From: Prolixibacteraceae bacterium
Lineage (GTDB): Bacteria; Bacteroidota; Bacteroidia; Bacteroidales; Prolixibacteraceae
Assembly: GCA_025355875.1 (NCBI GenBank)
Contig: JANXYV010000212.1
Coordinates: 5,844-69,843, forward strand
Direction of reading: 5' to 3'
Length of the DNA stretch: 64,000 bases
In this document: piece after piece, positions 1 to 64,000 of the stretch
How the letters are laid out: each line of letters begins with the position of its first letter
How positions within the stretch are numbered: position 1 is the first letter of the stretch
Notes under the pieces: generated by a model
Database searches by the model: none
Told to the model about the DNA's origin: nothing
Seen by the model: only the letters and a program-made list of their open reading frames with translations
Made by a program: the position numbers and the translations under genes

Positions 1-35
1 AAGGCCATATGTATGTGAATGTGGATAATAAGTAG
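1..35 (+). CDS. 3' end of a gene truncated by the window edge (possibly LptC-like)
   Basis: Frame reads GHMYVNVDNK-stop (TAG 33-35), 12 nt before the next ATG. Identity guessed only from usual Bacteroidota gene order. Confidence 0.3.
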   Translation, partial: GHMYVNVDNK

Positions 36-47
36 AGCAGTTTAAGT

Positions 48-1319
48 ATGAATTTGCTTTTGATCATATTGGTTACGATGCTTTTCTCAGGGTTTTTCTC
101 AGGAATGGAAATTGCATTCATTTCGGCGAACCGCCTCAGGCTTGAATTAGACAAAAAGCAAAGCGTTGTACACTCCAGACTGATTTCACTATACACACAA
201 AATCCCGGTCAGTTTATTGCCACCATGATGGTTGGGAACAACCTGGCTTTGGTTATTTATGGACTTGCATTCGCAAACCTGCTCGAACCGTCATTGAAAA
301 TGTACCTTCATTCCAATTCTCTGGTTTTGCTATCGCAAACGGTAATTTCGACCTTGCTAATTTTGGCCACTGTGGAATACTTCCCAAAAATGCTCTTCCG
401 CATAAATCCAAACGGGATCCTCCGGTTTTTCACCATCCCCATCGCGTTTTTCTATTTTTTGTTCTATCCGCTCACGAAGGTTACCATGTGGATTTCAAAA
501 GGCATGTTAAAAATTTTTCTGAACGAACCCACCCGGAATTTGAATGAAAAAATTGTATTCAGCAAGATCGATTTGGACCATTTTGTTAAGGAACCCGAAA
601 ACAGCGGCTCAGTCCAATCCAGCCAGGAAATCGATAATGAGGTGAAACTTTTCAGGAACGCACTCGATTTCTCTAAAGTAAAGCTTCGTGAAATCATGGT
701 GCCACGAACCGAAATGGTAGCCCTCGATATTGAATCAACCGTAGAGGAATTGCGCCAAAAATTCATTGAAACAGGCTATTCACGTATTTTATTCTATTCA
801 GAAAATACCGACAATATTATCGGCTATGTTCATCATTCGGTTTTTTTTACGAATCCCGACGCCATCAAATCCGATCTCCGCCAGGTTTTAATTGTGCCCG
901 AAACCATGCCGGCCAGTAAACTTTTAAGCCAGTTCATCCAGCACCGACTCAGTATTGCCATCGTAGTCGACGAATTTGGAGGAACTTCGGGAATGGTTAC
1001 CAGCGAAGATATTCTGGAAGAGATCTTTGGTGAAATCGAGGACGAGCACGACACGATCGACCTGATTAAAAAACAAGTTTCGGATACCGAGTTTGTTTTT
1101 TCCGGCCGACTTGAACTGGATGAACTCAACGACAGTTTCAATCTTGACTTTCCGGAGAACGAAAACTATGAAACGCTCGCCGGATTTATTCTCTTCTACT
1201 TCGAAAGTATTCCGAAAATCAATACCATTATTACAATTGAAAAGTACAAGTTTAAGATACTGAAAGCCACCAGCACCAAGATCGAATTGGTGCACCTTAC
1301 TATCCTCGACAATTCCTAA
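48..1319 (+). CDS. Hemolysin-family/CNNM protein (DUF21 TM + 2 CBS + CorC_HlyC), putative Mg/Co efflux
   Basis: N-terminal SGFFSGMEIAFIS, MVPRTEM, VVDEFGGTSGMVTSEDILEEIFGEIEDEHD, C-terminal YETLAGFI. Confidence 0.92.
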   Translation: MNLLLIILVTMLFSGFFSGMEIAFISANRLRLELDKKQSVVHSRLISLYTQNPGQFIATMMVGNNLALVIYGLAFANLLEPSLKMYLHSNSLVLLSQTVISTLLILATVEYFPKMLFRINPNGILRFFTIPIAFFYFLFYPLTKVTMWISKGMLKIFLNEPTRNLNEKIVFSKIDLDHFVKEPENSGSVQSSQEIDNEVKLFRNALDFSKVKLREIMVPRTEMVALDIESTVEELRQKFIETGYSRILFYSENTDNIIGYVHHSVFFTNPDAIKSDLRQVLIVPETMPASKLLSQFIQHRLSIAIVVDEFGGTSGMVTSEDILEEIFGEIEDEHDTIDLIKKQVSDTEFVFSGRLELDELNDSFNLDFPENENYETLAGFILFYFESIPKINTIITIEKYKFKILKATSTKIELVHLTILDNS

Positions 1320-1414
1320 AATAAAATTTGATTTCTAGGATTAATATTGAAAATTATTATCTTCGTACCTCGAAATTTTGAGTAGAATAATTATAATAAA
1401 TTAACAACTAATAA

Positions 1415-3532
1415 ATGGCTACATTACAGAACATAAGGAATCGCGGGAGTTTGGTGATAGCGATCGTAATCGGTATTGCCCTGGGTGCATTTATCCTGGG
1501 CGACATGCTGAATACCGGAAGTAAGTTAATGAAACCCAGCGAAATGAAAATTGCTGAAATTAATGGTGAATCGGTTCAATATCCGGATTTTCAGAAAAAG
1601 GTAGAAGAACTTTCTGAAATTTATAAGATGAATATGCAGAAAACTGCGATCGACGAAAGCACCTGGGAACAAATCCGCGACCAGGTCTGGCAGGAATACC
1701 TTCAGGAAAATATCGTTGGCAAAGCAGGTCAGAAACTGGGATTAACTGTAAGTTCAGAAGAACTTTTTGATTTGGTACAGGGAAAAAACCCGCATCCGAT
1801 TATTCAGCAGCTTTTCAAAGATCCGAAAACCGGGCAGATTGACAAAGCTAACATTCTGAAGTTTCTGAAATCACTGGAGACAAATGCATCCCCTCAGCAA
1901 AAATCGTATTGGTTATACATCGAAAATCAGATTAAACAAGATAAACTTCGCACCAAATACAACAATTTAGTTTCGAAGGGATTGTATGTAACTTCTGACG
2001 AAGCCAAAAAGAGCCTGGAAGCAAAGAACAAAAATGCAAATTTTCAATATGTTATGCTGGCCTATTCTTCGGTTTCAGACAACGATGTAAAAATTTCGGA
2101 CAGCGACCTGAAAGATTACTACAACAAACACAAAGACGAGTACAAACAAGAGAAAACCCGCAAAATCGAATATGTTACATTCGAAGTGCTGCCATCGGCG
2201 GGAGATAATGCAGCTACCCAAAAATGGATTACCGACAGCAAACAAGAGTTTTCAACTGTCACCGACAATAAACAATTCATCAACGTGAATTCAGATATTC
2301 CTTTTGATGCATCGTACTACAAAAAATCGGATCTTCCGGCAGCTATAGCCGAATGGGCTTTCAGCGCACAACCCGAAGATTTCTACGGACCTTATTTCGA
2401 GAATAACCAGTACAAACTGGTAAAACTAGATCAATTCAAAATGTTGCCTGATTCGGTTCAGGCCAGCCATATCCTGATTAACCCGCAAACCGTTGGTGGT
2501 GCTGAAAAAGCAAAAGCATTGGTCGACAGTTTGAAACGTAAAATTGAACTGGGTGGCGACTTTGCTGAAATGGCAATGAAATATTCAGAAGATCCCGGAT
2601 CCAAAAATAAAGGTGGCGATTTAGGTTGGTTTAAACGCAAACAAATGGTTCCTGAATTTGAAGAAGCTGCTTTTACCGGTGAAATCAACAAACTCTATGT
2701 AGTTGGAACCCGTTTTGGATACCACCTGATCAAGCCAACCAAAAAAGGCAAAGAGACCAATGAAGTCCGCATTGCTACTTTGGTACGGAAAGTTGAACCA
2801 AGCAACGAAACCTATCAGAAAATATATTCAGAAACCAGTAAGTTTGCCAGTGAAAACCAAACGGTTGAGGCCTTCAACAAATCGATTTCAGCTCAAAAGC
2901 TGGATAAAAAGATTGCCGATCTGAAAGAAAATGACCAACAGATACCCGGTTTGGATGCATCGCGCCAACTGGTGAAAGCTGCTTTCAATGGAGAAAAAGG
3001 GAAAATCCTGGTCAACAACGAGAAATCGACCATCTTCGAATTTGGGAACAAATTCGTGATTGCCTCTTTGACTTCAGCTACTGAAGCTGGCGCAGCCTCG
3101 TTTGAAGATGCAAAGCCTAAAGTAGAACTGGCTGTCCGTAAAGATAAAAAAGCAGAAATGCTCGCCGAAAAACTAAAGAGTGCAGCTTCAGGTCAGTCTG
3201 ATCTGGGAAGTGTTGCTTCCAAACTTTCAACTTCGGCGAAAGATGCTTCCGGAGTCAATTTCATGTCCAGCTCTATTCCTTCACTCGGATTCGAGCCTGC
3301 AGTAATCGGAACCGTCAGTACACTTTCCGAAGGTAAAATTTCAGCTCCGGTTGTTGGTTCAAACGGGGTTTATCTTACAAAAGTAACTTCGTTGAACACC
3401 GCATCGAATACTGACTTGAAAGGTGAGAAAAACCGCCTGGCACAAACTCTGAATTACAGGGCTGGCGGACAGGTTTTTGAATCACTCAAAAAAGTGGTCG
3501 ACATTGTCGACAGGCGATCAAAATTCTATTAA
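1415..3532 (+). CDS. ppiD: PpiD/SurA-N family periplasmic parvulin peptidyl-prolyl isomerase
   Basis: MATLQNIRNR start plus TM anchor; parvulin motifs ASHILI, FAEMAMKYSED, GGDLGWF, MVPEFEEAAF. Confidence 0.9.
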   Translation: MATLQNIRNRGSLVIAIVIGIALGAFILGDMLNTGSKLMKPSEMKIAEINGESVQYPDFQKKVEELSEIYKMNMQKTAIDESTWEQIRDQVWQEYLQENIVGKAGQKLGLTVSSEELFDLVQGKNPHPIIQQLFKDPKTGQIDKANILKFLKSLETNASPQQKSYWLYIENQIKQDKLRTKYNNLVSKGLYVTSDEAKKSLEAKNKNANFQYVMLAYSSVSDNDVKISDSDLKDYYNKHKDEYKQEKTRKIEYVTFEVLPSAGDNAATQKWITDSKQEFSTVTDNKQFINVNSDIPFDASYYKKSDLPAAIAEWAFSAQPEDFYGPYFENNQYKLVKLDQFKMLPDSVQASHILINPQTVGGAEKAKALVDSLKRKIELGGDFAEMAMKYSEDPGSKNKGGDLGWFKRKQMVPEFEEAAFTGEINKLYVVGTRFGYHLIKPTKKGKETNEVRIATLVRKVEPSNETYQKIYSETSKFASENQTVEAFNKSISAQKLDKKIADLKENDQQIPGLDASRQLVKAAFNGEKGKILVNNEKSTIFEFGNKFVIASLTSATEAGAASFEDAKPKVELAVRKDKKAEMLAEKLKSAASGQSDLGSVASKLSTSAKDASGVNFMSSSIPSLGFEPAVIGTVSTLSEGKISAPVVGSNGVYLTKVTSLNTASNTDLKGEKNRLAQTLNYRAGGQVFESLKKVVDIVDRRSKFY

Positions 3533-3547
3533 TAGCATATCAAAGGG

Positions 3548-3577
3548 AAAAAGCGGGCAATCAACCCGCTTTTTTTT
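3548..3577 (+). terminator. Rho-independent terminator
   Basis: AAAAAGCGGG-caatcaa-CCCGCTTTTTTTT downstream of ppiD. Confidence 0.85.
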
Positions 3578-3616
3578 ATATAGATTTGTACTACTTTTCA
3601 TTTTAACGACAAGACT

Positions 3617-5113
3617 ATGGCAAGGTATTTCAACCACGTTTCAAGAACTTTTAATGAATATTTGTTGATCCCGGGATTATCAACCAAAGATTGTTATCCT
3701 CAGAACGTTTCATTAAAAACCCCGCTGGTAAAGTATCAGAAAGGTACAAAACCTGAATTGGAACTCAATATTCCGTTTGTTTCAGCCATCATGCAATCAG
3801 TTTCCGACCATAAAATGGCCATTGCCCTCGCCAAAAACGGAGGATTGTCCTTTATTTTTGGTTCACAACCTATCGAATCGCAAGTCGATATGGTCCGTAA
3901 GGTAAAGAAATTCAAGGCCGGATTTGTGGTGAGTGATGCGAACCTGACTCCGGAAGATACCCTGAAAGAAGTTTTGGCAATCAAAGCCCGCACTGGCCAT
4001 TCAACGGTTGGGATTACCGAAGACGGGACCTCGAACGGAAAACTCCTTGGAATGGTCACCAGCCGCGATTATCGTGAGAATAGAGATCCGGAAGATACCA
4101 AGATCAGCGAATTCATGACCCCGTTCTCCAAGCTGGTCACCGGTGAACATGGATTGACTCTAACTGAGGCCAACGACATCATCTGGGAACACAAGCTGAA
4201 TACACTGCCTATTATCGATAAGGATCAAAAACTGCAATATTTTGTCTTCCGGAAAGACTACGACGAACACCGCGACAATCCCGAAGAATTGCTCGATTCA
4301 AACAAAAAACTCCTGGTTGGTGCAGGGATCAATACACGCGATTACACCGATCGTGTTCCAAAACTGGTTGAAGCCGGTGCCGATATTTTGTGTATCGACT
4401 CATCCGACGGGTTCTCCGAATGGCAAAAGGAAACCATCGAATTTATCAAGACCAAATACAACGGACAGGTTAAAGTTGGAGCCGGAAATGTTGTCGATAA
4501 AGAGGGCTTTTTGTACCTGGTAGAAGCAGGTGCCGATTTTGTCAAAGTTGGAATTGGCGGAGGTTCCATTTGCATTACTCGCGAACAAAAAGGGATCGGT
4601 CGTGGACAGGCAACCGCCCTGATTGAAGTAGCCGAAGCACGCAAAGAATACTTTGAAAAAACCGGGATTTATGTACCGATTTGTTCCGATGGCGGTATTG
4701 TTCAGGATTACCATATGGTACTGGCGCTGTCAATGGGAGCCGATTTCATTATGATGGGCCGGTACTTTGCCCGTTTCGATGAAAGCCCGACCAAGAAGCT
4801 GAAAATTGGCAGCAACTATGTAAAAGAATACTGGGGCGAAGGATCGAACCGGGCGCGCAACTGGCAGCGTTACGACCATGGAGGTAATGAATCGCTCAAA
4901 TTTGAAGAGGGAGTTGATAGTTATGTTCCTTATGCCGGAAAATTGAAAGACAACCTGGAGATTACTTTAGGTAAGATTATTTCAACCATGTGCAGTTGCG
5001 GTGCAATTACAATACCTGAACTGGAAAAAAATGCCAAAATAACACTGGTATCCTCAACCAGCATCATCGAAGGCGGAGCGCACGACGTGATATTAAAGGA
5101 AACGAATATCTAG
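3617..5113 (+). CDS. guaB: IMP dehydrogenase
   Basis: CBS pair, IDSSDG, catalytic loop [29 protein letters not shown]. Confidence 0.95.
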
Positions 5114-5144
5114 AAGAGCAAAATACATGGAGTTACTACAAATA

Positions 5145-5174
5145 GAAAGCGGGCCTCTGCCCGCTTTCCTTTTT
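5145..5174. terminator. Probably bidirectional terminator between convergent guaB and yqeY
   Basis: Perfect 10-bp stem GAAAGCGGGC-ctct-GCCCGCTTTC followed by a T-run. Confidence 0.85.
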
Positions 5175-5223
5175 CCACCCCAAATGCACAAAACTTGAGA
5201 TTTCAAGTTCCGACATTCTATCG

Positions 5224-5673
5224 TTAGCTTAACAACGCTTTCACTTTTTCCGAGATATCTTTTCCGTCAGCCAGACCAGCCAGCTTTTTGGAGGCTATCC
5301 CCATTACTTTTCCCATATCTTTCATGCCTGCTGCACCAACTTCAGAAATAATTGCCTGTATGGCTTCTGACAATTCGGCATCCGACATTTTCACCGGAAG
5401 ATAGGTTTCAAAGATCTTTACCTGAAATATTTCCTGCTGGTATAAATCATCGCGACCCTGTTCCTTATAGATATTTGCCGAATCTGTTCCTTGCTTGGCC
5501 AGTTTCTGAATAATCTTCAGGCTTTCCTGATCGCTTAATTCACCTGTTGCACCTGCTGCCGATCTGGCTTCGATCATCACTTTCTTGATTCCGCGCAGAG
5601 CTTCAAGTTTTTCTTTCTCGCGGGCTTTCATGGCTGTCAGAATATCAATGCCGATCTGATCAAATAAACTCAT
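5224..5673 (-). CDS. yqeY: GatB/YqeY domain protein
   Basis: AMKAREKEKLEALRGIKK, KQGTDSANIYKEQGRDDL, MKDMGKVMG. Confidence 0.9.
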   Translation of the reverse strand: MSLFDQIGIDILTAMKAREKEKLEALRGIKKVMIEARSAAGATGELSDQESLKIIQKLAKQGTDSANIYKEQGRDDLYQQEIFQVKIFETYLPVKMSDAELSEAIQAIISEVGAAGMKDMGKVMGIASKKLAGLADGKDISEKVKALLS

Positions 5674-5682
5674 ACGCCAAAA

Positions 5683-7104
5683 TTAGTCAACATTATCGTG
5701 CAGATAGGAATTATTGTCCCGTAAAGTTACGTTATTATTTTCATCCGGTGCAATAGAAAAGCGAGAAAATTTTTCATCTACTTTTTTTTTAAAGCCAAAG
5801 AATTTCGAGTTCTTCCGGCGGTATGCCGGAATATTCTCCAGTTCATCAACAGTTTCCTCGGTAGTTTCCGCAAAATCGACCGGCAAAGTCTCCTCGCCGT
5901 TCATCGATTTCTTTGCGGGATTAGTCCCGTAAAGTTCTTCAAACTCATCATATCCACCGGCGTTCATTTCGAATTCAAACGTTTTTTGCTTCACATTCTT
6001 CGAACCATACAATTCGTTTTCAACCGTCTTTTTTGCTTCGGTCCTGATTGGCTGTGTATTGTCAGCCGACTCATCGATTAATGTATGGTAAGTTTTTTCC
6101 TGATTTTTATTGATCACCATTTCAGGAATGCTGCTTGTACTGAACCCGGTTGCAATGATGGTCACCGAAATCTTATCACCATACGATTCGTCCACTCCGT
6201 TTCCCCAGATCAAATCGGCAGAGTTTCCGGCCTTCTCCTGTACAAAATCGGTAATATCTCCAATTTCGTCCATGGTAATTTCTTCAATTCCTGAAGTGAT
6301 ATTCAACAGGATATTTCGGGCGCCCATGATGTCGTTGTTGTTCAGCAAAGGAGAATTCAGGGCTTCCTCAACCGCAATCAGGGCACGGTTTGCTCCGGAA
6401 GCGATACCAGTTCCCATCAAAGCCACACCACTGTTGCGCATCACCGTTTCGACATCGGCAAAGTCAACATTGATATAACCCGGAACAGTGATAATTTCCG
6501 CAATTCCCTTAGCCGCTGTGGTCAGGATATTATCGGCCTTGGCAAAGGCATCCGAAATCTTCGAATCACCATACATTTCCCGGATGCGTTCGTTGTTGAT
6601 GACCAATAATGAATCGACATGCGACTCCAAAGCAGCAATACCTTCAACGGCTTGTTTGATACGGCGGCGTCCTTCATTCCGGAACGGGATCGTTACAATT
6701 CCGACGGTCAGGATGCCAAGTTCGCGGGCCGCAGCAGCAATTACCGGTGCTGCACCGGTTCCGGTACCACCGCCCATTCCAGCCGTGATAAATACCATTT
6801 TGGTATTGTTCTGCAAAACTTTCTTAACGTCCTCAATATTTTCGATCGCCGAATCACGTCCGGTTTCAGGTTTATTGCCGGCGCCACGGCCCTCCGTCAG
6901 CGACGACCCCAATTGTACTTTGTAAGGAACCGGGCTGTTGATTAAAGCCTGTGCATCGGTGTTGCAAACCATAAAATCCACATCACGAATACCCTGCCGA
7001 AACATGTGGTTTACAGCATTACCACCACCTCCACCTACACCAATTACCTTGATGATTGAACCTGTATTCACGGTTAAATCAAAATTCATGATTTCGTTTG
7101 ACAT
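5683..7104 (-). CDS. ftsZ: Cell division protein FtsZ (canonical Bacteroidota type)
   Basis: GVGGGGGNAV, GGGTGTG tubulin signature, INVDFADV T7 loop, tail IPAYRRK...DNNSYLHDNVD. Confidence 0.97.
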   Translation of the reverse strand: MSNEIMNFDLTVNTGSIIKVIGVGGGGGNAVNHMFRQGIRDVDFMVCNTDAQALINSPVPYKVQLGSSLTEGRGAGNKPETGRDSAIENIEDVKKVLQNNTKMVFITAGMGGGTGTGAAPVIAAAARELGILTVGIVTIPFRNEGRRRIKQAVEGIAALESHVDSLLVINNERIREMYGDSKISDAFAKADNILTTAAKGIAEIITVPGYINVDFADVETVMRNSGVALMGTGIASGANRALIAVEEALNSPLLNNNDIMGARNILLNITSGIEEITMDEIGDITDFVQEKAGNSADLIWGNGVDESYGDKISVTIIATGFSTSSIPEMVINKNQEKTYHTLIDESADNTQPIRTEAKKTVENELYGSKNVKQKTFEFEMNAGGYDEFEELYGTNPAKKSMNGEETLPVDFAETTEETVDELENIPAYRRKNSKFFGFKKKVDEKFSRFSIAPDENNNVTLRDNNSYLHDNVD

Positions 7105-7128
7105 ATCTTTTATTTTTCGTGTTTATAA

Positions 7129-8412
7129 TTAGTTGTTGCTCCCAGAGATAGGAGTATCCTTATCTTCAAAGAATTTCGTAAACTGTTTGAAAAACCAGTT
7201 GTCAACATTCGCATTTTCAGGATTCGATTCATCTGCACCCCTGTTTCTTCCCTTTTTCGGTTTCTTTGTTTGACTTTCAGTGTGCAAGAGCGGTTTTATT
7301 GTTTCACGTTTGGTTTCGGAGGTGGGGACGGTTACCCCGTTCACCTCAAAAACGGGTCCGTCGTTCAGGTTTATTTCATAACCCGAATCGTCGGGGCTAA
7401 ATTCAACAATCTCAGCCGGATCCTGAAACAGAACGTTCGGATTCACATCAAATCCGGTGGCAATGATGGTCACACTGATCTGATTTCCAAGTTTGAAGTC
7501 AGCACCATTTCCCCAAATGATAGTCGCATCCATTCCGGCTTCTTCCTGCAGATAATCAATGATTTCACCAATTTCTCCCATGGTAATTTCTTCAGTTCCG
7601 GAAATAATATTAAGCAGAATATCTTTGGTTCCCCGAATGCTGCTGCTGTCGAGCAACGGCGATTCAAGGGCCAATTGCACTGCCTTCATGGCGCGGTCGG
7701 GACCTTCGGCATAACCGGTTCCCATAATAAAAACTTCACTTCCGGCCATTACCGTACTCACATCGGCAAAGTCGATATTAATATTGCCGTGAAGAGTAAT
7801 GATTTCCGCAACACCTTTTACCGCTGTGGTAATGATATTGTCTGCCTTCTTGAATGCCTGCGATGCCGGCAGGTTTCCATAAATTTTATGCAGCTTTTCG
7901 TTGCTGATGACCAGCATACTGTCAACATGTTCCTTGAGTTTTTCGACCCCTTCAAGGGCTTGTCTGAATCGTCTTTGTCCTTCTGACCGTGAAGGGATTG
8001 TGACTACAGCGATGGTCAGGATATCCAGTTCCCGGGCTAGCCGGGCAATCACCGGGGCAGCGCCGGTTCCTGTTCCTCCTCCCATGCCGGCTGTAATAAA
8101 CACCATTTTGGTGGTTCCTTCGAGAATATTCCGGATATCGTCCAGATTTTCAATTGCAGCCTGTTCGCCTTGCTCCGGAAGGTTTCCAGCCCCCCGTCCT
8201 TCAGTAAGGGTAACCCCAAGCTGAATCCTTACAGGTACCGGATTATTTTGCATGGCCTGCGCATCAGTATTACAAACCAAGAAAGTAACCCCTTCAATGC
8301 CTTCTTCATACATGTTTTTGACGGCATTGCAACCACCGCCCCCAACACCAATCACCTTGATAATGGAGGAATTTGCGTACTCTAATCCAAAGTTAAGTAG
8401 TTCATCGATCAT
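7129..8412 (-). CDS. ftsZ: Second, divergent FtsZ paralogue
   Basis: GVGGGGCNAV, GGGTGTG, INIDFADV; different C-terminal tail (WFFKQFTKFFEDKD). Confidence 0.95.
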   Translation of the reverse strand: MIDELLNFGLEYANSSIIKVIGVGGGGCNAVKNMYEEGIEGVTFLVCNTDAQAMQNNPVPVRIQLGVTLTEGRGAGNLPEQGEQAAIENLDDIRNILEGTTKMVFITAGMGGGTGTGAAPVIARLARELDILTIAVVTIPSRSEGQRRFRQALEGVEKLKEHVDSMLVISNEKLHKIYGNLPASQAFKKADNIITTAVKGVAEIITLHGNINIDFADVSTVMAGSEVFIMGTGYAEGPDRAMKAVQLALESPLLDSSSIRGTKDILLNIISGTEEITMGEIGEIIDYLQEEAGMDATIIWGNGADFKLGNQISVTIIATGFDVNPNVLFQDPAEIVEFSPDDSGYEINLNDGPVFEVNGVTVPTSETKRETIKPLLHTESQTKKPKKGRNRGADESNPENANVDNWFFKQFTKFFEDKDTPISGSNN

Positions 8413-8425
8413 AAGGCAGACTTCA

Positions 8426-9757
8426 TTATGTTTTGTCTAAATTCATATCGGTATCTTCGGTATTGTCTTCGAAAAAGACAATCACACTTTGTTGAACTTT
8501 CTGTTGATAATCAGTAACTTTTTGCCCAAGCTTCACTTTCATACTGGTAATAAACCCCGGACCCTCCTGTTTTACTTTTGCAGGTTTCTTTCGTTTCTTT
8601 CCAATTTGTCCGTCTTCGGCGGCAGCCAGCTTAAGTAAACCCAGAGCCGTCGAGAATTTTGGATCATCGACCTGCTTGCCGGCGACAAACAGGTTTAAAT
8701 TTGGTTTTCCAATCCGGACATCATAGCCGGTATGGAATTTAATGAGCTGCCCGAGGTTCGTCAGAAGAGAAGCACCTCCGGTAATCACAATTCCTGAACC
8801 CAACTTATCGGCATAGCCTGATTTTCGGATCTGATAACAAAAATGGACCACGATTTCTTCCATTCGGGCCTGAATGATGTGAGCCAGACTTTTAAACGAA
8901 ATTTGTTTGGGTTCCCATCCGTTTCGCTGGATGGTTACCACTTTATTTTCAGGAGCAAAATCTGCAATAGCCTGACCAAACTGCCTTTTCAGCGATTCGG
9001 CTTCTTTCACGGTAATGGAACATCCTTCCTTGATATCTTTGGTTATCACATTTCCTCCAAAAGGAACCATGGAAGTAAAACACAAAACTCCATCGTAAAA
9101 TATGGAAATCTTGGTTGTACCGCCGCCAATGTCTACCAAGGCCACGCCGGATTCCTTTTCATCGTCGGTCAGTACGACTTCCGATGAAGCAATGGGATCG
9201 AGAATGGCTTTCTGAACATTAATTGAACCACGTTTCAGGCACATGGCAATGTTTCGCTGATAAGCATCAGGAGCTACATGGATTTTAAAACTGGCATCCA
9301 TTTTTTCTCCAATCGAACCCACCGGACTCGAAGTTACGGCTTCGCCATCAATGGTGTAAAATTCCGGATTGATGTGATAAATACATGTGTCGTCCGGTAA
9401 TTTGACCTGACGGGCCTGTTCCATAATTTGATTGACATCGGCTTCGGTCACACAATGATCGCGCCCCATCAATTTCTGCTGGAGGCTGGTCAAAGTGGTC
9501 AGTTGCTGTCCCGAAATGTTCACAAAAACATTCTCGATATCGTGGCCACAGTCCGTCTCAGCCCTTCCCACGGCCTCGCTGATTGCTGCAAATGCTTCCT
9601 CCACATTCAGCAAAACACCTCTGTTGACACCTCTCGATGCACTCTGGCCAATGCCTGTGATCTGGATTTTACCATCTTCATTTTTTGTTCCGGTAAGGGC
9701 TACAATTTTAGTAGACCCGATGTCAACTGCTGCAAAAATTTTTCCGTTCTTGTCCAT
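8426..9757 (-). CDS. ftsA: Cell division protein FtsA
   Basis: DIGSTKI, VDIGGGTT, GGNVITKDI, VITGGASLL, PKFSTALGLL. Confidence 0.95.
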   Translation of the reverse strand: MDKNGKIFAAVDIGSTKIVALTGTKNEDGKIQITGIGQSASRGVNRGVLLNVEEAFAAISEAVGRAETDCGHDIENVFVNISGQQLTTLTSLQQKLMGRDHCVTEADVNQIMEQARQVKLPDDTCIYHINPEFYTIDGEAVTSSPVGSIGEKMDASFKIHVAPDAYQRNIAMCLKRGSINVQKAILDPIASSEVVLTDDEKESGVALVDIGGGTTKISIFYDGVLCFTSMVPFGGNVITKDIKEGCSITVKEAESLKRQFGQAIADFAPENKVVTIQRNGWEPKQISFKSLAHIIQARMEEIVVHFCYQIRKSGYADKLGSGIVITGGASLLTNLGQLIKFHTGYDVRIGKPNLNLFVAGKQVDDPKFSTALGLLKLAAAEDGQIGKKRKKPAKVKQEGPGFITSMKVKLGQKVTDYQQKVQQSVIVFFEDNTEDTDMNLDKT

Positions 9758-9760
9758 AAT

Positions 9761-10516
9761 CTACTTTTTTGTACAAACAACCTGGTTTCGATATTTCACA
9801 CTGATGGTTTTATACCTGTTCCAGCCTATATTTTTAAATCCCTGCTGGTATACGGCTCTTAAATTCCTGAATTTCAATTCGTAATCATCCGGCGTTCCAA
9901 ATTCGATCAAATAATCGCCAACCTGAGGCACAAACAGCAATTCGCCATTGGCCTGAACGAAAACCTGCTCGATCTGCGCCCTCCAGAATTCATCTTTATT
10001 CACAAAATCCGCCATTTTCAGCAAGCTCTTTCTAATTTCTTCCTCCGGAATTGAACCGGTTGCCAGAAGTATCCGTTCCACATATTTCGGGGAAACCGGT
10101 ACCTTAATGCCATTCTGATCCATGTAATAATCTTCTCCCGCACCTTTAATGCGCAATACTGGTGTCCGCTCGTCGAGGCTGATTACCAATTTTCCCTTAA
10201 ACGACAAGCCTTTGGAATCCACCTTCCTGAAAATTTCAACATTATTCAGGGTCGTGTAGGTGCTTAGCCTGGTTTCCAGCTTATTGATATTGATTGCCGA
10301 AAGTCGCTGACCAATAATGGGATCACCCGACTTTTCGATCATCGTGGCAATTTCATTTTCATCAAGAAAACGTGGCGAGTTTGGGTTAATATTTACAACA
10401 ATCGACTGGCAACGAACGGCAATCCACTCACTATAGGCGTAATAAATGGTAAAACCGATTGCTCCAACCAGAGTAATCCAACCTAAAATGACCAATATTT
10501 TTTTAACGATCCTCAT
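9761..10516 (-). CDS. ftsQ: Cell division protein FtsQ/DivIB
   Basis: N-terminal TM, POTRA-like region, YKTISVKYRNQVVCTKK C-terminus typical of Bacteroidota; position between murC and ftsA. Confidence 0.88.
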   Translation of the reverse strand: MRIVKKILVILGWITLVGAIGFTIYYAYSEWIAVRCQSIVVNINPNSPRFLDENEIATMIEKSGDPIIGQRLSAININKLETRLSTYTTLNNVEIFRKVDSKGLSFKGKLVISLDERTPVLRIKGAGEDYYMDQNGIKVPVSPKYVERILLATGSIPEEEIRKSLLKMADFVNKDEFWRAQIEQVFVQANGELLFVPQVGDYLIEFGTPDDYELKFRNLRAVYQQGFKNIGWNRYKTISVKYRNQVVCTKK

Positions 10517-11891
10517 AGTTCAACAATTGCTCTTTTACCGGTTCAACCAGTGTGTCGATGTCACCAGCACCCATCATGATCACAATTCCAGGTTTAAAAG
10601 TTTGTGCTATCTGCGGAAATTCCGCTTTGGTACATAATATCTTATTTTCATTTTTCATTTTCCCGAATATCAAATCAGAAGTTACACCTTCCATCGGCAA
10701 CTCACGCGCCGGATAAATATCGAGTAAAAAGATTTCGTCGAGCAAATCCAGACTTCGGGCAAATTCCTCAGCAAAATCCTTGGTGCGGCTGAAAAGGTGC
10801 GGTTGAAATACACCGGTAATCGTCCGGTCTTTATAAAGCTCGCGAACCGACTGAATAGTTGCCCGCAGTTCTTCAGGATGATGGGCATAATCATCTATCA
10901 GCACGAAATTTTCGTTTTTCAAATGCACATCAAACCGACGTTTAACTCCGGAATAGGAAGCCAAAGCTTTGCGAACCGATTCAGGAACTACTCCGGCTAA
11001 AAGGGCCAGGGCTGAAGCGGCCACCGAGTTTTCCACATTGAGCAAGCCAGGGTAATTCAATACCAGATTTTCAATCCTGATTTCAGGAGTCACCAGATCG
11101 AATTGGTAATATCCATCTTTCAGTTCAATATTTTCAGCACAATAATCTGCGGTATCCGTTATTGAATAGGTATATGATCTGTAATTTGCTTCAGGCTCAA
11201 AACCTATCGGAAGTCCTTTTTTGAATAATAAGGCACCGTCGTCTTTAATCTGAGAGGCAAACAACTGAAAGCTTTCGATCACTTTTTCGTGCGAACCGTA
11301 AATGTCCAGATGATCCGCATCCATCGAAGTAATCACTGCAAGTTCAGGTTTAAGCTGAAGGAACGAGCGGTCGAATTCATCGGCTTCGGCCACAATCCAT
11401 TCGCTGCCGGTTGAATCAAGCAGAAGATTCGTCTGGTAATTTTTGGAAATCCCTCCCAAAAAGGCGGAGCAACCTATTTCAGAAGTTTTCAGGATATGAG
11501 CTGTCATGGTCGATACCGATGTTTTTCCGTGAGTTCCGGCTACGGCTATGGTTCGCTGACTGTTACAGATAATTCCCAGGACCTCAGCCCGTTTATGAAT
11601 ATTGAAACCACGATCAATCAAAGCGTTTAATTCCTGATGGGTCGATGGAACTGCGGGAGTGTAAACGATCAGTGAATTGGAAATATACATTTTTGCAGGC
11701 AAGAGTGCAGGATCGTCTTCGTAATGAACAGCAATGCCTTCACGCTCAAGCGCAGCGGTCAATTCGGTTGGAGTCCGGTCGTATCCCGAAACAATGATGC
11801 CATGACTCGCAAAATAACGGGCCAGGGCGCTCATCCCTATTCCTCCGATTCCGAGGAAATACACTTGTTTTATGTCGGTAAAATTTAACAT
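10503..11891 (-). CDS. murC: UDP-N-acetylmuramate--L-alanine ligase
   Basis: GIGGIGMSALA, AVAGTHGKTS, EADEFDRSF, DDYAHHP, FQPHLFSRT. Confidence 0.97.
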   Translation of the reverse strand: MLNFTDIKQVYFLGIGGIGMSALARYFASHGIIVSGYDRTPTELTAALEREGIAVHYEDDPALLPAKMYISNSLIVYTPAVPSTHQELNALIDRGFNIHKRAEVLGIICNSQRTIAVAGTHGKTSVSTMTAHILKTSEIGCSAFLGGISKNYQTNLLLDSTGSEWIVAEADEFDRSFLQLKPELAVITSMDADHLDIYGSHEKVIESFQLFASQIKDDGALLFKKGLPIGFEPEANYRSYTYSITDTADYCAENIELKDGYYQFDLVTPEIRIENLVLNYPGLLNVENSVAASALALLAGVVPESVRKALASYSGVKRRFDVHLKNENFVLIDDYAHHPEELRATIQSVRELYKDRTITGVFQPHLFSRTKDFAEEFARSLDLLDEIFLLDIYPARELPMEGVTSDLIFGKMKNENKILCTKAEFPQIAQTFKPGIVIMMGAGDIDTLVEPVKEQLLNYEDR

Positions 11892-11940
11892 TCGTATCTA
11901 TTATCTTTTTGTAATCACATTTTTGAAGGCCTTTTCCATT

Positions 11941-11989
11941 TCGTCCGAAAGACCAACAACGCCATGTTCTTCTTTATCCCGCGGACGGT
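11941..11989. repeat. Palindromic element (CGTCCG...CGGACG arms)
   Basis: Inverted arms at 11942-11947 and 11982-11987 in the murG-murC spacer. Family membership is an inference. Confidence 0.4.
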
Positions 11990-12007
11990 TTTCCTCTTCC
12001 TATTCTT

Positions 12008-12055
12008 CCCCCGGGTTAAAACCCGGGGTTATTGATATATCGCCCTTTCAGGGCT
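12008..12055. repeat. REP-like double hairpin
   Basis: CCCCGGGTT-aa-AACCCGGGG (12009-12028) and GCCCT-ttc-AGGGC (12042-12054). Confidence 0.65.
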
Positions 12056-12083
12056 GAAAACTTCCTAATCCCGATTCCCAAAT

Positions 12084-12114
12084 CCTTCCCCCTACGGGGG
12101 AATTAGAAGGGGGC
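12084..12114 (-). repeat. GC-rich REP unit overlapping the murG stop
   Basis: Minus strand GCCCCCTTCTAATTCCCCC-GTA-GGGGGAAGG, nearly identical in layout to 31911-31943. Confidence 0.75.
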
Positions 12115-13215
12115 TGTCTTTACTACTCCCAAAATCACATCCACAATATCTTTTGCTGCATTAGGTCGTCCCAGCTTTTTAATATTTTCTGAAAGGCTTT
12201 TCAACCGCGGTTTATCGCTGAGCAATATAAAGGTCTCTTTCAATAAATACTCCTTCGAATCGGCATCTTTTATCAACAAAGTAGCCTGATTATCAACCAA
12301 CGACTGCGCGTTTTTGGTCTGATGGTCTTCGGCCACGTTAGGCGATGGAACCAAAACTGATGGTTTCCCCAACAAACATAGTTCTGAAATGGTCCCTGCT
12401 CCGGCTCTCGAAATCACCACATCGGCTACTGCGTAGGCCAGATCCATGCGTGATACAAACTCCATAGGATGCAGATTATCAGGACAATTAGTTCCCAAAC
12501 GTTCCAGCATTTCCTTGAAGTAATAACTACCAGTTTGCCAGATAATCTGAGCTTTCGTATTTTGAATCAGCTTCAGGTTTTCCATCACACTTTCGTTGAG
12601 GGTGCGGGCTCCCAGGCTTCCGCCAATAATCAATACCACTGGTTTTTCAGAATCCAGCCTGAAATACGCCAATGCTTCATTCTTGTTTACCACCTTGCCG
12701 ATCAGATTTTTACGGACAGGATTTCCGGTCAGCACAATCTTATCAGCCGGGAAATAGCGTTCCATGTTGGGATAGGCCACACATATTTTATCCACCTTCG
12801 AAGCCAGCAATTTGTTGGTCACCCCTGCATAGGAGTTCTGTTCCTGAAGTACCGCCGGAACGCCGCTCCGAACTGCGGCTTTCAGAACCGGTCCACTGGC
12901 AAATCCGCCGACCCCAATGGCGACATCAGGCCCGAAATCAGCAATTATTTTATTTGCCTGGCGCATGCTTTGATATAATTTCAGAAAAAAAGTAACCATT
13001 TTGAACGACGGCTTTCGTGGAAAACCCATGACCGGCAGACCAATAATGCGATATCCTGCAGCCGGGACGCGTTCCATTTCCATCTTGCCCAATGCGCCGA
13101 CAAACAAAATTTCGCTTTCAGGGAAACGGTCCTTCAGCTCATTGGCAATCGAAATAGCCGGGAAAATATGTCCCCCGGTTCCGCCTCCGCTAACTATGAC
13201 CTTCAGTTTTTTCAT
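12103..13215 (-). CDS. murG: MurG glycosyltransferase
   Basis: SGGGTGGHIFPA, EQNSYAG, GGSLGA, SRAGAGT. Start moved to ATG 13215 (MKKLKVIV), just after the ftsW stop. Confidence 0.97.
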   Translation of the reverse strand: MKKLKVIVSGGGTGGHIFPAISIANELKDRFPESEILFVGALGKMEMERVPAAGYRIIGLPVMGFPRKPSFKMVTFFLKLYQSMRQANKIIADFGPDVAIGVGGFASGPVLKAAVRSGVPAVLQEQNSYAGVTNKLLASKVDKICVAYPNMERYFPADKIVLTGNPVRKNLIGKVVNKNEALAYFRLDSEKPVVLIIGGSLGARTLNESVMENLKLIQNTKAQIIWQTGSYYFKEMLERLGTNCPDNLHPMEFVSRMDLAYAVADVVISRAGAGTISELCLLGKPSVLVPSPNVAEDHQTKNAQSLVDNQATLLIKDADSKEYLLKETFILLSDKPRLKSLSENIKKLGRPNAAKDIVDVILGVVKTAPF

Positions 13216-13216
13216 A

Positions 13217-14431
13217 TTACAAAGCCTGATCTTCGTTAGGTGAATCAACCACTACGAGAGGCTCAGCTGCCGCCCTATTTTTTTGATTATTTGCACTAAC
13301 TGCCAGAATGATCCCAAACGATGCCGCCGTAAACAACATTGACGAACCACCCATACTGACCCATGGAAGCGGTTGCCCGGTTACCGGAACTGCCCCGACC
13401 GAGACCGCCATATTGATGAATGCCTGAAAGGTCATGAGCAGAACCAAACCGGTCACCATAAATGCTGGAAAAGTGCGGTCACACCGCCGAACGACAATTA
13501 CCCCACGAAACAGTAATATCAGGTAAAGCAGGGCCAGGAATGCTCCTCCCACGAAACCATATTCTTCAATAAAAATTGCATAAATAAAATCGTTATAACC
13601 CGCTTCCATATAGTTACTCACCTCGCTGTTGCCGGGACCTTTGCCAAACATTCCACCTTCAAAAACAGCCAGCCGTGCATATTCGGCCTGGGTTGTACCC
13701 GCTGCAGCATTGTTGTCGCCATGAATAAAATCGTCGATACGCCCTTTGACTGTTTGAATTCGTCCCATTTGGCCAATACTGTTTGGGAAGACGGTTGCAG
13801 CGCCGTAAATCAGAAACACTGCGACAATTCCGATTCCAACCAGAGATAAAATATATTTGAAAGGCATGCGGGCAATCAGCATCAAAATCATGATGGTGAA
13901 AAAGATAAGAGCTGCGGTCGAAAAGTTGCTCATGAAAACCAGAAAGCAGACCACTCCGGAAACTCCGGTAATCCAGTAAAAAGCCATCCGGAGTTCTTCT
14001 TCGGTTCGTTGTGCTTTCGATAAAAGCCTCGATGCATACATGATCAGTGAGATCTTGGCCAACTCAGCCGGCTGAAAACTGATGAAGGGCATCGTCAGCG
14101 ACCGGGAGGTTTCCTTGTTGACATTGCCAGTCAACTTGTATTGGATAATTGCCAGAATCAAGGTCAGGATAGTAATTCCGATCAGAATGGGAGACAACTT
14201 AAAATACACTACCACCGGAACAACATTAACTGCAAGAAGCATTATTCCGAAACCTGCCAGAATAAAAACAATCTGACGAACCAGATAGTGCAAGGTGTTC
14301 CCGTTTGCTTCACGATAGGCCAGTTTTCCGGTTGCACTGTATACAATTACCAATGAAATCAATGATAAAAATATCAGTATGACCCAGAGTGTCACGTCTC
14401 CTTTAAATATTTTTGCCAGCTTTCCTGCCAT
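13217..14431 (-). CDS. ftsW: FtsW SEDS peptidoglycan polymerase
   Basis: FQPAELAK, YNDFIYAIFIEEYG, PVTGQPLPWVSMGGSS. Confidence 0.93.
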   Translation of the reverse strand: MAGKLAKIFKGDVTLWVILIFLSLISLVIVYSATGKLAYREANGNTLHYLVRQIVFILAGFGIMLLAVNVVPVVVYFKLSPILIGITILTLILAIIQYKLTGNVNKETSRSLTMPFISFQPAELAKISLIMYASRLLSKAQRTEEELRMAFYWITGVSGVVCFLVFMSNFSTAALIFFTIMILMLIARMPFKYILSLVGIGIVAVFLIYGAATVFPNSIGQMGRIQTVKGRIDDFIHGDNNAAAGTTQAEYARLAVFEGGMFGKGPGNSEVSNYMEAGYNDFIYAIFIEEYGFVGGAFLALLYLILLFRGVIVVRRCDRTFPAFMVTGLVLLMTFQAFINMAVSVGAVPVTGQPLPWVSMGGSSMLFTAASFGIILAVSANNQKNRAAAEPLVVVDSPNEDQAL

Positions 14432-14432
14432 T

Positions 14433-15770
14433 TTACAATTCTCTTACCGACTGTTTAAACTGATGACCGCGGTCTTCGTAATTCTCGAACAAATCAAAAC
14501 TCGCACAAGCAGGCGAAAGCAAAACTGTCTCGCCCTTTTTTGCCAGATAATATGCCGATCGCACAGCATCCATCATCGACTGAGTTTCAACCATTTCGAG
14601 TCCAAAATTCCGGAAAGCATCCAGAATTTTTGAATTGTCGATCCCAAGGCAAACAATGGCTTTTACTTTCGCTTTCACCAAATCGTACAATTCCGAATAG
14701 TCGTTCCCTTTGTCAATTCCACCAACAATCCAGACAGTTTTCTGGGTCATACTTTCAAGAGCATACCAGGTGGAATTGATGTTGGTTGCTTTTGAATCGT
14801 TGATAAACTCGATACCATGAACTTTCAAAAAACGCTCGAGCCGGTGTTCGACACCTTTAAAGTCGGCCATGCTCTCGCGGATTTTTTCGCTCCTGATATT
14901 GACTACCATTCCTGAAATACCCGCAGCCATTGAGTTGTAGGTATTATGATTTCCCTGTAAGGCAATATCTAAAATAGACATAGTGAAAATATTTTTTCCC
15001 CAGTTAATAATCAGTTTGTGGTCTTTAAATCCGGCACCTTCAGCCGGCGGTTCGCCCAGTGTGAACGGAATACATCGGGCAACCATTTTCCGTTTCAACA
15101 TCTCCGGTTTAATCACCGGATCATCGGCACAGTAAATGAAAACGTCGCTGGCAGTCTGGTTTTGTGTAATTCTGAATTTTGAATCGATGTAATTCTGCAT
15201 GTTGTATTCGTACCGATCTAAATGATCGGGGGTGATATTCAGCAAAATGGCTATGTCAGCTTTAAATTCGTACATACCATCGAGCTGGAAACTGCTCAGT
15301 TCAATCACGTAATAATCAAAATCCTTTTCGGCCACCTGCCAGGCCATACTTTGTCCAACATTACCAGCCAGTCCTGCGTTCAATCCGGCTTGCTGAAAAA
15401 TATGATGGATCAGCATTGTGGTCGTGGTTTTTCCATTACTTCCGGTGATGCAAACTTTCTTTGCTGAAGTGTACCTTCCGGCGAACTCGATTTCAGAAAT
15501 CACCGGAATATGCTTTTCTTTCAGTGCTTTAATGATCGGAGCTTTATCAGGAATGCCCGGGCTTTTGATCACCAAATCAGCCTCAAGTATTCTTACTTCG
15601 GAATGTTGGCCTTCTTCAAAATCAAATCCGCGTTGGATCAGTTCAGCTTTGTATTTCTGCTTGATCGCTCCCAGATCGGAAACGAACACGTCGAAACCCT
15701 GCTTGCGGGCCAGGATCGCTGCACCAACTCCGCTCTCTGCGGCTCCCAATATGACTGCTATTTTGTTCAT
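14433..15770 (-). CDS. murD: UDP-MurNAc-L-Ala--D-Glu ligase
   Basis: ITGSNGKTTT, ELSSFQL, PDHLDRY, NDSKATN, SPACASFD. Confidence 0.97.
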   Translation of the reverse strand: MNKIAVILGAAESGVGAAILARKQGFDVFVSDLGAIKQKYKAELIQRGFDFEEGQHSEVRILEADLVIKSPGIPDKAPIIKALKEKHIPVISEIEFAGRYTSAKKVCITGSNGKTTTTMLIHHIFQQAGLNAGLAGNVGQSMAWQVAEKDFDYYVIELSSFQLDGMYEFKADIAILLNITPDHLDRYEYNMQNYIDSKFRITQNQTASDVFIYCADDPVIKPEMLKRKMVARCIPFTLGEPPAEGAGFKDHKLIINWGKNIFTMSILDIALQGNHNTYNSMAAGISGMVVNIRSEKIRESMADFKGVEHRLERFLKVHGIEFINDSKATNINSTWYALESMTQKTVWIVGGIDKGNDYSELYDLVKAKVKAIVCLGIDNSKILDAFRNFGLEMVETQSMMDAVRSAYYLAKKGETVLLSPACASFDLFENYEDRGHQFKQSVREL

Positions 15771-17020
15771 TAGCGCATTTTCAAAGTCACTATTGTTAAC
15801 ACTGCCAGAATAATTCCAACAATCCAGAAGCGGGTTACAATTTTTGGTTCTGGAATTCCCTGCTTTTGAAAATGATGGTGGATCGGACTCATCAGGAATA
15901 TCCTCCGGCCTTCACCGTATTTTCTTCTTGTATATTTGAAATAAGCAACCTGAATAACCACAGAAAGATTTTCGATGACAAAAATTCCGCACAAAATCGG
16001 GATCAGGATTTCCTTCCTGATGATAATGGCAAAAACTGCCAGGATACCTCCGAGCGCCAAACTGCCGGTGTCGCCCATGAAAACCTGTGCCGGATACGAA
16101 TTATACCAGAGAAACCCGACCGTCGCACCAATGAAAGCGGATATGAAAACAGTCAGCTCACCTAAATTCGGGATGTACATGATATTCAGATAATCGGCAT
16201 AAATGACGTTACCGCTCACATAGGCCAGTATCCCGAGGGTGGCTCCGCTGATGGCCGAAGTTCCGGTCGCCAGCCCGTCAATGCCATCGGTAAGGTTGGC
16301 GGCATTCGAAACTGCTGTGATAATCAGTATGATGGCCAGTGCATATACCACCCAACGCCAGGTTTTTGCACTTTTCCCCATAAAAGCCACGAGCAAACCA
16401 TAATTAAACTCGTGATTCTTCATGAACGGGATTGTGGTCCGTGTCGATTTAACCGGTTTGGTAACATGCTGCAAACGTTTCTGGCCGGTAATACTGTCAG
16501 TTATCATTTCTTTCACAAACATTCCGTTGGCATCTACCACCCTTTGGCGAACCACCACTTCATCCGAAAAATACAAAGTCGCTGCAACAATGACCCCCAA
16601 CGAAACCTGACCTAAAATCTTAAACTTTCCGGCCAGACCTTTTTTATCTTTCAGGAAAACTTTGATATAATCGTCGGCAAATCCGATAAGTCCAAGCCAA
16701 ATGGTGGTTGTCAGCATCAGCAGGATGTAAATATTGTCGAGACGGGCTAATAAAATAGTAGGAATAATGATAGAAGCCAAAATAATAAGACCGCCCATCG
16801 TTGGAGTTCCTTTTTTCTGCATTTGCCCTTCAAGCCCTAAATCGCGAACCTCTTCTCCAATTTGTTTTCTTTGCAAAAAGCGGATCAGGCTTTTCCCAAA
16901 TCCGATGGTTATGAGCAACGACAGGATGATTGCCGCACCCGAACGGAAAGAGATGTACTGAAACATTCCCAGTCCCGGAATGTCCCAATCTTTTAAAAGA
17001 TGATACAAATAGTATAACAT
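15770..17020 (-). CDS. mraY: Phospho-MurNAc-pentapeptide transferase
   Basis: [34 protein letters not shown]. Confidence 0.97.
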
Positions 17021-17031
17021 AGCATCCAGTT

Positions 17032-18489
17032 TTAATTATTCCCGAACAGTTCGTTGATCACTTCCTTGTCGTCAAAATGATATTTCACTCCTTTTATTTC
17101 CTGATAATCTTCATGTCCTTTCCCTGCAATCAGTATGATATCCCCCGGTTTGGCCAGCATGCAGGCAGTTTTGATGGCTTCACGCCGATTCACGATCGAC
17201 AAAACCTTGTGCTTTTGATGAGCTTCGATTCCGGCTTCCATGTCGGCCAGAATTTGCTCCGGTTCTTCCGAACGCGGATTATCCGAAGTCAAAATCACTT
17301 TATCGCTTTGTTTCGCAGCTTCGAAGGCCATCTCCGGACGTTTCGATTTGTCACGGTCACCACCAGCTCCAACTACGGTGATAATTTGTTCGTTACCGGT
17401 TCTGATTTCTGTAATTCCTGAAAGCACATTCTGAATGGCATCGGGTGTGTGGGCGTAATCGACCACTGCATATTTTCCCTCCGGAGAACGGATGATTTCG
17501 AAACGGCCTGAAACCGGGCGCAGTTCACTCAAAATCCGGAGAATATCTTCTTCTTCCACTCCCAGCAGAATGCTTGCACCCATCACAGCCATCAGGTTAC
17601 TGGCATTGAAAACCCCTGTAAAATGAGTCCAGACCTCGTGCCCGCCGATATTCAGGAGCATTCCGTCGAAATGTTTTTCGATTACCTTGCAATGGAAATT
17701 GGCCAGCGAGCGCAGCGAATAGGTCTGTTTCGAAGCTTTGGTATTCTGAAGCATTACCATTCCGTTTTTATCATCGGCATTGATCAGCGCAAAAGCTGAT
17801 TGAGATAATTGGTCGAAAAATTTCTTTTTGGCTTTCAGGTATTCGGCAAAAGTGAGGTGGTAATCCAGATGGTCGTGGGTGAGGTTGGTAAAAATACCAC
17901 CGTCGAACTCAATTCCACTCGTCCGGTCCTGATCAAGTGCATGAGAACTGACTTCCATGAAGCAATACTGGCATCCGGCTTCGACCATTTTAGCCATTAG
18001 TTCCTGAATTTGCAAGGCATCCGGAGTAGTATGCGTAGCAGGAAAATCTTCTTTCCCGACATAATATTTGATAGTCGAAATCAAGCCGACCTGATATCCA
18101 AGCAGAGTAAAAGTCTTATAAAGCAGTGATGCAATGGTGGTTTTACCGTTGGTTCCGGTTACGCCAACCACTTTCAGGTTCGCCGATGGAAAATCGTAAA
18201 AAGCCGCGGCCATCTTACCCAAATTGACCTGCGTACCGGCCATTTTTACCAGAACCACTCCGGAAGGAATATTTTCTGGGACAAGTTCGCAAACCACAGC
18301 AACAGCGCCCATTTCAACGGCCTTTAAAATATATTGGTGCCCATCGACATGCGAACCTTTCACCGCCACAAACAAATCGCCGGGTTTCACGTTCCGCGAA
18401 TCAAATTGAATACCTGAAACCAAAACCGATAAATTGCCTTCCGTTCCGTGTATTTCCAAACCAGCTATCAGCTCTCGCAGGGTTTTCAT
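17032..18489 (-). CDS. murE: UDP-MurNAc-tripeptide synthetase (meso-DAP type)
   Basis: [28 protein letters not shown] (DAP-specific motif), AGKGHE. Confidence 0.97.
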
Positions 18490-20912
18490 TGTTGTGGTTT
18501 TTTAATTGGGTTCATGGTTGTAGCTGCTGCTTTGATCTTCTTATCCATTGCTTTTTTGGCCGCAATCTTTGCTTTCCATCGGTCGATGGCAGCCTGATTC
18601 GGTTTTGGCTTAACTACGGGTTTTTTAACTGCTTTCGTTTTCGATGGCGATTTCTGATCTACTTTTGGCGCTTTTGGCGGTATGCTTGTTTTTGGCTCAG
18701 GTTTTGGTTTTTCCAAAGGTATGGCCGACAGGATTGGTCCCTGGATGGAATCTCTTTTTCCGAGACTGTCTTTTTTCATGAGTTGAAGTTCATCGAAACC
18801 CAAATCAAGGCTGACAGTCTCTCCTTTTGCACAGATCATTCCCGAACTTGGCGATTGTCTGAAAACACGTCCAAATCCAGTGGTTTTTGTTTGAAATCCG
18901 TTTTTTTCCAGCAGATAAACAGCATCTCCTGCTCCCATTCCAACCACATCGGGCAGAGTACCTGGAATGTCATTCACCCCTTTGATGTAAACGGTAGTCG
19001 TATCATATGCAATGGCAACATGGTCGGCGGTCATATTTTCCATGATCGTTTTAAATCCCAGATCCCTTGAAAACAGCATCACATCTTCTTTCAGACCAGG
19101 TTTTACCAGGGGCACTTCATTGTGCTTCGGAATTGAATCGGGCGCTGGATCGAGATAGGAAGCATATACTTTGTCGGCAATTCCCTTAAATACCGGACCA
19201 GCCACAGAACCTCCGTAATATGCTCCTTTGGGGCCGACTATAACTACAATGATACTGTATTTCGGATCGTCAGCCGGAAAGTAGCCGCAAAACGAAGCCT
19301 GGTATTTTTTTGTTCCACCTACCCCATATCCTTTGTTTTCATCGGCAATTACTGCGGTGCCGGTTTTCCCAGCCAGTGTATAATATTTGTTCTTCAGCGA
19401 TTTTCCCGTACCTCTTATAACGACACCTTTGAGCATATTCTGGGCTTTCCCCAGGGTGGATTTTGAACAAATCGACGGATTGACTACTTCTGTTCTAAAC
19501 TTCCGGATTGGAATACCGTTTTCCCTGATTTCTTCAATGAATTTTGGTTTCACCATCACCCCATTGTTTGCCACAGCATTGTAAAAAGTGAGTGTTTGGA
19601 TAGGCGCAATTTTTATTTCGTAACCATGGGCAATCCAGGCCAGCGAAGGTCCCCACCAGTCGGGATCGGTTGGATATTTGATCCGGGGTTCTGCCTCGCC
19701 TAGGAATCCGAGTCCCAGTTGCTTGTTCAAGCCGAAACTATAGAGGCGGTCAATGAATTCTCTCTCTTTGCCCTCATAATATTTGACAATGATTTTTGCC
19801 GTACCGATATTGGAAGAGAGTTCAAAAGTTCTTTTCAAAGTGATCAGACCGTGACCGCCATGATCGTAATCGCTGTCTTTCATCTTCTGTCCCTTGTATT
19901 CCCACAAACCACGACCGGTGTCGACCATATCGGATGTATCGGCATAACCCGCGTCCATGGCAGCAATCAGCGACATCAGCTTAAAAGTTGAACCCGGCTC
20001 ACTGCACCCGGCGTGACCAAAAGCAAAATTGTACGTTTCGCCATAAGTTCCGTCTTTCTTGAGACCCATGTTGGCCACGGCTTTGATGTTGCCGGTTTTC
20101 ACTTCCATCACAATGGCAGTGCCCCATTCAGCCTGGCTGGTTTCCATTTGTTTGCCCAGGGCAGTTTGGGCATAATCCTGAAGGTTGACATTGAGCGTGG
20201 TAACTACATCTTTTCCTTCCTGAGGTTCGACCAATGGAGTATTGATCCAGCTCCCGGAGAAATTGCGTTTGAGAGCCAGTCCATTCACACCGGCCAGATA
20301 ATTTTCTGACAAACCTTCGACTCCGGTATATCCAACATTTCCATGCACTCCGCCAAATACACCTTTATTGAGAACACCAATGGTCCGGCTGGCCAGATCG
20401 CCATGAGGCAAAATGCGCCTGTTTTCGGTCACAGCAATCAAACCCGATCCGAAACGACTGCGGTGCATTGATTTTAATTGTCTGAATTCCTGGTATTTAT
20501 TATGGTCGATTTGTTCCGGATTAATCAAAAACCACCGGTTCTTTTTATCGAACGCTGTGGTCAGCCGGCTGCGGAATTCGCTGGCCGGGAAACCAAAAAA
20601 TGCGGACATTTCAGCAATCATCGATTCCGAATCCTTCGAAAATATTTCCTGAATCCTGGGGGCAAGCATGTCGAGCCTCAACTCGTAATAGGGCACCGAG
20701 GTAGACAAAACGCTTCCGTCGTCGGCACAAATATTCCCGCGTTTGGCCCAGATTTCGGTGGTATTGCTCTTCAGGTCTTTGGCAATGGCTTGCCATTTCT
20801 CGGTATCCACATTCTGAATCAGGAGAATCCGGCCAATAATAACAAGTCCGAACAAGGCAATCGCAAAATAGACGACCCCAAATCGTAAGGTTATGGCTTT
20901 CCTGATTTCCAT
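18486..20912 (-). CDS. ftsI: Penicillin-binding protein 3 with PASTA domain and long K/P/A-rich tail
   Basis: EPGSTFK (SxxK), SSN, KTG motifs; PASTA (LPDVVGMGAGDAVYLLEKNG). Confidence 0.93.
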   Translation of the reverse strand: MEIRKAITLRFGVVYFAIALFGLVIIGRILLIQNVDTEKWQAIAKDLKSNTTEIWAKRGNICADDGSVLSTSVPYYELRLDMLAPRIQEIFSKDSESMIAEMSAFFGFPASEFRSRLTTAFDKKNRWFLINPEQIDHNKYQEFRQLKSMHRSRFGSGLIAVTENRRILPHGDLASRTIGVLNKGVFGGVHGNVGYTGVEGLSENYLAGVNGLALKRNFSGSWINTPLVEPQEGKDVVTTLNVNLQDYAQTALGKQMETSQAEWGTAIVMEVKTGNIKAVANMGLKKDGTYGETYNFAFGHAGCSEPGSTFKLMSLIAAMDAGYADTSDMVDTGRGLWEYKGQKMKDSDYDHGGHGLITLKRTFELSSNIGTAKIIVKYYEGKEREFIDRLYSFGLNKQLGLGFLGEAEPRIKYPTDPDWWGPSLAWIAHGYEIKIAPIQTLTFYNAVANNGVMVKPKFIEEIRENGIPIRKFRTEVVNPSICSKSTLGKAQNMLKGVVIRGTGKSLKNKYYTLAGKTGTAVIADENKGYGVGGTKKYQASFCGYFPADDPKYSIIVVIVGPKGAYYGGSVAGPVFKGIADKVYASYLDPAPDSIPKHNEVPLVKPGLKEDVMLFSRDLGFKTIMENMTADHVAIAYDTTTVYIKGVNDIPGTLPDVVGMGAGDAVYLLEKNGFQTKTTGFGRVFRQSPSSGMICAKGETVSLDLGFDELQLMKKDSLGKRDSIQGPILSAIPLEKPKPEPKTSIPPKAPKVDQKSPSKTKAVKKPVVKPKPNQAAIDRWKAKIAAKKAMDKKIKAAATTMNPIKKPQQ

Positions 20913-21277
20913 TATTTTTTCTCCAGTTTTTTTACTTTGATTCGTTTGGCAGGCTCAGTGGGTTCAATCAGATCTATTTTCCGTTCAACTACCCTCCGTG
21001 TAACTTCGGAAGGCCGGTTGATATACATGAGCTGCGTTTCGTGAATAACAGATTCTGTCTTATATTCCTTGAGTGAATCACGCACTGCTTCCATTTTCCG
21101 GATTGTTTTTTCGGTCCAGTACCGGTTCGTGATCAGGCCAATGCCCAGAAATGCCAGAAAAAACACAAAAGGCAACTGTTTGGTCACCTGCTCGCTGGCC
21201 AAAATGGTTCCTCCCAAGACATTCTTGAAGTTCCTTGCCGAAAACCTCTTGTTTTTCTTTTCCTTTTGCTCTGTCAT
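20912..21277 (-). CDS. ftsL: FtsL-like cell division protein
   Basis: Short, one TM plus coiled coil, between rsmH and ftsI. Confidence 0.8.
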   Translation of the reverse strand: MTEQKEKKNKRFSARNFKNVLGGTILASEQVTKQLPFVFFLAFLGIGLITNRYWTEKTIRKMEAVRDSLKEYKTESVIHETQLMYINRPSEVTRRVVERKIDLIEPTEPAKRIKVKKLEKK

Positions 21278-22179
21278 GCGTTCTTTTCTGCAATTCGTAG
21301 TTTGCCACTTCGTGCCCGTGGATTCAACTCAATTTCCTCATCGGTCGGAACAATCACCTTGCGGTTGATGGCCACCAGAGGCGACTCCACATTTCCAAAA
21401 AAATCCTTTTCCTGTTTTCCTGAAAAATCGCCTGAACGAATAAAATTCTTGACCATCCGGTCTTCGAGCGAATGATAGGTGATGACCACCAACCTTCCTC
21501 CCGGCTTCAGGATTTCGATGCTTTGTTCCAAAAATTCGTGCAAGACATCCATTTCCTTATTTGTTTCGATGCGCAAAGCCTGAAAAACTTTGGCCAGATA
21601 TTTTGATTCCTGAAGTCGTGGCACGCAAGGTGAAATGGCTTCGCGAAATTGCCCGATCGTTTTGACCGGTTTAATATGCCGCGCTGCAACAAGTTGTTTT
21701 GCCAGTCTTCCGGCATTATCGATCTCTCCAAATTCGCGGAACATGGTACGAAGCTGATCTTCGGAAAAAGTGTTTACCAGATCTGCCGCAGTTTGAGCTG
21801 AGTCGCGGTTCATGCGCATATCCAGATCTCCATCGAACCGGAAAGAAAAGCCGCGTTCTGCCACATCAAAGTCATGCGATGAAACCCCAAGGTCGGCCAG
21901 AATACCATCGACCTGCTCCACTCCATAAAATTTCAGAAAGTTGCGTATGTATTTGAAATTGTGCCGGATAAAAAAAAAGCGATCGTCATGAATGACATTC
22001 GCTGCGGCATCTTCGTCCTGATCGAAGGCAAAGAGGCGACCCGATTTTAAGCAGCTGAAAATTTCGCGTGAATGGCCACCGCCACCAAAAGTAGCGTCAA
22101 CATAATCGCCATTCGCCTTAATTTCCAGTCCGTTGACACTTTCGTTCAATAAAACCGGGATGTGATATTCTCTTTCCAC
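21274..22179 (-). CDS. rsmH: 16S rRNA m4C1402 methyltransferase
   Basis: HIPVLL, DATFGGGGHS, DLGVSS, VITYHSLEDR, NPRARSGKLR. GTG start. Confidence 0.97.
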   Translation of the reverse strand: MEREYHIPVLLNESVNGLEIKANGDYVDATFGGGGHSREIFSCLKSGRLFAFDQDEDAAANVIHDDRFFFIRHNFKYIRNFLKFYGVEQVDGILADLGVSSHDFDVAERGFSFRFDGDLDMRMNRDSAQTAADLVNTFSEDQLRTMFREFGEIDNAGRLAKQLVAARHIKPVKTIGQFREAISPCVPRLQESKYLAKVFQALRIETNKEMDVLHEFLEQSIEILKPGGRLVVITYHSLEDRMVKNFIRSGDFSGKQEKDFFGNVESPLVAINRKVIVPTDEEIELNPRARSGKLRIAEKNA

Positions 22180-22181
22180 TT

Positions 22182-22637
22182 TTAGTTTTCTTCATTACCT
22201 ACAATTCGGGCAAAAGTGCTTTCATAATCTTCACACGACAGGATATACTGGTCGTATCCGGTGGCATCCCAAAGCCTGATCCGGTCGCCCTGTCCGGTAA
22301 ACACGACCTCTTTGGTGATTCCCACCCTTTCCAAAAAATTGTTTGGGATGTTCATCCGGCAACTATCCGGAACCTGAATAATCTTAAAATTCCGGTAGAA
22401 TACATCGAGCACCCTGCTGTGCTGCTTGTTGTCGCGGTTCAGTTTTGATCTGATCTGGCTGATGCGTTCTTCCCACTGAGCCATGGGGTAAATATTCAGA
22501 CACTTCTCATACGGATCTATCTCGACAGCCAATTGGCCACCGGGTATACTGCCGCCCATTTCGTTTTTGTAATCTGCCGGCAGCACAACCCTGCCCTTTT
22601 CATCAAAGGTCGCATCTTTTTGTGCCGAGAAGTTCAT
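22182..22637 (-). CDS. mraZ: Division/cell wall cluster repressor MraZ
   Basis: DEKGRVVLP and D-x-x-x-R-M-x-I-P repeats; first gene of the dcw cluster. Confidence 0.9.
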   Translation of the reverse strand: MNFSAQKDATFDEKGRVVLPADYKNEMGGSIPGGQLAVEIDPYEKCLNIYPMAQWEERISQIRSKLNRDNKQHSRVLDVFYRNFKIIQVPDSCRMNIPNNFLERVGITKEVVFTGQGDRIRLWDATGYDQYILSCEDYESTFARIVGNEEN

Positions 22638-22691
22638 CTTTTCAAAAGTCTAAATTTCAATTCCAAAAATACTAAAAATCAAACAAAGTCA

Positions 22692-22726
22692 GTCACTATA
22701 TTCCACTTTATACCACAATAAGGCAC
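22692..22726 (-). promoter_or_regulatory. Putative MraZ operator (four GTG-core direct repeats, 10-bp period)
   Basis: Minus strand GTGCC-TTATT-GTGGT-ATAAA-GTGGA-ATATA-GTGAC upstream of mraZ. MraZ is known to bind GTGG-type repeats at about 10-bp spacing. Confidence 0.7.
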
Positions 22727-22950
22727 AAAATAAACGATTCATTTGTTAATAAATTGTTCAAAACATGTGAATAAACACAAAATACACAAGACATCTATCT
22801 GAATTTCATTCTATTGAAGATATTCATAAAGCATGAATATTTCGTTGATAAAACCTTTGATCGTCTTTTTTTCAACTCATATTCTTAAGGGATGCACCAA
22901 TGGGTTTGTTGCATTTATTTTATATTTTCGGCATCAATTTAAAGCCATCC

Positions 22951-23808
22951 ATGAGTACCGAAAATCAACAAACTGTTGAACTAATTAACGTCAGGGAAAT
23001 GTTTCGAAAGAAGAATCCGAAGCTTGCCAAAAGGATTCCCGGATTTGTATACCGGTACATCACCCGGATCATGCATATCGACGAAATCAATGAAATCCTG
23101 ATCAATCACGGAAACGAGCGGGGAATTGAATTCGCCCGAAGCATGGTGAAACACTTTAACGTTCATGAAACGATTAACGGGGCCAGAAATATTCCTGCAT
23201 CAGGACGCTTTATTTTTGCCTCCAACCATCCTCTTGGAGGTTTCGATGCTCTTCTGATGCTTTGCAATATCGACCGGATTTTGGGAGAAACTATTACGCT
23301 GGTCAACGACGTGCTGATGAATATTCCACAGCTGGCACCTATTTTCGTGCCACTGAACAAACATGGCGGCCACAGTAAAGAGGTGATCCATCAGATTCAC
23401 GAAGCCTATTCATCCGACAAACAAATACTCATTTTTCCATCCGGTTTCGCATCGCGTATGATTAAAGGAAAAGTTCAGGATTTTGAATGGAAGAAGCATT
23501 TTATCGCCAAATCGATCGAGTACCAGCGTGATGTGATCCCGGTGCATGTCAGCGGACGAAATTCCAACTTTTTTTACCGGCTGGCCAATTTCCGGACTTT
23601 TTTCAGGATTAAATGGAACCTCGAAATGTTTTATCTGGCCGATGAAACCTTCAGTCATAAAAACCAAAAATTTACTATCACGTTTGGCAAGCCTATTCCA
23701 TATTCTGATTTCGATAAAAGCAAAACTTTGGACCAATGGGCCAATGAAGTAAAAGACCTGGTGTACACGTTACCAAATCTCTCAGATGGCCAATATAAAA
23801 CCTTCTGA
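22951..23808 (+). CDS. PlsC-like acyltransferase, GlsA-like (glycine-lipid O-acyltransferase)
   Basis: FASNHPLGGFD (HxxxxD), IFPSG. Adjacent to a GlsB-like gene. Start moved to ATG 22951. Confidence 0.7.
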   Translation: MSTENQQTVELINVREMFRKKNPKLAKRIPGFVYRYITRIMHIDEINEILINHGNERGIEFARSMVKHFNVHETINGARNIPASGRFIFASNHPLGGFDALLMLCNIDRILGETITLVNDVLMNIPQLAPIFVPLNKHGGHSKEVIHQIHEAYSSDKQILIFPSGFASRMIKGKVQDFEWKKHFIAKSIEYQRDVIPVHVSGRNSNFFYRLANFRTFFRIKWNLEMFYLADETFSHKNQKFTITFGKPIPYSDFDKSKTLDQWANEVKDLVYTLPNLSDGQYKTF

Positions 23809-23866
23809 AATCCCAATTCTGATGTATTTTTTTTAGTTTTGTATCCGATTAAATCAGATCAAAAGT

Positions 23867-24826
23867 ATGAAGGACATAATTGCACCTGTGCCAAAAGCGG
23901 CTTTGCTGGCTGAATTGACACCGGAAAAATTATTGAGGAAGACGAATAAAGGGGATAATGAAATCTATGTGATTACTTTTCAGGATTCACCCAATGTAAT
24001 GAGAGAAATCGGGAGAGTACGCGAGATTACCTTCCGCGATGCTGGTGGTGGAATGGGTGATGAAGTCGACATTGATGAATACGATACCTGTGATCAACCT
24101 TATAAACAACTCATTGTCTGGGATCCGCAAGCCCTGGAAATCATCGGAGGTTACCGGTATATTCTGTGCGACAATCTTCCGGTTGATGAAAACGGGATCG
24201 TTCAACTGGCAACGACTCATCTGTTCCGTTTCTCCGAAAAATTCATTAAAGAATATCTGCCTTTTACCCTGGAATTGGGGCGTTCGTTTGTTCAGCCACA
24301 TTACCAATCGAGCAAAGCCGGAGCCAAAGCACTTTTTGCCCTCGACAATTTATGGGATGGTTTGGGCGCACTGATTGTGGATCACCCTGAAATTAAATAT
24401 TTCTTCGGAAAAGTGACCATGTACACCCACTATCAGCTGAAAGCACGTAACCTGATTATGTACTTTTTCATGAAGTACTTTAAAGATAACGAGGACCTGG
24501 TTACCCCGATACACCCTTTGGATTTGGGAATTGACATGAATGAAATGGAAAAAGTTTTTAATGGAGGCTCATACAAAGAAGATTACAAAATCCTGTCGCA
24601 AAAAGTGCGCGAATTTGGTGAAAATATTCCGCCTTTGATTAACTCGTATATGAACCTGAGCCCATCGATGAAAACTTTTGGAACCGTAATCAACGATCAT
24701 TTCGGAAATGTGGAAGAAACCGGAATTATTCTGACCATTTCGGATATCTATGCCGCTAAAACTGACCGGCATATCGAAACTTACGTGCGCACCAAAGAAA
24801 CCAAAGACTGGCCTTTGCCAGAATAA
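23867..24826 (+). CDS. GNAT N-acyltransferase, GlsB/OlsB-like ('hemolysin')
   Basis: MREIGRVREITFR.AGGG, DIDEYD, QLIVWDP, GGYRY, ELGRSFV, LWDGLG, IPPLINSYM. Confidence 0.8.
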   Translation: MKDIIAPVPKAALLAELTPEKLLRKTNKGDNEIYVITFQDSPNVMREIGRVREITFRDAGGGMGDEVDIDEYDTCDQPYKQLIVWDPQALEIIGGYRYILCDNLPVDENGIVQLATTHLFRFSEKFIKEYLPFTLELGRSFVQPHYQSSKAGAKALFALDNLWDGLGALIVDHPEIKYFFGKVTMYTHYQLKARNLIMYFFMKYFKDNEDLVTPIHPLDLGIDMNEMEKVFNGGSYKEDYKILSQKVREFGENIPPLINSYMNLSPSMKTFGTVINDHFGNVEETGIILTISDIYAAKTDRHIETYVRTKETKDWPLPE

Positions 24827-24833
24827 CCCAACG

Positions 24834-25526
24834 ATGACCTATTATCACGAACACGAAAAATTCCACGTTGCTGTCGATTGTATTATTTTTGGATACGACG
24901 AAGAAGGCCGCGAACTAAAAGTGTTGCTTCTGAAACGGAATTTTCAACCTGCAAAAGGGGAGTGGTCGCTGATGGGCGGATTCCTGAAAAATAACGAGGC
25001 CGTTGACGATGCGGCCAAACGTATCCTGAACCAGTTAACAGGCCTTTCGGACGTGTACATGGAACAGCTTTACACGTTTGGCGAAATTGACCGTGACCCG
25101 GGCGCACGCATCATTTCAGTGGCTTATTTCGCACTCATTAAAATCAATGCGTCCGACCTTGAACTGGTAAAAAACCACGGAGCAACCTGGATTCCGATTT
25201 CGGCCATGCCAAAGCTGATTTTCGACCATTCGGCAATGATTGAACGGGCCTTGAAAAAACTGCAAATCAGGGCAAGAACACAACCGATTGGATTCGAATT
25301 GCTACCGGATAAATTTACAATCCCCCAGCTTCAGGGCTTGTACGAAGCCATATACAATAAATTGCTCGACAAGCGCAATTTCCGACGAAAACTACTTTCT
25401 ATGGATTTAATTGAAAAACAGGAAGAGAAAGAAAAAGAGTCCTCGCGCAAAGGTGCCTGGTATTATCGGTTTGATGCGAATAAATACGAGGATTTGCTGA
25501 AAAAGGGATTCAACTTTGAGTTGTAG
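24834..25526 (+). CDS. NrtR-family regulator (NUDIX + wHTH)
   Basis: VAVDCIIFG, WSLMGGF, EQLYTFG..RDP, FTIPQLQGLYE, DKRNFRRK. Start moved to ATG 24834. Confidence 0.88.
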   Translation: MTYYHEHEKFHVAVDCIIFGYDEEGRELKVLLLKRNFQPAKGEWSLMGGFLKNNEAVDDAAKRILNQLTGLSDVYMEQLYTFGEIDRDPGARIISVAYFALIKINASDLELVKNHGATWIPISAMPKLIFDHSAMIERALKKLQIRARTQPIGFELLPDKFTIPQLQGLYEAIYNKLLDKRNFRRKLLSMDLIEKQEEKEKESSRKGAWYYRFDANKYEDLLKKGFNFEL

Positions 25527-25599
25527 AAAGATGCCGGATTATAGATTTTAGACATCCGATTAAACGATTATTCAAGAAGTGCTGCACCCAAGGGAAAAT

Positions 25600-27159
25600 C
25601 TATTTTGTTAAGATTGGTGATTCAGGTTCCCGAATCTTATCAACACTGATTTTTGAGTCGGTATAAAAATCTCGGCAATTGTCCAGCAAAACTTCGCTCA
25701 TTCCCGGATTTGACGGTGACGCAGATGCCTTCACATTGGTCAATCGCAATCCGTTTACGCCTACTGCTTCGAATGCGTGGGTATAGTGCTTTTTATCGAT
25801 GTTTTTATCCCATGAAACAACCACCTGATTGAAGAAAACCTGGTCGGCATTTTCGATGTAAACTGCCGGAATGTTTCGGGCAAAAAGTTCTTTCCCGGGC
25901 ACAATGGTCGGACGAAGATCAAGATTTCCTCCGCAAGATTCCTCCAGTTTGCTTTTCACAAACTCCATCTGCAAATTGGTGAAAAATATGTTTTGAAGCC
26001 GGGTTTCGTCCGAAGCATAAAGATTGATGCAGTTTTCACTGCGACAAGTGATGTTGGTAAAGTTAATGTTTTTGATGATCCCAATATGCGGACTGTTAGG
26101 CACGCCCCGGATAGCCGTGATTTTGATCGGATCGCCCTGACCCCACCAATCTCCGGTGTGCAGGCGGGTTTCGATGCGTATGTTGTTGAAATTCACATTT
26201 TGAACAGAGCCCGAATCGCCAATACTGATATTAATTCCACGATTCGAATCATAAATTACGATGTTGCTGAAGCTATAGTCCGACATGTGGTTCTGGTCCC
26301 AGCCGCCAATACGGATACCGCTTGAACGCGAACGGAGAATACAGTTATTTACATTGATATTTTTCGAAGGTTTCAAAATGTCTTTGAAACCCGGATCACC
26401 AAAATGGTGAGCATATCCGGCTAAAACGATGGCATCGTCTCCGCAGGAAAAGTTACAGTTTGCGATGGTTACATTACTCGTCGAGATCACATCCAGACCA
26501 TCACTGTTTGGGATAAGCAGATTGTTATCAATGCGAAGTCCATCGACCAGAACATCGTCGCAATGTACAATCAGGAAAGTCCAATAGGGTGCATCAATCA
26601 CAGTAAAGTCTTTTAAAGACAGTCTGGTACATTCACTGAAGATGATCATTTGATGATACCGGTCTTTGGGGTAGAGCGGTCCGTCTCCAATTCCGGATTT
26701 CAATTTACGAAAACCGTCCTTTTGTCGGGTAAGCTGTTTATTGCCAATGACTTTTGCGCTGTCGGCATGCATCATTTTCATTCCCTGGCCGAAAATAGTA
26801 CCGAAACCGGTAATCGACAAGTTATGCGCCTTTTCGGTGTAAAATACTCCGGCGGGCTGCTCATTATGTTTCTGGTATTGGGTTAGATCAGTGGTGGCAA
26901 TCAGAGTTGCGCCGGTTTCCATATGGAAATCCACGTTTGATTTCAGGTTGATGGTGCCCACAAGGAACTCTCCTTTTGGAACAACCACCATTCCTCCTCC
27001 GCTGGCAGCACAGGCGTCAATCGCTTTTTGAATGGAAGCAGTAGTCAAAGTTTTGCCATCGGCAGTTGCTCCGAAATCAAGAACGCTAAAGACATCCGAT
27101 TTCGCGTAACAACTAAATAAAGAGAGAATTAACGAGAGAACCAATATACTTTTCTTCAT
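25600..27159 (-). CDS. Glycoside hydrolase family 28 (pectin-lyase beta-helix), secreted
   Basis: Signal peptide, FGATADG...IQKAIDAC, PNSDG, GDDAI. Confidence 0.85.
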   Translation of the reverse strand: MKKSILVLSLILSLFSCYAKSDVFSVLDFGATADGKTLTTASIQKAIDACAASGGGMVVVPKGEFLVGTINLKSNVDFHMETGATLIATTDLTQYQKHNEQPAGVFYTEKAHNLSITGFGTIFGQGMKMMHADSAKVIGNKQLTRQKDGFRKLKSGIGDGPLYPKDRYHQMIIFSECTRLSLKDFTVIDAPYWTFLIVHCDDVLVDGLRIDNNLLIPNSDGLDVISTSNVTIANCNFSCGDDAIVLAGYAHHFGDPGFKDILKPSKNINVNNCILRSRSSGIRIGGWDQNHMSDYSFSNIVIYDSNRGINISIGDSGSVQNVNFNNIRIETRLHTGDWWGQGDPIKITAIRGVPNSPHIGIIKNINFTNITCRSENCINLYASDETRLQNIFFTNLQMEFVKSKLEESCGGNLDLRPTIVPGKELFARNIPAVYIENADQVFFNQVVVSWDKNIDKKHYTHAFEAVGVNGLRLTNVKASASPSNPGMSEVLLDNCRDFYTDSKISVDKIREPESPILTK

Positions 27160-27278
27160 GATATCTGTGGTTTTATTGGTTGAATGTTGCGATCAGAATA
27201 GAAACTAATTAGGCACAAGTTGCATCTCTTCCATCAGAACAAATCTACAAATTTTGCCAAACAGATGATCTGAAAAAG

Positions 27279-27322
27279 AAAGAAGGATTTCATCTTTTTC
27301 ACTAAAGATAAGATCCTTCTTT
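27279..27322 (-). terminator. Hairpin downstream of purF, possible terminator
   Basis: AAAGAAGGAT...ATCCTTCTTT arms with an inner ATCTTT/AAAGAT stem. Confidence 0.5.
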
Positions 27323-27372
27323 ATATTTCTGCCATCTACAAGTTCAGGCAACTGATCTGATCAAGGCCATGA

Positions 27373-27401
27373 TGCCTGAGTAGCGAAGCGTATCGAAGGC
27401 A
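27373..27401. repeat. REP-like element (CCTGAG...CGAAGG type)
   Basis: TGCCTGAGTAGCGAAGCGTATCGAAGGCA with terminal TGCCT/AGGCA arms, just past the purF stop. Confidence 0.6.
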
Positions 27402-27409
27402 ACCCGGAA

Positions 27410-29308
27410 CTAATAAGCCCTTCCGTTTTTCCCTTCCACGTAGTTGATAAATGAAGTATTTACCACTTTGTTTCCGCCAGGAGTTGGGTAATTGCCGGTA
27501 AAATACCAGTCGCCAGTATCATTGGGGCAAGCCTGATGCAGGTTTTCTATGGTTTGGTAGATAATTTCAACTTCAGCATTACAATCCTCGGGTTTCAGTA
27601 ATTCAGCAATTTTTGCCGACACTTCTTCCGCTTTGAATGGTTTGTAAATCTCCTTCACATAATTGACAATCTCTTCCTTCGGAAGGAATTCCTGCTCTTT
27701 GCATTTTGCATAAACCTCATCAATCACATGTTGTTGATTCGTTTCTTTCAATAAGTCAATTGTGGCGGTGAATGCAATGAATTTATCCAGAACGGCCATA
27801 TCAATTCCGTAACAATCCGGATAACGAATCTGAGGCGCCGACGAAACTACAATGATTTTCTTTGGATTCAGCCGGTCCAGTATTTTCAGGATACTTTTTT
27901 TGAGGGTCGTTCCACGAACAATCGAATCGTCTATAATCACCAGAGTATCAATATTGTTGCGGATAATTCCGTAGGTAACGTCGTAAACATGTGCAACCAG
28001 GTCATCACGGCTGGCATCATCAGCAATGAATGTTCGCAGTTTTACATCTTTGATGGCCAGTTTTTCGACCCTCGGTTCAACCGACAAAACGGTTTCCATT
28101 TCTTCGTTGGTAATACTTCCGTTCCGTTCTTTCAACTGCTTAATTTTCCAGTCGACACAATATTGCCGAACCCCCTGAACCAAACCATAAAAGGCGGTTT
28201 CAGCCGTGTTCGGGATAAACGAAAACACGGTATCTTCGATGTTGTAGTCGATGGATTTCAGGATGGCGGGAGAAAGCAGACGACCCAGCTTTTTACGTTC
28301 CTGATAGATATCCTTGTCGCTTCCGCGTGAGAAATAAATCCGCTCGAAGGAGCACGACCGGCGTGAATGTGGCACCCGGATCATTTTATTGGAAACCGAT
28401 CCGTCTTTCTTGACAATCAGCGCCTCGCCGGGTTTTATTTCACTGACTGCATCAGCTTTTACGTTCATGACTGTTTGAATCACCGGACGTTCCGAAGCAA
28501 CTACCACAATTTCGTCGTCGTAATAGTAAAATGCCGGACGAATCCCCCAGGGATCGCGCATCACAAAAGCATCGCCATGCCCGAACATCCCGGCAATGGC
28601 ATACCCTCCATCCCAGTCTTTGCTGGCATTCTCCAACACTTTCTGAACATCCAGGTTTTTTTCGATCAGTGGAGAAATTTCACGGTTCGAAAATCCTTCA
28701 TTTTTATAATTCCTGAAATGCAGCTGATTTTCTTCATCCAGAAAATGTCCCACTTTTTCGAGAACCGTGACTGTATCGGTATAGGCTTTCGGGTGTTGCC
28801 CCAGTGCGATCAGCTTCCGGAAGAGTTCGTCGGTATTGGTCAGGTTGAAATTTCCGGCCAGGACCAATGTGCGCGATTTCCAGTTATTCTGGCGCATCAC
28901 CGGATGCACAAATTCGATGCTGTTCCGCCCGAAAGTTCCGTAACGCAAATGTCCCAGGTAAACTTCGCCCGCGAAAGGTACATTTTGATAGATCCAGCGA
29001 ACATCAGCGCCTTTCGGTTTATTCTTTTCGGCTTTTTTGATGCCTTTTGCAACCTTATCGAAGATGTTTTTGATTGGATTTGGCTCGATCGACCTGTGGC
29101 GGTTTATGTATTCCTGACCAGGATCCAGTTCCATTTTCACATTCACAATCCCGGCGCCATCCTGCCCGCGGTTGTGCTGCTTTTCCATGAGCAGGTAAAG
29201 CTTATTCAGGCCATATTGCCAGGTTCCGTATTTTTCCTTGTAAAATTCAAGCGGCTTGCGCAACCTTATCAATGCTATCCCACACTCGTGTTTAATCAAT
29301 TCGCTCAT
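27410..29308 (-). CDS. purF: Amidophosphoribosyltransferase (Bacteroidota type)
   Basis: KHECG start, HNRGQDGAG, HLRYGT, CSFERIYFSRG, DDSIVRGTT, PDCYGIDM. Confidence 0.92.
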   Translation of the reverse strand: MSELIKHECGIALIRLRKPLEFYKEKYGTWQYGLNKLYLLMEKQHNRGQDGAGIVNVKMELDPGQEYINRHRSIEPNPIKNIFDKVAKGIKKAEKNKPKGADVRWIYQNVPFAGEVYLGHLRYGTFGRNSIEFVHPVMRQNNWKSRTLVLAGNFNLTNTDELFRKLIALGQHPKAYTDTVTVLEKVGHFLDEENQLHFRNYKNEGFSNREISPLIEKNLDVQKVLENASKDWDGGYAIAGMFGHGDAFVMRDPWGIRPAFYYYDDEIVVVASERPVIQTVMNVKADAVSEIKPGEALIVKKDGSVSNKMIRVPHSRRSCSFERIYFSRGSDKDIYQERKKLGRLLSPAILKSIDYNIEDTVFSFIPNTAETAFYGLVQGVRQYCVDWKIKQLKERNGSITNEEMETVLSVEPRVEKLAIKDVKLRTFIADDASRDDLVAHVYDVTYGIIRNNIDTLVIIDDSIVRGTTLKKSILKILDRLNPKKIIVVSSAPQIRYPDCYGIDMAVLDKFIAFTATIDLLKETNQQHVIDEVYAKCKEQEFLPKEEIVNYVKEIYKPFKAEEVSAKIAELLKPEDCNAEVEIIYQTIENLHQACPNDTGDWYFTGNYPTPGGNKVVNTSFINYVEGKNGRAY

Positions 29309-29799
29309 TGTTCTTCGGTTTGTTTAACTCTCTCGGTATATAATTCAGGAAATCGGATTAAATCTTTTACGATGAAGGCATTCGGGTATTTCGAAACGAT
29401 GAATGCCTTTGTTTTCAAGGCTTCACTCTTGTTGCGGAAATCGCCGACACGAACCTTAAAATTGGGGGTCTGAAACAGCAAATAGCTGGGAATATCTGGA
29501 AAAATCAGATTGAATTCATTTTTGACCTTTTCGGCATGTTCGCGCGCTTTACTGTCGGAATTAAAATAGATTTCCAGGCGAAATCCTTCGAAACCCTTCT
29601 TTCTCTGATTGATCTGAGAATGCCGCACCAGTATATCGGTAATCCGAGGGTCTTGCCTGATCTGCAGTTTCCCAAGGAATTCCTCCATTTTTGCCGTTTG
29701 AACCGAAATTCCAGAGTTCAGCCCGAGTGTGTCCGACTGGGCAAACCCCAATGAATTCCAGAGTAAAAAACAGAAGATGAAACTACACAAATACCTCAT
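29305..29799 (-). CDS. SPOR domain protein
   Basis: Signal peptide, GFRLEIY, PNFKVRVGDFR.K.EA, YPNAFIV. Confidence 0.85.
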   Translation of the reverse strand: MRYLCSFIFCFLLWNSLGFAQSDTLGLNSGISVQTAKMEEFLGKLQIRQDPRITDILVRHSQINQRKKGFEGFRLEIYFNSDSKAREHAEKVKNEFNLIFPDIPSYLLFQTPNFKVRVGDFRNKSEALKTKAFIVSKYPNAFIVKDLIRFPELYTERVKQTEEQ

Positions 29800-29819
29800 G
29801 CGATCAGTTTTTGAGTTTG

Positions 29820-29827
29820 CAAATATA
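29820..29827 (-). promoter_or_regulatory. Bacteroidota -7 promoter element
   Basis: TATATTTG matches TAnnTTTG, upstream of the SPOR-purF operon. Confidence 0.55.
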
Positions 29828-30142
29828 GGATTTTAATGGCACATCTTTCAAATTGAAACGGATTCAGTTTTCAGATTCCGATGTGAAAATTACGCTAAAG
29901 AGGTTGATTTGCAACCCATCAGGCTTGATTTTGAAACGGCTTCCAACGATTGGTTGCGGTTCAGAAAAAACATTTCTTTTCTGAATGTTAATTTTTTGCC
30001 TGCTTTTCAGGTTCTCTGCTGATTCATTTTCAGGCACTATGTCAAGGCTCTTGCGTATTCCTGAAAAAAAGTGAAATTTGCATACCCGAAAAACCCATTT
30101 CATTTTGACAACCTGCATTTTAAAACCCAAAACAACAAATTT

Positions 30143-30487
30143 ATGAGCCAGTTAATCGACGATTTCAACAATTACCGGACGAAAATGAACGAAAAAATCA
30201 TGGCGTCCGACAACAAAGTCATGAAACGCATTTACAGTGTCGATACACTGACCTACCAGGATGGAGCACTCAGCACCAAAACCAAGGAAATGCTGGGTCT
30301 GGTATCGTCGATGGTTTTGCGTTGTGACGATTGCGTAAAATACCACCTTGGCAAATGCTATGAATTGGGACTGACCACTGATGAAGTTTTCGAAATATTT
30401 TCGGTAGCGAATCTGGTTGGCGGAACCATCGTGATTCCGCACACCCGAAGGGCTGTCGAATACTGGGAAGAATTGAACAATCAATAA
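30143..30487 (+). CDS. Carboxymuconolactone decarboxylase/AhpD family protein
   Basis: GALSTKTKEMLGL..S.VLRCDDCVKYH. Start moved to ATG 30143. Confidence 0.88.
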   Translation: MSQLIDDFNNYRTKMNEKIMASDNKVMKRIYSVDTLTYQDGALSTKTKEMLGLVSSMVLRCDDCVKYHLGKCYELGLTTDEVFEIFSVANLVGGTIVIPHTRRAVEYWEELNNQ

Positions 30488-30498
30488 CAACCAATCTC

Positions 30499-30948
30499 AT
30501 GATCATCCGACAGGCACAACCTTCCGATTCGGCCAGTATTGTGGAATTTCAACTGGCAATGGCCATGGAAACCGAACAACTGCAACTCGACGAACCAACC
30601 GTAATTAAAGGCGTTTCGGCTATTTTTTCTGACCCTTCCAAAGGCATTTACTATGTGGCTGAAACTAATGGGAAAGTCGTTGGTTCGCTGCTCACCACCT
30701 TCGAATGGAGCGACTGGCGAAATGGAACGGTACTTTGGATTCAGTCGGTTTATGTCCGGCCCGAATTTCGCAAACGAAGTATTTTTAGTCGCTTGTACAA
30801 ACACATTCAGGAGTTGGTTGTTTCTAATCCTGACTTGCGGGGAATTCGACTGTATGCCGACAAAACCAATATTTCGGCGCATGGTGTGTATGAGCATTTG
30901 GGCATGACTGCAGAGCATTATCAAATGTTTGAATGGATGAAGTCGTAA
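30499..30948 (+). CDS. GNAT family N-acetyltransferase
   Basis: WIQSVYVRPEFRKRSIFSRL, IRLYADKTN. Confidence 0.88.
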   Translation: MIIRQAQPSDSASIVEFQLAMAMETEQLQLDEPTVIKGVSAIFSDPSKGIYYVAETNGKVVGSLLTTFEWSDWRNGTVLWIQSVYVRPEFRKRSIFSRLYKHIQELVVSNPDLRGIRLYADKTNISAHGVYEHLGMTAEHYQMFEWMKS

Positions 30949-31026
30949 AAGGCAAAAGTAAAAACCGTTGCTGAACTCACCGAAGGCCAGTCCTTCAGTA
31001 ATTCAGACCTTCAATCTTTTAAAGAC

Positions 31027-31908
31027 ATGATCAAAAAACCCATTTCGCCGGAAATTCGCCAGCAATTGATCTTCGCCCAGCGAGAAGAAATTACGGAGTA
31101 CCATATTTATAACAGGCTGGCTGATCAAACACGCGACCCGGAAAACCAGAAGGTATTGCGACAAATTGCCAATGACGAATTGAAACATTATAAAATGTGG
31201 GCGGCTTACACAAACAAGGAAGTTTCGCCCAGTCATTGGGAGGTCCGAAAGTATTACTGGATATCCAAAGTTCTAGGGCTGACTTTTGGACTGAAACTGA
31301 TGGAAAAGGGCGAAGAGAAAGCCCAGATCAATTATGCTCTGATTTCAACTGAGGTTCCTGAAGCACTATCGGTAGCTGAAGATGAAAACCATCATGAAAA
31401 GGAATTGATCGGGCTGATTCAGGAAGAGCACCTTAAATATATGGGTTCGATCGTTTTGGGCCTGAACGATGCCCTGGTAGAAATTCTGGGAACGCTGGCG
31501 GGTTTGACTTTTGCCCTTCAGAACACAAAACTGGTGGGTTTGGTCGGAATAATTACCGGAATAGCTGGCGCATTGTCGATGTCATCATCCGAATATCTGT
31601 CAAATAAAGCCGACGGGAATCACGAGCAGGCGATAAAATCTTCCATTTTTACTGGTATTGCCTACATTATTGCGGTGGTGTTCCTGATTGCGCCTTACCT
31701 GATTTTCAAATCGCCGTTCATCGCGTTGATAGTAGCTTTGATCAACTCAGTCATCATTGTTTTCCTGTTTACCTATTACCTGTCAGTAGCCAGCGATCAA
31801 CCATTCCGGAAGCGATTCACCGAGATGGTGGTCTTGAGCACAACGGTCAGTCTCATTTCCTTCGGATTAGGTTATTTGGTGAGAGTAATGTTCGGGATTG
31901 ATCTATAG
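31027..31908 (+). CDS. Ferritin-like (rubrerythrin) N-domain + VIT1/CCC1 iron transporter, MbfA-like
   Basis: ExxH pairs (ELKH, ENHH), SIVLGLNDALVE, ALSMSSSEYLS, five TM segments. Confidence 0.85.
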   Translation: MIKKPISPEIRQQLIFAQREEITEYHIYNRLADQTRDPENQKVLRQIANDELKHYKMWAAYTNKEVSPSHWEVRKYYWISKVLGLTFGLKLMEKGEEKAQINYALISTEVPEALSVAEDENHHEKELIGLIQEEHLKYMGSIVLGLNDALVEILGTLAGLTFALQNTKLVGLVGIITGIAGALSMSSSEYLSNKADGNHEQAIKSSIFTGIAYIIAVVFLIAPYLIFKSPFIALIVALINSVIIVFLFTYYLSVASDQPFRKRFTEMVVLSTTVSLISFGLGYLVRVMFGIDL

Positions 31909-31910
31909 AT

Positions 31911-32063
31911 GCCCCCTTCCTGTTCCCCCAAAATGGGGGAAAGCCTTGGAAGAAGAAGATTCGGAACACTAATTTTCAAAGAAAAAATTAAAATGACTGA
32001 AACAATAAAACTTCCGAAATCCAATAATTCATCCGCCTCCTTCGGAGCGGTTCGGGGGGGCTT
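31911..32063 (+). repeat. REPIN-like inverted doublet of GC-rich REP units
   Basis: Left GCCCCCTTCCTGTTCCCCCAAAATGGGGGAAAG (31911-31943); right CCGCCTCCTTCGGAGCGGTTCGGGGGGGCTT (32033-32063); spacer arms TTGGA..TTCGGAA / TTCCGAAATCCAA. Confidence 0.7.
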
Positions 32064-32733
32064 CAATTCTATTTCCAAGCTCATTCAGCAGGGCGAGCAC
32101 CAGCAACAGGATTTTAAATTCTGCATCAGCGACTCACGTAAAATTGCCCGCACCCTCGTGGCTTTTGCCAATACCGACGGCGGACGTTTGCTGGTGGGAG
32201 TGAAAGATAATGGCCGCATTGCCGGGGTTCGGTCCGATGAAGAATACTATATGGTTGAATCTGCCGCCAAAATGTATTCGAATCCTCCGATTGAATTTTC
32301 AACTCAACAACATTTTGTAGAAGGCAAAACAGTTCTGGAAGTCAATGTGGAACCAAGTATTGAAAAGCCTCATTTTGCGCGCAGCGAAGAAGGAAAATGG
32401 TGGGCTTATTTCAGGAAAGACGACGAAAACCGGTTGGCCAGTAAAATCATGATTGAAGTTTGGAAACGGCAAAAAAGTACGGAGGGTATCCTGATCAACT
32501 ATACCGATGCCGAAAAATGTCTGCTCGATTATCTGGAAGTCAATGAAAGGATTTCGGTCAGCAAATTTGCACGAATTGCCCATGTCAGTTATCAAAAGGC
32601 AGAACAGATTATCATCAACTTCAGGACATTAAATATTCTGAAGGATTGTGTTGGCGATACCCGGATTGATTACGGAATCAATGAAAACTTTGACCGGAAA
32701 GAATGGGAATCCAAAACAAGACCGGAAAGATGA
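31993..32733 (+). CDS. AlbA_2 (Schlafen-like) domain protein with C-terminal HTH
   Basis: GEHQQQDFK, IARTLVAFANTDGGRLLVGVKDNG. Start at 31993 or 31909 (same frame). Confidence 0.8.
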   Translation: MTETIKLPKSNNSSASFGAVRGGFNSISKLIQQGEHQQQDFKFCISDSRKIARTLVAFANTDGGRLLVGVKDNGRIAGVRSDEEYYMVESAAKMYSNPPIEFSTQQHFVEGKTVLEVNVEPSIEKPHFARSEEGKWWAYFRKDDENRLASKIMIEVWKRQKSTEGILINYTDAEKCLLDYLEVNERISVSKFARIAHVSYQKAEQIIINFRTLNILKDCVGDTRIDYGINENFDRKEWESKTRPER

Positions 32734-32871
32734 TTGATATTGCACCGGCAGGCAATTATTAACATTTTTGAAATCAGTAAAAGACCAATTTCGACTATTT
32801 TTACCTTTTAAGAGAAAATCAGTTTCTTTCAATTGAAACTATGAAAATTAAAAACGAAAATTAAGTTTACC

Positions 32872-34023
32872 ATGAACATAAAATCTATCCTCTTTCTTCT
32901 CCTGTTGATTGGTTATCAGCAGCTTTACAGCCAGGAAAACTACAAAACAGTTTCAACAGTAGACTCGACAAAGGTTTATACTGGAGGATCAGCCTATAAA
33001 GTCAAAACCTTCGCTCAGAAGTTTAAATCCGAAAAACCCAAAAATGTGATCATGATGATCGGCGACGGAATGGGAGTTGCGCAGGTTTATGCCGGACTGA
33101 CAGCTAATCATGGCCATCTTTTTCTCGATAACTTCAAATGTATTGGTTTTTCGAAAACCCAATCTTCCGACAATTATATTACCGATTCGGCTGCGGGAGG
33201 TACCGCACTTTCGGCAGGTCAGAAAACCTACAATGGCGCAATTGCAGTAAATACCGACACTGTTCCTATTAAAACGATTCTGGAAATGGCGGAAGAAAAA
33301 GGTTTGGCAACCGGACTGGTTGCAACCTCGTCGATTACCCATGCCACACCAGCTGCTTACATTGCCCATCAGGGTGGCCGAGAAAGTTATGAAAACATTG
33401 CAGCCGACTTCCTTAAATCAGATATTGACGTATTTATTGGCGGAGGCTACAAGCATTTTACCGAGCGTGCTGATAAACGAGATCTGACCAAAGACCTTCA
33501 GGCAAAAGGTTATCAGGTATTGCGCAATATGGACGATATTTATAAAGTAAAAAGTGGCAGACTGGCTGGCTTAACTGCCCTTGAGCACAACGAACCGGTT
33601 CCAAAACGTAAAATGAGTCTGCCACGCTCGACAGAAACCGCTCTGAATATTCTCGGTCAAAATAAAAAGGGATTTTTCATCATGATTGAAGGTTCTCAAA
33701 TCGACTGGGGTGGCCATCAAAACAATACCGGATATATTGTCCGCGAAATGCTCGATTTTGATCAGGCGATTGGCGAAGCGCTGCAGTTTGCCGCAAAAGA
33801 CGGGGAAACACTCATTATTGTTACCGCTGACCACGAAACCGGAGGTTTGGCGCTGACTGGTGGCGACATGAAAACCGGCATGGTAAAAGGAGCCTTTTCG
33901 ACCAATGACCATACCGGAGTGATGGTTCCTGTTTTCTCCTATGGCCCTGGTGCTGAAAATTTTACCGGCATCATGGAAAATACGGATATCGCAAAAAGGA
34001 TCATCGACTTGCTGGGCCTTTAA
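32872..34023 (+). CDS. phoA: Alkaline phosphatase
   Basis: MIGDGMG, TDSAAGGTA, THATPA, EGSQIDWGGH, VTADHETGG, DHT. Confidence 0.92.
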   Translation: MNIKSILFLLLLIGYQQLYSQENYKTVSTVDSTKVYTGGSAYKVKTFAQKFKSEKPKNVIMMIGDGMGVAQVYAGLTANHGHLFLDNFKCIGFSKTQSSDNYITDSAAGGTALSAGQKTYNGAIAVNTDTVPIKTILEMAEEKGLATGLVATSSITHATPAAYIAHQGGRESYENIAADFLKSDIDVFIGGGYKHFTERADKRDLTKDLQAKGYQVLRNMDDIYKVKSGRLAGLTALEHNEPVPKRKMSLPRSTETALNILGQNKKGFFIMIEGSQIDWGGHQNNTGYIVREMLDFDQAIGEALQFAAKDGETLIIVTADHETGGLALTGGDMKTGMVKGAFSTNDHTGVMVPVFSYGPGAENFTGIMENTDIAKRIIDLLGL

Positions 34024-34124
34024 GTCCCGCACTGACGCATTATTGAAAAAATCAGGATAGAAGGCTTTCATTTTATCCTTTGTTTTTTACTTTTAGCGTT
34101 TCAAACATTGCCAATTGAAAGATC

Positions 34125-35075
34125 ATGTTGAATAATTCGCTGGAAGTTCTTGATCATGTCCGCCTTAATTTTTCATCTTCAGGATTAATATTTCTGAATA
34201 TCGCACTCTCATTTGTCATGTTTGGCATTGCCCTTGAAATTCAGGTAGAAAATTTCGAAGCGATCATCCGAAAACCAAAGCCAGCCATTGTAGGATATAT
34301 CAGCCAGACGTTTTTGTTACCTGCTTTTACCTTCCTTCTGGTCCTTTTGCTGAACCCTACTCCTACTGTCGCGCTGGGAATGATTCTGGTATCGGCTTGT
34401 CCGGGAGGGAATATTTCGAATTTTATCAGCTCAATGGCCAAAGGAAATGTGGCCCTTGCAGTAAGTTTGACTGCAATTTCAACGTCCACTGCAATCTTTT
34501 TTACACCCTTCAATTTTGCTTTCTGGGGGAACCTTTACATCCGGTTTTACAATGCCCATAGTTCCGCTGGCCTTGTACGACCTTTGGAAATCGACAAATA
34601 TCAAATGTTTCAGACTGTTTTTATCCTGCTTGGCATCCCGGTAATTTTAGGATTGTTTGTGGCTAAAAAATTTCCCAAACTCACCGGAAAAATCAAAAAA
34701 CCAATCAACAAAGGATCTTTACTATTCTTCGTTACGATGGTTATTGTGTTGCTTTCGGCCAATTTTTCACAATTCACCAGTTTTGTTCATTTGGTGTTCA
34801 TTTTTGTATTAATACAGAATTTACTGGCGATGGCAACCGGATTTTATTTCGGAAAGCTCAATCGATTGTCGGTTCGTGACCAGCGCACCCTGGCCATCGA
34901 AACCGGTATCCATAATTCCGGACTGGCACTGGCGCTCATATTTAACCCGAAAATATTCCCTCCTGAACTGGAATTGGGCGGGATGGCCATTATTGCCGCC
35001 TGGTGGGGCATCTGGCATATCATCAGCGGCCTTTCTGTCGCCTATTTCTGGTCGCGAAAACCTATAATTGCTTAA
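34125..35075 (+). CDS. Bile acid:sodium symporter family transporter
   Basis: CPGGNISN, GNVALAVSLT, IETGIHNSGL. Confidence 0.9.
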   Translation: MLNNSLEVLDHVRLNFSSSGLIFLNIALSFVMFGIALEIQVENFEAIIRKPKPAIVGYISQTFLLPAFTFLLVLLLNPTPTVALGMILVSACPGGNISNFISSMAKGNVALAVSLTAISTSTAIFFTPFNFAFWGNLYIRFYNAHSSAGLVRPLEIDKYQMFQTVFILLGIPVILGLFVAKKFPKLTGKIKKPINKGSLLFFVTMVIVLLSANFSQFTSFVHLVFIFVLIQNLLAMATGFYFGKLNRLSVRDQRTLAIETGIHNSGLALALIFNPKIFPPELELGGMAIIAAWWGIWHIISGLSVAYFWSRKPIIA

Positions 35076-35076
35076 A

Positions 35077-36420
35077 ATGAAAAATTGGTCACTTGGATAT
35101 GAATTACTCAGGATTTACGTGCGCTTCGCCTTTTGGCTCACGCACAAACGCATTGTGGTGTCAGGCCGAAATACTATTCCTAAAGACAAACCTATCATTT
35201 TTGCGGCTAACCACCAGAATGCCCTGATGGACTCTCTTTCGCTGGTTTGCACCAATCCCCGGCAATCGGTTTGGCTGGCCCGGGCCGATATTTTTAAGTC
35301 GAAAATAGCCCGCCCAATCCTGAAGTTTCTGAAAATGGCACCGGTATATCGCTTGCGCGATGGGAAAGATAGCCTCTCGAACAATGAACAGATTTTTGCT
35401 TTGGTTACCGATATTCTGGAAAACAAAGATTCGGTCTGCCTTTTTCCGGAAGCGGCGCATTCGGGACGCAGGCAAATGCTCACTCACAAAAAAGCCATAC
35501 CACGAATTGCCCTCGAAGCGGAAGAAAAAAACCAGTTTAAACTTGGATTGCAGATCGTACCAGTCGGTATTTTTTACAGTCATTACTGGGCGTTCGACCG
35601 CAGTTTACTGGTGCAATATGGCGAACCAATTGAAGTCGACAAATACCAGGAAGAATATTTATTGAACCCGCAGAAAGCCATGCTGGTATTGCGTGACGAA
35701 ATTTATGACCGACTCGCTCCGCTGACCATTCAAATTAACAGTGAATCTTTTTACTCCGACTATGAAAACATTCGTCTTCTTGCCGGAAAAACTTACTCAA
35801 AAACCCGCCACTTCAGTAAAAACAGGACGATCCAGCAGTTTCAAGCTGATCAAGATTTAGTTAAAAAGCTTGAAATATTCGAATCGGTTCAACCCGAATT
35901 TTTTCATGATTTGATCGGGCAGACCCGAACTTATTTTTCTGAACTTGCCTCAAAAAACCTGAGCGATGAACTGGTTGAAACTTCGTCAAAAACCGGATGG
36001 GTGATATTTCTACTTCATTTTTGCTTCCTGGCACTTTCAATGCCCGTTTTCTCTTTCGGATTCATTTTCAATGCTTTGCCTTTCTTTCTACCTCGAAATC
36101 TATTCGGCAAGAAAGTAAAAGATATGGCATTCATGAGCACTTTCAATTTTGCATCCGGCCTTTTCATTTTTCCACTGATCTATTTTCTGGAGTCTGGAAT
36201 TGTATTTGCCCTGACAAATTCGTGGGCAATCTCGGTTTCATGTCTGATTTTGATGCCGTTCATTGGGAAAATAGCCTATAAACTCCTGAAGTTTTATCAT
36301 CTTTTCCTAAATGAAATGAGATTCCTGTTTGGAAATAAAACATTTAGAAACGACCTGAAACAATTGCTTATTCAACGAAAGAATCTGGCAGATTTGATCA
36401 TCGAAAAGATAAAGCTCTAA
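35077..36420 (+). CDS. 1-acyl-sn-glycerol-3-phosphate acyltransferase family protein with C-terminal TM helices
   Basis: ANHQNALMD, LARADIF, LFPEA, PVGIFY. Confidence 0.85.
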   Translation: MKNWSLGYELLRIYVRFAFWLTHKRIVVSGRNTIPKDKPIIFAANHQNALMDSLSLVCTNPRQSVWLARADIFKSKIARPILKFLKMAPVYRLRDGKDSLSNNEQIFALVTDILENKDSVCLFPEAAHSGRRQMLTHKKAIPRIALEAEEKNQFKLGLQIVPVGIFYSHYWAFDRSLLVQYGEPIEVDKYQEEYLLNPQKAMLVLRDEIYDRLAPLTIQINSESFYSDYENIRLLAGKTYSKTRHFSKNRTIQQFQADQDLVKKLEIFESVQPEFFHDLIGQTRTYFSELASKNLSDELVETSSKTGWVIFLLHFCFLALSMPVFSFGFIFNALPFFLPRNLFGKKVKDMAFMSTFNFASGLFIFPLIYFLESGIVFALTNSWAISVSCLILMPFIGKIAYKLLKFYHLFLNEMRFLFGNKTFRNDLKQLLIQRKNLADLIIEKIKL

Positions 36421-36464
36421 TTTAGAAAGATTTATAGTAGCATTTGCAGCACAACTCTGAACGG

Positions 36465-37028
36465 ATGGAATTATTAACAGTATTTTTTCTTGCCATTGGC
36501 TTATCGTTCGATTCATTTGCCGTTTCGGTATGCAGCGGACTGAACCTTCCACATATCCGTTTTTTTCAGGCCGCAAAAATCGCCATCTTTTTAGCGCTTT
36601 TTCAGGCTGCCATGCCGCTGATTGGTTGGTTCATCGGGAACAGCATGAAATCGCTCATCGAACCGGTCGATCACTGGATCGCATTTGGGCTGCTCAGTTT
36701 GATCGGAGGGAAAATGATTATTGAAGGGTTTACCGACTCGGAGACACGTGAAATTAAAAATCCTTTAAATATAAAGGTAATCCTTATGCTATCGCTGGCT
36801 ACAAGTATTGATGCACTAGCAGTTGGTTTCAGTTTTGCCACTTTTTGGGATAAAATCGTTCTTGCAATAGCAATAATAGGTTCGGTAACATTTATCGCTT
36901 CGATGCTCGGAATTTTGCTCGGTAAAAAAATTGGACCTAAATTTACCCACTATTCGGAAATTGCCGGAGGACTTATCCTGATTTTTATTGGTGCCAAAAT
37001 ATTGATCGATCATCTGCTTCATTCATAA
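36465..37028 (+). CDS. mntP: Manganese efflux pump MntP
   Basis: AIGLSFDSFAVS, FQAAMPLIGW, DHWIAF, ATSIDALAVG, GGLILIFIG. Start moved to ATG 36465. Confidence 0.92.
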   Translation: MELLTVFFLAIGLSFDSFAVSVCSGLNLPHIRFFQAAKIAIFLALFQAAMPLIGWFIGNSMKSLIEPVDHWIAFGLLSLIGGKMIIEGFTDSETREIKNPLNIKVILMLSLATSIDALAVGFSFATFWDKIVLAIAIIGSVTFIASMLGILLGKKIGPKFTHYSEIAGGLILIFIGAKILIDHLLHS

Positions 37029-37162
37029 GCTACTGCATATACGAAGCGACGAACTATCCGGCAAACTTCAGAAATTTCTTTGAATGATTATCATATTTTG
37101 GTACTTTCACCCAACCAAATATCGATTAAACGAACATCATGCTGGTTTAAAAAATTCGCAGA

Positions 37163-38944
37163 ATGAATATTGACAACTATTTGATCACGCCACTTTTTCT
37201 CCTGCTGATCATTGGCGGGGTGATTAATTTGACGACTTTTTTCTTTTTGCTAAAACTGAGAAAATCCGCTGGCGTAAAGTATTGGCTGGCTTGGCAGATT
37301 GCCACATCGATCTGGGCTTTTACTTATGCCCTCGAATATGGGGCCACCGACATTGAAACCAAAATATTTTGGTCAAAGTTTTCATACTTCGGAATCGTTT
37401 ACAGTACGGTTTCTTTCCTGTTTTTTTCGCTTGACTATTCCTCTCAGGCAAGGTTCCTGAATAAAAAGATTGTTACTGCACTGTATGCAATTGCCAGTAT
37501 TTTAATACTCTCGCCTTTTACAAACGGCTCACACCATCTTCACTGGATCAGCTATTCGATCAATTCAAGTACCAATACCACCAGCTATGTTTATGGACCA
37601 TTTTTTTGGATCATTTTTACATTCTTATATGCCAACCTTACCATCGGAATAATTAATATTGTTGTATTCTTTTTCAGATTATCGGGCTTTTACAGAAAGC
37701 AAATCGTGCTTGTATTTATTGCTTCACTCTTTCCTCTCGCCGGAAATCTGATATACGTGTTTCAGATAAACCCAATTCCCGGATTTGACTGGACTCCTTT
37801 CAGCTTCCTGATTACAGGTATCCTGATTGCAATAAATATCTCGCATTTCAAATTGTTCGATTTGGTTCCATTTGCCCGGAATAAATTGTTCGACATTTTA
37901 CCCGATGGAATTTTAATTACCGATCAGTCGATGAGGATTGCTGATTTTAACCCGGCAATGCAAAATTTAATGAACAACAAGCTGACCAACATTATCGGGA
38001 GCAATGTCAGCGAAGTCTTCCCACATCGCCTTGAATTAATTCAGGAAATAATAAGTAAGGAAGACTTTGAAACAGTTATTACCCACGAATCTGGCGCGAA
38101 TATCAGCCATTTTGAGTTCAAGTGCATTGCCCTGCGCGACCAAAGCAACCAGGTCAACGGAAGGCTGATCCTATTAAATGATATTACAGCACAGGTTATG
38201 GCTGAAAAAGAAATAAAGGATACCAACAGTGTACTCACCAAAGAAATTCAGGAAAAAGAAAAACTCATTGACGATTTGGATGCTTTTTCGCACACCGTGG
38301 CACACGACCTGAAAAATATGCTAGGGGCAATTGTTTCGGCAAGCGAATTTATTCATACCGATTTTGATAGCCTGCCAAAGGAAACGATTCTGGAAATAGT
38401 TGATTTAATTTACAATTCGGCAAATAAAACGCTCCATGTAACCACCGAATTACTGACTTTGGCCACTGTCCGCCAACAGGAAATAAAAATGGTTGGGATC
38501 GATATGCAAAATGTTGTTCTGGATTCGGTGTCCCGTCTTAAAGCAATGATTCAAAGCAACGAAGCAAGCGTTGGTTTTCCTGATGAATGGCCTGTGGTTT
38601 TTGGTTATGGAGCCTGGCTCGAAGAAGTTTGGGTCAACTACATAAGCAACGGCATCAAATATGGAGGTACTCCGGCACTGCTTCAGATTGGTGCCGAAAT
38701 ACTTCCCGGAAACAGGGTGAAATACTGGATAAAAGACAATGGGAAAGGACTCTCGTCTGTTGAAATTGCACAACTCTTCAGTAAATTTACACGACTCGAC
38801 CCAATCCGGGCTGAAGGTCACGGACTGGGGCTTTCCATCGTCAAACGCATCATCGAAAAACTGAACGGCGAAGTTGGGGTCGAAAGCGCCAATATTCCGG
38901 GCGAAGGATCATTGTTCTATTTTATATTGCCGCTGGCAGGGTAA
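37163..38944 (+). CDS. Sensor histidine kinase (HisKA_7TM-type N-terminus, PAS, HisKA, HATPase)
   Basis: Seven TM segments, DAFSHTVAHDLKN H-box, NYISNGIKYG, DNGKG, GHGLGLSIV. No cognate regulator adjacent. Confidence 0.9.
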   Translation: MNIDNYLITPLFLLLIIGGVINLTTFFFLLKLRKSAGVKYWLAWQIATSIWAFTYALEYGATDIETKIFWSKFSYFGIVYSTVSFLFFSLDYSSQARFLNKKIVTALYAIASILILSPFTNGSHHLHWISYSINSSTNTTSYVYGPFFWIIFTFLYANLTIGIINIVVFFFRLSGFYRKQIVLVFIASLFPLAGNLIYVFQINPIPGFDWTPFSFLITGILIAINISHFKLFDLVPFARNKLFDILPDGILITDQSMRIADFNPAMQNLMNNKLTNIIGSNVSEVFPHRLELIQEIISKEDFETVITHESGANISHFEFKCIALRDQSNQVNGRLILLNDITAQVMAEKEIKDTNSVLTKEIQEKEKLIDDLDAFSHTVAHDLKNMLGAIVSASEFIHTDFDSLPKETILEIVDLIYNSANKTLHVTTELLTLATVRQQEIKMVGIDMQNVVLDSVSRLKAMIQSNEASVGFPDEWPVVFGYGAWLEEVWVNYISNGIKYGGTPALLQIGAEILPGNRVKYWIKDNGKGLSSVEIAQLFSKFTRLDPIRAEGHGLGLSIVKRIIEKLNGEVGVESANIPGEGSLFYFILPLAG

Positions 38945-38946
38945 AT

Positions 38947-38983
38947 AAAAAAAGCCGCTTCAAAATTTCTTCTGAAACGGCTT
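38947..38983. terminator. Probably bidirectional terminator between the kinase gene and der
   Basis: AAAAAAAGCCGCTTCA...TGAAACGGCTT stem. Confidence 0.65.
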
Positions 38984-39002
38984 CCTCATCTTGTCTTCCG
39001 AA

Positions 39003-40310
39003 TTATTTTTTCCGGATATAAATCTGAATCGGAACTCCCGAAAAATTAAAGTTCTCGCGGATTTTATTTTCGAGATAACGCCGGTAGGCTTCCTTTACAT
39101 ACTGCGGAAGATTGGCGAAGAAAGCAAAACTCGGCGTTTGGCTGGGTAGCTGTACCACATATTTGATTTTCACGTACTTCCCTTTGATCGATGGCGGAGG
39201 GTAGGCTTCGATCGCCTTGAGCATCACATCATTCAGTTCCGAAGTTTTGATTTTTTTGCTCCGGTTCTCAAAAACCTCAACGGCTGTTTCCAGCGCTTTC
39301 AGGATACGTTGCTTGGTTAATGCCGAAATGAACATGATCGGAACATCGACAAACGGCGCAATCCGCTCTTTAATCTGTTTGGTAAACTCAATGGTGCTCG
39401 AATTATCTTTCTCGACCAAATCCCATTTATTCACCAAAATCACCAGACCTTTTTTGTTCCGGTCGATCAGGTGGAAAATGGAAACATCCTGAGCCTCCAT
39501 TCCGCGGGTGGCATCCAGAATCAGAATACAAACATCCGAATCTTCAATGGCCCGGATGGAGCGCATGGTCGAGTAAAATTCAACATCTTCCTTTACCCGG
39601 GTGCGTTTGCGTAATCCCGCAGTATCGATCAGGTAAAAGTCATGCCCAAATTGATTGTATCGGGTATGAATGGCATCGCGGGTAGTTCCGGCAATATCGG
39701 TTACCATGTTGCGCTCTTTGCCAATCAAAGCGTTAATAAACGATGATTTGCCCACATTGGGCCGACCAATGATCGCGAATCGCGGAACATTCTCTTCGGT
39801 CTCTTCCGGATCATCCTTAGGGAATGTTTCAACAATGGCATCGAGCAATTCGCCGGTACCGCTTCCGGTCATCGACGAAATACAATAGATTTCTCCTAAT
39901 CCAAGCGAATAAAATTCATGTGAATCGATAATCCGCTTGTTGTTATCTACCTTATTAACGGCAATGAACACGTTTTTTCGGGAACGGCGCAGCACAGCAG
40001 CCACTTCTTCGTCCATATCGGTCACCCCGTTTTCGACGTCAACTACAAACAAAATCACGTCTGCTTCCTCAATAGCCAGCATCACCTGTTTGCGGATTTC
40101 CCCCTCAAAAATATCTTCCGCTGTAACCGCGTAACCACCGGTATCGATGATCGAGAAATCGATTCCATTCCATACCCCTTTCCCATATTGACGGTCGCGT
40201 GTTACGCCTGCTGATTCGTCAACAATGGCCTTCCTCGACTCGGTCATCCGGTTAAAAAGCGTTGATTTGCCAACATTTGGCCGTCCTACTATTGCAATAA
40301 TGTTACTCAT
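39003..40310 (-). CDS. der: Ribosome biogenesis GTPase Der/EngA
   Basis: Two GRPNVGKS P-loops, DTGG, DTAG, NKVD/NKWD, KH-like C-terminus. Confidence 0.98.
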
Positions 40311-40312
40311 AT

Positions 40313-40449
40313 AGCCTCCCCAACCCCTCTGAAGGAGGGGCTTTTGGTTTTTCTGTTAAATTTGTTAATCTCTCTAATTCTGAAACTCCTTCAAAATTGC
40401 ACTGGTGTTTTTAAGCCCTCCCTTTCGGGGAGGGTTTGGGAGGGGCTTT
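40313..40449 (-). repeat. REPIN-like inverted doublet of GC-rich REP units in the era-der spacer
   Basis: Plus strand AGCCTCCCCAACCCCTCTGAAGGAGGGGC (40313-40341) and AAGCCCTCCCTTTCGGGGAGGGTTTGGGAGGGGCTTT (40413-40449), mutually inverted, about 70 nt apart. Confidence 0.75.
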
Positions 40450-40452
40450 CTT

Positions 40453-41337
40453 CTATTCCATATCGTATCCAAACCCGCCCAGCGAGCGATCTTTGTCGCG
40501 CCAGTCTTTGTTCACTTTCACGAATAGCTGAAGGAAGATTTTCTTCTGAAAGAATTCTTCCATATCCAGACGGGCTTCTGTTCCAACCCGTTTCAATGCG
40601 CTTCCCTGATGCCCGATGATGATACCTTTCTGGCTTTCGCGATTCACATGGATCACACACATCAGGTTCAGTATTTTTTCTTCTTCCTTAAACTGTTCCA
40701 CTTCCACCTCAACCGAATAGGGAACTTCCTGATCGTAATTCAGGAGAATTTTCTCGCGGATGATTTCGCTCACAAAGAAACGTTCGTTCCGGTCGGTCAT
40801 TTCATCTTTCGGAAAATAGGCCGGCCCTTCAGGAAGCAATTCCAAAATATGATCGAAAATTTGCGCCACGTTAAATTTTTCGGTGGCCGAAATTGCATAC
40901 ACGTGGGCAAGAGGTAATTTCTCGCACCAGAAATTGTAAAGCTCCATCACTCTTTCCTGGGTCGACAAGTCAATCTTGTTAATCAGCACAATGACGGCGG
41001 CTTCCGAACTTTTTATACGCTCGATGTATTCCTCGTTTTTTCCGGGCGATTCAATCACATCGGTTACATACAGAATTACATCTGCGTCGATCAGAGCGGT
41101 ATTCACAAACTTCATCATGGTTTCCTGAAGCTTGTAATTCGGTTTCAGGATACCCGGAGTATCAGAGTATACAATCTGGAAATCCTCGCCATTCACGATC
41201 CCTTTGATGCGGTGGCGGGTAGTCTGCATTTTCGAGGTAATAATCGACAAACGCTCGCCCACCAGTACATTCATGATGGTCGATTTCCCGACATTAGGGT
41301 TTCCAATGATGTTTACAAATCCGGATTTATGCGCCAT
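40453..41337 (-). CDS. era: GTPase Era
   Basis: GNPNVGKST, QTTR, DTPG, NKID, EVPYS, KH domain GIIIGHQG. Confidence 0.98.
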   Translation of the reverse strand: MAHKSGFVNIIGNPNVGKSTIMNVLVGERLSIITSKMQTTRHRIKGIVNGEDFQIVYSDTPGILKPNYKLQETMMKFVNTALIDADVILYVTDVIESPGKNEEYIERIKSSEAAVIVLINKIDLSTQERVMELYNFWCEKLPLAHVYAISATEKFNVAQIFDHILELLPEGPAYFPKDEMTDRNERFFVSEIIREKILLNYDQEVPYSVEVEVEQFKEEEKILNLMCVIHVNRESQKGIIIGHQGSALKRVGTEARLDMEEFFQKKIFLQLFVKVNKDWRDKDRSLGGFGYDME

Positions 41338-41370
41338 AAAGTTCTGAATGAAGGTTTAAAAAAATCTGCG

Positions 41371-41378
41371 CAAAGGTA
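41371..41378 (-). promoter_or_regulatory. Bacteroidota -7 promoter element for era-der
   Basis: TACCTTTG matches TAnnTTTG, about 35 nt upstream of era. Confidence 0.55.
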
Positions 41379-41487
41379 ATCAATTAATTAGTTTATTGGA
41401 AGTTCGACACCCCCGGAGAGCTTAGGTTAATTTTTTGGTTGTTTGGTGAAGTGAATCAGTGTGTATGGGAAATAGTAGGTAAGGCTG

Positions 41488-42177
41488 TTATTCTCCGTTA
41501 TCTTTTTCGTCCAATTCCTGTAATGTTTCGTTTAGTTTTACCATGTAACGACCATACAATTGATTGAATCCCTTGTGCAACAGGTAAAAAGTGACCGCGA
41601 GCAGAGGAATAAGTATTGCCAAACCAATCACGCAAATAAAAAATATCTTTGATAATGGCAAGTTTTCAAGGCCTCCGGCGAGTGCTCCGGCACTTAGTCT
41701 TACCCCCTCGTAAAGTCCGGCGACAAAGCTTACAAGCATATTCAAAAGCAGGATAATCACTGCCAGATAAAACATTCTTCGATAGGTTTGAATGGTGTCC
41801 AGAATTCCGGTCAGCAGATCGCGAAGTTGGGTGTCGGCCGAAAAACTTCGTTTAATTCGCAGATACCGAAGGACAAAAAACAAGTATGTAGTAACAATCA
41901 GTACATTCGAAAACACGTCCAATGGACGCAACCAGGCCGGGTATTCGACGGATCCGGGAATCATTAGTTTTGAAAAGTAAATATCATCGAGAATAATATA
42001 GGCAACAAATCCAAGCAGAACCAGCATACCTATTCGGATATTGCGGTCGATGCGCTCAACCAGCGATTTGCTCTGGTTTTTCAGCAATTCATCAATCGAA
42101 TCTTTTCCAAGCCGATGTTTGTCCATCTCCTGAGAAGAATATGTATCCCACGCCGATTTTAAATCCTTTAAATCCAT
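41488..42177 (-). CDS. Membrane protein, probable anti-sigma partner
   Basis: MDLKDLKSAW start, four TM segments, ATG directly abuts the ECF sigma stop. Confidence 0.6.
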   Translation of the reverse strand: MDLKDLKSAWDTYSSQEMDKHRLGKDSIDELLKNQSKSLVERIDRNIRIGMLVLLGFVAYIILDDIYFSKLMIPGSVEYPAWLRPLDVFSNVLIVTTYLFFVLRYLRIKRSFSADTQLRDLLTGILDTIQTYRRMFYLAVIILLLNMLVSFVAGLYEGVRLSAGALAGGLENLPLSKIFFICVIGLAILIPLLAVTFYLLHKGFNQLYGRYMVKLNETLQELDEKDNGE

Positions 42178-42666
42178 CTATCCTTCCATATTCATTAACA
42201 ATTTCAACTTCTTCTTGATCCGGTTCATCTTGACCCTGACATAATTTTGGGTGATTCCGGTAATCTCCGCGATTTCTTCGTATTTTTTGTCTTCAAGGAA
42301 CAAGAGTATGATCGATTTCTCGATGCCAGTCAGCTGCGAAACCGCCCGGTTCAGCATTCGAATCTGATCTTCTGTCCGGGTATCGTAAATCTCTTCAACC
42401 AGTTGGAGGTTCTCATACGAAATGCCTGATTTGTCGGGTTGCCGTTTGTCTTTCTTGAAACTGGTTATCGCGGTATTCAAGGCAACCCGGTACATCCAGG
42501 TCGAAAATTTCGATTCGCTTCTGAACGACGAATAGGATTTCCACAATTGCACCAATATCTCCTGAAACAGATCACGGCGGTCTTCTTCCAAATCGCAATA
42601 GATGGAACAAACCTTGTGAATGATTCCTTGATTTTCGGTGATAATCTGTAAAAACTCCTTTTCCAA
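42178..42666 (-). CDS. ECF RNA polymerase sigma factor
   Basis: DLFQEILVQLWKS, FSTWMYRVALN, YEEIAEITGITQNYVRVKMNR. Confidence 0.93.
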   Translation of the reverse strand: MEKEFLQIITENQGIIHKVCSIYCDLEEDRRDLFQEILVQLWKSYSSFRSESKFSTWMYRVALNTAITSFKKDKRQPDKSGISYENLQLVEEIYDTRTEDQIRMLNRAVSQLTGIEKSIILLFLEDKKYEEIAEITGITQNYVRVKMNRIKKKLKLLMNMEG

Positions 42667-42704
42667 CGTGTTGGTATTAGTAAGCGAAATTGAAATTCAT
42701 TACA

Positions 42705-43484
42705 TCAGCTCATTTTTAGGAAATTGATTTCCTGCGGTGACAGGAAACGATATCGGCCCCTGGGCAAATCCTTCTTGGTGAGGCCAGCAAAAAGTACCCG
42801 GTCAAGTTTTTCAACCTGATACCCCAGATGATTAAAAATTCGCCGTACGATATGGTTTTTCCCTGAATGAATCTCAATGCCGACCTGGCGGAGATCATTT
42901 GAATCAATGATTTGTATGTCATCGGCCGCAATAAAGCCATCTTCCAGCTCAATTCCTTTCCTGATTTGCTCCAAATCTTCCTGAAGAAAATCCTTATCGA
43001 GTTGTACATGGTAGATTTTTACTTTTTCATAACTCGGATGAGTCAGTTTTTTTGCCAGTTCACCATCGTTGGTAAACAGCAAAACACCGGTAGTCTGCAT
43101 ATCGAGTCTCCCGACCGGGTAAACCCGCTCCGTGCAGGCATTCTGAATCAGTTGCATTACTGTGCGTTCGGCATGAGGGTCGTCGAGAGTGGTGACAAAA
43201 CCTCGTGGTTTATTCAGCAGAAGATAAACTTTTCGCTCAGGATTCAATTGTTTTCCATCAAACCGGACATCATCATTCAGGGTAACTTTACGCCCTAATT
43301 CGGTCACCACTTCGCCATTCACCGAGACCAAACCTTCGGCAATCAATTTATCGGCATCGCGACGTGAACAAACTCCGGCATTCGAGATATATTTGTTTAA
43401 ACGGATCAATCCATCCTCAGCCGGTTCGGATGCCTGAGGTTTATTTCTGAGTACGATTATCTTTTTCTTTGGGAAGTCTTTCAA
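42705..43484 (-). CDS. rRNA pseudouridine synthase (RsuA/RluB/RluF family) with S4 domain
   Basis: RLNKYISNAGVCSRRDAD, LNKPRG, VGRLD. TTG start. Confidence 0.92.
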   Translation of the reverse strand: MKDFPKKKIIVLRNKPQASEPAEDGLIRLNKYISNAGVCSRRDADKLIAEGLVSVNGEVVTELGRKVTLNDDVRFDGKQLNPERKVYLLLNKPRGFVTTLDDPHAERTVMQLIQNACTERVYPVGRLDMQTTGVLLFTNDGELAKKLTHPSYEKVKIYHVQLDKDFLQEDLEQIRKGIELEDGFIAADDIQIIDSNDLRQVGIEIHSGKNHIVRRIFNHLGYQVEKLDRVLFAGLTKKDLPRGRYRFLSPQEINFLKMS

Positions 43485-43609
43485 TGTTTCTGATTTTGTA
43501 TTTCAGGCAAATGTCGTAAAATTTAATGAAGTTTTTGTTCGACCGGTTTACCTGAAAAGCAGTAATTGATTATTCGATAACGGCAGATACAATCCACCAT
43601 CCTTTTCCG

Positions 43610-44056
43610 TTAACCTTTTCTCTTTTCCAGGAAAAACTCTTTCACCAAAGCCGAACATTCATTTTCCATAACTCCTGAAACCACTTCGGTTTTTGGATGA
43701 AGCGCGGCAGGAGCATACTTCCTGAACCCCCGTTTTTCGTCGGAAGCGCCATAAACCACTTTGCCAATCTGCGACCAACCCAAAGCTCCGGCGCACATCG
43801 CGCAAGGTTCGAGGGTAACGTACAAGGTACATTCGTTTAGGTATTTTCCACCAAGCAAATTGGCTGCAGCAGTGATGGCTTGCATTTCAGCGTGGGCAGT
43901 CACATCATTGAGAGTCTCGGTAAGGTTATGAGTCCGGGCAATAATCCGGTTTTGCGAAACCACCACCGCGCCAACCGGGATTTCTCCATCGCGTCGTGCC
44001 AGCTCGGCATCCTGAAGCGCACGGCACATGAAATACTCGTCGTTAAAAAGTTCCAT
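43610..44056 (-). CDS. tadA: tRNA adenosine deaminase TadA family
   Basis: EIPVGAV, TAHAE, TLEPCAMC. Start moved to ATG 44056. Confidence 0.9.
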   Translation of the reverse strand: MELFNDEYFMCRALQDAELARRDGEIPVGAVVVSQNRIIARTHNLTETLNDVTAHAEMQAITAAANLLGGKYLNECTLYVTLEPCAMCAGALGWSQIGKVVYGASDEKRGFRKYAPAALHPKTEVVSGVMENECSALVKEFFLEKRKG

Positions 44057-44237
44057 CCGGAAATCAGGTAAAAAGTAAAATGGCAAATGTAAAAAGAAAA
44101 GGTGGAAACAGTTTGCAAATTATAGTCTTATTGATCTGCCTGATCCTGAAAGAAAATCAAAAAACTTCATTTCCCTTTCCCGGACTGAACGGATAATAAT
44201 TTTTGGATTACTTTAGCAAAATATTCACCAAACGGGA

Positions 44238-44948
44238 ATGACTACAAAATCAATAGAAATACAACAAGTTGGATTTGTCTCGTTTACAACCAGCGAACGC
44301 TCGAGACGAATTCGCCTGAGCATTAAATCGGATGGGGAAATCGTGGTTTCCATTCCAAGCTCCACACCTTACCGCGATGCAATCCGGTTTGTGGAGTCCA
44401 AAGCCGACTGGATACTTAAACAAAAGGCAAAAATTCAGTCCAGGACAACTCTTTTTACTCCTGAAAGTTGCTTCAAAACCAGGTTTCACCAATTAGCCAT
44501 TACCAAAGGAAATACCGATAAGGTTTACAACCGGGTTGGGAACGGGATTATTCAGGTTTTCATACCTGATCGGATCAACCATGAACAACCAAAAATTCAG
44601 GACTTTATCAAAAATACACTGGTCGATGTGATGCGATGGGAAGCCAAAGTTTACCTTCCAAAACGTTTAAAAGAACTGGCCGATAAACATGGGTTCAAAT
44701 ACCAGAATGTCAGCATAAAAAATGCATCGACCCGTTGGGGAAGTTGCTCAGCGGTGAACAACATCAACCTGAACCTTCATTTGATGCGGGTTCCTGAACA
44801 CTTGATTGATTACGTTCTTTTACACGAACTGGTGCATACGGTGGTAAAGAATCATGGCGAAAAATTTTGGTTATTGCTAGAACAATGCTATCCGGACGCC
44901 CGGAAAGCCGATAAGGAAATGAACAGCTTCCGAACACAAACTTTTTAA
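44238..44948 (+). CDS. YgjP/M48-like (SprT-type zincin) protein
   Basis: RWGSCS, DYVLLHELVH, NHGEKFW. Confidence 0.88.
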   Translation: MTTKSIEIQQVGFVSFTTSERSRRIRLSIKSDGEIVVSIPSSTPYRDAIRFVESKADWILKQKAKIQSRTTLFTPESCFKTRFHQLAITKGNTDKVYNRVGNGIIQVFIPDRINHEQPKIQDFIKNTLVDVMRWEAKVYLPKRLKELADKHGFKYQNVSIKNASTRWGSCSAVNNINLNLHLMRVPEHLIDYVLLHELVHTVVKNHGEKFWLLLEQCYPDARKADKEMNSFRTQTF

Positions 44949-44962
44949 ATACAAATCCCCGA

Positions 44963-46300
44963 ATGAATTGGAACCAGCTTATATCTACCACCCGGTTGGG
45001 TCAGGAGGAACTTGCCACAGAAGAAAATAAACATAGCAGAACTCAGTTTCAGCGCGATTATGACCGAATCATATTCTCATCCCCCTTCCGGAGGTTGCAG
45101 AACAAAACCCAGGTTTTCCCGCTTCCCGGGAGTGTATTTGTACACAACCGGCTGACCCACAGTCTGGAAGTAGCAAGTGTTGGCCGTTCACTGGGAAGTA
45201 TGTTCCTCGAGAAGTGTGAAACCGAAAAAACGAACATCCAAAACCCGCTTTTTCAGGAAATCGGATCGGTCATTTCAGCGGCGTGCCTGGCGCACGACAT
45301 GGGCAATCCACCTTTCGGACATTCCGGGGAGGATGCCATCGCCCAATTTTTTAACAGAAGCACCGAACCCCGGTTGAGAAATGAACTTAGTGAAGCACAA
45401 TTCCGCGATTTTACGCAGTTCGACGGAAATGCAAATGCTTTTCGGCTATTGAGCCATCAGTTCACCGGTCGTCGGCAGGGAGGTTTTGCACTCACCTATA
45501 CCACTCTGGCCTCCATCGTAAAATATCCCTTTGAGAGTTTGTTGACTGAAAAGCCCAAATTTGGCTTCTTTCAGTCGGAAAAAGATCTTTTTGCCCGGAT
45601 CGCCGGCGAACTGGGATTGATCCAGACAAACGTAAGTCCTGCAAAGTATGTCAGGCACCCATTGGTATTTCTGGTCGAGGCTGCTGACGACATTTGTTAC
45701 CAACTGATGGACCTGGAAGACGCACACAAGCTGAAGATCCATAACTTTGAGGAAACATCCGGTTTGCTTATGCAGTTTTTCGATCAGCAGACAGAAATGA
45801 AACAGATTTTCCGGATAAAGGAAACCCTCGGGCTGGTTGCTGACCCGAACGAACAGATTGCTTATCTGCGCGCTAGCGTGATCGGGAAATTAGTCAAACA
45901 ATGTGTTGAAGTTTTCATTGAAAAACAAGATGAAATTTTAGCCGGTAGTTTTCAGGAAGCCCTGATTGATCATGTTCATCCAACAACCCTGGCAGCACTG
46001 GATGAAATCCAGGAAATCAGCGTCAATAATATTTATAACGACCGCTCGGTGGTCGAAATCGAGATTTCAGGATATCAGATCATTGGCACTTTACTCGAAG
46101 TTTTTATTGATGCGACCCTGAATCCGGAACAAGGGTTCTCAAAAAAACTAATCCAGCTGATGCCCGATCAATATGGCGAGAATCATGAATCAACCTACGA
46201 GAAAGTACAATCGGTCGTTGATTTTGTATCTGGCATGACCGACTTGTACGCGCTCGACTTGTACCGAAAAATTAAAGGCATCAATATTCCGGGAATTTAA
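44963..46300 (+). CDS. dgt: dGTP triphosphohydrolase
   Basis: FQRDYDRIIFS..FRRLQNKTQVF, HNRLTHSLEV, AHDMGNPPFGHSGE, FDGNAN, EAADDICY. Confidence 0.95.
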   Translation: MNWNQLISTTRLGQEELATEENKHSRTQFQRDYDRIIFSSPFRRLQNKTQVFPLPGSVFVHNRLTHSLEVASVGRSLGSMFLEKCETEKTNIQNPLFQEIGSVISAACLAHDMGNPPFGHSGEDAIAQFFNRSTEPRLRNELSEAQFRDFTQFDGNANAFRLLSHQFTGRRQGGFALTYTTLASIVKYPFESLLTEKPKFGFFQSEKDLFARIAGELGLIQTNVSPAKYVRHPLVFLVEAADDICYQLMDLEDAHKLKIHNFEETSGLLMQFFDQQTEMKQIFRIKETLGLVADPNEQIAYLRASVIGKLVKQCVEVFIEKQDEILAGSFQEALIDHVHPTTLAALDEIQEISVNNIYNDRSVVEIEISGYQIIGTLLEVFIDATLNPEQGFSKKLIQLMPDQYGENHESTYEKVQSVVDFVSGMTDLYALDLYRKIKGINIPGI

Positions 46301-46360
46301 TCTTAACCCAATTCATGTGTTGACTTCAAACTCAGCCTGAGAATTCATAAACTAAAAAAA

Positions 46361-46582
46361 ATGAAGACCAAATTTGACCAGTTTGAAAACGACCGCATGA
46401 TCGATGATCCGGTCAATTACAAATGGGGAATCTTCTATTTTAATCCGAAAGACCGCCGGATTGTGGTTCCAAAACGTTCCAGGGTCATGGGATGGACCCT
46501 GAATTTTGCCAATATTTATACATATCTACTCCTTTTCGGACTAATTTTAATTGGATTGATATATGTCTACCTGAACAAATAA
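46361..46582 (+). CDS. DUF5808-like small membrane protein
   Basis: YKWGIFYFNPKDRRIVVPKR..MGWTLNFAN. Confidence 0.75.
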   Translation: MKTKFDQFENDRMIDDPVNYKWGIFYFNPKDRRIVVPKRSRVMGWTLNFANIYTYLLLFGLILIGLIYVYLNK

Positions 46583-46757
46583 ATCGCTGAAGTCCTCGCC
46601 AGACAACACTTTCAGGAATTATCAATAAAATATTCCTGAACGTGAAATGATAAAAATTCTTAATAAACCTAAATTTCAGGTACTTGGCTTTTTTTTATAA
46701 CAACATTTTAACGACATTTATCGTTCTATTTATATTACTCACCAGAAGGAGAAGATT

Positions 46758-47267
46758 ATGGTCGCGGCGCTTAAAATTATTCAGGTTTTTTTGTTGGCAA
46801 CAGTAAAATACGTACTCACATTTCCTTTTGCCATTCTGATTGGACTTAATATTAAGCAGACCATCATTTCAGTTACTTTAGGCGGGATTGTCGGGTTTTT
46901 CTTTTTTTATCATTTCAGTGGTTTTGCCATTCGCAACTTTCATCACTTTAAAACATTCCTGAAGAAACACCTTCCCCTGTCGATTCATATCAGTTACCGC
47001 CGTTTGGCATTCTGGCGCAGAAAACATACTGGCGAACTGGTTTTTAGTCGCCGGAATAGGTTCATTGCTCGTTTCCGTGCCAAATTCGGATTACCCGGAA
47101 TTGTCATTTTGTCGCCGGTTATTTTAAGCATTCCAATTGGTGCCTTTTTACTCCACAAATACTACTCAAAACACAAATTTGCCATGCCCTATATGGTTTT
47201 GTCAATTCTGAGCTGGACCGCTGTTTTTATTGCCTTTGCTCTCATTTTTCCAAACCTCGTGAAATAA
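46758..47267 (+). CDS. Hypothetical membrane protein
   Basis: Several hydrophobic segments, FGLPGIVILSPVILSIPIG. Confidence 0.65.
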   Translation: MVAALKIIQVFLLATVKYVLTFPFAILIGLNIKQTIISVTLGGIVGFFFFYHFSGFAIRNFHHFKTFLKKHLPLSIHISYRRLAFWRRKHTGELVFSRRNRFIARFRAKFGLPGIVILSPVILSIPIGAFLLHKYYSKHKFAMPYMVLSILSWTAVFIAFALIFPNLVK

Positions 47268-47286
47268 AGTCATTTCATTTTTCAGG

Positions 47287-47703
47287 TTAACCATTTTTCA
47301 TATTTTCCTGCACTATCAATCTCAAGCTTTCCTGATTCTGAATAATCAATTCCCGATCGGCATGCGACCAATCGATAGTTTGCCAATTGTCGAAGCTGAA
47401 CCACTGTTCCGCAAGGTGCTCCGTCAGGAAAATTTCTCCGGAAACTATTTCACAGATAAAGGCAGCCAGCCTGATTTGCTTGCTCCCATAGTCAAATTCG
47501 ATCGATTCGATCTGAGATAAAACAGTGACCTTTACCGACAATTCTTCCACAATTTCCCGCTGAATACATTGCTGAGCGGTCTCATCCGGATAAATCTTTC
47601 CTCCGGGAAATTCCCACTGATAGGGATGACTACTTTCCGGACCTCGCTGAACCGCCAGGATTTTGGCATCTTTTAAGATAATGGCACAACATACATCAAT
47701 CAT
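47287..47703 (-). CDS. MutT-like NUDIX hydrolase
   Basis: WEFPGGKIYPDETAQQCIQREIVEEL Nudix box. Confidence 0.88.
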   Translation of the reverse strand: MIDVCCAIILKDAKILAVQRGPESSHPYQWEFPGGKIYPDETAQQCIQREIVEELSVKVTVLSQIESIEFDYGSKQIRLAAFICEIVSGEIFLTEHLAEQWFSFDNWQTIDWSHADRELIIQNQESLRLIVQENMKNG

Positions 47704-47860
47704 TTCACACGTTTAAAATACATTGGTAAAGAAGGCGATTTTTTGCTTTGAGATAAACAGTCCAAATTTTAGGAAAAAGGAATCAGAAAAAGGATGTCGG
47801 GTTTCATTTTTTCGGCAAAGTTGATTTACTTTTATGGCATAGAAACCAAACAATCCAGAC

Positions 47861-48406
47861 ATGATTGCTGAAAATGAAGTTCAACTATGGATTCAATCCT
47901 GGGAAAACCTGGCCTTGTTGGTAAAGTATGTTGCAGATTATCCGGAGTATTTGGATGCAATTATGGCCAAAGCATTGGACGATAGTCAGCCTGAAAACTG
48001 GCGTGCAGCCTGGATGGTTGACAAAATTCACGACAAATATCCCGAATTGGTCCTTCCCTACTTCCCGGCAATAACCGAGTTTTTATTTACTACACAAAAT
48101 GCTGGCAAGAAACGGCATTTTCTGAAATTGATCAGTTTGCACGAAATCCCTGAAGAAAACATGGCTTTCATGTTAAACTTTAGCATCGAAGTATTCACAA
48201 ATGCTGCCGAACCAATTGCTGTACGGGTACATGCGATGCAGATACTTTTCAATATTGCCAGGAAAGAACCTGATTTTGTAGGCGAACTCATCGAAATAAT
48301 TGAACATGAGATTGAATTTCACGGTTCGTCCGGGATAGCTTCGAGAGGAAGAAAATTGGTCGCCAAATTACGCAAAATGATTATTGACAGATATTTGACT
48401 CTTTAA
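47861..48406 (+). CDS. Conserved hypothetical alpha-helical (HEAT/ARM-like) protein
   Basis: WRAAWMVD, AVRVHAMQIL; helical repeats by eye. Confidence 0.6.
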   Translation: MIAENEVQLWIQSWENLALLVKYVADYPEYLDAIMAKALDDSQPENWRAAWMVDKIHDKYPELVLPYFPAITEFLFTTQNAGKKRHFLKLISLHEIPEENMAFMLNFSIEVFTNAAEPIAVRVHAMQILFNIARKEPDFVGELIEIIEHEIEFHGSSGIASRGRKLVAKLRKMIIDRYLTL

Positions 48407-48494
48407 CGTCGGACAACAAATGCAGCTGAAATTAAACATTCTGAACAGAAAGGAAATTTTACCCACAAAACAGAGTCTGAAAAAATAATTTTTA

Positions 48495-48502
48495 TATTTT
48501 TG
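48495..48502 (+). promoter_or_regulatory. Bacteroidota -7 element for the tRNA operon
   Basis: TATTTTTG matches TAnnTTTG, about 30 nt upstream of the first tRNA-Gln. Confidence 0.55.
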
Positions 48503-48533
48503 CACCGTCTTTATCGAAAAGACAACTAAGGAT

Positions 48534-48606
48534 TGACCCATGGTGTAATTGGCAACACAACTGATTTTGGTTCAGTAGAGTCTAAGTTCGAGCCTTAGTG
48601 GGTCAA
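48534..48606 (+). tRNA. tRNA-Gln(TTG)
   Basis: Acceptor TGACCCA/TGGGTCA, D-arm TGGTGTAATTGGCAACAC, anticodon arm ACTGA-TTTTGGT-TCAGT, T-loop GTTCGAG. Confidence 0.95.
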
Positions 48607-48666
48607 CAAAAAAAAACGATCAATCTTTGCCCCGGCAAATAGATATTTGTTTTACAGCTTGAAAAT

Positions 48667-48739
48667 TGTCCTGTGGTGTAATTGGCAACACGTCTGATTC
48701 TGGATCAGAAGAGTTTAGGTTCGAAACCTAACAGGACAA
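48667..48739 (+). tRNA. tRNA-Gln(CTG)
   Basis: Acceptor TGTCCTG/CAGGACA, anticodon arm TCTGA-TTCTGGA-TCAGA, T-loop GTTCGAA. Confidence 0.95.
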
Positions 48740-48748
48740 CTGAAAATC

Positions 48749-48784
48749 AAAGAGTTGCAAGAGTAAAAACTTGCAACTCTTTTT
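48749..48784 (+). terminator. 13-bp perfect hairpin after the tRNA (terminator or att-associated)
   Basis: AAAGAGTTGCAAG-agtaaaaa-CTTGCAACTCTTT followed by T's. Confidence 0.75.
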
Positions 48785-48948
48785 ATTTGCATACAATTTG
48801 CATATAAAATCAATCAAAAGGAGTTATTGAGAATATCAAAAGCAAATATCTCTTAGTGAAAAGTGATTGAATAATTTTGTTTTGAAGACATTTTCAGTTG
48901 AAAAATCAGATGATTCAAGTCTTAGAATTTAATACAGACATTTAGACC

Positions 48949-50739
48949 TTACCGATAATTCAGGATTAACTCATTGAGACACTTTCTAACTTGCTCACGA
49001 CAGAGTTGTGCTGCCTCTTTGTTTAAAATATATGGATGAGCAGCTTTACGACGAAAATCTTCATTTATGGCTTCAATTTGTTTTAAATACTGCTGATCAA
49101 GTACTCTTTCTTCAAAGTATCCAAAAATGAAATCTCTAAAATCCATTAGAAGAGGACTTCGTTGTAAAGTTTTGCCATTTATTTCTAATAAAGTGAGTAT
49201 GAAAGACATTTGGCCAAGCGTATAATCAATATCACGTTTTTGAAGTTTCTTGGCAAATTGCCCGGTCTTACTGTCATTCAATTCATTTTTTATTATGGAA
49301 TCCATTTCAGACATTCTCTTAAGTACGTTTTCAGTATAAACGACAAATAACTTACTAAGAAGCTCATTTTCAAGTGCTCGACAATACTGAATAATAAAAG
49401 GTGAATAGTCTTCAGTTTGACTATTAACTATACCATCAAATATCATTTCTGCCTGAGGAAGGAAAATTTGACTTTCCTTTTCTAGACTTTCCCAATTTGT
49501 GAGCCAAGAACAAACAACTGTAATATATTCATTAAGTGATACTTTTGATATTGATGAACTAATCCATTGTTCCATCAAGTTGATTACTCCTTCAACTTGG
49601 TCGTCAGATGCATTATCAGGAATATCCATCAATTTCTTAAGATCGACTATATATTTTGTGAGCGTCTTCACTTCATTTTGTAATTTCGCTATTTCATGAA
49701 CGCTTGCTAAGATGTCTTGATAGTTACTGTAAATAACAGGTTGAGAAAGAACATCATTTTCACTAATAAAACTGTAATCTTTTCCAGAACTCAAATTACA
49801 AGTTGATTCTAATCGTTGTAATGCTATTTGCTGTGTCTCTTTTGAGCTTTCAACGCCCCACCAATTACGTCCTAACTGGTATGCTGAAACAAGAGTTGTA
49901 CCAGAACCCATAAAAGGATCAAGAACTTGATCTCCAGGATTAGATGCTAATTCAATAATTCTTTTTAAAAGTGCTATGGGCTTCTGACCTGAAATTATTG
50001 TGCGTTCGTCTGATTTAATGAGTGTAGGGATATCATCCCATGTAGTACCTAACTCAATTCCTGCATTATCGGATAAATATTGCTTCATACGTGGCAATCC
50101 ACCTTTTGTCGAAAAATATATTCTGTCCTCTTTTTCTAAAGCATCCATTTTGTCCTGAGAAAACCTCCAAGATCGCTTTGTAGGAGGCCTAAACCCACGC
50201 CATGCAAACTGAGCGTTGGGACGGTCAAAGGGAAATGTTAGATCCACCAGCAGAAATTGTCCATGAGGGTCAGAAAGATTATAACGTGATTTTTCATCTG
50301 GCGATAATGGCCTAAAAATAGGATTATAAATCGGCTGAGAGGATTTGTTATAAACAATAAGAATTTCGTTGTCAATCTTAGGTGATCCTTTGCTTGTGAT
50401 ATGTCTGGATTTCCTAACCAATGTTATCTCATATCGAGGTTGGTCTCCAAAAGCTTGATTAATAATCAAGCGAATATCAATTGTTGAAGTTAGAGACCAG
50501 TGGACAAATAAACTTCCCTGTTCGGTCAGAATTCGGTGTATTTGTTGAACATTCTTAGCTACCAATCCAATATATTCATTTTCGCCATCTTTACTATACT
50601 TAAAATTCGGAGAGTTATGCCAACTTTGGATATTCCATGGTGGATCAAAGTAAACCAGCGCAACGGACTGATCAGGTAACCTTTCAAGCAAGCTTAAGGA
50701 ATCACTGTGAAAAATAGCATTTGTTCCAGTTTTTATCAT
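48949..50739 (-). CDS. Beta-class DNA amino-methyltransferase fused to a C-terminal HEPN-like domain
   Basis: DPPW (aa 32-35), QKP..LL.RII, DPFMGSGT (aa 274 onward); coiled coil from about aa 347; ALENELLSK and RRKAAH (aa 563-568). Confidence 0.75.
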   Translation of the reverse strand: MIKTGTNAIFHSDSLSLLERLPDQSVALVYFDPPWNIQSWHNSPNFKYSKDGENEYIGLVAKNVQQIHRILTEQGSLFVHWSLTSTIDIRLIINQAFGDQPRYEITLVRKSRHITSKGSPKIDNEILIVYNKSSQPIYNPIFRPLSPDEKSRYNLSDPHGQFLLVDLTFPFDRPNAQFAWRGFRPPTKRSWRFSQDKMDALEKEDRIYFSTKGGLPRMKQYLSDNAGIELGTTWDDIPTLIKSDERTIISGQKPIALLKRIIELASNPGDQVLDPFMGSGTTLVSAYQLGRNWWGVESSKETQQIALQRLESTCNLSSGKDYSFISENDVLSQPVIYSNYQDILASVHEIAKLQNEVKTLTKYIVDLKKLMDIPDNASDDQVEGVINLMEQWISSSISKVSLNEYITVVCSWLTNWESLEKESQIFLPQAEMIFDGIVNSQTEDYSPFIIQYCRALENELLSKLFVVYTENVLKRMSEMDSIIKNELNDSKTGQFAKKLQKRDIDYTLGQMSFILTLLEINGKTLQRSPLLMDFRDFIFGYFEERVLDQQYLKQIEAINEDFRRKAAHPYILNKEAAQLCREQVRKCLNELILNYR

Positions 50740-50804
50740 TTTAGTTTTTATCAGTAAAACTATTAATTAGGCAGAATATATTTTCGTAATCATAGGAATA
50801 CCTT

Positions 50805-53498
50805 TCAAACGAAATTTACAACGTTTGATGAAACTAATCCCCTAAAGCTGCTGTTCTTTGCAACTTTATCATGTGGAAGTAAAGCATATTTCCATTGCTT
50901 ACCGCCAAACTCCTTGATATATTCATTTGCATATTCACAATATTTAAGAGCTGCCTTTGTTTTTGCTTTTACTTCTTCACTGCTAATTTCGTTGGCAGCT
51001 TTAGTTTCTATCATATAAATATAATCAGCAGTTTCAGCAATAAAATCAGGTTGGTAGGTTTGGCCTTTGTGGTTCCAATAGATTCTGAATTGATATAATG
51101 ATGGTCTGAGCCATTTCAATACTTCAGAATCATTTTCTAAAATAAATGAAAAGGTTTGTTCTGTCCGGCTATCAAATTTATACTCCGGATGAGCTGTTTT
51201 TTTGAATCCTCTGAAAATATATTTCTGTATTTGAGACGGTTGCATTGTTTCATCAGTGTATTCTCTATAACCATTGCTAATCATAGTAAAATTCCAATCT
51301 TCAATTTTTACAAATGGGAATACTTTTGGCTTCTGGAAATCCGATTGCACTATTTCAAAATGCGCAGGACTTATCATCATTTGATTATATATTTTTTCGG
51401 CAATAAGCTTTTTCCACTGTCTAATCACTTGCCTTATATCTGCATTATCTTCTAATGTTTCTTCGATAGCGTTGATTGCCTGATTGCAAAGTTTAGCCTG
51501 TAAATCGGCTGTTTCGTAATCTATTTCCGCAAAATTGTTGAGTTCTACCATTAACATCTCCAATGGCTTTCTAATGTTATTTGATTTTGTTATTTCAAGT
51601 GTATCAACCTTTTTATCTGTAAGTCCATAAATCAGAATTTCTTCTTTTAATTTTTGATAATGAAAACTTGAAGTGTCTAAATCAAAATCATGAAATACCG
51701 GATAGGCTGTGCCTTGTTGCAGAACCATTCTGGGAATAGCTATTGTTTGTTGCTTAAATTCATTTACAATTTGGTTATAAATGATTTCAGCCTCTTCAAC
51801 AACTTTAGGATTTTCTATTACTGAAAAAATATCTTGTGGCCGGGAATATATTTCAAGTTTAATTGCCGCAATTACTTCTCTTTTTATTTCTTCTTTTTGA
51901 GCATCATCAATTTTGTTTACCTGAGTGTTTAATGCAAGTGTTGGAAGATAGTTTATAATTAATCTTTTAGCATCTAACTGATTCAGTTTTTGTTGCTTGT
52001 TTACATCATTTGATTTTTGAATGATTGCCTTTTCTTCATCCATCTTTTTATTGATTGTCGCTGTGACTTCAACGGGAACTTGTTTAGGTTCATTGGGATC
52101 AACAAAAACTTCAATTAGTTTTACTTTGTTTAAAACGGAGTTTGGATTTTTGGCTTCATTCAATATACTTTCGTAATTATCGTGTGCTACTATTGTTAGT
52201 CGATCCAATTTATCTATTCCGGTCCTTTCACCATTGAAAGGCAAACGAAGTCCTCTACCAATGGTTTGTTCTATTAATATTGCAGAGTTGGCTGCATTTA
52301 ATGGACAGATAGTATAAAGGTTATTTATATCCCAACCTTCTTTTAGCATAAAAACATGGATCACAATTTCAATAGGATTGTCTGTATCTTCTAAAGAAAT
52401 AAATAAACTCTCAACATCCTCATCGTTTTTACTGGTGCTGTCAATTTGCAATACTTTATCTATGTATGCTCCTTCTAAAAACTGCGGTGAATTGATAAAT
52501 TCATAAAGCCGTTTAGCATGATCGGTATTTTTTGCAGCAATAAGTGTAAGTGGTTTTACAAGCTTTTTATTTTCCTGCTTGTGGTACATATCCAATTCTA
52601 CCTTAATGTTTTCATGCAGGTTGATTGCATCTTCTATTTTAATTAGTTCAATTTCTTCTGGAGCTTTCCCTTTGTGATCAAAATCTTTCCGGGTAGCTAT
52701 TGCAGGAGCTTTAATATACAAACCTTCTTTTAAGGCAATGGCTAAAGAATACTCATAAACAACATTTTTAAACTTGTTGTTCTTTTCATCAATTGGAGTG
52801 GCAGTTAATTCTATACCTAAAATTGGTTTTAACTCGTTGATTGCCTCTTTACTTTTATCTGCATGATAACGGTGTGCTTCATCCATCAGGATTACCAAGT
52901 CTTTCAAATTGCTTAGATATTCCCAATAGCTTTGCCCTAAATACTCAGATAACCGTTTAATCCGAGGAGTCATATTTTTGCCACCTTCTTTTACTGGTTT
53001 AGTTTCTTTTGCAAATTTTGAAACGTTAAAAATATTAATCCTTATTTCGGTTTCACTAAATAACGAACTGACCTGATTGTAATTATCACCAGTAATGATT
53101 ACAGGCTTATTGTGCACAAACTCCGCTATACCACTAAAAACGTATTTTGAATAGCTGCTATTCCCAAAATCTTCAATCAATTTGTTGTAGATTGTAAGAT
53201 TGGGTGCCAATACAAAAAAATTTCTGAACCCTTTCTCCAAATACAAATAAGCAATACAAGCTCCCATTAATCGGGTTTTACCCACGCCAGTAGCAATACT
53301 GTAACAAATGGATACAAACTCTCTTTCGAAATCAGTGCAGGTTGGGTAAAGAGCCTGGACTTTTGCCAGTTCTGATTTAAGGTCTACATCTTTTTCTAAT
53401 TCTAACTCATCGGCTAGATGAACAAGTATATCTAATGAATCTTTTAATGGTTGTCGAAGTGATAGGCGCTGTTTTATATTTTCTGCGATCAGGTTCAT
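50805..53498 (-). CDS. res: Type III restriction enzyme Res subunit (SF2 helicase + PD-(D/E)XK nuclease)
   Basis: ATGVGKT, DEAH, TAT, LKEGWD, EQTIGRGLR, C-terminal YQPDF...IETK. Confidence 0.9.
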   Translation of the reverse strand: MNLIAENIKQRLSLRQPLKDSLDILVHLADELELEKDVDLKSELAKVQALYPTCTDFEREFVSICYSIATGVGKTRLMGACIAYLYLEKGFRNFFVLAPNLTIYNKLIEDFGNSSYSKYVFSGIAEFVHNKPVIITGDNYNQVSSLFSETEIRINIFNVSKFAKETKPVKEGGKNMTPRIKRLSEYLGQSYWEYLSNLKDLVILMDEAHRYHADKSKEAINELKPILGIELTATPIDEKNNKFKNVVYEYSLAIALKEGLYIKAPAIATRKDFDHKGKAPEEIELIKIEDAINLHENIKVELDMYHKQENKKLVKPLTLIAAKNTDHAKRLYEFINSPQFLEGAYIDKVLQIDSTSKNDEDVESLFISLEDTDNPIEIVIHVFMLKEGWDINNLYTICPLNAANSAILIEQTIGRGLRLPFNGERTGIDKLDRLTIVAHDNYESILNEAKNPNSVLNKVKLIEVFVDPNEPKQVPVEVTATINKKMDEEKAIIQKSNDVNKQQKLNQLDAKRLIINYLPTLALNTQVNKIDDAQKEEIKREVIAAIKLEIYSRPQDIFSVIENPKVVEEAEIIYNQIVNEFKQQTIAIPRMVLQQGTAYPVFHDFDLDTSSFHYQKLKEEILIYGLTDKKVDTLEITKSNNIRKPLEMLMVELNNFAEIDYETADLQAKLCNQAINAIEETLEDNADIRQVIRQWKKLIAEKIYNQMMISPAHFEIVQSDFQKPKVFPFVKIEDWNFTMISNGYREYTDETMQPSQIQKYIFRGFKKTAHPEYKFDSRTEQTFSFILENDSEVLKWLRPSLYQFRIYWNHKGQTYQPDFIAETADYIYMIETKAANEISSEEVKAKTKAALKYCEYANEYIKEFGGKQWKYALLPHDKVAKNSSFRGLVSSNVVNFV

Positions 53499-53517
53499 TT
53501 TATTTATGGCTTTATGG

Positions 53518-55188
53518 TTAGAAAAGTGTAGGTTGGTTATCGTCTTCTATTTTTTTTGAGGATTTGGATTTTGATAGCTTAATTGTGGGTTCCTCTATGG
53601 TTAATAAATCGTCTACCACTGCATTGTTTTCTGCTTCATCATGCGGAAAATTTACAATATTTAGGGAATAATCATCTTTCCCGAACTCACATCTTCCATA
53701 AAGCATTTGTGGGATTTTTTTGATTGTAATGTTTGATCTTCTCGATTTACATTCTGCCTTAAATCCCTTGCAGCATATCAATAAACTTTCGTTGGATAAC
53801 ATTTCTTCTGAAAGCCTGTCTAACATTTCAACCGTAATAAATTGGGTTGTGGTGAAAATGAAATCGTTCTCGCTGCTGTTACCTTGTTTCCAGTAAATAC
53901 TCTCATGAGGTAAATAATGGAATCCTTCCTGTTTAGCCATTGCTGCTGCCAACATATTGGCATTGTATTCCGGATTGATAATATCACATCCGTATTTATC
54001 TTTTTGAATTAATGATGGTGCAAGTGTGTAGAATTTAAAACCACCACCACCCTTCCATTCAACTGCCTTGCTAATACCGCCCTGCTCTCCATCAACAACT
54101 TGTTTCATACGTGGGAAACAATGGGTTCTGGCATGTTCTCCCAATTCGATACCTATATATTTTCTGCCCATTTTATGCGCTACGGCTGCGGAAGTACCAC
54201 TTCCTAGAAAACTATCAAGAACAATATCATTTTCCCCGGAACCAATCTTAAAGATTTTATGAATTAATCTTTCAGGTTTTGGTGTTTCAAAAACCTCATT
54301 ATTTAAAAAAGCATTAACTTCCCTTTTTGCTTCTTGATTATCACCAACCTCATCTCGAAGCCAAATTGACATAGGTACGATACCCTGTTGAATCTCTAAT
54401 AAAAATTGTTTAATTCTAGGTTTATTCTTTCCATCTTTCCCAAACCAAATTCGATTCTCAGATAGCCATTTACCATATGTACTTGAAGAAGGAGCCCACT
54501 GCCTCCCCGCAGGTGGATAATGAGTTATCCCACTTGGTGTTATTATAGGGTAGGAATGACCAGCTGCTTTAGTTTTTGATGTCATGTCTCCACTAGACCA
54601 ATCCCCGCGAGGATCATTATCTGGGTTTGAAAAGGTCGAATCTTCATCTTTCCGAGGCAATAGATATAACTTAAGTCTCAATTTATCTTTTGCAAATACT
54701 AAAACATAATCATGATTTGCACTTATGAAATTTTCATCATTTTGAGGAGAAAACTTTTTTTGCCAGATACATGTAGCTACAAAATTATTCCTGCCAAAAA
54801 TTTCATCGCACAAAACCCTTAAATATGAATATTCGTTATCATCTATACTAATCCATATACTTCCATCATCTCTTAATAAGTTCCGAAGCAAATTCAAGCG
54901 AGGTTTTATCAAATTTAACCATGTACTATGTTCGACTCCGTCATCATAATGATCAAATGCGCTTCCAGTATTGTATGGAGGGTCAATATATATGCACTTA
55001 ATTTTTCCAGCGTAATCCTGTTCTAGGGCTTTTAGAGCTAGTAGGTTGTCGCCGTGGATGAGCATGTTTTCAGTTCTTGGGTCACCGTAACTGTATTCTG
55101 GGTTCTCGATAAGGATTCTGGGTTCGAGTTTGGGTTCTTCGCCTTTGCCAATCCAAGTGAGTTCGAGTTTTTGTAAATGTTTTGCCAT
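53518..55188 (-). CDS. mod: Type III m6A methyltransferase Mod subunit
   Basis: KLELTWIGK, GDNLLAL, IYIDPPYNTG, TPKPERL, DSFLGSGT, GGGFKFY. Confidence 0.92.
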   Translation of the reverse strand: MAKHLQKLELTWIGKGEEPKLEPRILIENPEYSYGDPRTENMLIHGDNLLALKALEQDYAGKIKCIYIDPPYNTGSAFDHYDDGVEHSTWLNLIKPRLNLLRNLLRDDGSIWISIDDNEYSYLRVLCDEIFGRNNFVATCIWQKKFSPQNDENFISANHDYVLVFAKDKLRLKLYLLPRKDEDSTFSNPDNDPRGDWSSGDMTSKTKAAGHSYPIITPSGITHYPPAGRQWAPSSSTYGKWLSENRIWFGKDGKNKPRIKQFLLEIQQGIVPMSIWLRDEVGDNQEAKREVNAFLNNEVFETPKPERLIHKIFKIGSGENDIVLDSFLGSGTSAAVAHKMGRKYIGIELGEHARTHCFPRMKQVVDGEQGGISKAVEWKGGGGFKFYTLAPSLIQKDKYGCDIINPEYNANMLAAAMAKQEGFHYLPHESIYWKQGNSSENDFIFTTTQFITVEMLDRLSEEMLSNESLLICCKGFKAECKSRRSNITIKKIPQMLYGRCEFGKDDYSLNIVNFPHDEAENNAVVDDLLTIEEPTIKLSKSKSSKKIEDDNQPTLF

Positions 55189-55203
55189 TGTTTTATTTTC
55201 TAC

Positions 55204-56967
55204 CTAAATTTTCCATTTCCAAATCTGTAATGCTTGTTGGGCGAGGTCTTTACTTCTTAATTCAATTGCTGCAATGTTCCATGTTACTGTGCGCTTTTTA
55301 ACATCTCGGGCCAATGCACTTATGTCAGTGTAAGCAACTTGCTTTTCAATATAAGGTTTCTGCCCAAATGAACTATTTGCTGGTTGGCTATTCAGACAAA
55401 GATTACCTATAGTATTTGTAATAGTTGGTAAGCTATAATGTAAAGCATCAGCTACTAAATATGTTTTCCAATGATCATTAAGGGTTTGTGGTAAGATATG
55501 CTCAATAGTATATATGGTAGAATAATCAGGATACTCACCAAATGGTTGCATTGATTTATCCAACTCCTGTAAAACATGTCGTGAAAAATTTAATTCTCTT
55601 GAATTGTAAAGTTCTTTAGTCGTGAAAGCATCTTCAAAAATCTGATCAGCAACCCATAATTGCTCAGTTTGAATTTGCTTTTGAAATGCTCTTACCTTGT
55701 CCGGTTCATTAACAATCCTATCTAATAGTGATGGAAAGAAAGTGTCGTATTTTGTCACTGACAGACTAGTTATTTTTCTCCGAATTAGAAGTACATAAGT
55801 TTCATGCAGGATCTCAATAGCTTCTTGTTCTGTGATTGAACTATGCTCTAATGTTTTAAGCAATCCCATTAGAAATGGATAAATAGATGTCATGTTGGTT
55901 GCATTAATTGCAATCAACAATTTCTTTATATCTGGGTTAGCAGGTGGATATTGAATTGGCTTTAAAATTTGATTATATACATTGGTGTAATCAAATACCT
56001 TCTCTAATGTTTGAGTTGCAGTAACAGCAGATAGTTTCTTGTTTTTGATTTTAAAGTGAACGTACATTCTTCGTTCTTTTCCAACACGTTTTTTCTCACC
56101 CATTGAAAATAAATCTCGAAGATATTCTTCAAAGTTTGCTTCTCCTACTGCACTTCTAGCTGCAAGCCATTTTTCGTTATGTAATTTTTCGTGTTCATTG
56201 GTAATGTCATTTGTCAGAGGACGAAAGATATAATTGCATAAAAGCTCCGATGCTGATAGTGGCATACCTGCATCATTCAAACTTTCAAAAATTGCTTGCG
56301 CATCATCTTTTGTTTCATCCAATGGAATCCAAACAATTTTTAGCGATTTGAGTATAGCCTGACACCATTGCCAAAGTGTTGGAACATCCATATTTCGTAG
56401 ATATTTTTGAGCATACTTCACAAAAGCATCAATTTTATTTTCGAGAGGATTATAAAGTAGCTGATCTTCTCCGAGATGAGGACTATTAGGGTTTGAATTG
56501 AAAACCGTTTTGAATGTTGGCAACCTGTCACCTTTTGTGCTAAAGACTTTCAGTTTAAAATAATCATCACTTCCTGATACATTATTCTTCAGGTATTTAT
56601 CTAACTCAGAAATATATTTCTGAGCTTCAGGGGAAAGATGTGCCTTGCCTTCTAATAATTTTCTAAGCACGGCTAAAAGCAAATAAACTGTTGTAATTCT
56701 TTGCTGCCCATCGATCACTAAAAATTTTTTCAATGATGGATGTTGACTGATTTTCTCAAGGATCACGATAGGGCCAAAGAAATGTTCCTCATCTTCAAAA
56801 TTATTGTTTGAAACATTTTCAATTACTTCCGTCTGAATATCTTCAAAAAGTTTCTTCCATTGACGTTGCTCCCATGCATATCCTCTTTGAAAGAAAGGTA
56901 TTTCAAAACGGACACCAATGTTAAACATCTCCTCAAAATTTCGGTTGATTACATTTCCTGTTGGCAT
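55204..56967 (-). CDS. DUF262 + DUF1524 (GmrSD/SspE-like) nuclease
   Basis: IPFFQRGYAW, IDGQQR, IFESLNDAG, C-terminal HNH-like IEHILPQ...IGNL...N. Confidence 0.88.
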   Translation of the reverse strand: MPTGNVINRNFEEMFNIGVRFEIPFFQRGYAWEQRQWKKLFEDIQTEVIENVSNNNFEDEEHFFGPIVILEKISQHPSLKKFLVIDGQQRITTVYLLLAVLRKLLEGKAHLSPEAQKYISELDKYLKNNVSGSDDYFKLKVFSTKGDRLPTFKTVFNSNPNSPHLGEDQLLYNPLENKIDAFVKYAQKYLRNMDVPTLWQWCQAILKSLKIVWIPLDETKDDAQAIFESLNDAGMPLSASELLCNYIFRPLTNDITNEHEKLHNEKWLAARSAVGEANFEEYLRDLFSMGEKKRVGKERRMYVHFKIKNKKLSAVTATQTLEKVFDYTNVYNQILKPIQYPPANPDIKKLLIAINATNMTSIYPFLMGLLKTLEHSSITEQEAIEILHETYVLLIRRKITSLSVTKYDTFFPSLLDRIVNEPDKVRAFQKQIQTEQLWVADQIFEDAFTTKELYNSRELNFSRHVLQELDKSMQPFGEYPDYSTIYTIEHILPQTLNDHWKTYLVADALHYSLPTITNTIGNLCLNSQPANSSFGQKPYIEKQVAYTDISALARDVKKRTVTWNIAAIELRSKDLAQQALQIWKWKI

Positions 56968-56971
56968 ATTG

Positions 56972-59893
56972 TTAAATTATTTTAAATCTTATTGTGAATA
57001 ATTCGGTTTCGGTTGTATTTTGATTTAAGCGTTGTTCAATTTCATCCAAAAAGTTGTCCTTTCGTTTTTCAATATCGTCCTCATTCTGATATTGGTTATA
57101 ACGTTTATCAGCTAATTTTTTCTCAAGATCTTTAATGATGCGTTGCTCCTTTACTTTCTTTTCAAGGCTCAATAGTTTTCTTGCTTCTGTTTTCCGGGTT
57201 TTAATTTCCTTATCCAGTTCCTTTATTTCAAACTTTATACTGTTTCTTACATCTTCACTCCACTTTTCTAATTTGTCAACTTCCTCATTAAAAAAAGCAT
57301 GGTTTCGGTTGTGATTCTCTTCAATGATACCAATTTGCTGAGACAAATAATTCTCTTTAAATCGCTGCTTTAACTTTTCACTCAATTGTAAAGATTCAGA
57401 AGATATTTTTGCATCCAGAGAGAATAATCGTTGGCATTGCTCTGGCTGTAACGTATTCCCATCATCATCGAAAGCTGCAAATAATATATGGTCTTCCATT
57501 TCAAAACTTGATATGGAAATTTGCTTTGCCTGCAACCAACCTTGTTTACCTTTCAAGTTTTCAAGTATTGATATTTTCTTTTCGCTGTTTGTCAAATTAA
57601 AAATCAACTCCTGAATAGGTACCCCTTCTTTCTTACAAAATTCAATAACCTTTTGTGCTAATGGATGACCAACTCTATAGAGATTTTCATTTGATTGCAA
57701 TTCTTCAGCTACATGTCTTTCCCCAATGTTTTTCTTACCCAGCTTATATGGTCCATTATGAATAAGTTCTCCTTTAAATGGATTTTGATTGAGGTAAAAG
57801 CTGTTTTCGGAAGTGTTAAAGGTGGCAAAGGGTTGCAAAAAATATTTAGTAAGTTGCCATAACCAATTTTCAAACTTATTTAGATATTCGCTGCTTTGCT
57901 GTAAGTTTATTTTAAGTTTCTCATGCACTTCTTCATCAAAATTCTCTAAGAGCTTTTTCCTGGTAATGTCAATACCTATTTCAATTTCAGGTTCCATTTC
58001 CTTTTGAAGTGCATCAAATGCAAGCTGTATTGCTTCGATAGTTCTGCAAGTTTGATAGATTTGAACAATTCGTTTTTCAAAGTCTACACCACTCTCAATT
58101 GCGCCTAGTACTTCATCACTTGCCCCGAATACTCCACTGAAAAGTTGAAATTTTTCATCAAGCAATTGATATACTCTTTGATCAGCTGCATTGGTGTTAT
58201 TCAAGAAATTTACAACTACAACATCATACTTTTGTCCGTACCGATGACATCTACCAATGCGTTGTTCAATACGCTGCGGATTCCAAGGAAGGTCATAATT
58301 CACCACCAGAGAACAGAACTGTAAATTGATTCCTTCAGCTGCGGCTTCAGTTGCAATCATGATGGTAGCAGTATCACGGAAATAATCAACTAATGCAGCC
58401 CTTTTATCAGCCGTTTTAGAGCCTGTTATCCTATCTGTGCCTCTATGAGTATTAATCCATGCCTGATAGATCTGATTGCTCTTTGGGTCATTATTACTGC
58501 CATTAAATAGAACAATTTCATTCTTATAACCTCTAGCTTCCAAAGTATTTTTTAGATACTCCTGAGTTCTTATGCTTTCAGTAAAGATAATTGCTTTACG
58601 GTTTGCTTTTAACTCTGTTAGTTTTTGGAAAGCCTTATCTAAAGCGGTGAATAGTACTTCTCCCTTAGAATTAATGTGAATTGATTTGGCTAATTTTTTA
58701 AACTCATTGAGGGCCTCAATTTCTTGTTTGATTTCTAAAATTTCATCAGCAGAATAGATTCTATCTGCTTTGGCTATTTCCTCATCTTCTTCCTCTTCAT
58801 CAATCCATTCTTCTTGCTGCTCTTCAAAAGTTTCATAATTGTCATTAAATACCTCATTCACTGATTGCAATGAAGTTTCTTGTTTGATAAGTACGTTTCC
58901 CAACTTATCAGCCAATCCTTGTAATGTACCTGAAATAGCATAGGTAGATGATGCCAATAATTTGCGTAGAATTAAAGTCATGAGAGTTCGCTGACCAGGG
59001 GGCAAAGCATATAAGTTTGGCCTTTGTAAATACTCCGAAACTAAATCATAAAGGCGTTGTTCATCCTCACGTGGTGTAAACTCCTGCACAATGCAAGTTC
59101 TGTTGGTATAGTTAATATATTCCAACACCTGCCTTCTAAGTGTACGCTTACATACCGGCTCTAATCTTCTCTTTAGTTCATCAAAGTTTTTTTCTTCTGA
59201 AAGTCTTGTGTATTGCGTTTTAAAACTCTTTAAATCACCAAAGGCATATTCATCAATGATACTTACTAAACCATACAATTCTAATAATGAATTCTGCAAT
59301 GGTGTAGCTGTCAATAGAATCTTTGGAGAGTGGGCAACAGCATCTTTTATAGCTTTAGCAATTTTGTTTGTGGTCTTATATACATTTCGTAAGCGATGGG
59401 CTTCATCAACAACTACTAAATCCCAATCAACCTTACTTATATAAACTGCTTTACTTTTTATAAAATGGTATGAACAAATAACAATCTTTCCATCTTGTTG
59501 AAATGGATTGAAGTTTGCCTTTTGAACTTCTTCATTAAAAGATTTTGCTTCGAGAATTATTGAGGGTAAGAAGAATTTATCAGCAATTTCCTGATTCCAT
59601 TGTTTGCGTAAATTCGCAGGTGCAATGATTAAAATTCTACGTTTACGTTCTGCCCATTTCTGAGAAATAACAATACCAGCTTCAATAGTTTTTCCTAAAC
59701 CGACTTCATCAGCCAATACCGCTCCTTTTGATAGTGGTGACTGAAAAGCAAATAACGCTGCATCTATCTGGTGTGGATTTAGATCAACCTGTGCATCTGA
59801 TAGAGATGCAGTAAATTTCTCTAAACTATTTGACGAATACCTTTTGGTTAATTCATAAGCGAAATATTTTGCATGGTATGGTGTTATGCTCAC
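56972..59893 (-). CDS. SNF2/RapA-family ATPase associated with the type III RM locus
   Basis: PHQ, LADEVGLGKT, VDEAH, LLTATP, IFTES, AEGINLQ, NYDLPWNP.RIEQRIGR.HR; C-terminal coiled coil. GTG start. Confidence 0.9.
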   Translation of the reverse strand: MSITPYHAKYFAYELTKRYSSNSLEKFTASLSDAQVDLNPHQIDAALFAFQSPLSKGAVLADEVGLGKTIEAGIVISQKWAERKRRILIIAPANLRKQWNQEIADKFFLPSIILEAKSFNEEVQKANFNPFQQDGKIVICSYHFIKSKAVYISKVDWDLVVVDEAHRLRNVYKTTNKIAKAIKDAVAHSPKILLTATPLQNSLLELYGLVSIIDEYAFGDLKSFKTQYTRLSEEKNFDELKRRLEPVCKRTLRRQVLEYINYTNRTCIVQEFTPREDEQRLYDLVSEYLQRPNLYALPPGQRTLMTLILRKLLASSTYAISGTLQGLADKLGNVLIKQETSLQSVNEVFNDNYETFEEQQEEWIDEEEEDEEIAKADRIYSADEILEIKQEIEALNEFKKLAKSIHINSKGEVLFTALDKAFQKLTELKANRKAIIFTESIRTQEYLKNTLEARGYKNEIVLFNGSNNDPKSNQIYQAWINTHRGTDRITGSKTADKRAALVDYFRDTATIMIATEAAAEGINLQFCSLVVNYDLPWNPQRIEQRIGRCHRYGQKYDVVVVNFLNNTNAADQRVYQLLDEKFQLFSGVFGASDEVLGAIESGVDFEKRIVQIYQTCRTIEAIQLAFDALQKEMEPEIEIGIDITRKKLLENFDEEVHEKLKINLQQSSEYLNKFENWLWQLTKYFLQPFATFNTSENSFYLNQNPFKGELIHNGPYKLGKKNIGERHVAEELQSNENLYRVGHPLAQKVIEFCKKEGVPIQELIFNLTNSEKKISILENLKGKQGWLQAKQISISSFEMEDHILFAAFDDDGNTLQPEQCQRLFSLDAKISSESLQLSEKLKQRFKENYLSQQIGIIEENHNRNHAFFNEEVDKLEKWSEDVRNSIKFEIKELDKEIKTRKTEARKLLSLEKKVKEQRIIKDLEKKLADKRYNQYQNEDDIEKRKDNFLDEIEQRLNQNTTETELFTIRFKII

Positions 59894-60017
59894 TTTTTCT
59901 TGAAGTTTTTATAGGCAATTTTTAATGCTCCCTAAATTTTTGACTTCTTTCATTCACTTAGTTTGAGGGTTCTCCAAAGGTCAACTATTAAATGGAATTT
60001 AACTTGTCAATTATAGC

Positions 60018-60025
60018 CAAATATA
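60018..60025 (-). promoter_or_regulatory. Candidate -7 element for the SNF2-RM operon
   Basis: TATATTTG about 125 nt upstream of the SNF2 start. The region is AT-rich, so a chance match is possible. Confidence 0.4.
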
Positions 60026-60185
60026 GCGTATTGTTAATTAACATTACTCTATTGGTATTGTGGATTTTTTATATGTCTAATTTATGATTATAATTTACGA
60101 AATCGGATGTTTAGAATTCTAAATATCTCATTTATCCTTCAAGATATTATGAGGAAATAATCCTAATTATTACGTTGTTCTAGTT

Positions 60186-61085
60186 TTATACTAATTTCCT
60201 AATGAGATTGACAAGTTCATCAATGTTCTCATGAACAGTTTCTATTGGCACGTTTCGACTTTTATTAAATCCTATTTTGTTTATAGGATATTTAAGTTTA
60301 AAACTTATAAAGCTTATCCATTCATCAACAATATTAATTGGCTTATGCTGCAAATAGAATCGATATTTTTCTTCAGATTGAAAATTTATCAAATGCCTTC
60401 CTCCACTAATATTTAACAAGCTAATATGTTTTTTGTCGCCTTCAGTTGAAAATACTTTTAATGAAAAGCCTTTATCTTTATTTGTATCATAGTAAATGTG
60501 TCCAGCATTAGCGCGATTTGTTTTTTCAACCATATCAACATCATTTAACTTTGAAAGTAGCTCTTTAATAAATGAATTTGAATTAATAAAATCTTTGCTA
60601 ACAGGCTTCCTTGATGTATCATTTATTGTATATATTGTTTCGTCGATCAGATTCGTCAAATATTTACACGAAAGCTTTATTTGATTATTTTGGATTGTAT
60701 TATAGATACTGTTAATGAAGGTTTTGATTTCCTCTAATGATAGGTCTGGCAAATGTTCTTTTTTCCCAAATATAGAATATACTTTTACACCATCCTTTTC
60801 ATATAATATTTTAAACCTATTAAATTGTTCGAGATTAATACCACACTCAACCTCGATATATCCTATTTTATCACCGAAGGAATTATAAACCACGAAATCT
60901 GGTCGAGAACCTTCTTCATTTTTCACTGGAAAAATTATAGAATCAGCATTTAATTTAAATTTCTCTAAAAACCAATTATGAAATACATCAAACATCTGCA
61001 GGTGAAATAAAGCCAGATTAATCCTATTCTCAGGTTTTGAAATGTCTTCTTTGACAAATATGTTAAAAATTACATCATCTTGCAT
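60186..61085 (-). CDS. Hypothetical protein, putative N-terminal PD-(D/E)XK nuclease
   Basis: RPDFVVY...GYIEVE...LEQFNRF pattern. Confidence 0.55.
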   Translation of the reverse strand: MQDDVIFNIFVKEDISKPENRINLALFHLQMFDVFHNWFLEKFKLNADSIIFPVKNEEGSRPDFVVYNSFGDKIGYIEVECGINLEQFNRFKILYEKDGVKVYSIFGKKEHLPDLSLEEIKTFINSIYNTIQNNQIKLSCKYLTNLIDETIYTINDTSRKPVSKDFINSNSFIKELLSKLNDVDMVEKTNRANAGHIYYDTNKDKGFSLKVFSTEGDKKHISLLNISGGRHLINFQSEEKYRFYLQHKPINIVDEWISFISFKLKYPINKIGFNKSRNVPIETVHENIDELVNLIRKLV

Positions 61086-61113
61086 TTTGATATATTTATA
61101 TGAAAAAATGCTA

Positions 61114-61791
61114 TTATTTTAAATCTTTAATATCAATCAATACATTTATTTTATTTCTACATTTTGAGTTTAATGCAAAAACTTTCTCAACTGTTCTAAT
61201 ATGCCCAATCCATTCATCCTTATTTGTTATTATATCTACATCTGGAGCATTACAGAAATAAATAAATATTATATATGCATTTAAATGATTTAATTCCTTT
61301 AAATAATATAAATGAGCTAGTCTATTTGCATATTGGTAGAATGGCATTTGCCAATAGGATTTTGTGTTATCTGAATAGAATTGTTTTGTATTATCAATAG
61401 ATTTTTTGATTAAATCAATTGATAGTTGCGAAGTTGCCCCAGTGTTGTAATCTACAGCTTCCTCAATATGAGCTTTAGCCTCAATCAAAAAATATTTTTT
61501 TGTATTTGTCTTTCCTAATCCATCCCATCTTGGTCCACTTATTGGCCAAAAATCATTCAATGATACAATGAGTTTATTTTTATCAATGCCTAATTTATCA
61601 AGAAATTCATTGTCATAGTATTCAGCAAAATCATCCGCCAAAGTTGGAGATAACCATTCGATAATCTCATTTTCACTAACAATTTTATTATCAAATAGAA
61701 TTTTGTTTAGTATCTCAGGGTTGTCATTAATAAGCTTCCGCAACCAAAATTCACTTCTAGTTGTAATTAGTGGTCTTTTTCTTCTTGGCAT
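61114..61791 (-). CDS. Hypothetical protein, putative PD-(D/E)XK nuclease
   Basis: FWPISGPRWDGLG...FLIEAKAH...YQYANRL. Confidence 0.55.
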   Translation of the reverse strand: MPRRKRPLITTRSEFWLRKLINDNPEILNKILFDNKIVSENEIIEWLSPTLADDFAEYYDNEFLDKLGIDKNKLIVSLNDFWPISGPRWDGLGKTNTKKYFLIEAKAHIEEAVDYNTGATSQLSIDLIKKSIDNTKQFYSDNTKSYWQMPFYQYANRLAHLYYLKELNHLNAYIIFIYFCNAPDVDIITNKDEWIGHIRTVEKVFALNSKCRNKINVLIDIKDLK

Positions 61792-61903
61792 AGTTTACTA
61801 TTTTTCAATGAGGTTATATAATAGCATAAAAGTAAGTATGCAACATGAAAATTACTTTCATATTATTTTATAAAATCAGAAAGTCCTATTTATTAACAGT
61901 TGC

Positions 61904-62713
61904 CTATTTTCTTAGAATTTCTCTAATTGATTCAATAGTATTCTCAATTTGCAAAGTATCATTATCGTCAATTTCTTCTATACCAATTAAATCACACATT
62001 GTTTTTCCTAGTGGACTAATTCCCAGAGAGGAAGCACTCATCGAAATTCCGCCTCCCGTTTGCTTTAGTAGCTGTTTATTATAAATATCCATTAACTCAA
62101 AATAGAAATCTTGATATTTACCTAAATCTGCTTTATCTTTAAATGAAATCATCCAGTTTTGGGTACTTAAATCTTCTATAGTTGAAAAGTATGCCAAAAT
62201 AGCTATTTGTCTATAGCTTAGCTGCTCTAAAATTCTTAACAAAGTATTTCCCTTTTCAAAATTTATGGAATTATCAAAACTTAGGTTTGCTAAGAGATTT
62301 GAATAACATCTTATTTTCTTTTCTTCATATTCGTTTCGTACTTTTAATAATGTTCCTTCTAAAATGGTCTCCGATTTAGACCTGTCATTTTCTTGTACTT
62401 CGAAAAAATCATCATTTCTTACTTTTTTCCCAGTGTCTATAATTTTAGCAATTTTTTCAAGGGCAAGAGTATAAGTTGCCCCAACTCTTGCCTGCTCTCT
62501 TGGACCCATAATCTTTTCAGATATCTCAGTACCAACTTTTTTGAAAGTAGCTCCAACAAGTGGACCAACAATTGCACCAGCAATTGCTCCAACGGGGCCA
62601 GCAATCGCAAGTCCAATAGTTGAACCAGCAACACTGCCTCCAATTTCTGAGCCTTTGTCAATTATTATTTTTAATTTTTTAAATTTCACACTACTTTTTT
62701 TCTTTTCTGTCAA
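61904..62713 (-). CDS. Hypothetical protein with N-terminal glycine zipper, Abi-alpha/DUF4393-like
   Basis: GGSVAGSTIGLAIAGPVGAIAGAIVG; EEKKIRCYSNLLAN..., ILEQLSYRQIAIL; C-terminal ISPLGK. Start uncertain (TTG 62713, GTG 62689, or 62806). Confidence 0.5.
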   Translation of the reverse strand: MTEKKKSSVKFKKLKIIIDKGSEIGGSVAGSTIGLAIAGPVGAIAGAIVGPLVGATFKKVGTEISEKIMGPREQARVGATYTLALEKIAKIIDTGKKVRNDDFFEVQENDRSKSETILEGTLLKVRNEYEEKKIRCYSNLLANLSFDNSINFEKGNTLLRILEQLSYRQIAILAYFSTIEDLSTQNWMISFKDKADLGKYQDFYFELMDIYNKQLLKQTGGGISMSASSLGISPLGKTMCDLIGIEEIDDNDTLQIENTIESIREILRK

Positions 62714-62863
62714 ATTATTGAATACTATTTTTTTATTATTGCCACGGTTGGAAGCTAAATGCAGAGGATGATTGCGGGTTTCGACAAGGTTGAATCGCAC
62801 CGCCACTCTAGTGTATTACGAACTTTGTTGTCCACATGAAAATGGCAATTAATAATATTGACA

Positions 62864-63925
62864 TTATTTATTTATCTTAAGTATTTTTTCAATATTATTT
62901 AAAAATCCATCAGTATTGTAGCCTACTAATATTCCTAAAACTAATCCACCAATGAAATCATCGATGGTCACAGGAATAAATTTCTTTTTACCAGGAATCT
63001 TACGTAGAATAAACGAAGATAAAAAAGCTAATAATACACAGCCAAAAATTTCCATCCCCCAATTTTCGGGAGCTACGTAATTTTTAAATACAATTTTCAA
63101 AAAATATCCTGCAATTGCGCCTGCAATAGCCCCCAAAGGTATTGAGTATAAAGATGGATTTACTTTTAACTCTTTCTCAATTTTAACATTCTCAAGGAAG
63201 TTACCTTTTGAGTCTAAAGCTTTTGAGTAAAAGATGTACTTATACGATGATTCTTTAAATTGACGAGGTATTTTTAATTCATAACTAAAAACGACTTCAC
63301 TTTTTGATGGAACTTTAATATACCTCAACCCAATTTGCTTTTCGACTTCAAGTTGCTTAATTTTTTCAAGTTCGTTAATGCAATTAATTAGTCTTGCTTT
63401 ATTTAGATTAAATGATTTAATAAGTATTGATTTCTTGTTATATTGAGTTAAATCAATAGTTTTTTCAATCTCTGCTAAATCCTCCAAATTTCTTATTTCT
63501 GCTAACCGTTCATAATTCTCCGGTAAACGCCTAAATGTTCTATAAATGTTATAATAGAATTCTTCCAAAAATTTTGAAGGGGTTAAACTTTGAATAACCT
63601 TTAATAATCGTGATATTCGTTTGCCTGATTCTTTAATTAATGGTTCTTCTTCCTCAAGTAACTCTTTTAAATAAATCTGTTTTATAGTTAATTCTAAATC
63701 AGATATTAAAGTTATCTTTCTATTTTCCAAGTTATCTAATTTAGAATCTTCTGCTGTCGTGTTAATATCTAAAATCCGACCATAGTATTCTTTTAATTCA
63801 AGAGGTTCCATGTATAACACATAAGAAGATAAATTTCTTAGACTTATTATAATTTTAAATCTTTTATCACCAACAATTTCTGTAGGGTTTATTAAAATTT
63901 CTTGTTGAAAATGCTTGCTGCTCAT
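62864..63925 (-). CDS. Hypothetical protein with coiled coil and three C-terminal TM helices
   Basis: Long ORF in AT-rich DNA; hydrophobic segments at the C-terminus; no recognisable family. Confidence 0.7.
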   Translation of the reverse strand: MSSKHFQQEILINPTEIVGDKRFKIIISLRNLSSYVLYMEPLELKEYYGRILDINTTAEDSKLDNLENRKITLISDLELTIKQIYLKELLEEEEPLIKESGKRISRLLKVIQSLTPSKFLEEFYYNIYRTFRRLPENYERLAEIRNLEDLAEIEKTIDLTQYNKKSILIKSFNLNKARLINCINELEKIKQLEVEKQIGLRYIKVPSKSEVVFSYELKIPRQFKESSYKYIFYSKALDSKGNFLENVKIEKELKVNPSLYSIPLGAIAGAIAGYFLKIVFKNYVAPENWGMEIFGCVLLAFLSSFILRKIPGKKKFIPVTIDDFIGGLVLGILVGYNTDGFLNNIEKILKINK

Positions 63926-64000
63926 ATTCTATTCTGTCAGAGATGAATGGTTCAGAATTAAACACAACTAGTTAATATCCGTAATTTGTAGATATAGTCA

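What the first reader, a model, noticed from the sequence alone, without database searches (positions are those of the whole stretch)
48949..50739. DNA methyltransferase fused to a HEPN-like RNase domain: candidate RM-coupled suicide effector
Seen: aa 1-~310 form a beta-class MTase with both motifs intact (DPPW; DPFMGSGT). A coiled coil starts at about aa 347, followed by a helical ~200-aa domain with QYCRALENELLSK and RRKAAH (R563-H568, nt 49036-49053) and one final helix. Established: an N-terminal ExxxK-type helix plus R-x4-H near the C-terminus is the HEPN signature, and the HEPN RNases PrrC and RloC act as back-up toxins tied to RM systems. Inference: the MTase module could sense DNA, SAM or anti-RM proteins and trigger RNA/tRNA cleavage. 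The operon already has its own Mod, so this second MTase is not needed for ordinary type III RM. I know of no characterised system with this exact fusion, but could not search.
Basis: partly seen in the sequence, partly recalled or inferred. Interest (0 to 1): 0.85.

Follow-up and report, generated by a model that had tools for sequence, protein, structure and literature searches.

The report
DNA methylase fused to HEPN RNase
The last gene of a restriction-modification defence island joins a DNA methyltransferase to a previously unannotated domain that is most likely a HEPN-type RNA-cutting "suicide" effector; the same domain is attached to many other methylases across bacteria, a pairing that the main census of HEPN domains said does not occur.

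Summary
ORF 48949-50739(-) encodes 596 aa: a beta-class, type III Mod-like DNA methyltransferase (DPPW, DPFMGSGT), a long helical linker, and a ~200-aa all-helical C-domain.

The C-domain matches no Pfam, NCBIfam or PDB sequence, and Foldseek found no fold match. It is nevertheless a large family, with 1,367 clusters at 50% identity. R563 and H568 are kept in 232 and 231 of 233 aligned copies, and E457 and E459 in 232 and 233.

Profile-profile comparison links it to four known HEPN families (Abi_2, RiboL-PSP, Swt1, DUF4145) at P 1.5e-4 to 5e-3, against 0.12-0.77 for controls. Both signature motifs align. I rate HEPN membership at about 0.8, with catalysis untested.

The domain is always C-terminal, behind beta- or gamma-class methylases, ROCO GTPases, helicases or a bare coiled coil. 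Beta-class fusions sit beside type III systems and gamma-class fusions beside type I, never crossed; most are solitary. Methylase catalytic motifs erode in many members, while the R/H motif almost never does.

Best reading: a methylase-like sensor, or decoy, tethered to an RNase back-up effector, analogous to PrrC. It is a new variant of a known kind. The trigger and the substrate are inferred.

The parts
48949..50739 (-). Whole gene, 596 aa: Mod-like methyltransferase, helical linker and HEPN-like C-domain
49822..50664 (-). Beta-class N6/N4 DNA methyltransferase domain (aa 26-306), collinear with the operon's type III Mod at 23% identity (E 8e-18)
50635..50646 (-). Catalytic motif IV, DPPW (aa 32-35)
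49897..49920 (-). SAM-binding motif I, DPFMGSGT (aa 274-281)
49546..49722 (-). Long helical, coiled-coil-like linker (aa 340-398). It travels with the C-domain in ~315-aa proteins that have no other domain.
48952..49545 (-). All-helical C-domain (aa 399-596), an unannotated HEPN-like family
49351..49389 (-). Helix motif QYCRALENELLSK (aa 451-463). E457, N458 and E459 are near-invariant. The motif aligns with the 'fENsvR' helix of HEPN_Swt1.
49036..49053 (-). RRKAAH (R563-H568), the R-x4-H motif. The family consensus is RNK[AS]AHP.
50805..53498 (-). Type III restriction subunit Res, 65 nt upstream of the fusion gene
53518..55188 (-). Type III Mod methyltransferase
55204..56967 (-). GmrSD (DUF262/DUF1524) type IV-like nuclease in a variable slot
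56972..59893 (-). SNF2 helicase, DrmD_b-like. It scores 705 bits, below the 950-bit cut-off.
48534..48740 (+). Two tRNA-Gln genes (48534-48607 and 48667-48740) at the edge of the low-GC island

Best explanation
The gene encodes a two-module defence protein. The N-terminal module is a type III Mod-like DNA methyltransferase that serves mainly as a sensor or tether. It would bind DNA, SAM, RM partners, or phage anti-restriction factors that target such methylases. The C-terminal module, joined by a dimerising helical linker, is a HEPN-superfamily RNase of the Abi2/Swt1 clade and acts as the effector.

The protein sits in a variable accessory slot at the 3' end of an SNF2-Mod-Res island. I propose it acts as a back-up, abortive-infection arm. 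The RNase stays silent while the methylase module is in its resting state. It is switched on, probably by dimer rearrangement that forms a composite R-x4-H site, when restriction or methylation is subverted. RNA cleavage then stops translation.

Shown here: the domain architecture, the conservation, the family distribution, the genomic associations and the statistical link to HEPN families.

Inferred: RNase activity, the trigger, dimerisation and the outcome for the cell.
For: 1. The methyltransferase module is real and Mod-like.
2. The C-domain is a large family: 1,367 clusters at E<=1e-3, always C-terminal.
3. R563 is kept in 232/233, H568 in 231/233, E457 in 232/233 and E459 in 233/233 copies. 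N follows R in 159/233 copies, giving the canonical RNxxAH.
4. hhalign against Abi_2 gives P 1.8e-4 (probability 48%), RiboL-PSP 1.5e-4 (51%), Swt1 7e-4 (26%) and DUF4145 5e-3. Known HEPN families compared with each other give 1e-7 to 0.1. Reversed and unrelated controls give 0.12-0.77. ALENE aligns with fENsvR and RNKaAHP with RNxxaH.
5. Four of the ten weak PADLOC hits are to HEPN-bearing models (Csx1/Csm6 at 1.1e-4, CARF_HEPN_mCpol at 1.2e-4, Cas13a, CARF_m10-CARF_HEPN), and they map to the motif region.
6. The distribution is that of an effector. The same domain follows beta-class methylases, gamma-class methylases with a TRD, LRR-Roc-COR proteins, SF1 helicases, ResIII, HARE-HTH, or a coiled coil alone.
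7. The fusion's methylase class matches the neighbouring RM type. Beta-class fusions sit beside type III Mod+Res (window, L025, L050/L081, L065). Gamma-class fusions sit beside type I hsdMSR (L059-L062, L069, L078). The two are never crossed.
8. Methylase catalysis looks dispensable. About 11/57 beta-class members have a degenerate motif IV and about 8/57 a degenerate motif I. The gamma-class members examined carry x[LI]PFG without the N/D. The R/H motif is kept in all but one or two.
9. The TRD region is as conserved as the catalytic core (0.63 against 0.60-0.65), unlike the Mod of a relative, whose TRD has diverged.
Against: Foldseek with two confident models against the PDB and BFVD found no HEPN, and nothing else below E 0.1.

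No single HMM or profile hit reaches conventional significance; the best hhalign probability is 51%.

Abi_2, the closest family, has itself never been shown biochemically to be an RNase.

Most family members have no RM system within 10 kb, so a strict partnership with the neighbouring RM system is not required.

In this window the methylase motifs are intact, so the protein may simply methylate DNA as well.

No anti-restriction trigger is shown.
Confidence: 0.45

Rival explanations
1. Autonomous, methylation-gated RNase: a single-chain RM-like system whose 'restriction' arm cuts RNA. The methylase marks its own sites in host DNA. When the methylase engages many unmethylated sites on incoming DNA, the HEPN domains are brought together and activated.
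For: Most family members are solitary genes with no RM partner. In this window and in 46/57 beta-class members the catalytic motifs are intact. The gamma-class fusions carry their own TRD.
Against: Catalytic motifs are degenerate in about a fifth of beta-class members and in the gamma-class members examined. Those proteins could not protect self DNA, yet they keep the R/H motif. The TRD shows no diversification of specificity.
Confidence: 0.22
2. Alternative Mod-like subunit of the type III enzyme. The protein replaces or pairs with Mod in the Mod2Res complex and so brings an RNase (or simply a dimerisation domain) to Res. It would then be a structural part of this SNF2-Mod-Res system.
For: It is collinear with Mod over aa 7-319. 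The gene lies 65 nt after Res on the same strand. The order Mod-Res-fusion recurs in L025 and in L081 from other phyla.
Against: Orthologous SNF2-Mod-Res or Mod-Res loci in six relatives lack the gene (other ORFs fill the slot in the one relative examined, G450). In L065 the gene is convergent with Mod-Res. Many members are solitary. The same C-domain follows non-methylase partners.
Confidence: 0.13
3. The C-domain is not a nuclease. It would be a helical regulatory, oligomerisation or ligand-binding domain, possibly a catalytically silent HEPN-like fold, and the protein would be an ordinary orphan or second methyltransferase.
For: No fold match. No significant family hit. Some recognised HEPN families are non-catalytic (PMC3710099, Table 1).
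Against: A near-invariant polar constellation (E457, N458, E459, K463, R563, H568) is typical of an active site. The methylase motifs erode while this motif does not. The domain also occurs behind GTPase and helicase sensors and in defence islands.
Confidence: 0.12
4. The C-domain is a new DNase, which would make the protein a type IIG/IIL-like single-chain restriction-modification enzyme.
For: The architecture of methylase (with or without a TRD) plus an effector in one chain mirrors type IIG enzymes. Family members are solitary.
Against: The motifs and profile matches point to HEPN, whose characterised members are metal-independent RNases (established knowledge; PMC3710099). Members with dead methylase motifs would be self-destructive as DNases.
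Confidence: 0.06

Closest known systems
Abi_2 (AbiD/AbiF), HEPN_Swt1 and HEPN_RiboL-PSP families of the HEPN superfamily
   Same: All-helical. Helix-1 E-N-x-x-(R/K) motif and R-N-x-x-A-H motif, followed by a last helix. These give the best profile-profile matches (P 1.5e-4 to 7e-4). Abi2-clade HEPNs are known to be embedded in R-M operons (PMC3710099).
   Different: No member reaches any Pfam cut-off. There is a ~70-residue helical insert between the two motif helices, and additional invariant residues (D444-S-P-F, G509, S528). The domain is preceded by a coiled coil and fused to methyltransferases.
PrrC / EcoprrI and RloC (HEPN anticodon nucleases linked to R-M)
   Same: A HEPN effector genetically tied to a restriction-modification system and thought to fire when restriction is subverted. 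The logic is the same: first restrict DNA, then cut RNA.
   Different: PrrC and RloC carry an ABC-ATPase regulatory domain and bind the R-M complex non-covalently. Here the regulatory module is itself a methyltransferase paralogue fused in cis, and there is no ATPase.
HEPN fusions to R-M components catalogued by Anantharaman et al. 2013 (PMC3710099), and HEPN-DUF499 of Hma/BREX-related systems (PMC12839542)
   Same: HEPN as a back-up effector fused to a subunit of a modification-based defence system.
   Different: That census states that such fusions involve nucleases, helicases and ATPases 'but not the methylases'. This family is fused to methylases of two classes.
Type III Mod subunits (e.g. 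EcoP15I Mod, PDB 4zcf)
   Same: Beta-class motif order. The central region carries the W...RI.F...G..PR.KQ[YF]L signature shared with the operon's Mod.
   Different: It lacks Mod's C-terminal ~190 aa. Its TRD does not diversify across the family. It carries the coiled coil and HEPN-like domain instead.

Membership tests
HEPN superfamily | Conserved R-x4-6-H motif, often with a polar residue (N) after R | tested here: met
   R in 232/233, H in 231/233 and N after R in 159/233 aligned copies
HEPN superfamily | All-alpha fold with a four-helix core resembling solved HEPN structures | tested here: inconclusive
   The AF2 models are all-helical with pLDDT 88-91. Foldseek against the PDB (twice) and BFVD gave no hit below E 0.1 and no HEPN in the top 50.
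HEPN superfamily | Detectable sequence or profile relationship to recognised HEPN families | tested here: inconclusive
   hhalign P 1.5e-4 to 5e-3 against four families (probability 7-51%), with controls at 0.12-0.77. Weak HMM hits to Csx1/Csm6, mCpol-HEPN and Cas13a. Nothing passes a curated cut-off.
HEPN superfamily | Metal-independent endoRNase activity | not testable with these tools
   Needs biochemistry
Abi2/Swt1 clade of HEPN | Helix-1 E-N-x-x-R-type motif together with R-N-x-x-A-H | tested here: met
   ALENELLxK aligns with the Swt1 'fENsvR' helix, and RNKaAHP aligns with RNxxaH
Beta-class N6/N4 DNA methyltransferase (PF01555) | Pfam hit above the cut-off; motif IV (D/N/S)PP(Y/F/W) N-terminal to motif I FxGxG | tested here: met
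   112.5 bits against a 26.7-bit cut-off. DPPW at aa 32 and DPFMGSG at aa 274.
Type III Mod subunit | Full-length similarity to Mod, including the C-terminal region, and a variable TRD | tested here: not met
   It aligns only with aa 41-370 of the 556-aa Mod. The TRD is conserved across the family. The best PADLOC model is MTase_II.
PrrC/RloC anticodon nucleases | N-terminal ABC-type ATPase fused to the C-terminal HEPN | tested here: not met
   No ATPase domain is present; the N-terminus is a methyltransferase
DISARM | DrmA, DrmB and DrmC together with DrmD or DrmE and a methylase | tested here: not met
   Only the SNF2 helicase resembles DrmD, at 705 bits below the 950-bit cut-off. No DrmA/B/C is among the operon genes.

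The most novel reading that the evidence does not exclude
The C-domain defines a widespread, unnamed HEPN effector family. Its methylase-fused members would be covalent 'guards' of restriction-modification systems. In this reading a Mod-like or HsdM/S-like module, often catalytically dead, acts as bait for phage anti-restriction factors (DNA mimics, SAM depletion, Stp-like peptides). Capture of such a factor switches on RNA cleavage. This would be a single-polypeptide, type-matched equivalent of PrrC for both type I and type III systems.
Probability: 0.3. Interest if true: 0.8.

Novelty: new variant of a known kind. Interest (0 to 1): 0.66.

Why it matters
Coupling of HEPN RNases to restriction systems is an accepted idea, but PrrC remains almost the only worked example. 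The reference census of HEPN domains explicitly found no fusions to methylases.

This family has more than 1,300 sequence clusters in at least eight phyla, and the Pfam, NCBIfam and PADLOC libraries searched here do not model it. It would show that the modification arm, or a decoy of it, can be wired directly to an abortive-infection effector.

It also gives a compact, single-gene system in which two questions become testable. One is how RM systems are guarded against phage anti-restriction. The other is whether 'dead' methylases act as immune sensors.

A Pfam-style model of the domain would also improve annotation of many genes now labelled 'DNA methylase' or 'hypothetical'.

Tried and rejected
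- Direct family assignment failed. Pfam on the whole protein and on the C-domain alone, Pfam on 35 members, and profile searches of PDB sequences gave only coiled-coil noise.
- Foldseek on two models against the PDB and BFVD gave nothing, so the fold could be neither confirmed nor reassigned.
- NCBIfam gave weak hits of 9/35 members to HP0729_fam (best 2.6e-6). That family was not found in 21 relatives or 14 control genomes, the ~315-aa stand-alone members do not belong to it, and the only paper that mentions it was not read. The lead was left open.
- Cas_Csm6_HEPN could not be sampled in 301 genomes of the phylum, so no Csm6 alignment was made.
- A homologue search to deepen the Abi_2 alignment returned only close relatives and did not improve power.
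- Removing the insert from the C-domain alignment to force a compact HEPN core gave only P 0.006 against DUF4145.
- I rejected the idea that the fusion is a fixed fifth subunit of the operon.
- I rejected classification of the locus as DISARM, because DrmA, DrmB and DrmC are absent.
- Literature searches for MTase-HEPN fusions found nothing.

Full report
**1. Observation**

The ORF at 48949-50739 on the - strand is intact and encodes 596 aa. Pfam N6_N4_Mtase covers aa 26-306 (E 3.8e-32, 112.5 bits against a 26.7-bit cut-off). PADLOC and PDB sequence searches agree: MTase_II and MTase_III models, and MboIIA, CcrM, DpnA, RsrI and a Mod.

DPPW is at aa 32-35 and DPFMGSGT at aa 274-281, so motif IV precedes motif I, which is the beta-class order. 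The domain is collinear with the operon's own type III Mod over aa 7-319 (23% identity, E 8e-18). This includes the central W...RI.F...G..PR.KQ[YF]L block. It lacks Mod's last ~190 residues.

AlphaFold2 with a 77-sequence alignment predicts helices at aa 340-371 and 379-397, then a compact all-helical domain (pLDDT 87.6). A second model of aa 387-596 reaches pLDDT 90.9 and pTM 0.84.

**2. The C-domain is a large, unannotated family**

No Pfam, NCBIfam, PADLOC or PDB sequence match covers aa 330-596.

A word-seeded search with this region found 110 proteins. An exhaustive profile search of 1.84 billion cluster representatives found 1,367 at E<=1e-3, of which 186 are at E<=1e-30. In all 150 listed hits the domain is at the C-terminus.

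The N-terminal partners differ:
- beta-class PF01555 methylases, like this one;
- gamma-class N6_Mtase, with or without Methylase_S or Eco57I;
- LRR-Roc-COR GTPases;
- an SF1 helicase;
- a ResIII helicase;
- a HARE-HTH protein;
- many ~315-aa proteins that are only a coiled coil plus the domain.

A scan of one genome per species found it in Bacteroidota, Cyanobacteria, Planctomycetota, a deltaproteobacterial MAG, Verrucomicrobiota, Ignavibacteriota, Armatimonadota, Chloroflexota and Spirochaetota.

In 233 aligned copies the conservation is as follows:

| Residue | Copies keeping it |
|---|---|
| R563 | 232/233 |
| H568 | 231/233 |
| E457 | 232/233 |
| E459 | 233/233 |
| G509 | 232/233 |
| D444 | 229/233 |
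| K463 | 224/233 |
| N458 | 219/233 |
| N directly after R563 | 159/233 |

The family motifs are DYSPFIIQYCRALENELLxKLF and [FY]RNK[AS]AHP.

**3. Is it HEPN?**

Fold search did not help. Foldseek with both models against the PDB and with the shorter one against BFVD gave no match below E 0.1 and no HEPN entry in the top 50. This neither supports nor replaces the assignment.

Sequence evidence does point to HEPN, in two ways.

First, when 35 members were scanned singly against PADLOC, four of the ten families hit weakly carry HEPN:
- Csx1/Csm6: six members, best E 1.1e-4;
- CARF_HEPN_mCpol: 1.2e-4;
- Cas13a: 0.0058;
- CARF_m10-CARF_HEPN: 0.013.

The matched stretches cover the motif region of the query and the C-terminal part of those profiles, where I take the HEPN domain to lie. 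One member also touches Pfam Cas_Csm6_HEPN at E 0.032.

Second, I rebuilt alignments of four Pfam HEPN families from genome hits and ran hhalign. The 233-sequence C-domain alignment gives:

| HEPN family | P | Probability | Aligned columns |
|---|---|---|---|
| Abi_2 | 1.8e-4 | 48% | 154 |
| HEPN_RiboL-PSP | 1.5e-4 | 51% | 132 |
| HEPN_Swt1 | 7.1e-4 | 26% | 142 |
| DUF4145 | 5e-3 | 7% | 110 |

With the same shallow alignments, the known families score against each other from 1e-7 (Abi_2 against Swt1) to 0.1; the other five pairs lie at 0.005-0.1. Reversed-sequence controls give 0.12-0.6. The unrelated methylase N-domain gives 0.43-0.77.

The alignments are collinear and place RNKaAHP on RNxxaH in each of the four comparisons. 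With Swt1, ALENE falls on the helix-1 'fENsvR' motif. With Abi_2, YTLGxM falls on 'lsxGxLs'.

I conclude, at about 0.8, that this is a HEPN-superfamily domain of the Abi2/Swt1 clade with a ~70-residue helical insert. The catalytic motif is intact in the window's protein, although N is replaced by R after R563, as in 15 other members.

**4. Genomic setting**

The five - strand genes are:
- SNF2: DrmD_b-like, 705 bits against a 950-bit cut-off;
- GmrSD: PADLOC Orf5/HEC-06;
- type III Mod;
- type III Res;
- the fusion gene.

They form a low-GC block (0.32-0.37 against 0.41-0.48 in the flank) that abuts two tRNA-Gln genes at 48534-48740.

A metagenomic contig (L024) shares window 52468-48453 at 95% identity, while its flanking genes are only about 70% identical. 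There an IS21 element truncates Res. The island is therefore mobile.

The same system, SNF2-Mod-Res-fusion, occurs in a deltaproteobacterial MAG (L081), interrupted by two insertion elements, with SNF2 at E 2e-179 to the window's. UvrD-PD-ExK-Mod-Res-fusion occurs in L025. In an Armatimonas genome the fusion gene is convergent with Mod-Res.

The fusion is not a core subunit, however. Among 40 relatives, six carry orthologous Res genes (42-66% identity) without it. Two of these also have the SNF2. In G450 the slots filled here by GmrSD and by the fusion hold unrelated ORFs.

Other beta-class members are solitary or lie in defence islands, for example directly after a CBASS operon.

Among 24 gamma-class loci, five or six lie in type I hsdM-hsdS-hsdR operons and none beside a type III system. 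The four beta-class cases with an RM neighbour are all type III. By a Fisher exact test on 4/0 against 0/6, my own calculation, this separation has P of about 0.005.

**5. What the methylase module is for**

In this window both catalytic motifs are intact.

Across 57 full-length beta-class members, about 46 keep (D/N)PP(W/Y/F). About 11 have variants such as DPPH, DPQW, DAPA or QPQL. About eight have a broken FxGxG.

None of the 34 longest gamma-class members has a canonical (N/D)PP(Y/F/W). Those inspected carry x-[L/I/P]-P-F-G without a conserved N/D.

The R/H motif of the C-domain survives in all but one or two. The region that should be the TRD is as conserved (0.63) as the catalytic core (0.60-0.65). 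By contrast, the neighbouring Mod and its G450 orthologue share 72% identity at the ends and have a diverged middle.

Methyl transfer and diversification of specificity therefore do not seem to be what selection maintains. Binding does.

**6. Mechanism**

I commit to a sensor-effector model. A Mod-like (elsewhere HsdM/S-like) module is coupled through a dimerising coiled coil to a HEPN RNase. The protein acts as an accessory back-up to restriction, by analogy with PrrC-EcoprrI (PMC3710099).

Three observations favour a guard or decoy trigger, that is, interference with the methylase or RM machinery:
- the methylase class matches the neighbouring RM type;
- the catalytic motifs erode;
- the TRD is conserved.

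They count against sensing of unmethylated DNA, which would need self-methylation. The many solitary members keep that rival alive.

None of the activity, the trigger or dimerisation is shown.

**7. Novelty**

The 2013 HEPN census states that R-M-associated HEPN domains fuse to nucleases, helicases and ATPases 'but not to the methylases' (PMC3710099). The 2026 BREX survey lists HEPN fusions to DUF499 only. Full-text searches for MTase-HEPN fusions found nothing.

An earlier AI note from this scan (e1-2480314) describes the gamma-class relatives in similar terms. It is a lead, not independent evidence. I confirmed its points about degenerate motifs and type I contexts only in part.

I class the finding as a new variant of a known kind: HEPN back-up effectors of RM systems.

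Noticed in passing
window 48534-48607 and 48667-48740 (+); GC profile 40000-64000: Two tRNA-Gln genes (anticodons TTG and CTG) lie 209 nt beyond the fusion gene's stop. From there to the end of the window, GC falls from about 0.42-0.47 to 0.27-0.37. The defence genes therefore form a horizontally acquired island at a tRNA site.
   Followed up: partly
L024 8272-12234 against window 52468-48453: A metagenomic contig carries the 3' part of Res, the fusion gene and the tRNAs at 95% identity, while its flanking core genes are about 70% identical. An IS21 element (Mu-transpos_C_2 plus IstB) truncates Res there, yet the fusion gene stays intact.
   Followed up: partly
window 55204-56967; G450:C69 (L088 11416-12522 and 5321-6591): A same-genus genome has orthologous SNF2, Mod and Res. 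It has an unrelated 369-aa ORF in place of GmrSD, and 255-aa and 167-aa ORFs in place of the fusion gene. These are two variable accessory slots in one system. The Mod TRD has also diverged between the two genomes.
   Followed up: partly
P0070-P0111; loci L052-L075: Gamma-class (HsdM/HsdS-like) relatives of the fusion have motif IV as x[L/I/P]PFG with no conserved N/D, so they are probably catalytically dead methylases. Five or six of 24 lie inside type I hsdMSR operons.
   Followed up: partly
L078 8001-14243: In an Ignavibacteriota chromosome a 2080-aa protein joins N6_Mtase, a TRD, the C-domain and an SF1 helicase. It lies between hsdM-hsdS-KwaA-KwaB (Kiwa) and hsdR, next to DarT/Macro.
   Followed up: no
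L003 9761-13198: In Phormidium tenue the fusion gene lies between a 67-aa ORF and a 444-aa ORF that both hit SMC_N/AAA_15/AAA_23. It looks as if the gene had inserted into an OLD/Gabija-like ATPase gene.
   Followed up: no
P0202, P0214 (L077 6266-10639): LRR-Roc-COR (ROCO) GTPases of 1,095-1,458 aa end in the same C-domain. These are a bacterial ROCO sensor with a putative RNase effector.
   Followed up: no
A2 members against NCBIfam NF041917: Nine of 35 C-domains weakly hit the 'HP0729 family protein' model (best E 2.6e-6). That family could not be sampled in relatives or control genomes, so its relation to the domain is unknown.
   Followed up: partly
window 60186-63925 (-): Four consecutive ORFs (299, 225, 300 and 353 aa) in the lowest-GC part of the island (0.27-0.33) have no Pfam match at E<=0.001.
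   Followed up: partly
G000 contig C9 2417-2974 (L033): The same genome carries a canonical Abi_2 (AbiD/F-like HEPN) gene elsewhere (E 1.6e-53). I used it as one reference sequence.
   Followed up: no

Follow-up and report, generated by a model that had tools for sequence, protein, structure and literature searches.

A DrmD-like SNF2 ATPase gene accompanies type III Mod and Res genes and borders a variable cargo slot in a Prolixibacteraceae locus

Introduction

Do five closely spaced genes on one strand make up a single defence machine, or have separable systems come to lie side by side? The locus that raises this question lies in a stretch of 64,000 nucleotides from a Prolixibacteraceae bacterium, the whole of which is called the window here, and includes a pair of type III restriction-modification genes. 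In the textbook account, type III enzymes consist of two subunits: Mod marks a short asymmetric host site by methylating one of its strands, Mod-Res cuts unmethylated incoming DNA, cutting needs two inversely oriented unmethylated sites, and Mod and Res suffice. In the window, Mod and Res are preceded by genes for a SNF2 ATPase and a GmrSD-like protein and followed by a fifth gene. A first-pass annotation had read all five as one undescribed, layered system.

Results

Layout and setting of the locus

The window ORF list confirmed five co-oriented minus-strand ORFs, all intact and separated by gaps of 4, 15, 19, and 65 nt. The genes and the signals around them are as follows.

56972..59893, minus strand: SNF2 ATPase gene (973 aa, GTG start)
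55204..56967, minus strand: GmrSD gene (587 aa), 4 nt past the SNF2 stop
53518..55188, minus strand: type III Mod gene (556 aa)
50805..53498, minus strand: type III Res gene (897 aa), 19-nt gap to Mod
48949..50739, minus strand: fifth gene, MTase plus helical domain (596 aa)
60010..60037, minus strand: candidate operon promoter, sigma-70-like (TTAACA-16-TATAAT, 11/12)
48749..48782, either strand: terminator-like hairpin, 13-bp stem, bidirectional
48534..48740, plus strand: two tRNA-Gln genes (TTG, CTG) at the edge of a low-GC island

The promoter candidate, about 115 nt upstream of the SNF2 start, was the best sigma-70-like match in the region, a match that is weak evidence because Bacteroidota promoters deviate from the sigma-70 consensus used. 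The hairpin closes the tRNA-Gln pair on the plus strand and, past the fifth gene, the minus-strand operon. On the minus strand no terminator-like site was found between the five genes, and the fifth gene may be read through from the operon.

GC content falls from 0.43–0.46 to 0.33–0.36 across the island boundary, and to 0.27 further on. A related locus (L040) carries an island 95% identical to that of the window at the nucleotide level, with flanks only about 70% identical, and the SNF2 gene is carried by only 4 of 41 related genomes. We found no att-type direct repeat of the tRNA-Gln 3' end within the window; the contig ends 81 nt beyond it, so that the far island border and any integrase lie out of view. 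Among the phage genomes searched, the sole match was one 4.5-kb fragment, indicating that the system is not phage-borne. The locus is probably a defence island, acquired horizontally and located at tRNA-Gln, that holds three separable things.

Domains of the five proteins

The SNF2 protein consists of SNF2-rel_dom and Helicase_C domains followed by a C-terminal third with a long coiled coil and an alpha/beta domain, and all of its helicase motifs can be read intact in translation (GLGKT, DEAH, TATP, and QRIGRCHRYGQ). Its best specific models are those of DrmD (PADLOC PDLC02619, 4e-209). The NCBIfam model DISARM_DrmD_b (NF038318) scored 705 bits against a cut-off of 950, covering profile positions 21–658 of 868 and leaving the C-terminal third unmatched, and NF038317 scored 264 bits against a cut-off of 610. 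An AF2 model of residues 600–973 was fair (pLDDT 82); Foldseek against the PDB returned nothing below E=0.4 for this region, hence no structural relative, and the model and the Foldseek search showed no RapA/BrxHII-like dead-nuclease domain in it. The term RapA/DrmD-like architecture, as applied to this protein, is thus a prediction from HMM alignment only. An HTH controller gene, present upstream of SNF2 in nine related loci, has left no remnant in the window.

Mod is a beta-class N6-adenine-type MTase (PADLOC MTase_III PDLC03636, 1.1e-187; Pfam N6_N4_Mtase, 4.5e-47) with the motif order DPPY then FLGSGT. Res joins an SF2 helicase to a C-terminal PD-(D/E)xK nuclease (PADLOC REase_III PDLC03648, 1e-146; ResIII, 2.9e-21; motifs GVGKT, DEAH, QTIGRGLR, and PDF...IETK). 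A beta-class Mod with Res directly downstream is what identifies type III restriction-modification at the gene level. Residues ~120–360 of Mod are only 20–30% identical to those of its counterpart in locus L010, with flanks at 61–83%, and the central target-recognition region appears to have been swapped relative to relatives. Res is likewise a mosaic: its first ~240 aa are 76–96% identical to relatives and the remainder 33–73%.

The GmrSD protein carries GmrSD_N (aa 15–248, 3.6e-35) and GmrSD_C (aa 439–577, 2.6e-18) in one chain, with readable VIDGQQRITT (DGQQR) and IEHILPQ (EHILP) motifs; this is the DUF262 plus DUF1524 His-Me/HNH nuclease architecture of GmrSD-type type IV enzymes. In PADLOC it matched Orf5 (4.7e-82) and, over its full length, HEC-06 (6.2e-69). 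GmrSD and HEC-06 independently cut phage DNA with modified bases that escapes a type III enzyme. The first-pass assignments of SNF2, GmrSD-like, Mod, Res, and MTase domains were therefore upheld by Pfam, PADLOC, and NCBIfam together with the catalytic motifs, and its pairing of enzymes for unmodified (type III) and modified (GmrSD) DNA in one operon agrees with the predicted domains.

The fifth protein begins with a beta-class MTase part (aa 1–~310; N6_N4_Mtase at aa 26–306; motifs DPPW and DPFMGSGT), which is followed by a coiled coil and then by an all-helical domain that lacks annotation (aa ~420–596). The AF2 model of the latter was all-helical and confident (pLDDT 89.9), and two of its motifs are invariant, R563-K-A-A-H568 (Rx4H; RxKAAH, in 43 sequences) and ENE (E457-N-E459). 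The first-pass annotation had called this domain HEPN: the invariant Rx4H in an all-alpha domain stood, but Pfam HEPN families gave no match to the 43 homologues at E<=1, a PDB profile/sequence search with the domain gave none, and the best Foldseek E-value was 0.39, small helical bundles being hard for such methods. The HEPN label is hence a tentative, motif-level one.

A conserved SNF2-Mod-Res trio

We found SNF2 orthologues at 45–93% identity; one genome search among those used scored two candidates per genome, so that absences in it are soft. At 75–87% identity, Mod and Res lay downstream in 17 of the 19 evaluable loci, and in five cargo-free loci (L008, L012, L016, L017, and L024) Mod starts 0–2 nt after the SNF2 stop. 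The trio is kept at 59–64% SNF2 identity (L044, L060–L065). At 45–58% identity the SNF2 gene is linked to two further type III families, PDLC03634/PDLC03647 (L051–L054) and PDLC03646/PDLC03654 (L055–L058; L059 has the same Mod, and its contig ends before Res), so that orthologous SNF2 genes are tied to three different Mod/Res families in all. The trio also occurs in Bacteroidota that are more distant, and its gene order recurs on plasmids of Rhizobium, Salmonella, E. coli, and Deinococcus as well as on chromosomes of E. coli. An HTH gene often precedes the trio in the plasmid and E. coli loci; it is absent in Deinococcus and degraded in NCTC86.

Pairwise SNF2 identities correlated with pairwise Res identities (r = 0.87; Mantel p ~ 5e-4), and the genes around the trio vary by locus while the trio itself stays constant. 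Exceptions were seen: one locus (L046, genome G298) reads HigB-IrrE-Mod-Res without SNF2, another (L021) has SNF2 at 60% identity and no detectable Mod or Res, two loci (L014 and L050) are decayed, and a sister Res clade at 41–43% identity is a plain Mod-Res pair (L048 and L049). The trio is thus widespread and conserved but not absolutely obligate. Our literature search found no paper that names SNF2-Mod-Res, which is apparently an unnamed, widespread three-gene restriction system. The earlier suggestion of an undescribed system accordingly holds for these three genes, while the unit is not the five genes.

A variable slot between SNF2 and Mod, and an abutting fifth gene

The same GmrSD gene was present in 2 of the 17 close intact loci (L006 and L010 only). 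In the other close loci the slot between SNF2 and Mod holds at least seven unrelated cargo types or is empty. Its occupants are GmrSD, HigB plus IrrE/HTH, Schlafen/AlbA_2, a PLD nuclease, Bro-N (PDC-S13), RhuM (PDC-S05), an HNH_5 protein, AAA_15 plus AIPR, Abi, and IetA plus IetS, or none; PADLOC matches among the other cargo are HEC-01A, PDC-S05, PDC-S06, and PDC-S13. Slot cargo always lies directly behind SNF2 in the same orientation, and cargo occurs, too, in a further slot that separates Mod from Res. GmrSD-type cargo was found in the window, L006, and L010, in L013, in L061, and as a DUF262 protein on a Rhizobium plasmid, and arose several times. The window GmrSD is, judging from these loci, swappable cargo and not part of the core.

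The fifth gene was present in none of the 17 close intact loci. Its homologues are solitary in cyanobacteria, amid housekeeping genes, and its only linkage to this Res is in the near-identical copy L040, where the two are contiguous; L040 represents the window island over again and so lends that linkage no independent support. The fifth gene thus looks to be an independent solitary MTase merely abutting the operon. With GmrSD rarely and the fifth gene never accompanying the trio in close loci, the proposed co-occurrence of the five genes fails, and a five-gene system is unsupported.

Comparison with known systems

The closest concepts are DrmD/DrmMI of class 1 DISARM, ArmA/ArmB of ARMADA, embedded defence genes, and ietHAS. 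With classical type III enzymes (EcoP1I, EcoP15I; Mod2Res) the trio shares a beta-class Mod upstream of Res, an SF2 plus C-terminal PD-(D/E)xK Res, and a variable central target-recognition region of Mod. It differs from them by the extra conserved DrmD-like SNF2 gene before Mod, co-varying with Res, and by built-in slots that take unrelated defence genes, whereas classical enzymes work without an additional motor (PMC4490356).

With class 1 DISARM the trio shares a SNF2 protein closest to DrmD models, then an adenine MTase, then a helicase-nuclease effector, and both tell self from non-self by methylation. In class 1 DISARM, deletion of drmD plus drmMI nearly abolishes protection against one phage (bioRxiv 10.1101/2021.12.28.474362). 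The MTase of the trio is a type III Mod, in contrast to DrmMI. The whole 5.18-Mb genome gave no match to DUF1998 (PF09369; DrmA/DrmB), which control genomes did match, and the five proteins showed neither a PLD domain (DrmC) nor a best match to a DrmMI-type model in Pfam and PADLOC. With DUF1998 missing and both DrmD models below their equivalog cut-offs, we rejected DISARM, as the first-pass annotation had done. ARMADA (ArmA SNF2, ArmB MTase, ArmC YprA helicase-nuclease, and ArmD; bioRxiv 10.1101/2025.09.15.676423; PMC13463889) has the same SNF2, MTase, and helicase-nuclease logic, is carried, like the window island, in tRNA-targeting islands, and loses defence when the ArmA Walker motifs are mutated (bioRxiv 10.1101/2025.09.15.676423). 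The effector here is a type III Res, whereas that of ARMADA is a DUF1998 YprA helicase with a Vsr nuclease; the window locus lacks a UvrD-like ArmD, and its MTase is a beta-class Mod where that of ARMADA is PglX-like. ARMADA was rejected because ArmC-type DUF1998 is missing from the genome.

The exclusion of BREX held as well: neither PglZ nor BrxC occurs in the five proteins or their neighbours, the sole PglZ-domain ORF of the genome (524 aa) lies on another contig (C77), and BREX core components are not the top PADLOC match of any of the five; among BREX models, only those of the BrxHI/BrxHII helicases matched the SNF2 core. Hma was rejected for weak HmaA similarity and lack of HmaC. The HmaA model matched the helicase core only (4e-52, against 4e-209 for DrmD) and there is no NOV_C domain; HmaC was absent from all 7 PADLOC matches of Res and from the 25 listed of 64 for Mod, and HmaB was not among the PADLOC matches listed. 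MADS (mad1-8; bioRxiv 10.1101/2023.03.30.534895) came into question because PGAP gives the name 'MAD1' to the small HTH gene that lies upstream of SNF2 in an E. coli locus; its counterpart on a Salmonella plasmid bears no more than a generic HTH annotation. We rejected MADS because it lacks a SNF2 gene and has a different MTase, mad2, whose site is bipartite. This HTH gene is, moreover, missing from the window.

As in embedded defence genes (bioRxiv 10.1101/2024.01.29.577857), the GmrSD-like gene is nested, co-oriented, in a methylation-based multi-gene system, the embedding frame here being SNF2 plus type III RM, which was not analysed in that study. A layered logic for unmodified and modified DNA has already been described, in BREX plus BrxU and for GmrSD-like genes that lie within Hma and type I RM (same source). 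In ietHAS (Liu-DS4; PMC13069673), a DrmD-like SNF2 gene likewise sits immediately upstream of a cargo module, which is IetA/IetS there and GmrSD in the window, and the ietH substitutions K65A and D165A abolish defence. That paper tested three genes and does not mention type III genes. We found an E. coli SNF2-AAA ATPase-S8 peptidase unit, the composition of ietHAS, inside SNF2-[cargo]-Mod-Res.

Discussion

We consider it likely that the locus combines a SNF2-Mod-Res restriction system, GmrSD cargo in the slot between SNF2 and Mod, and an independent solitary MTase. The first-pass alternative, in which one SNF2-coordinated machine covers unmodified DNA, modified DNA, and, through an abortive HEPN back-up, inhibition of RM, is favoured by the co-orientation, the short gaps, the position of the first terminator after the fifth gene, and the contiguity of Res and the fifth gene in L040. 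The locus counts, the identity of the L040 island with that of the window, the stand-alone cyanobacterial homologues, and the lack of a HEPN match speak against it, as does the absence of the full set outside this island lineage in the collections searched, and we find it hardly credible. It is also very unlikely that SNF2 is a self-sufficient defence or repair gene, lying near RM genes only through island accumulation. The loci with SNF2 but no Mod/Res and with Mod-Res but no SNF2 would fit this, and single-gene SNF2 defences such as HmaA exist (PMC11232893), but the gene order and 0–2 nt spacing are repeated in at least four phyla and with three Mod/Res families, SNF2 and Res co-vary, and the trio persists while flanking genes change.

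A more serious competitor, if still an unlikely one, casts SNF2 as a hub: besides working for the type III enzyme it would license or restrain the slot gene, and in the window the activity or toxicity of GmrSD would hinge on it. The 4-nt SNF2-GmrSD spacing, the invariable position and orientation of cargo behind SNF2, and the E. coli ietHAS-like unit within the trio are consistent with it, and in ietHAS, defence by IetAS needs the SNF2 protein, mutation of which turns the system toxic (PMC13069673). Against this stand the HEC-06 GmrSD-like gene, which protects when cloned alone (bioRxiv 10.1101/2024.01.29.577857), the entry of cargo into the Mod/Res slot as well, and the mechanistic disparity of the cargo (toxin-antitoxin pairs, nucleases, and ATPases), with all of which a single hub would have to interact. 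By analogy, the ietHAS result suggests that SNF2 can serve cargo too, which blurs a clean separation of core from cargo. A bolder combination, which we regard as unlikely, would make the trio a class of ATP-dependent restriction in its own right, ancient and phylum-spanning, with an integral SNF2 subunit and, at the same time, an evolved frame whose motor licenses or restrains the slot gene; a methylation-sensitive and a modification-dependent nuclease would then both be fed by a single motor that surveys DNA.

Returning to the reading of three separable things, the conserved SNF2 partner casts doubt on whether Mod and Res suffice in this lineage. By analogy with DrmD of class 1 DISARM and ArmA of ARMADA, we lean slightly toward SNF2 acting as a functional third part of the restriction arm. 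Gene content, intact motifs, synteny, co-variation, cargo turnover, and mosaicism were observed, and from these we infer the activities. Mod would mark host sites and Mod-Res would cleave unmethylated incoming DNA, while GmrSD would separately cleave modified phage DNA that evades the type III enzyme. SNF2, as a putative dsDNA translocase, would use ATP for clearing or remodelling invading DNA that is covered by protein, or for driving or loading Mod-Res, and would be dispensable for methylation.

If true, a third motor subunit across lineages would revise ideas on long-range DNA communication or on access to protein-coated phage DNA, and type III RM would be linked mechanistically to DISARM and ARMADA through a DrmD/ArmA-type ATPase. 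The slot, in which several cargo proteins match no family at all, offers a ready place to seek new defence genes. On conjugative IncF plasmids and in E. coli chromosomes the trio is frequent; it can hence be studied directly in laboratory strains, and it bears on plasmid uptake and on the host range of phages.

Composition of the operon

As proposed in the first-pass annotation, the five genes are co-oriented, separated in order by gaps of 4, 15, 19 and 65 nt, and Pfam, PADLOC and NCBIfam all agree with its assignment of SNF2, GmrSD, Mod, Res and methyltransferase (MTase) domains:

56972-59893, minus strand, SNF2: 973 aa, SNF2/Helicase_C
55204-56967, minus strand, GmrSD: 587 aa, GmrSD_N and GmrSD_C
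53518-55188, minus strand, Mod: 556 aa, type III Mod
50805-53498, minus strand, Res: 897 aa, type III Res
48949-50739, minus strand, fifth gene: 596 aa, second N6_N4 MTase
48949-49680, unannotated domain of the fifth protein (aa ~420-596), with invariant ENE and RxKAAH motifs
48749-48782, bidirectional terminator-like hairpin, ending both the tRNA-Gln pair and the operon
48534-48740, two tRNA-Gln genes, directly after which the low-GC stretch starts

In the translated open reading frames (ORFs), all catalytic motifs are readable. The best promoter-like match precedes the SNF2 start by ~115 nt, and no terminator-like site was found on the minus strand between any of the five genes.

SNF2, Mod and Res form the conserved unit

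A scan with the SNF2 protein, using one genome per species, returned 32 loci (55-90% identity; nearly all Bacteroidota MAGs), 19 of which had sufficient downstream sequence for tblastn with all window proteins. Mod and Res lay downstream of SNF2 in 17 of these 19, the exceptions being a decayed locus (L014) and a locus with other partners (L021). Mod started 0-2 nt past the SNF2 stop in L008, L012, L016, L017 and L024. Among the close loci, only L006 and L010 carried the window-type GmrSD (83-85% identity), and the fifth gene was absent from all of them by tblastn, its sole matches being cross-matches to Mod. The five ORFs are confirmed, but the proposal that they constitute one unit is not supported, and the five-gene interpretation holds only in part. 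What the window contains is a further copy, mosaic and with GmrSD on board, of a widespread type III restriction system partnered by an SNF2 protein. The suggestion of an undescribed system holds for this SNF2-partnered set, which is apparently unnamed, but not for the five-gene set.

At L021 (12965-18775), the gene after the SNF2 orthologue (60% identity) encodes neither Mod nor Res but a 600-aa protein lacking any family match; a 94-aa ORF, an Abi_2 protein and proteins of 196 and 760 aa, the larger without matches, come next, the set adjoining a DUF3987/BT4734 primase gene; these genes may be an alternative partner set for the same SNF2 motor. A small HTH_3 gene (controller-protein/CapH-like; PGAP calls its E. 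coli version MAD1) overlaps the start of SNF2 at L007 (9684-10004), in eight other loci and in L066-L068 and L071. It is absent upstream of SNF2 in the window, where no remnant was found.

Cargo turnover between SNF2 and Mod

In related loci, the SNF2-Mod slot is occupied by other genes, at least seven unrelated sets in all: a HigB-like toxin plus an HTH/IrrE-M78 protein; a Schlafen protein (AlbA_2/HATPase_c_4); an NgoFVII-like PLD nuclease; a Bro-N protein (PADLOC PDC-S13); RhuM (PDC-S05); an HNH_5 protein; and, in L013, a distant GmrSD. Loci further removed carry AAA_15 with AIPR/AbiU as extra cargo and have a second slot, in the Mod-Res gap, with YhcG/DUF1016, Schlafen or AAA_21/HEC-01A. 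GmrSD-type cargo was captured independently several times, in the lineage of the window, in L013, in L061 and on a Rhizobium plasmid, where a DUF262 gene sits between Mod and Res. Since slot contents vary and a GmrSD-type gene was gained repeatedly, the window GmrSD is cargo and not a fixed subunit.

Depth of the link between SNF2 and type III genes

Res and SNF2 were each searched against 401 Bacteroidota genomes, and 20 regions were taken for comparison. SNF2 at 59-64% identity was followed by the same Mod/Res family, orthologues at 53-58% by another type III pair (Mod PDLC03634, 7.6e-215; Res PDLC03647, 1e-286, carrying RE_endonuc), and orthologues at 45-53% by a third (Mod PDLC03646 and Res PDLC03654, each ~1100 aa). 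The one SNF2 protein scanned from this last group (L056) still matches the DrmD model PDLC02619 at ~1e-204. Orthologues at 45-54% identity were present in 50 plasmid records; all four plasmids inspected (Rhizobium, Salmonella IncFIB, E. coli IncF and Deinococcus) had the order SNF2-(cargo)-MTase-(cargo)-DEAD/DEAH helicase, with an HTH gene preceding SNF2 in three. Among 5426 complete E. coli genomes, 258 contain a relative, and the trio was present in 3/3 inspected; the names assigned by PGAP are generic only.

Across 20 complete trios, the pairwise identities of SNF2 and Res co-varied (r = 0.87, Mantel p ~5e-4); for Mod the correlation was weak (r = 0.30), owing to its swapped recognition region. 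One locus of genome G298 (L046, 5270-11141) reads HigB-IrrE-Mod-Res, with Res 53% identical and no SNF2 gene upstream, and is the one clear instance of cargo and type III pair kept without the motor. L048 and L049 (Res 41-43% identity) are plain Mod-Res pairs, and L050 is decayed.

Mosaic Mod and Res

The window SNF2 and GmrSD share 82-87% identity with the close group, but Res only ~61%, against 83% within that group. Over its first ~240 aa, Res shares 76-96% identity with L010, compared with 33-73% in the remainder (aa ~240-897; window 50805-52780), while relatives stay 60-93% identical along the whole length. In Mod, identity to L010 is just 20-30% over the central part. Given the low identity in these two stretches, the Mod specificity region and most of Res have been exchanged, and the pattern points to a recombination break within the Res gene.

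The fifth gene

The ~60 full-length relatives of the fifth gene are all named only 'DNA modification methylase', and its cyanobacterial homologues are solitary among housekeeping genes. In a related genome (L040), the same tRNA-Gln/NUDIX/dGTPase/YgjP surroundings hold the fifth gene (94% identity) beside a truncated Res. As island DNA there is 95% identical and the flanks only ~70%, this is the same island and not an independent co-occurrence with Res. An IS21 element (Mu-transposase_C/IstB) breaks it at L040 5770-9935, cutting Res to aa 342-897, and the insertion removed SNF2, GmrSD and Mod.

The C-terminal ~180 aa of the fifth protein, confidently predicted to be all-helical (pLDDT 89.9), are also fused to gamma-class MTases (PF02384/PF07669), the two partners being unrelated: beta-class N6_N4 (~600 aa) and gamma-class N6_Mtase/Eco57I (~740 aa). 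The invariant RxKAAH motif favours the HEPN label given earlier, but the domain matched no Pfam family, PDB sequence or PDB fold (Foldseek), making HEPN identity a motif-level guess. Most likely, this gene encodes a methyltransferase-effector fusion that is autonomous. In Phormidium tenue (L043, 7761-11198), a homologue has a 67-aa AAA_15/SMC_N fragment on one side and a 444-aa AAA_15/AAA_21 ATPase on the other, an arrangement suggestive of insertion into, or coupling with, an ABC-ATPase gene.

Relation to known systems and proposed mechanism

As first proposed, this is not DISARM: there is no DUF1998 in the whole genome, and DrmD models score under their own cut-offs on the window SNF2. Also excluded were Hma, ARMADA, MADS and, again in line with the initial reading, BREX: the genome's only PglZ-domain ORF (524 aa; G000:C77:69056-69634) is on another contig and, by its size, may be a PorX-type regulator and not a BREX protein.

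Full-text literature searches turned up no publication on type III Mod/Res partnered by a DrmD-like SNF2. Class 1 DISARM and ARMADA are related concepts, both pairing a DrmD-like ATPase with an MTase. In the former, joint deletion of DrmD and its adenine MTase nearly abolishes protection, for one phage (bioRxiv 10.1101/2021.12.28.474362); the latter combines DrmD/RapA-like ArmA, whose ATPase is required, with an MTase and a helicase-nuclease (bioRxiv 10.1101/2025.09.15.676423). Liu et al. describe a DrmD-like SNF2, 'ietH', upstream of IetAS that is required for defence and restrains toxicity (PMC13069673). Resembling ietHAS, an SNF2-AAA ATPase-S8 peptidase unit was found inside the SNF2-(cargo)-MTase-helicase frame of an E. 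coli locus, beside tRNA-Phe and an integrase.

The five ORFs of the original interpretation stand, but a single five-gene machine gives way to a trio, cargo and a separate fifth gene. Mod would methylate host sites, Mod-Res would cut unmethylated DNA, and GmrSD would independently cut modified phage DNA. The SNF2 ATPase may clear or remodel invading DNA, or drive Mod-Res; we lean slightly towards its serving the restriction arm as a third, functional component, and consider it unlikely that it additionally gates the slot cargo.

Island setting

Operon GC is 0.33-0.36, versus 0.43-0.46 in the flank, and drops to 0.27 further on. The contig ends 81 nt past the window, so the island's far border is out of sight. 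Only 4 of 41 relatives of the window's genome carry the SNF2 gene, and the element is therefore sporadic. Beside the tRNA-Gln pair, genes for a YgjP-like metallopeptidase, a dGTPase-like HD protein and NUDIX (44238-47703) belong to the core genome, since they are conserved in L040 (54-83% protein identity). Upstream of the operon, four further minus-strand ORFs (60186-63925; 299, 225, 300 and 353 aa; 27-30% GC) gave no significant Pfam match, one being weakly Abi_alpha-like and one a glycine-zipper/TM protein; they are probably more island cargo.
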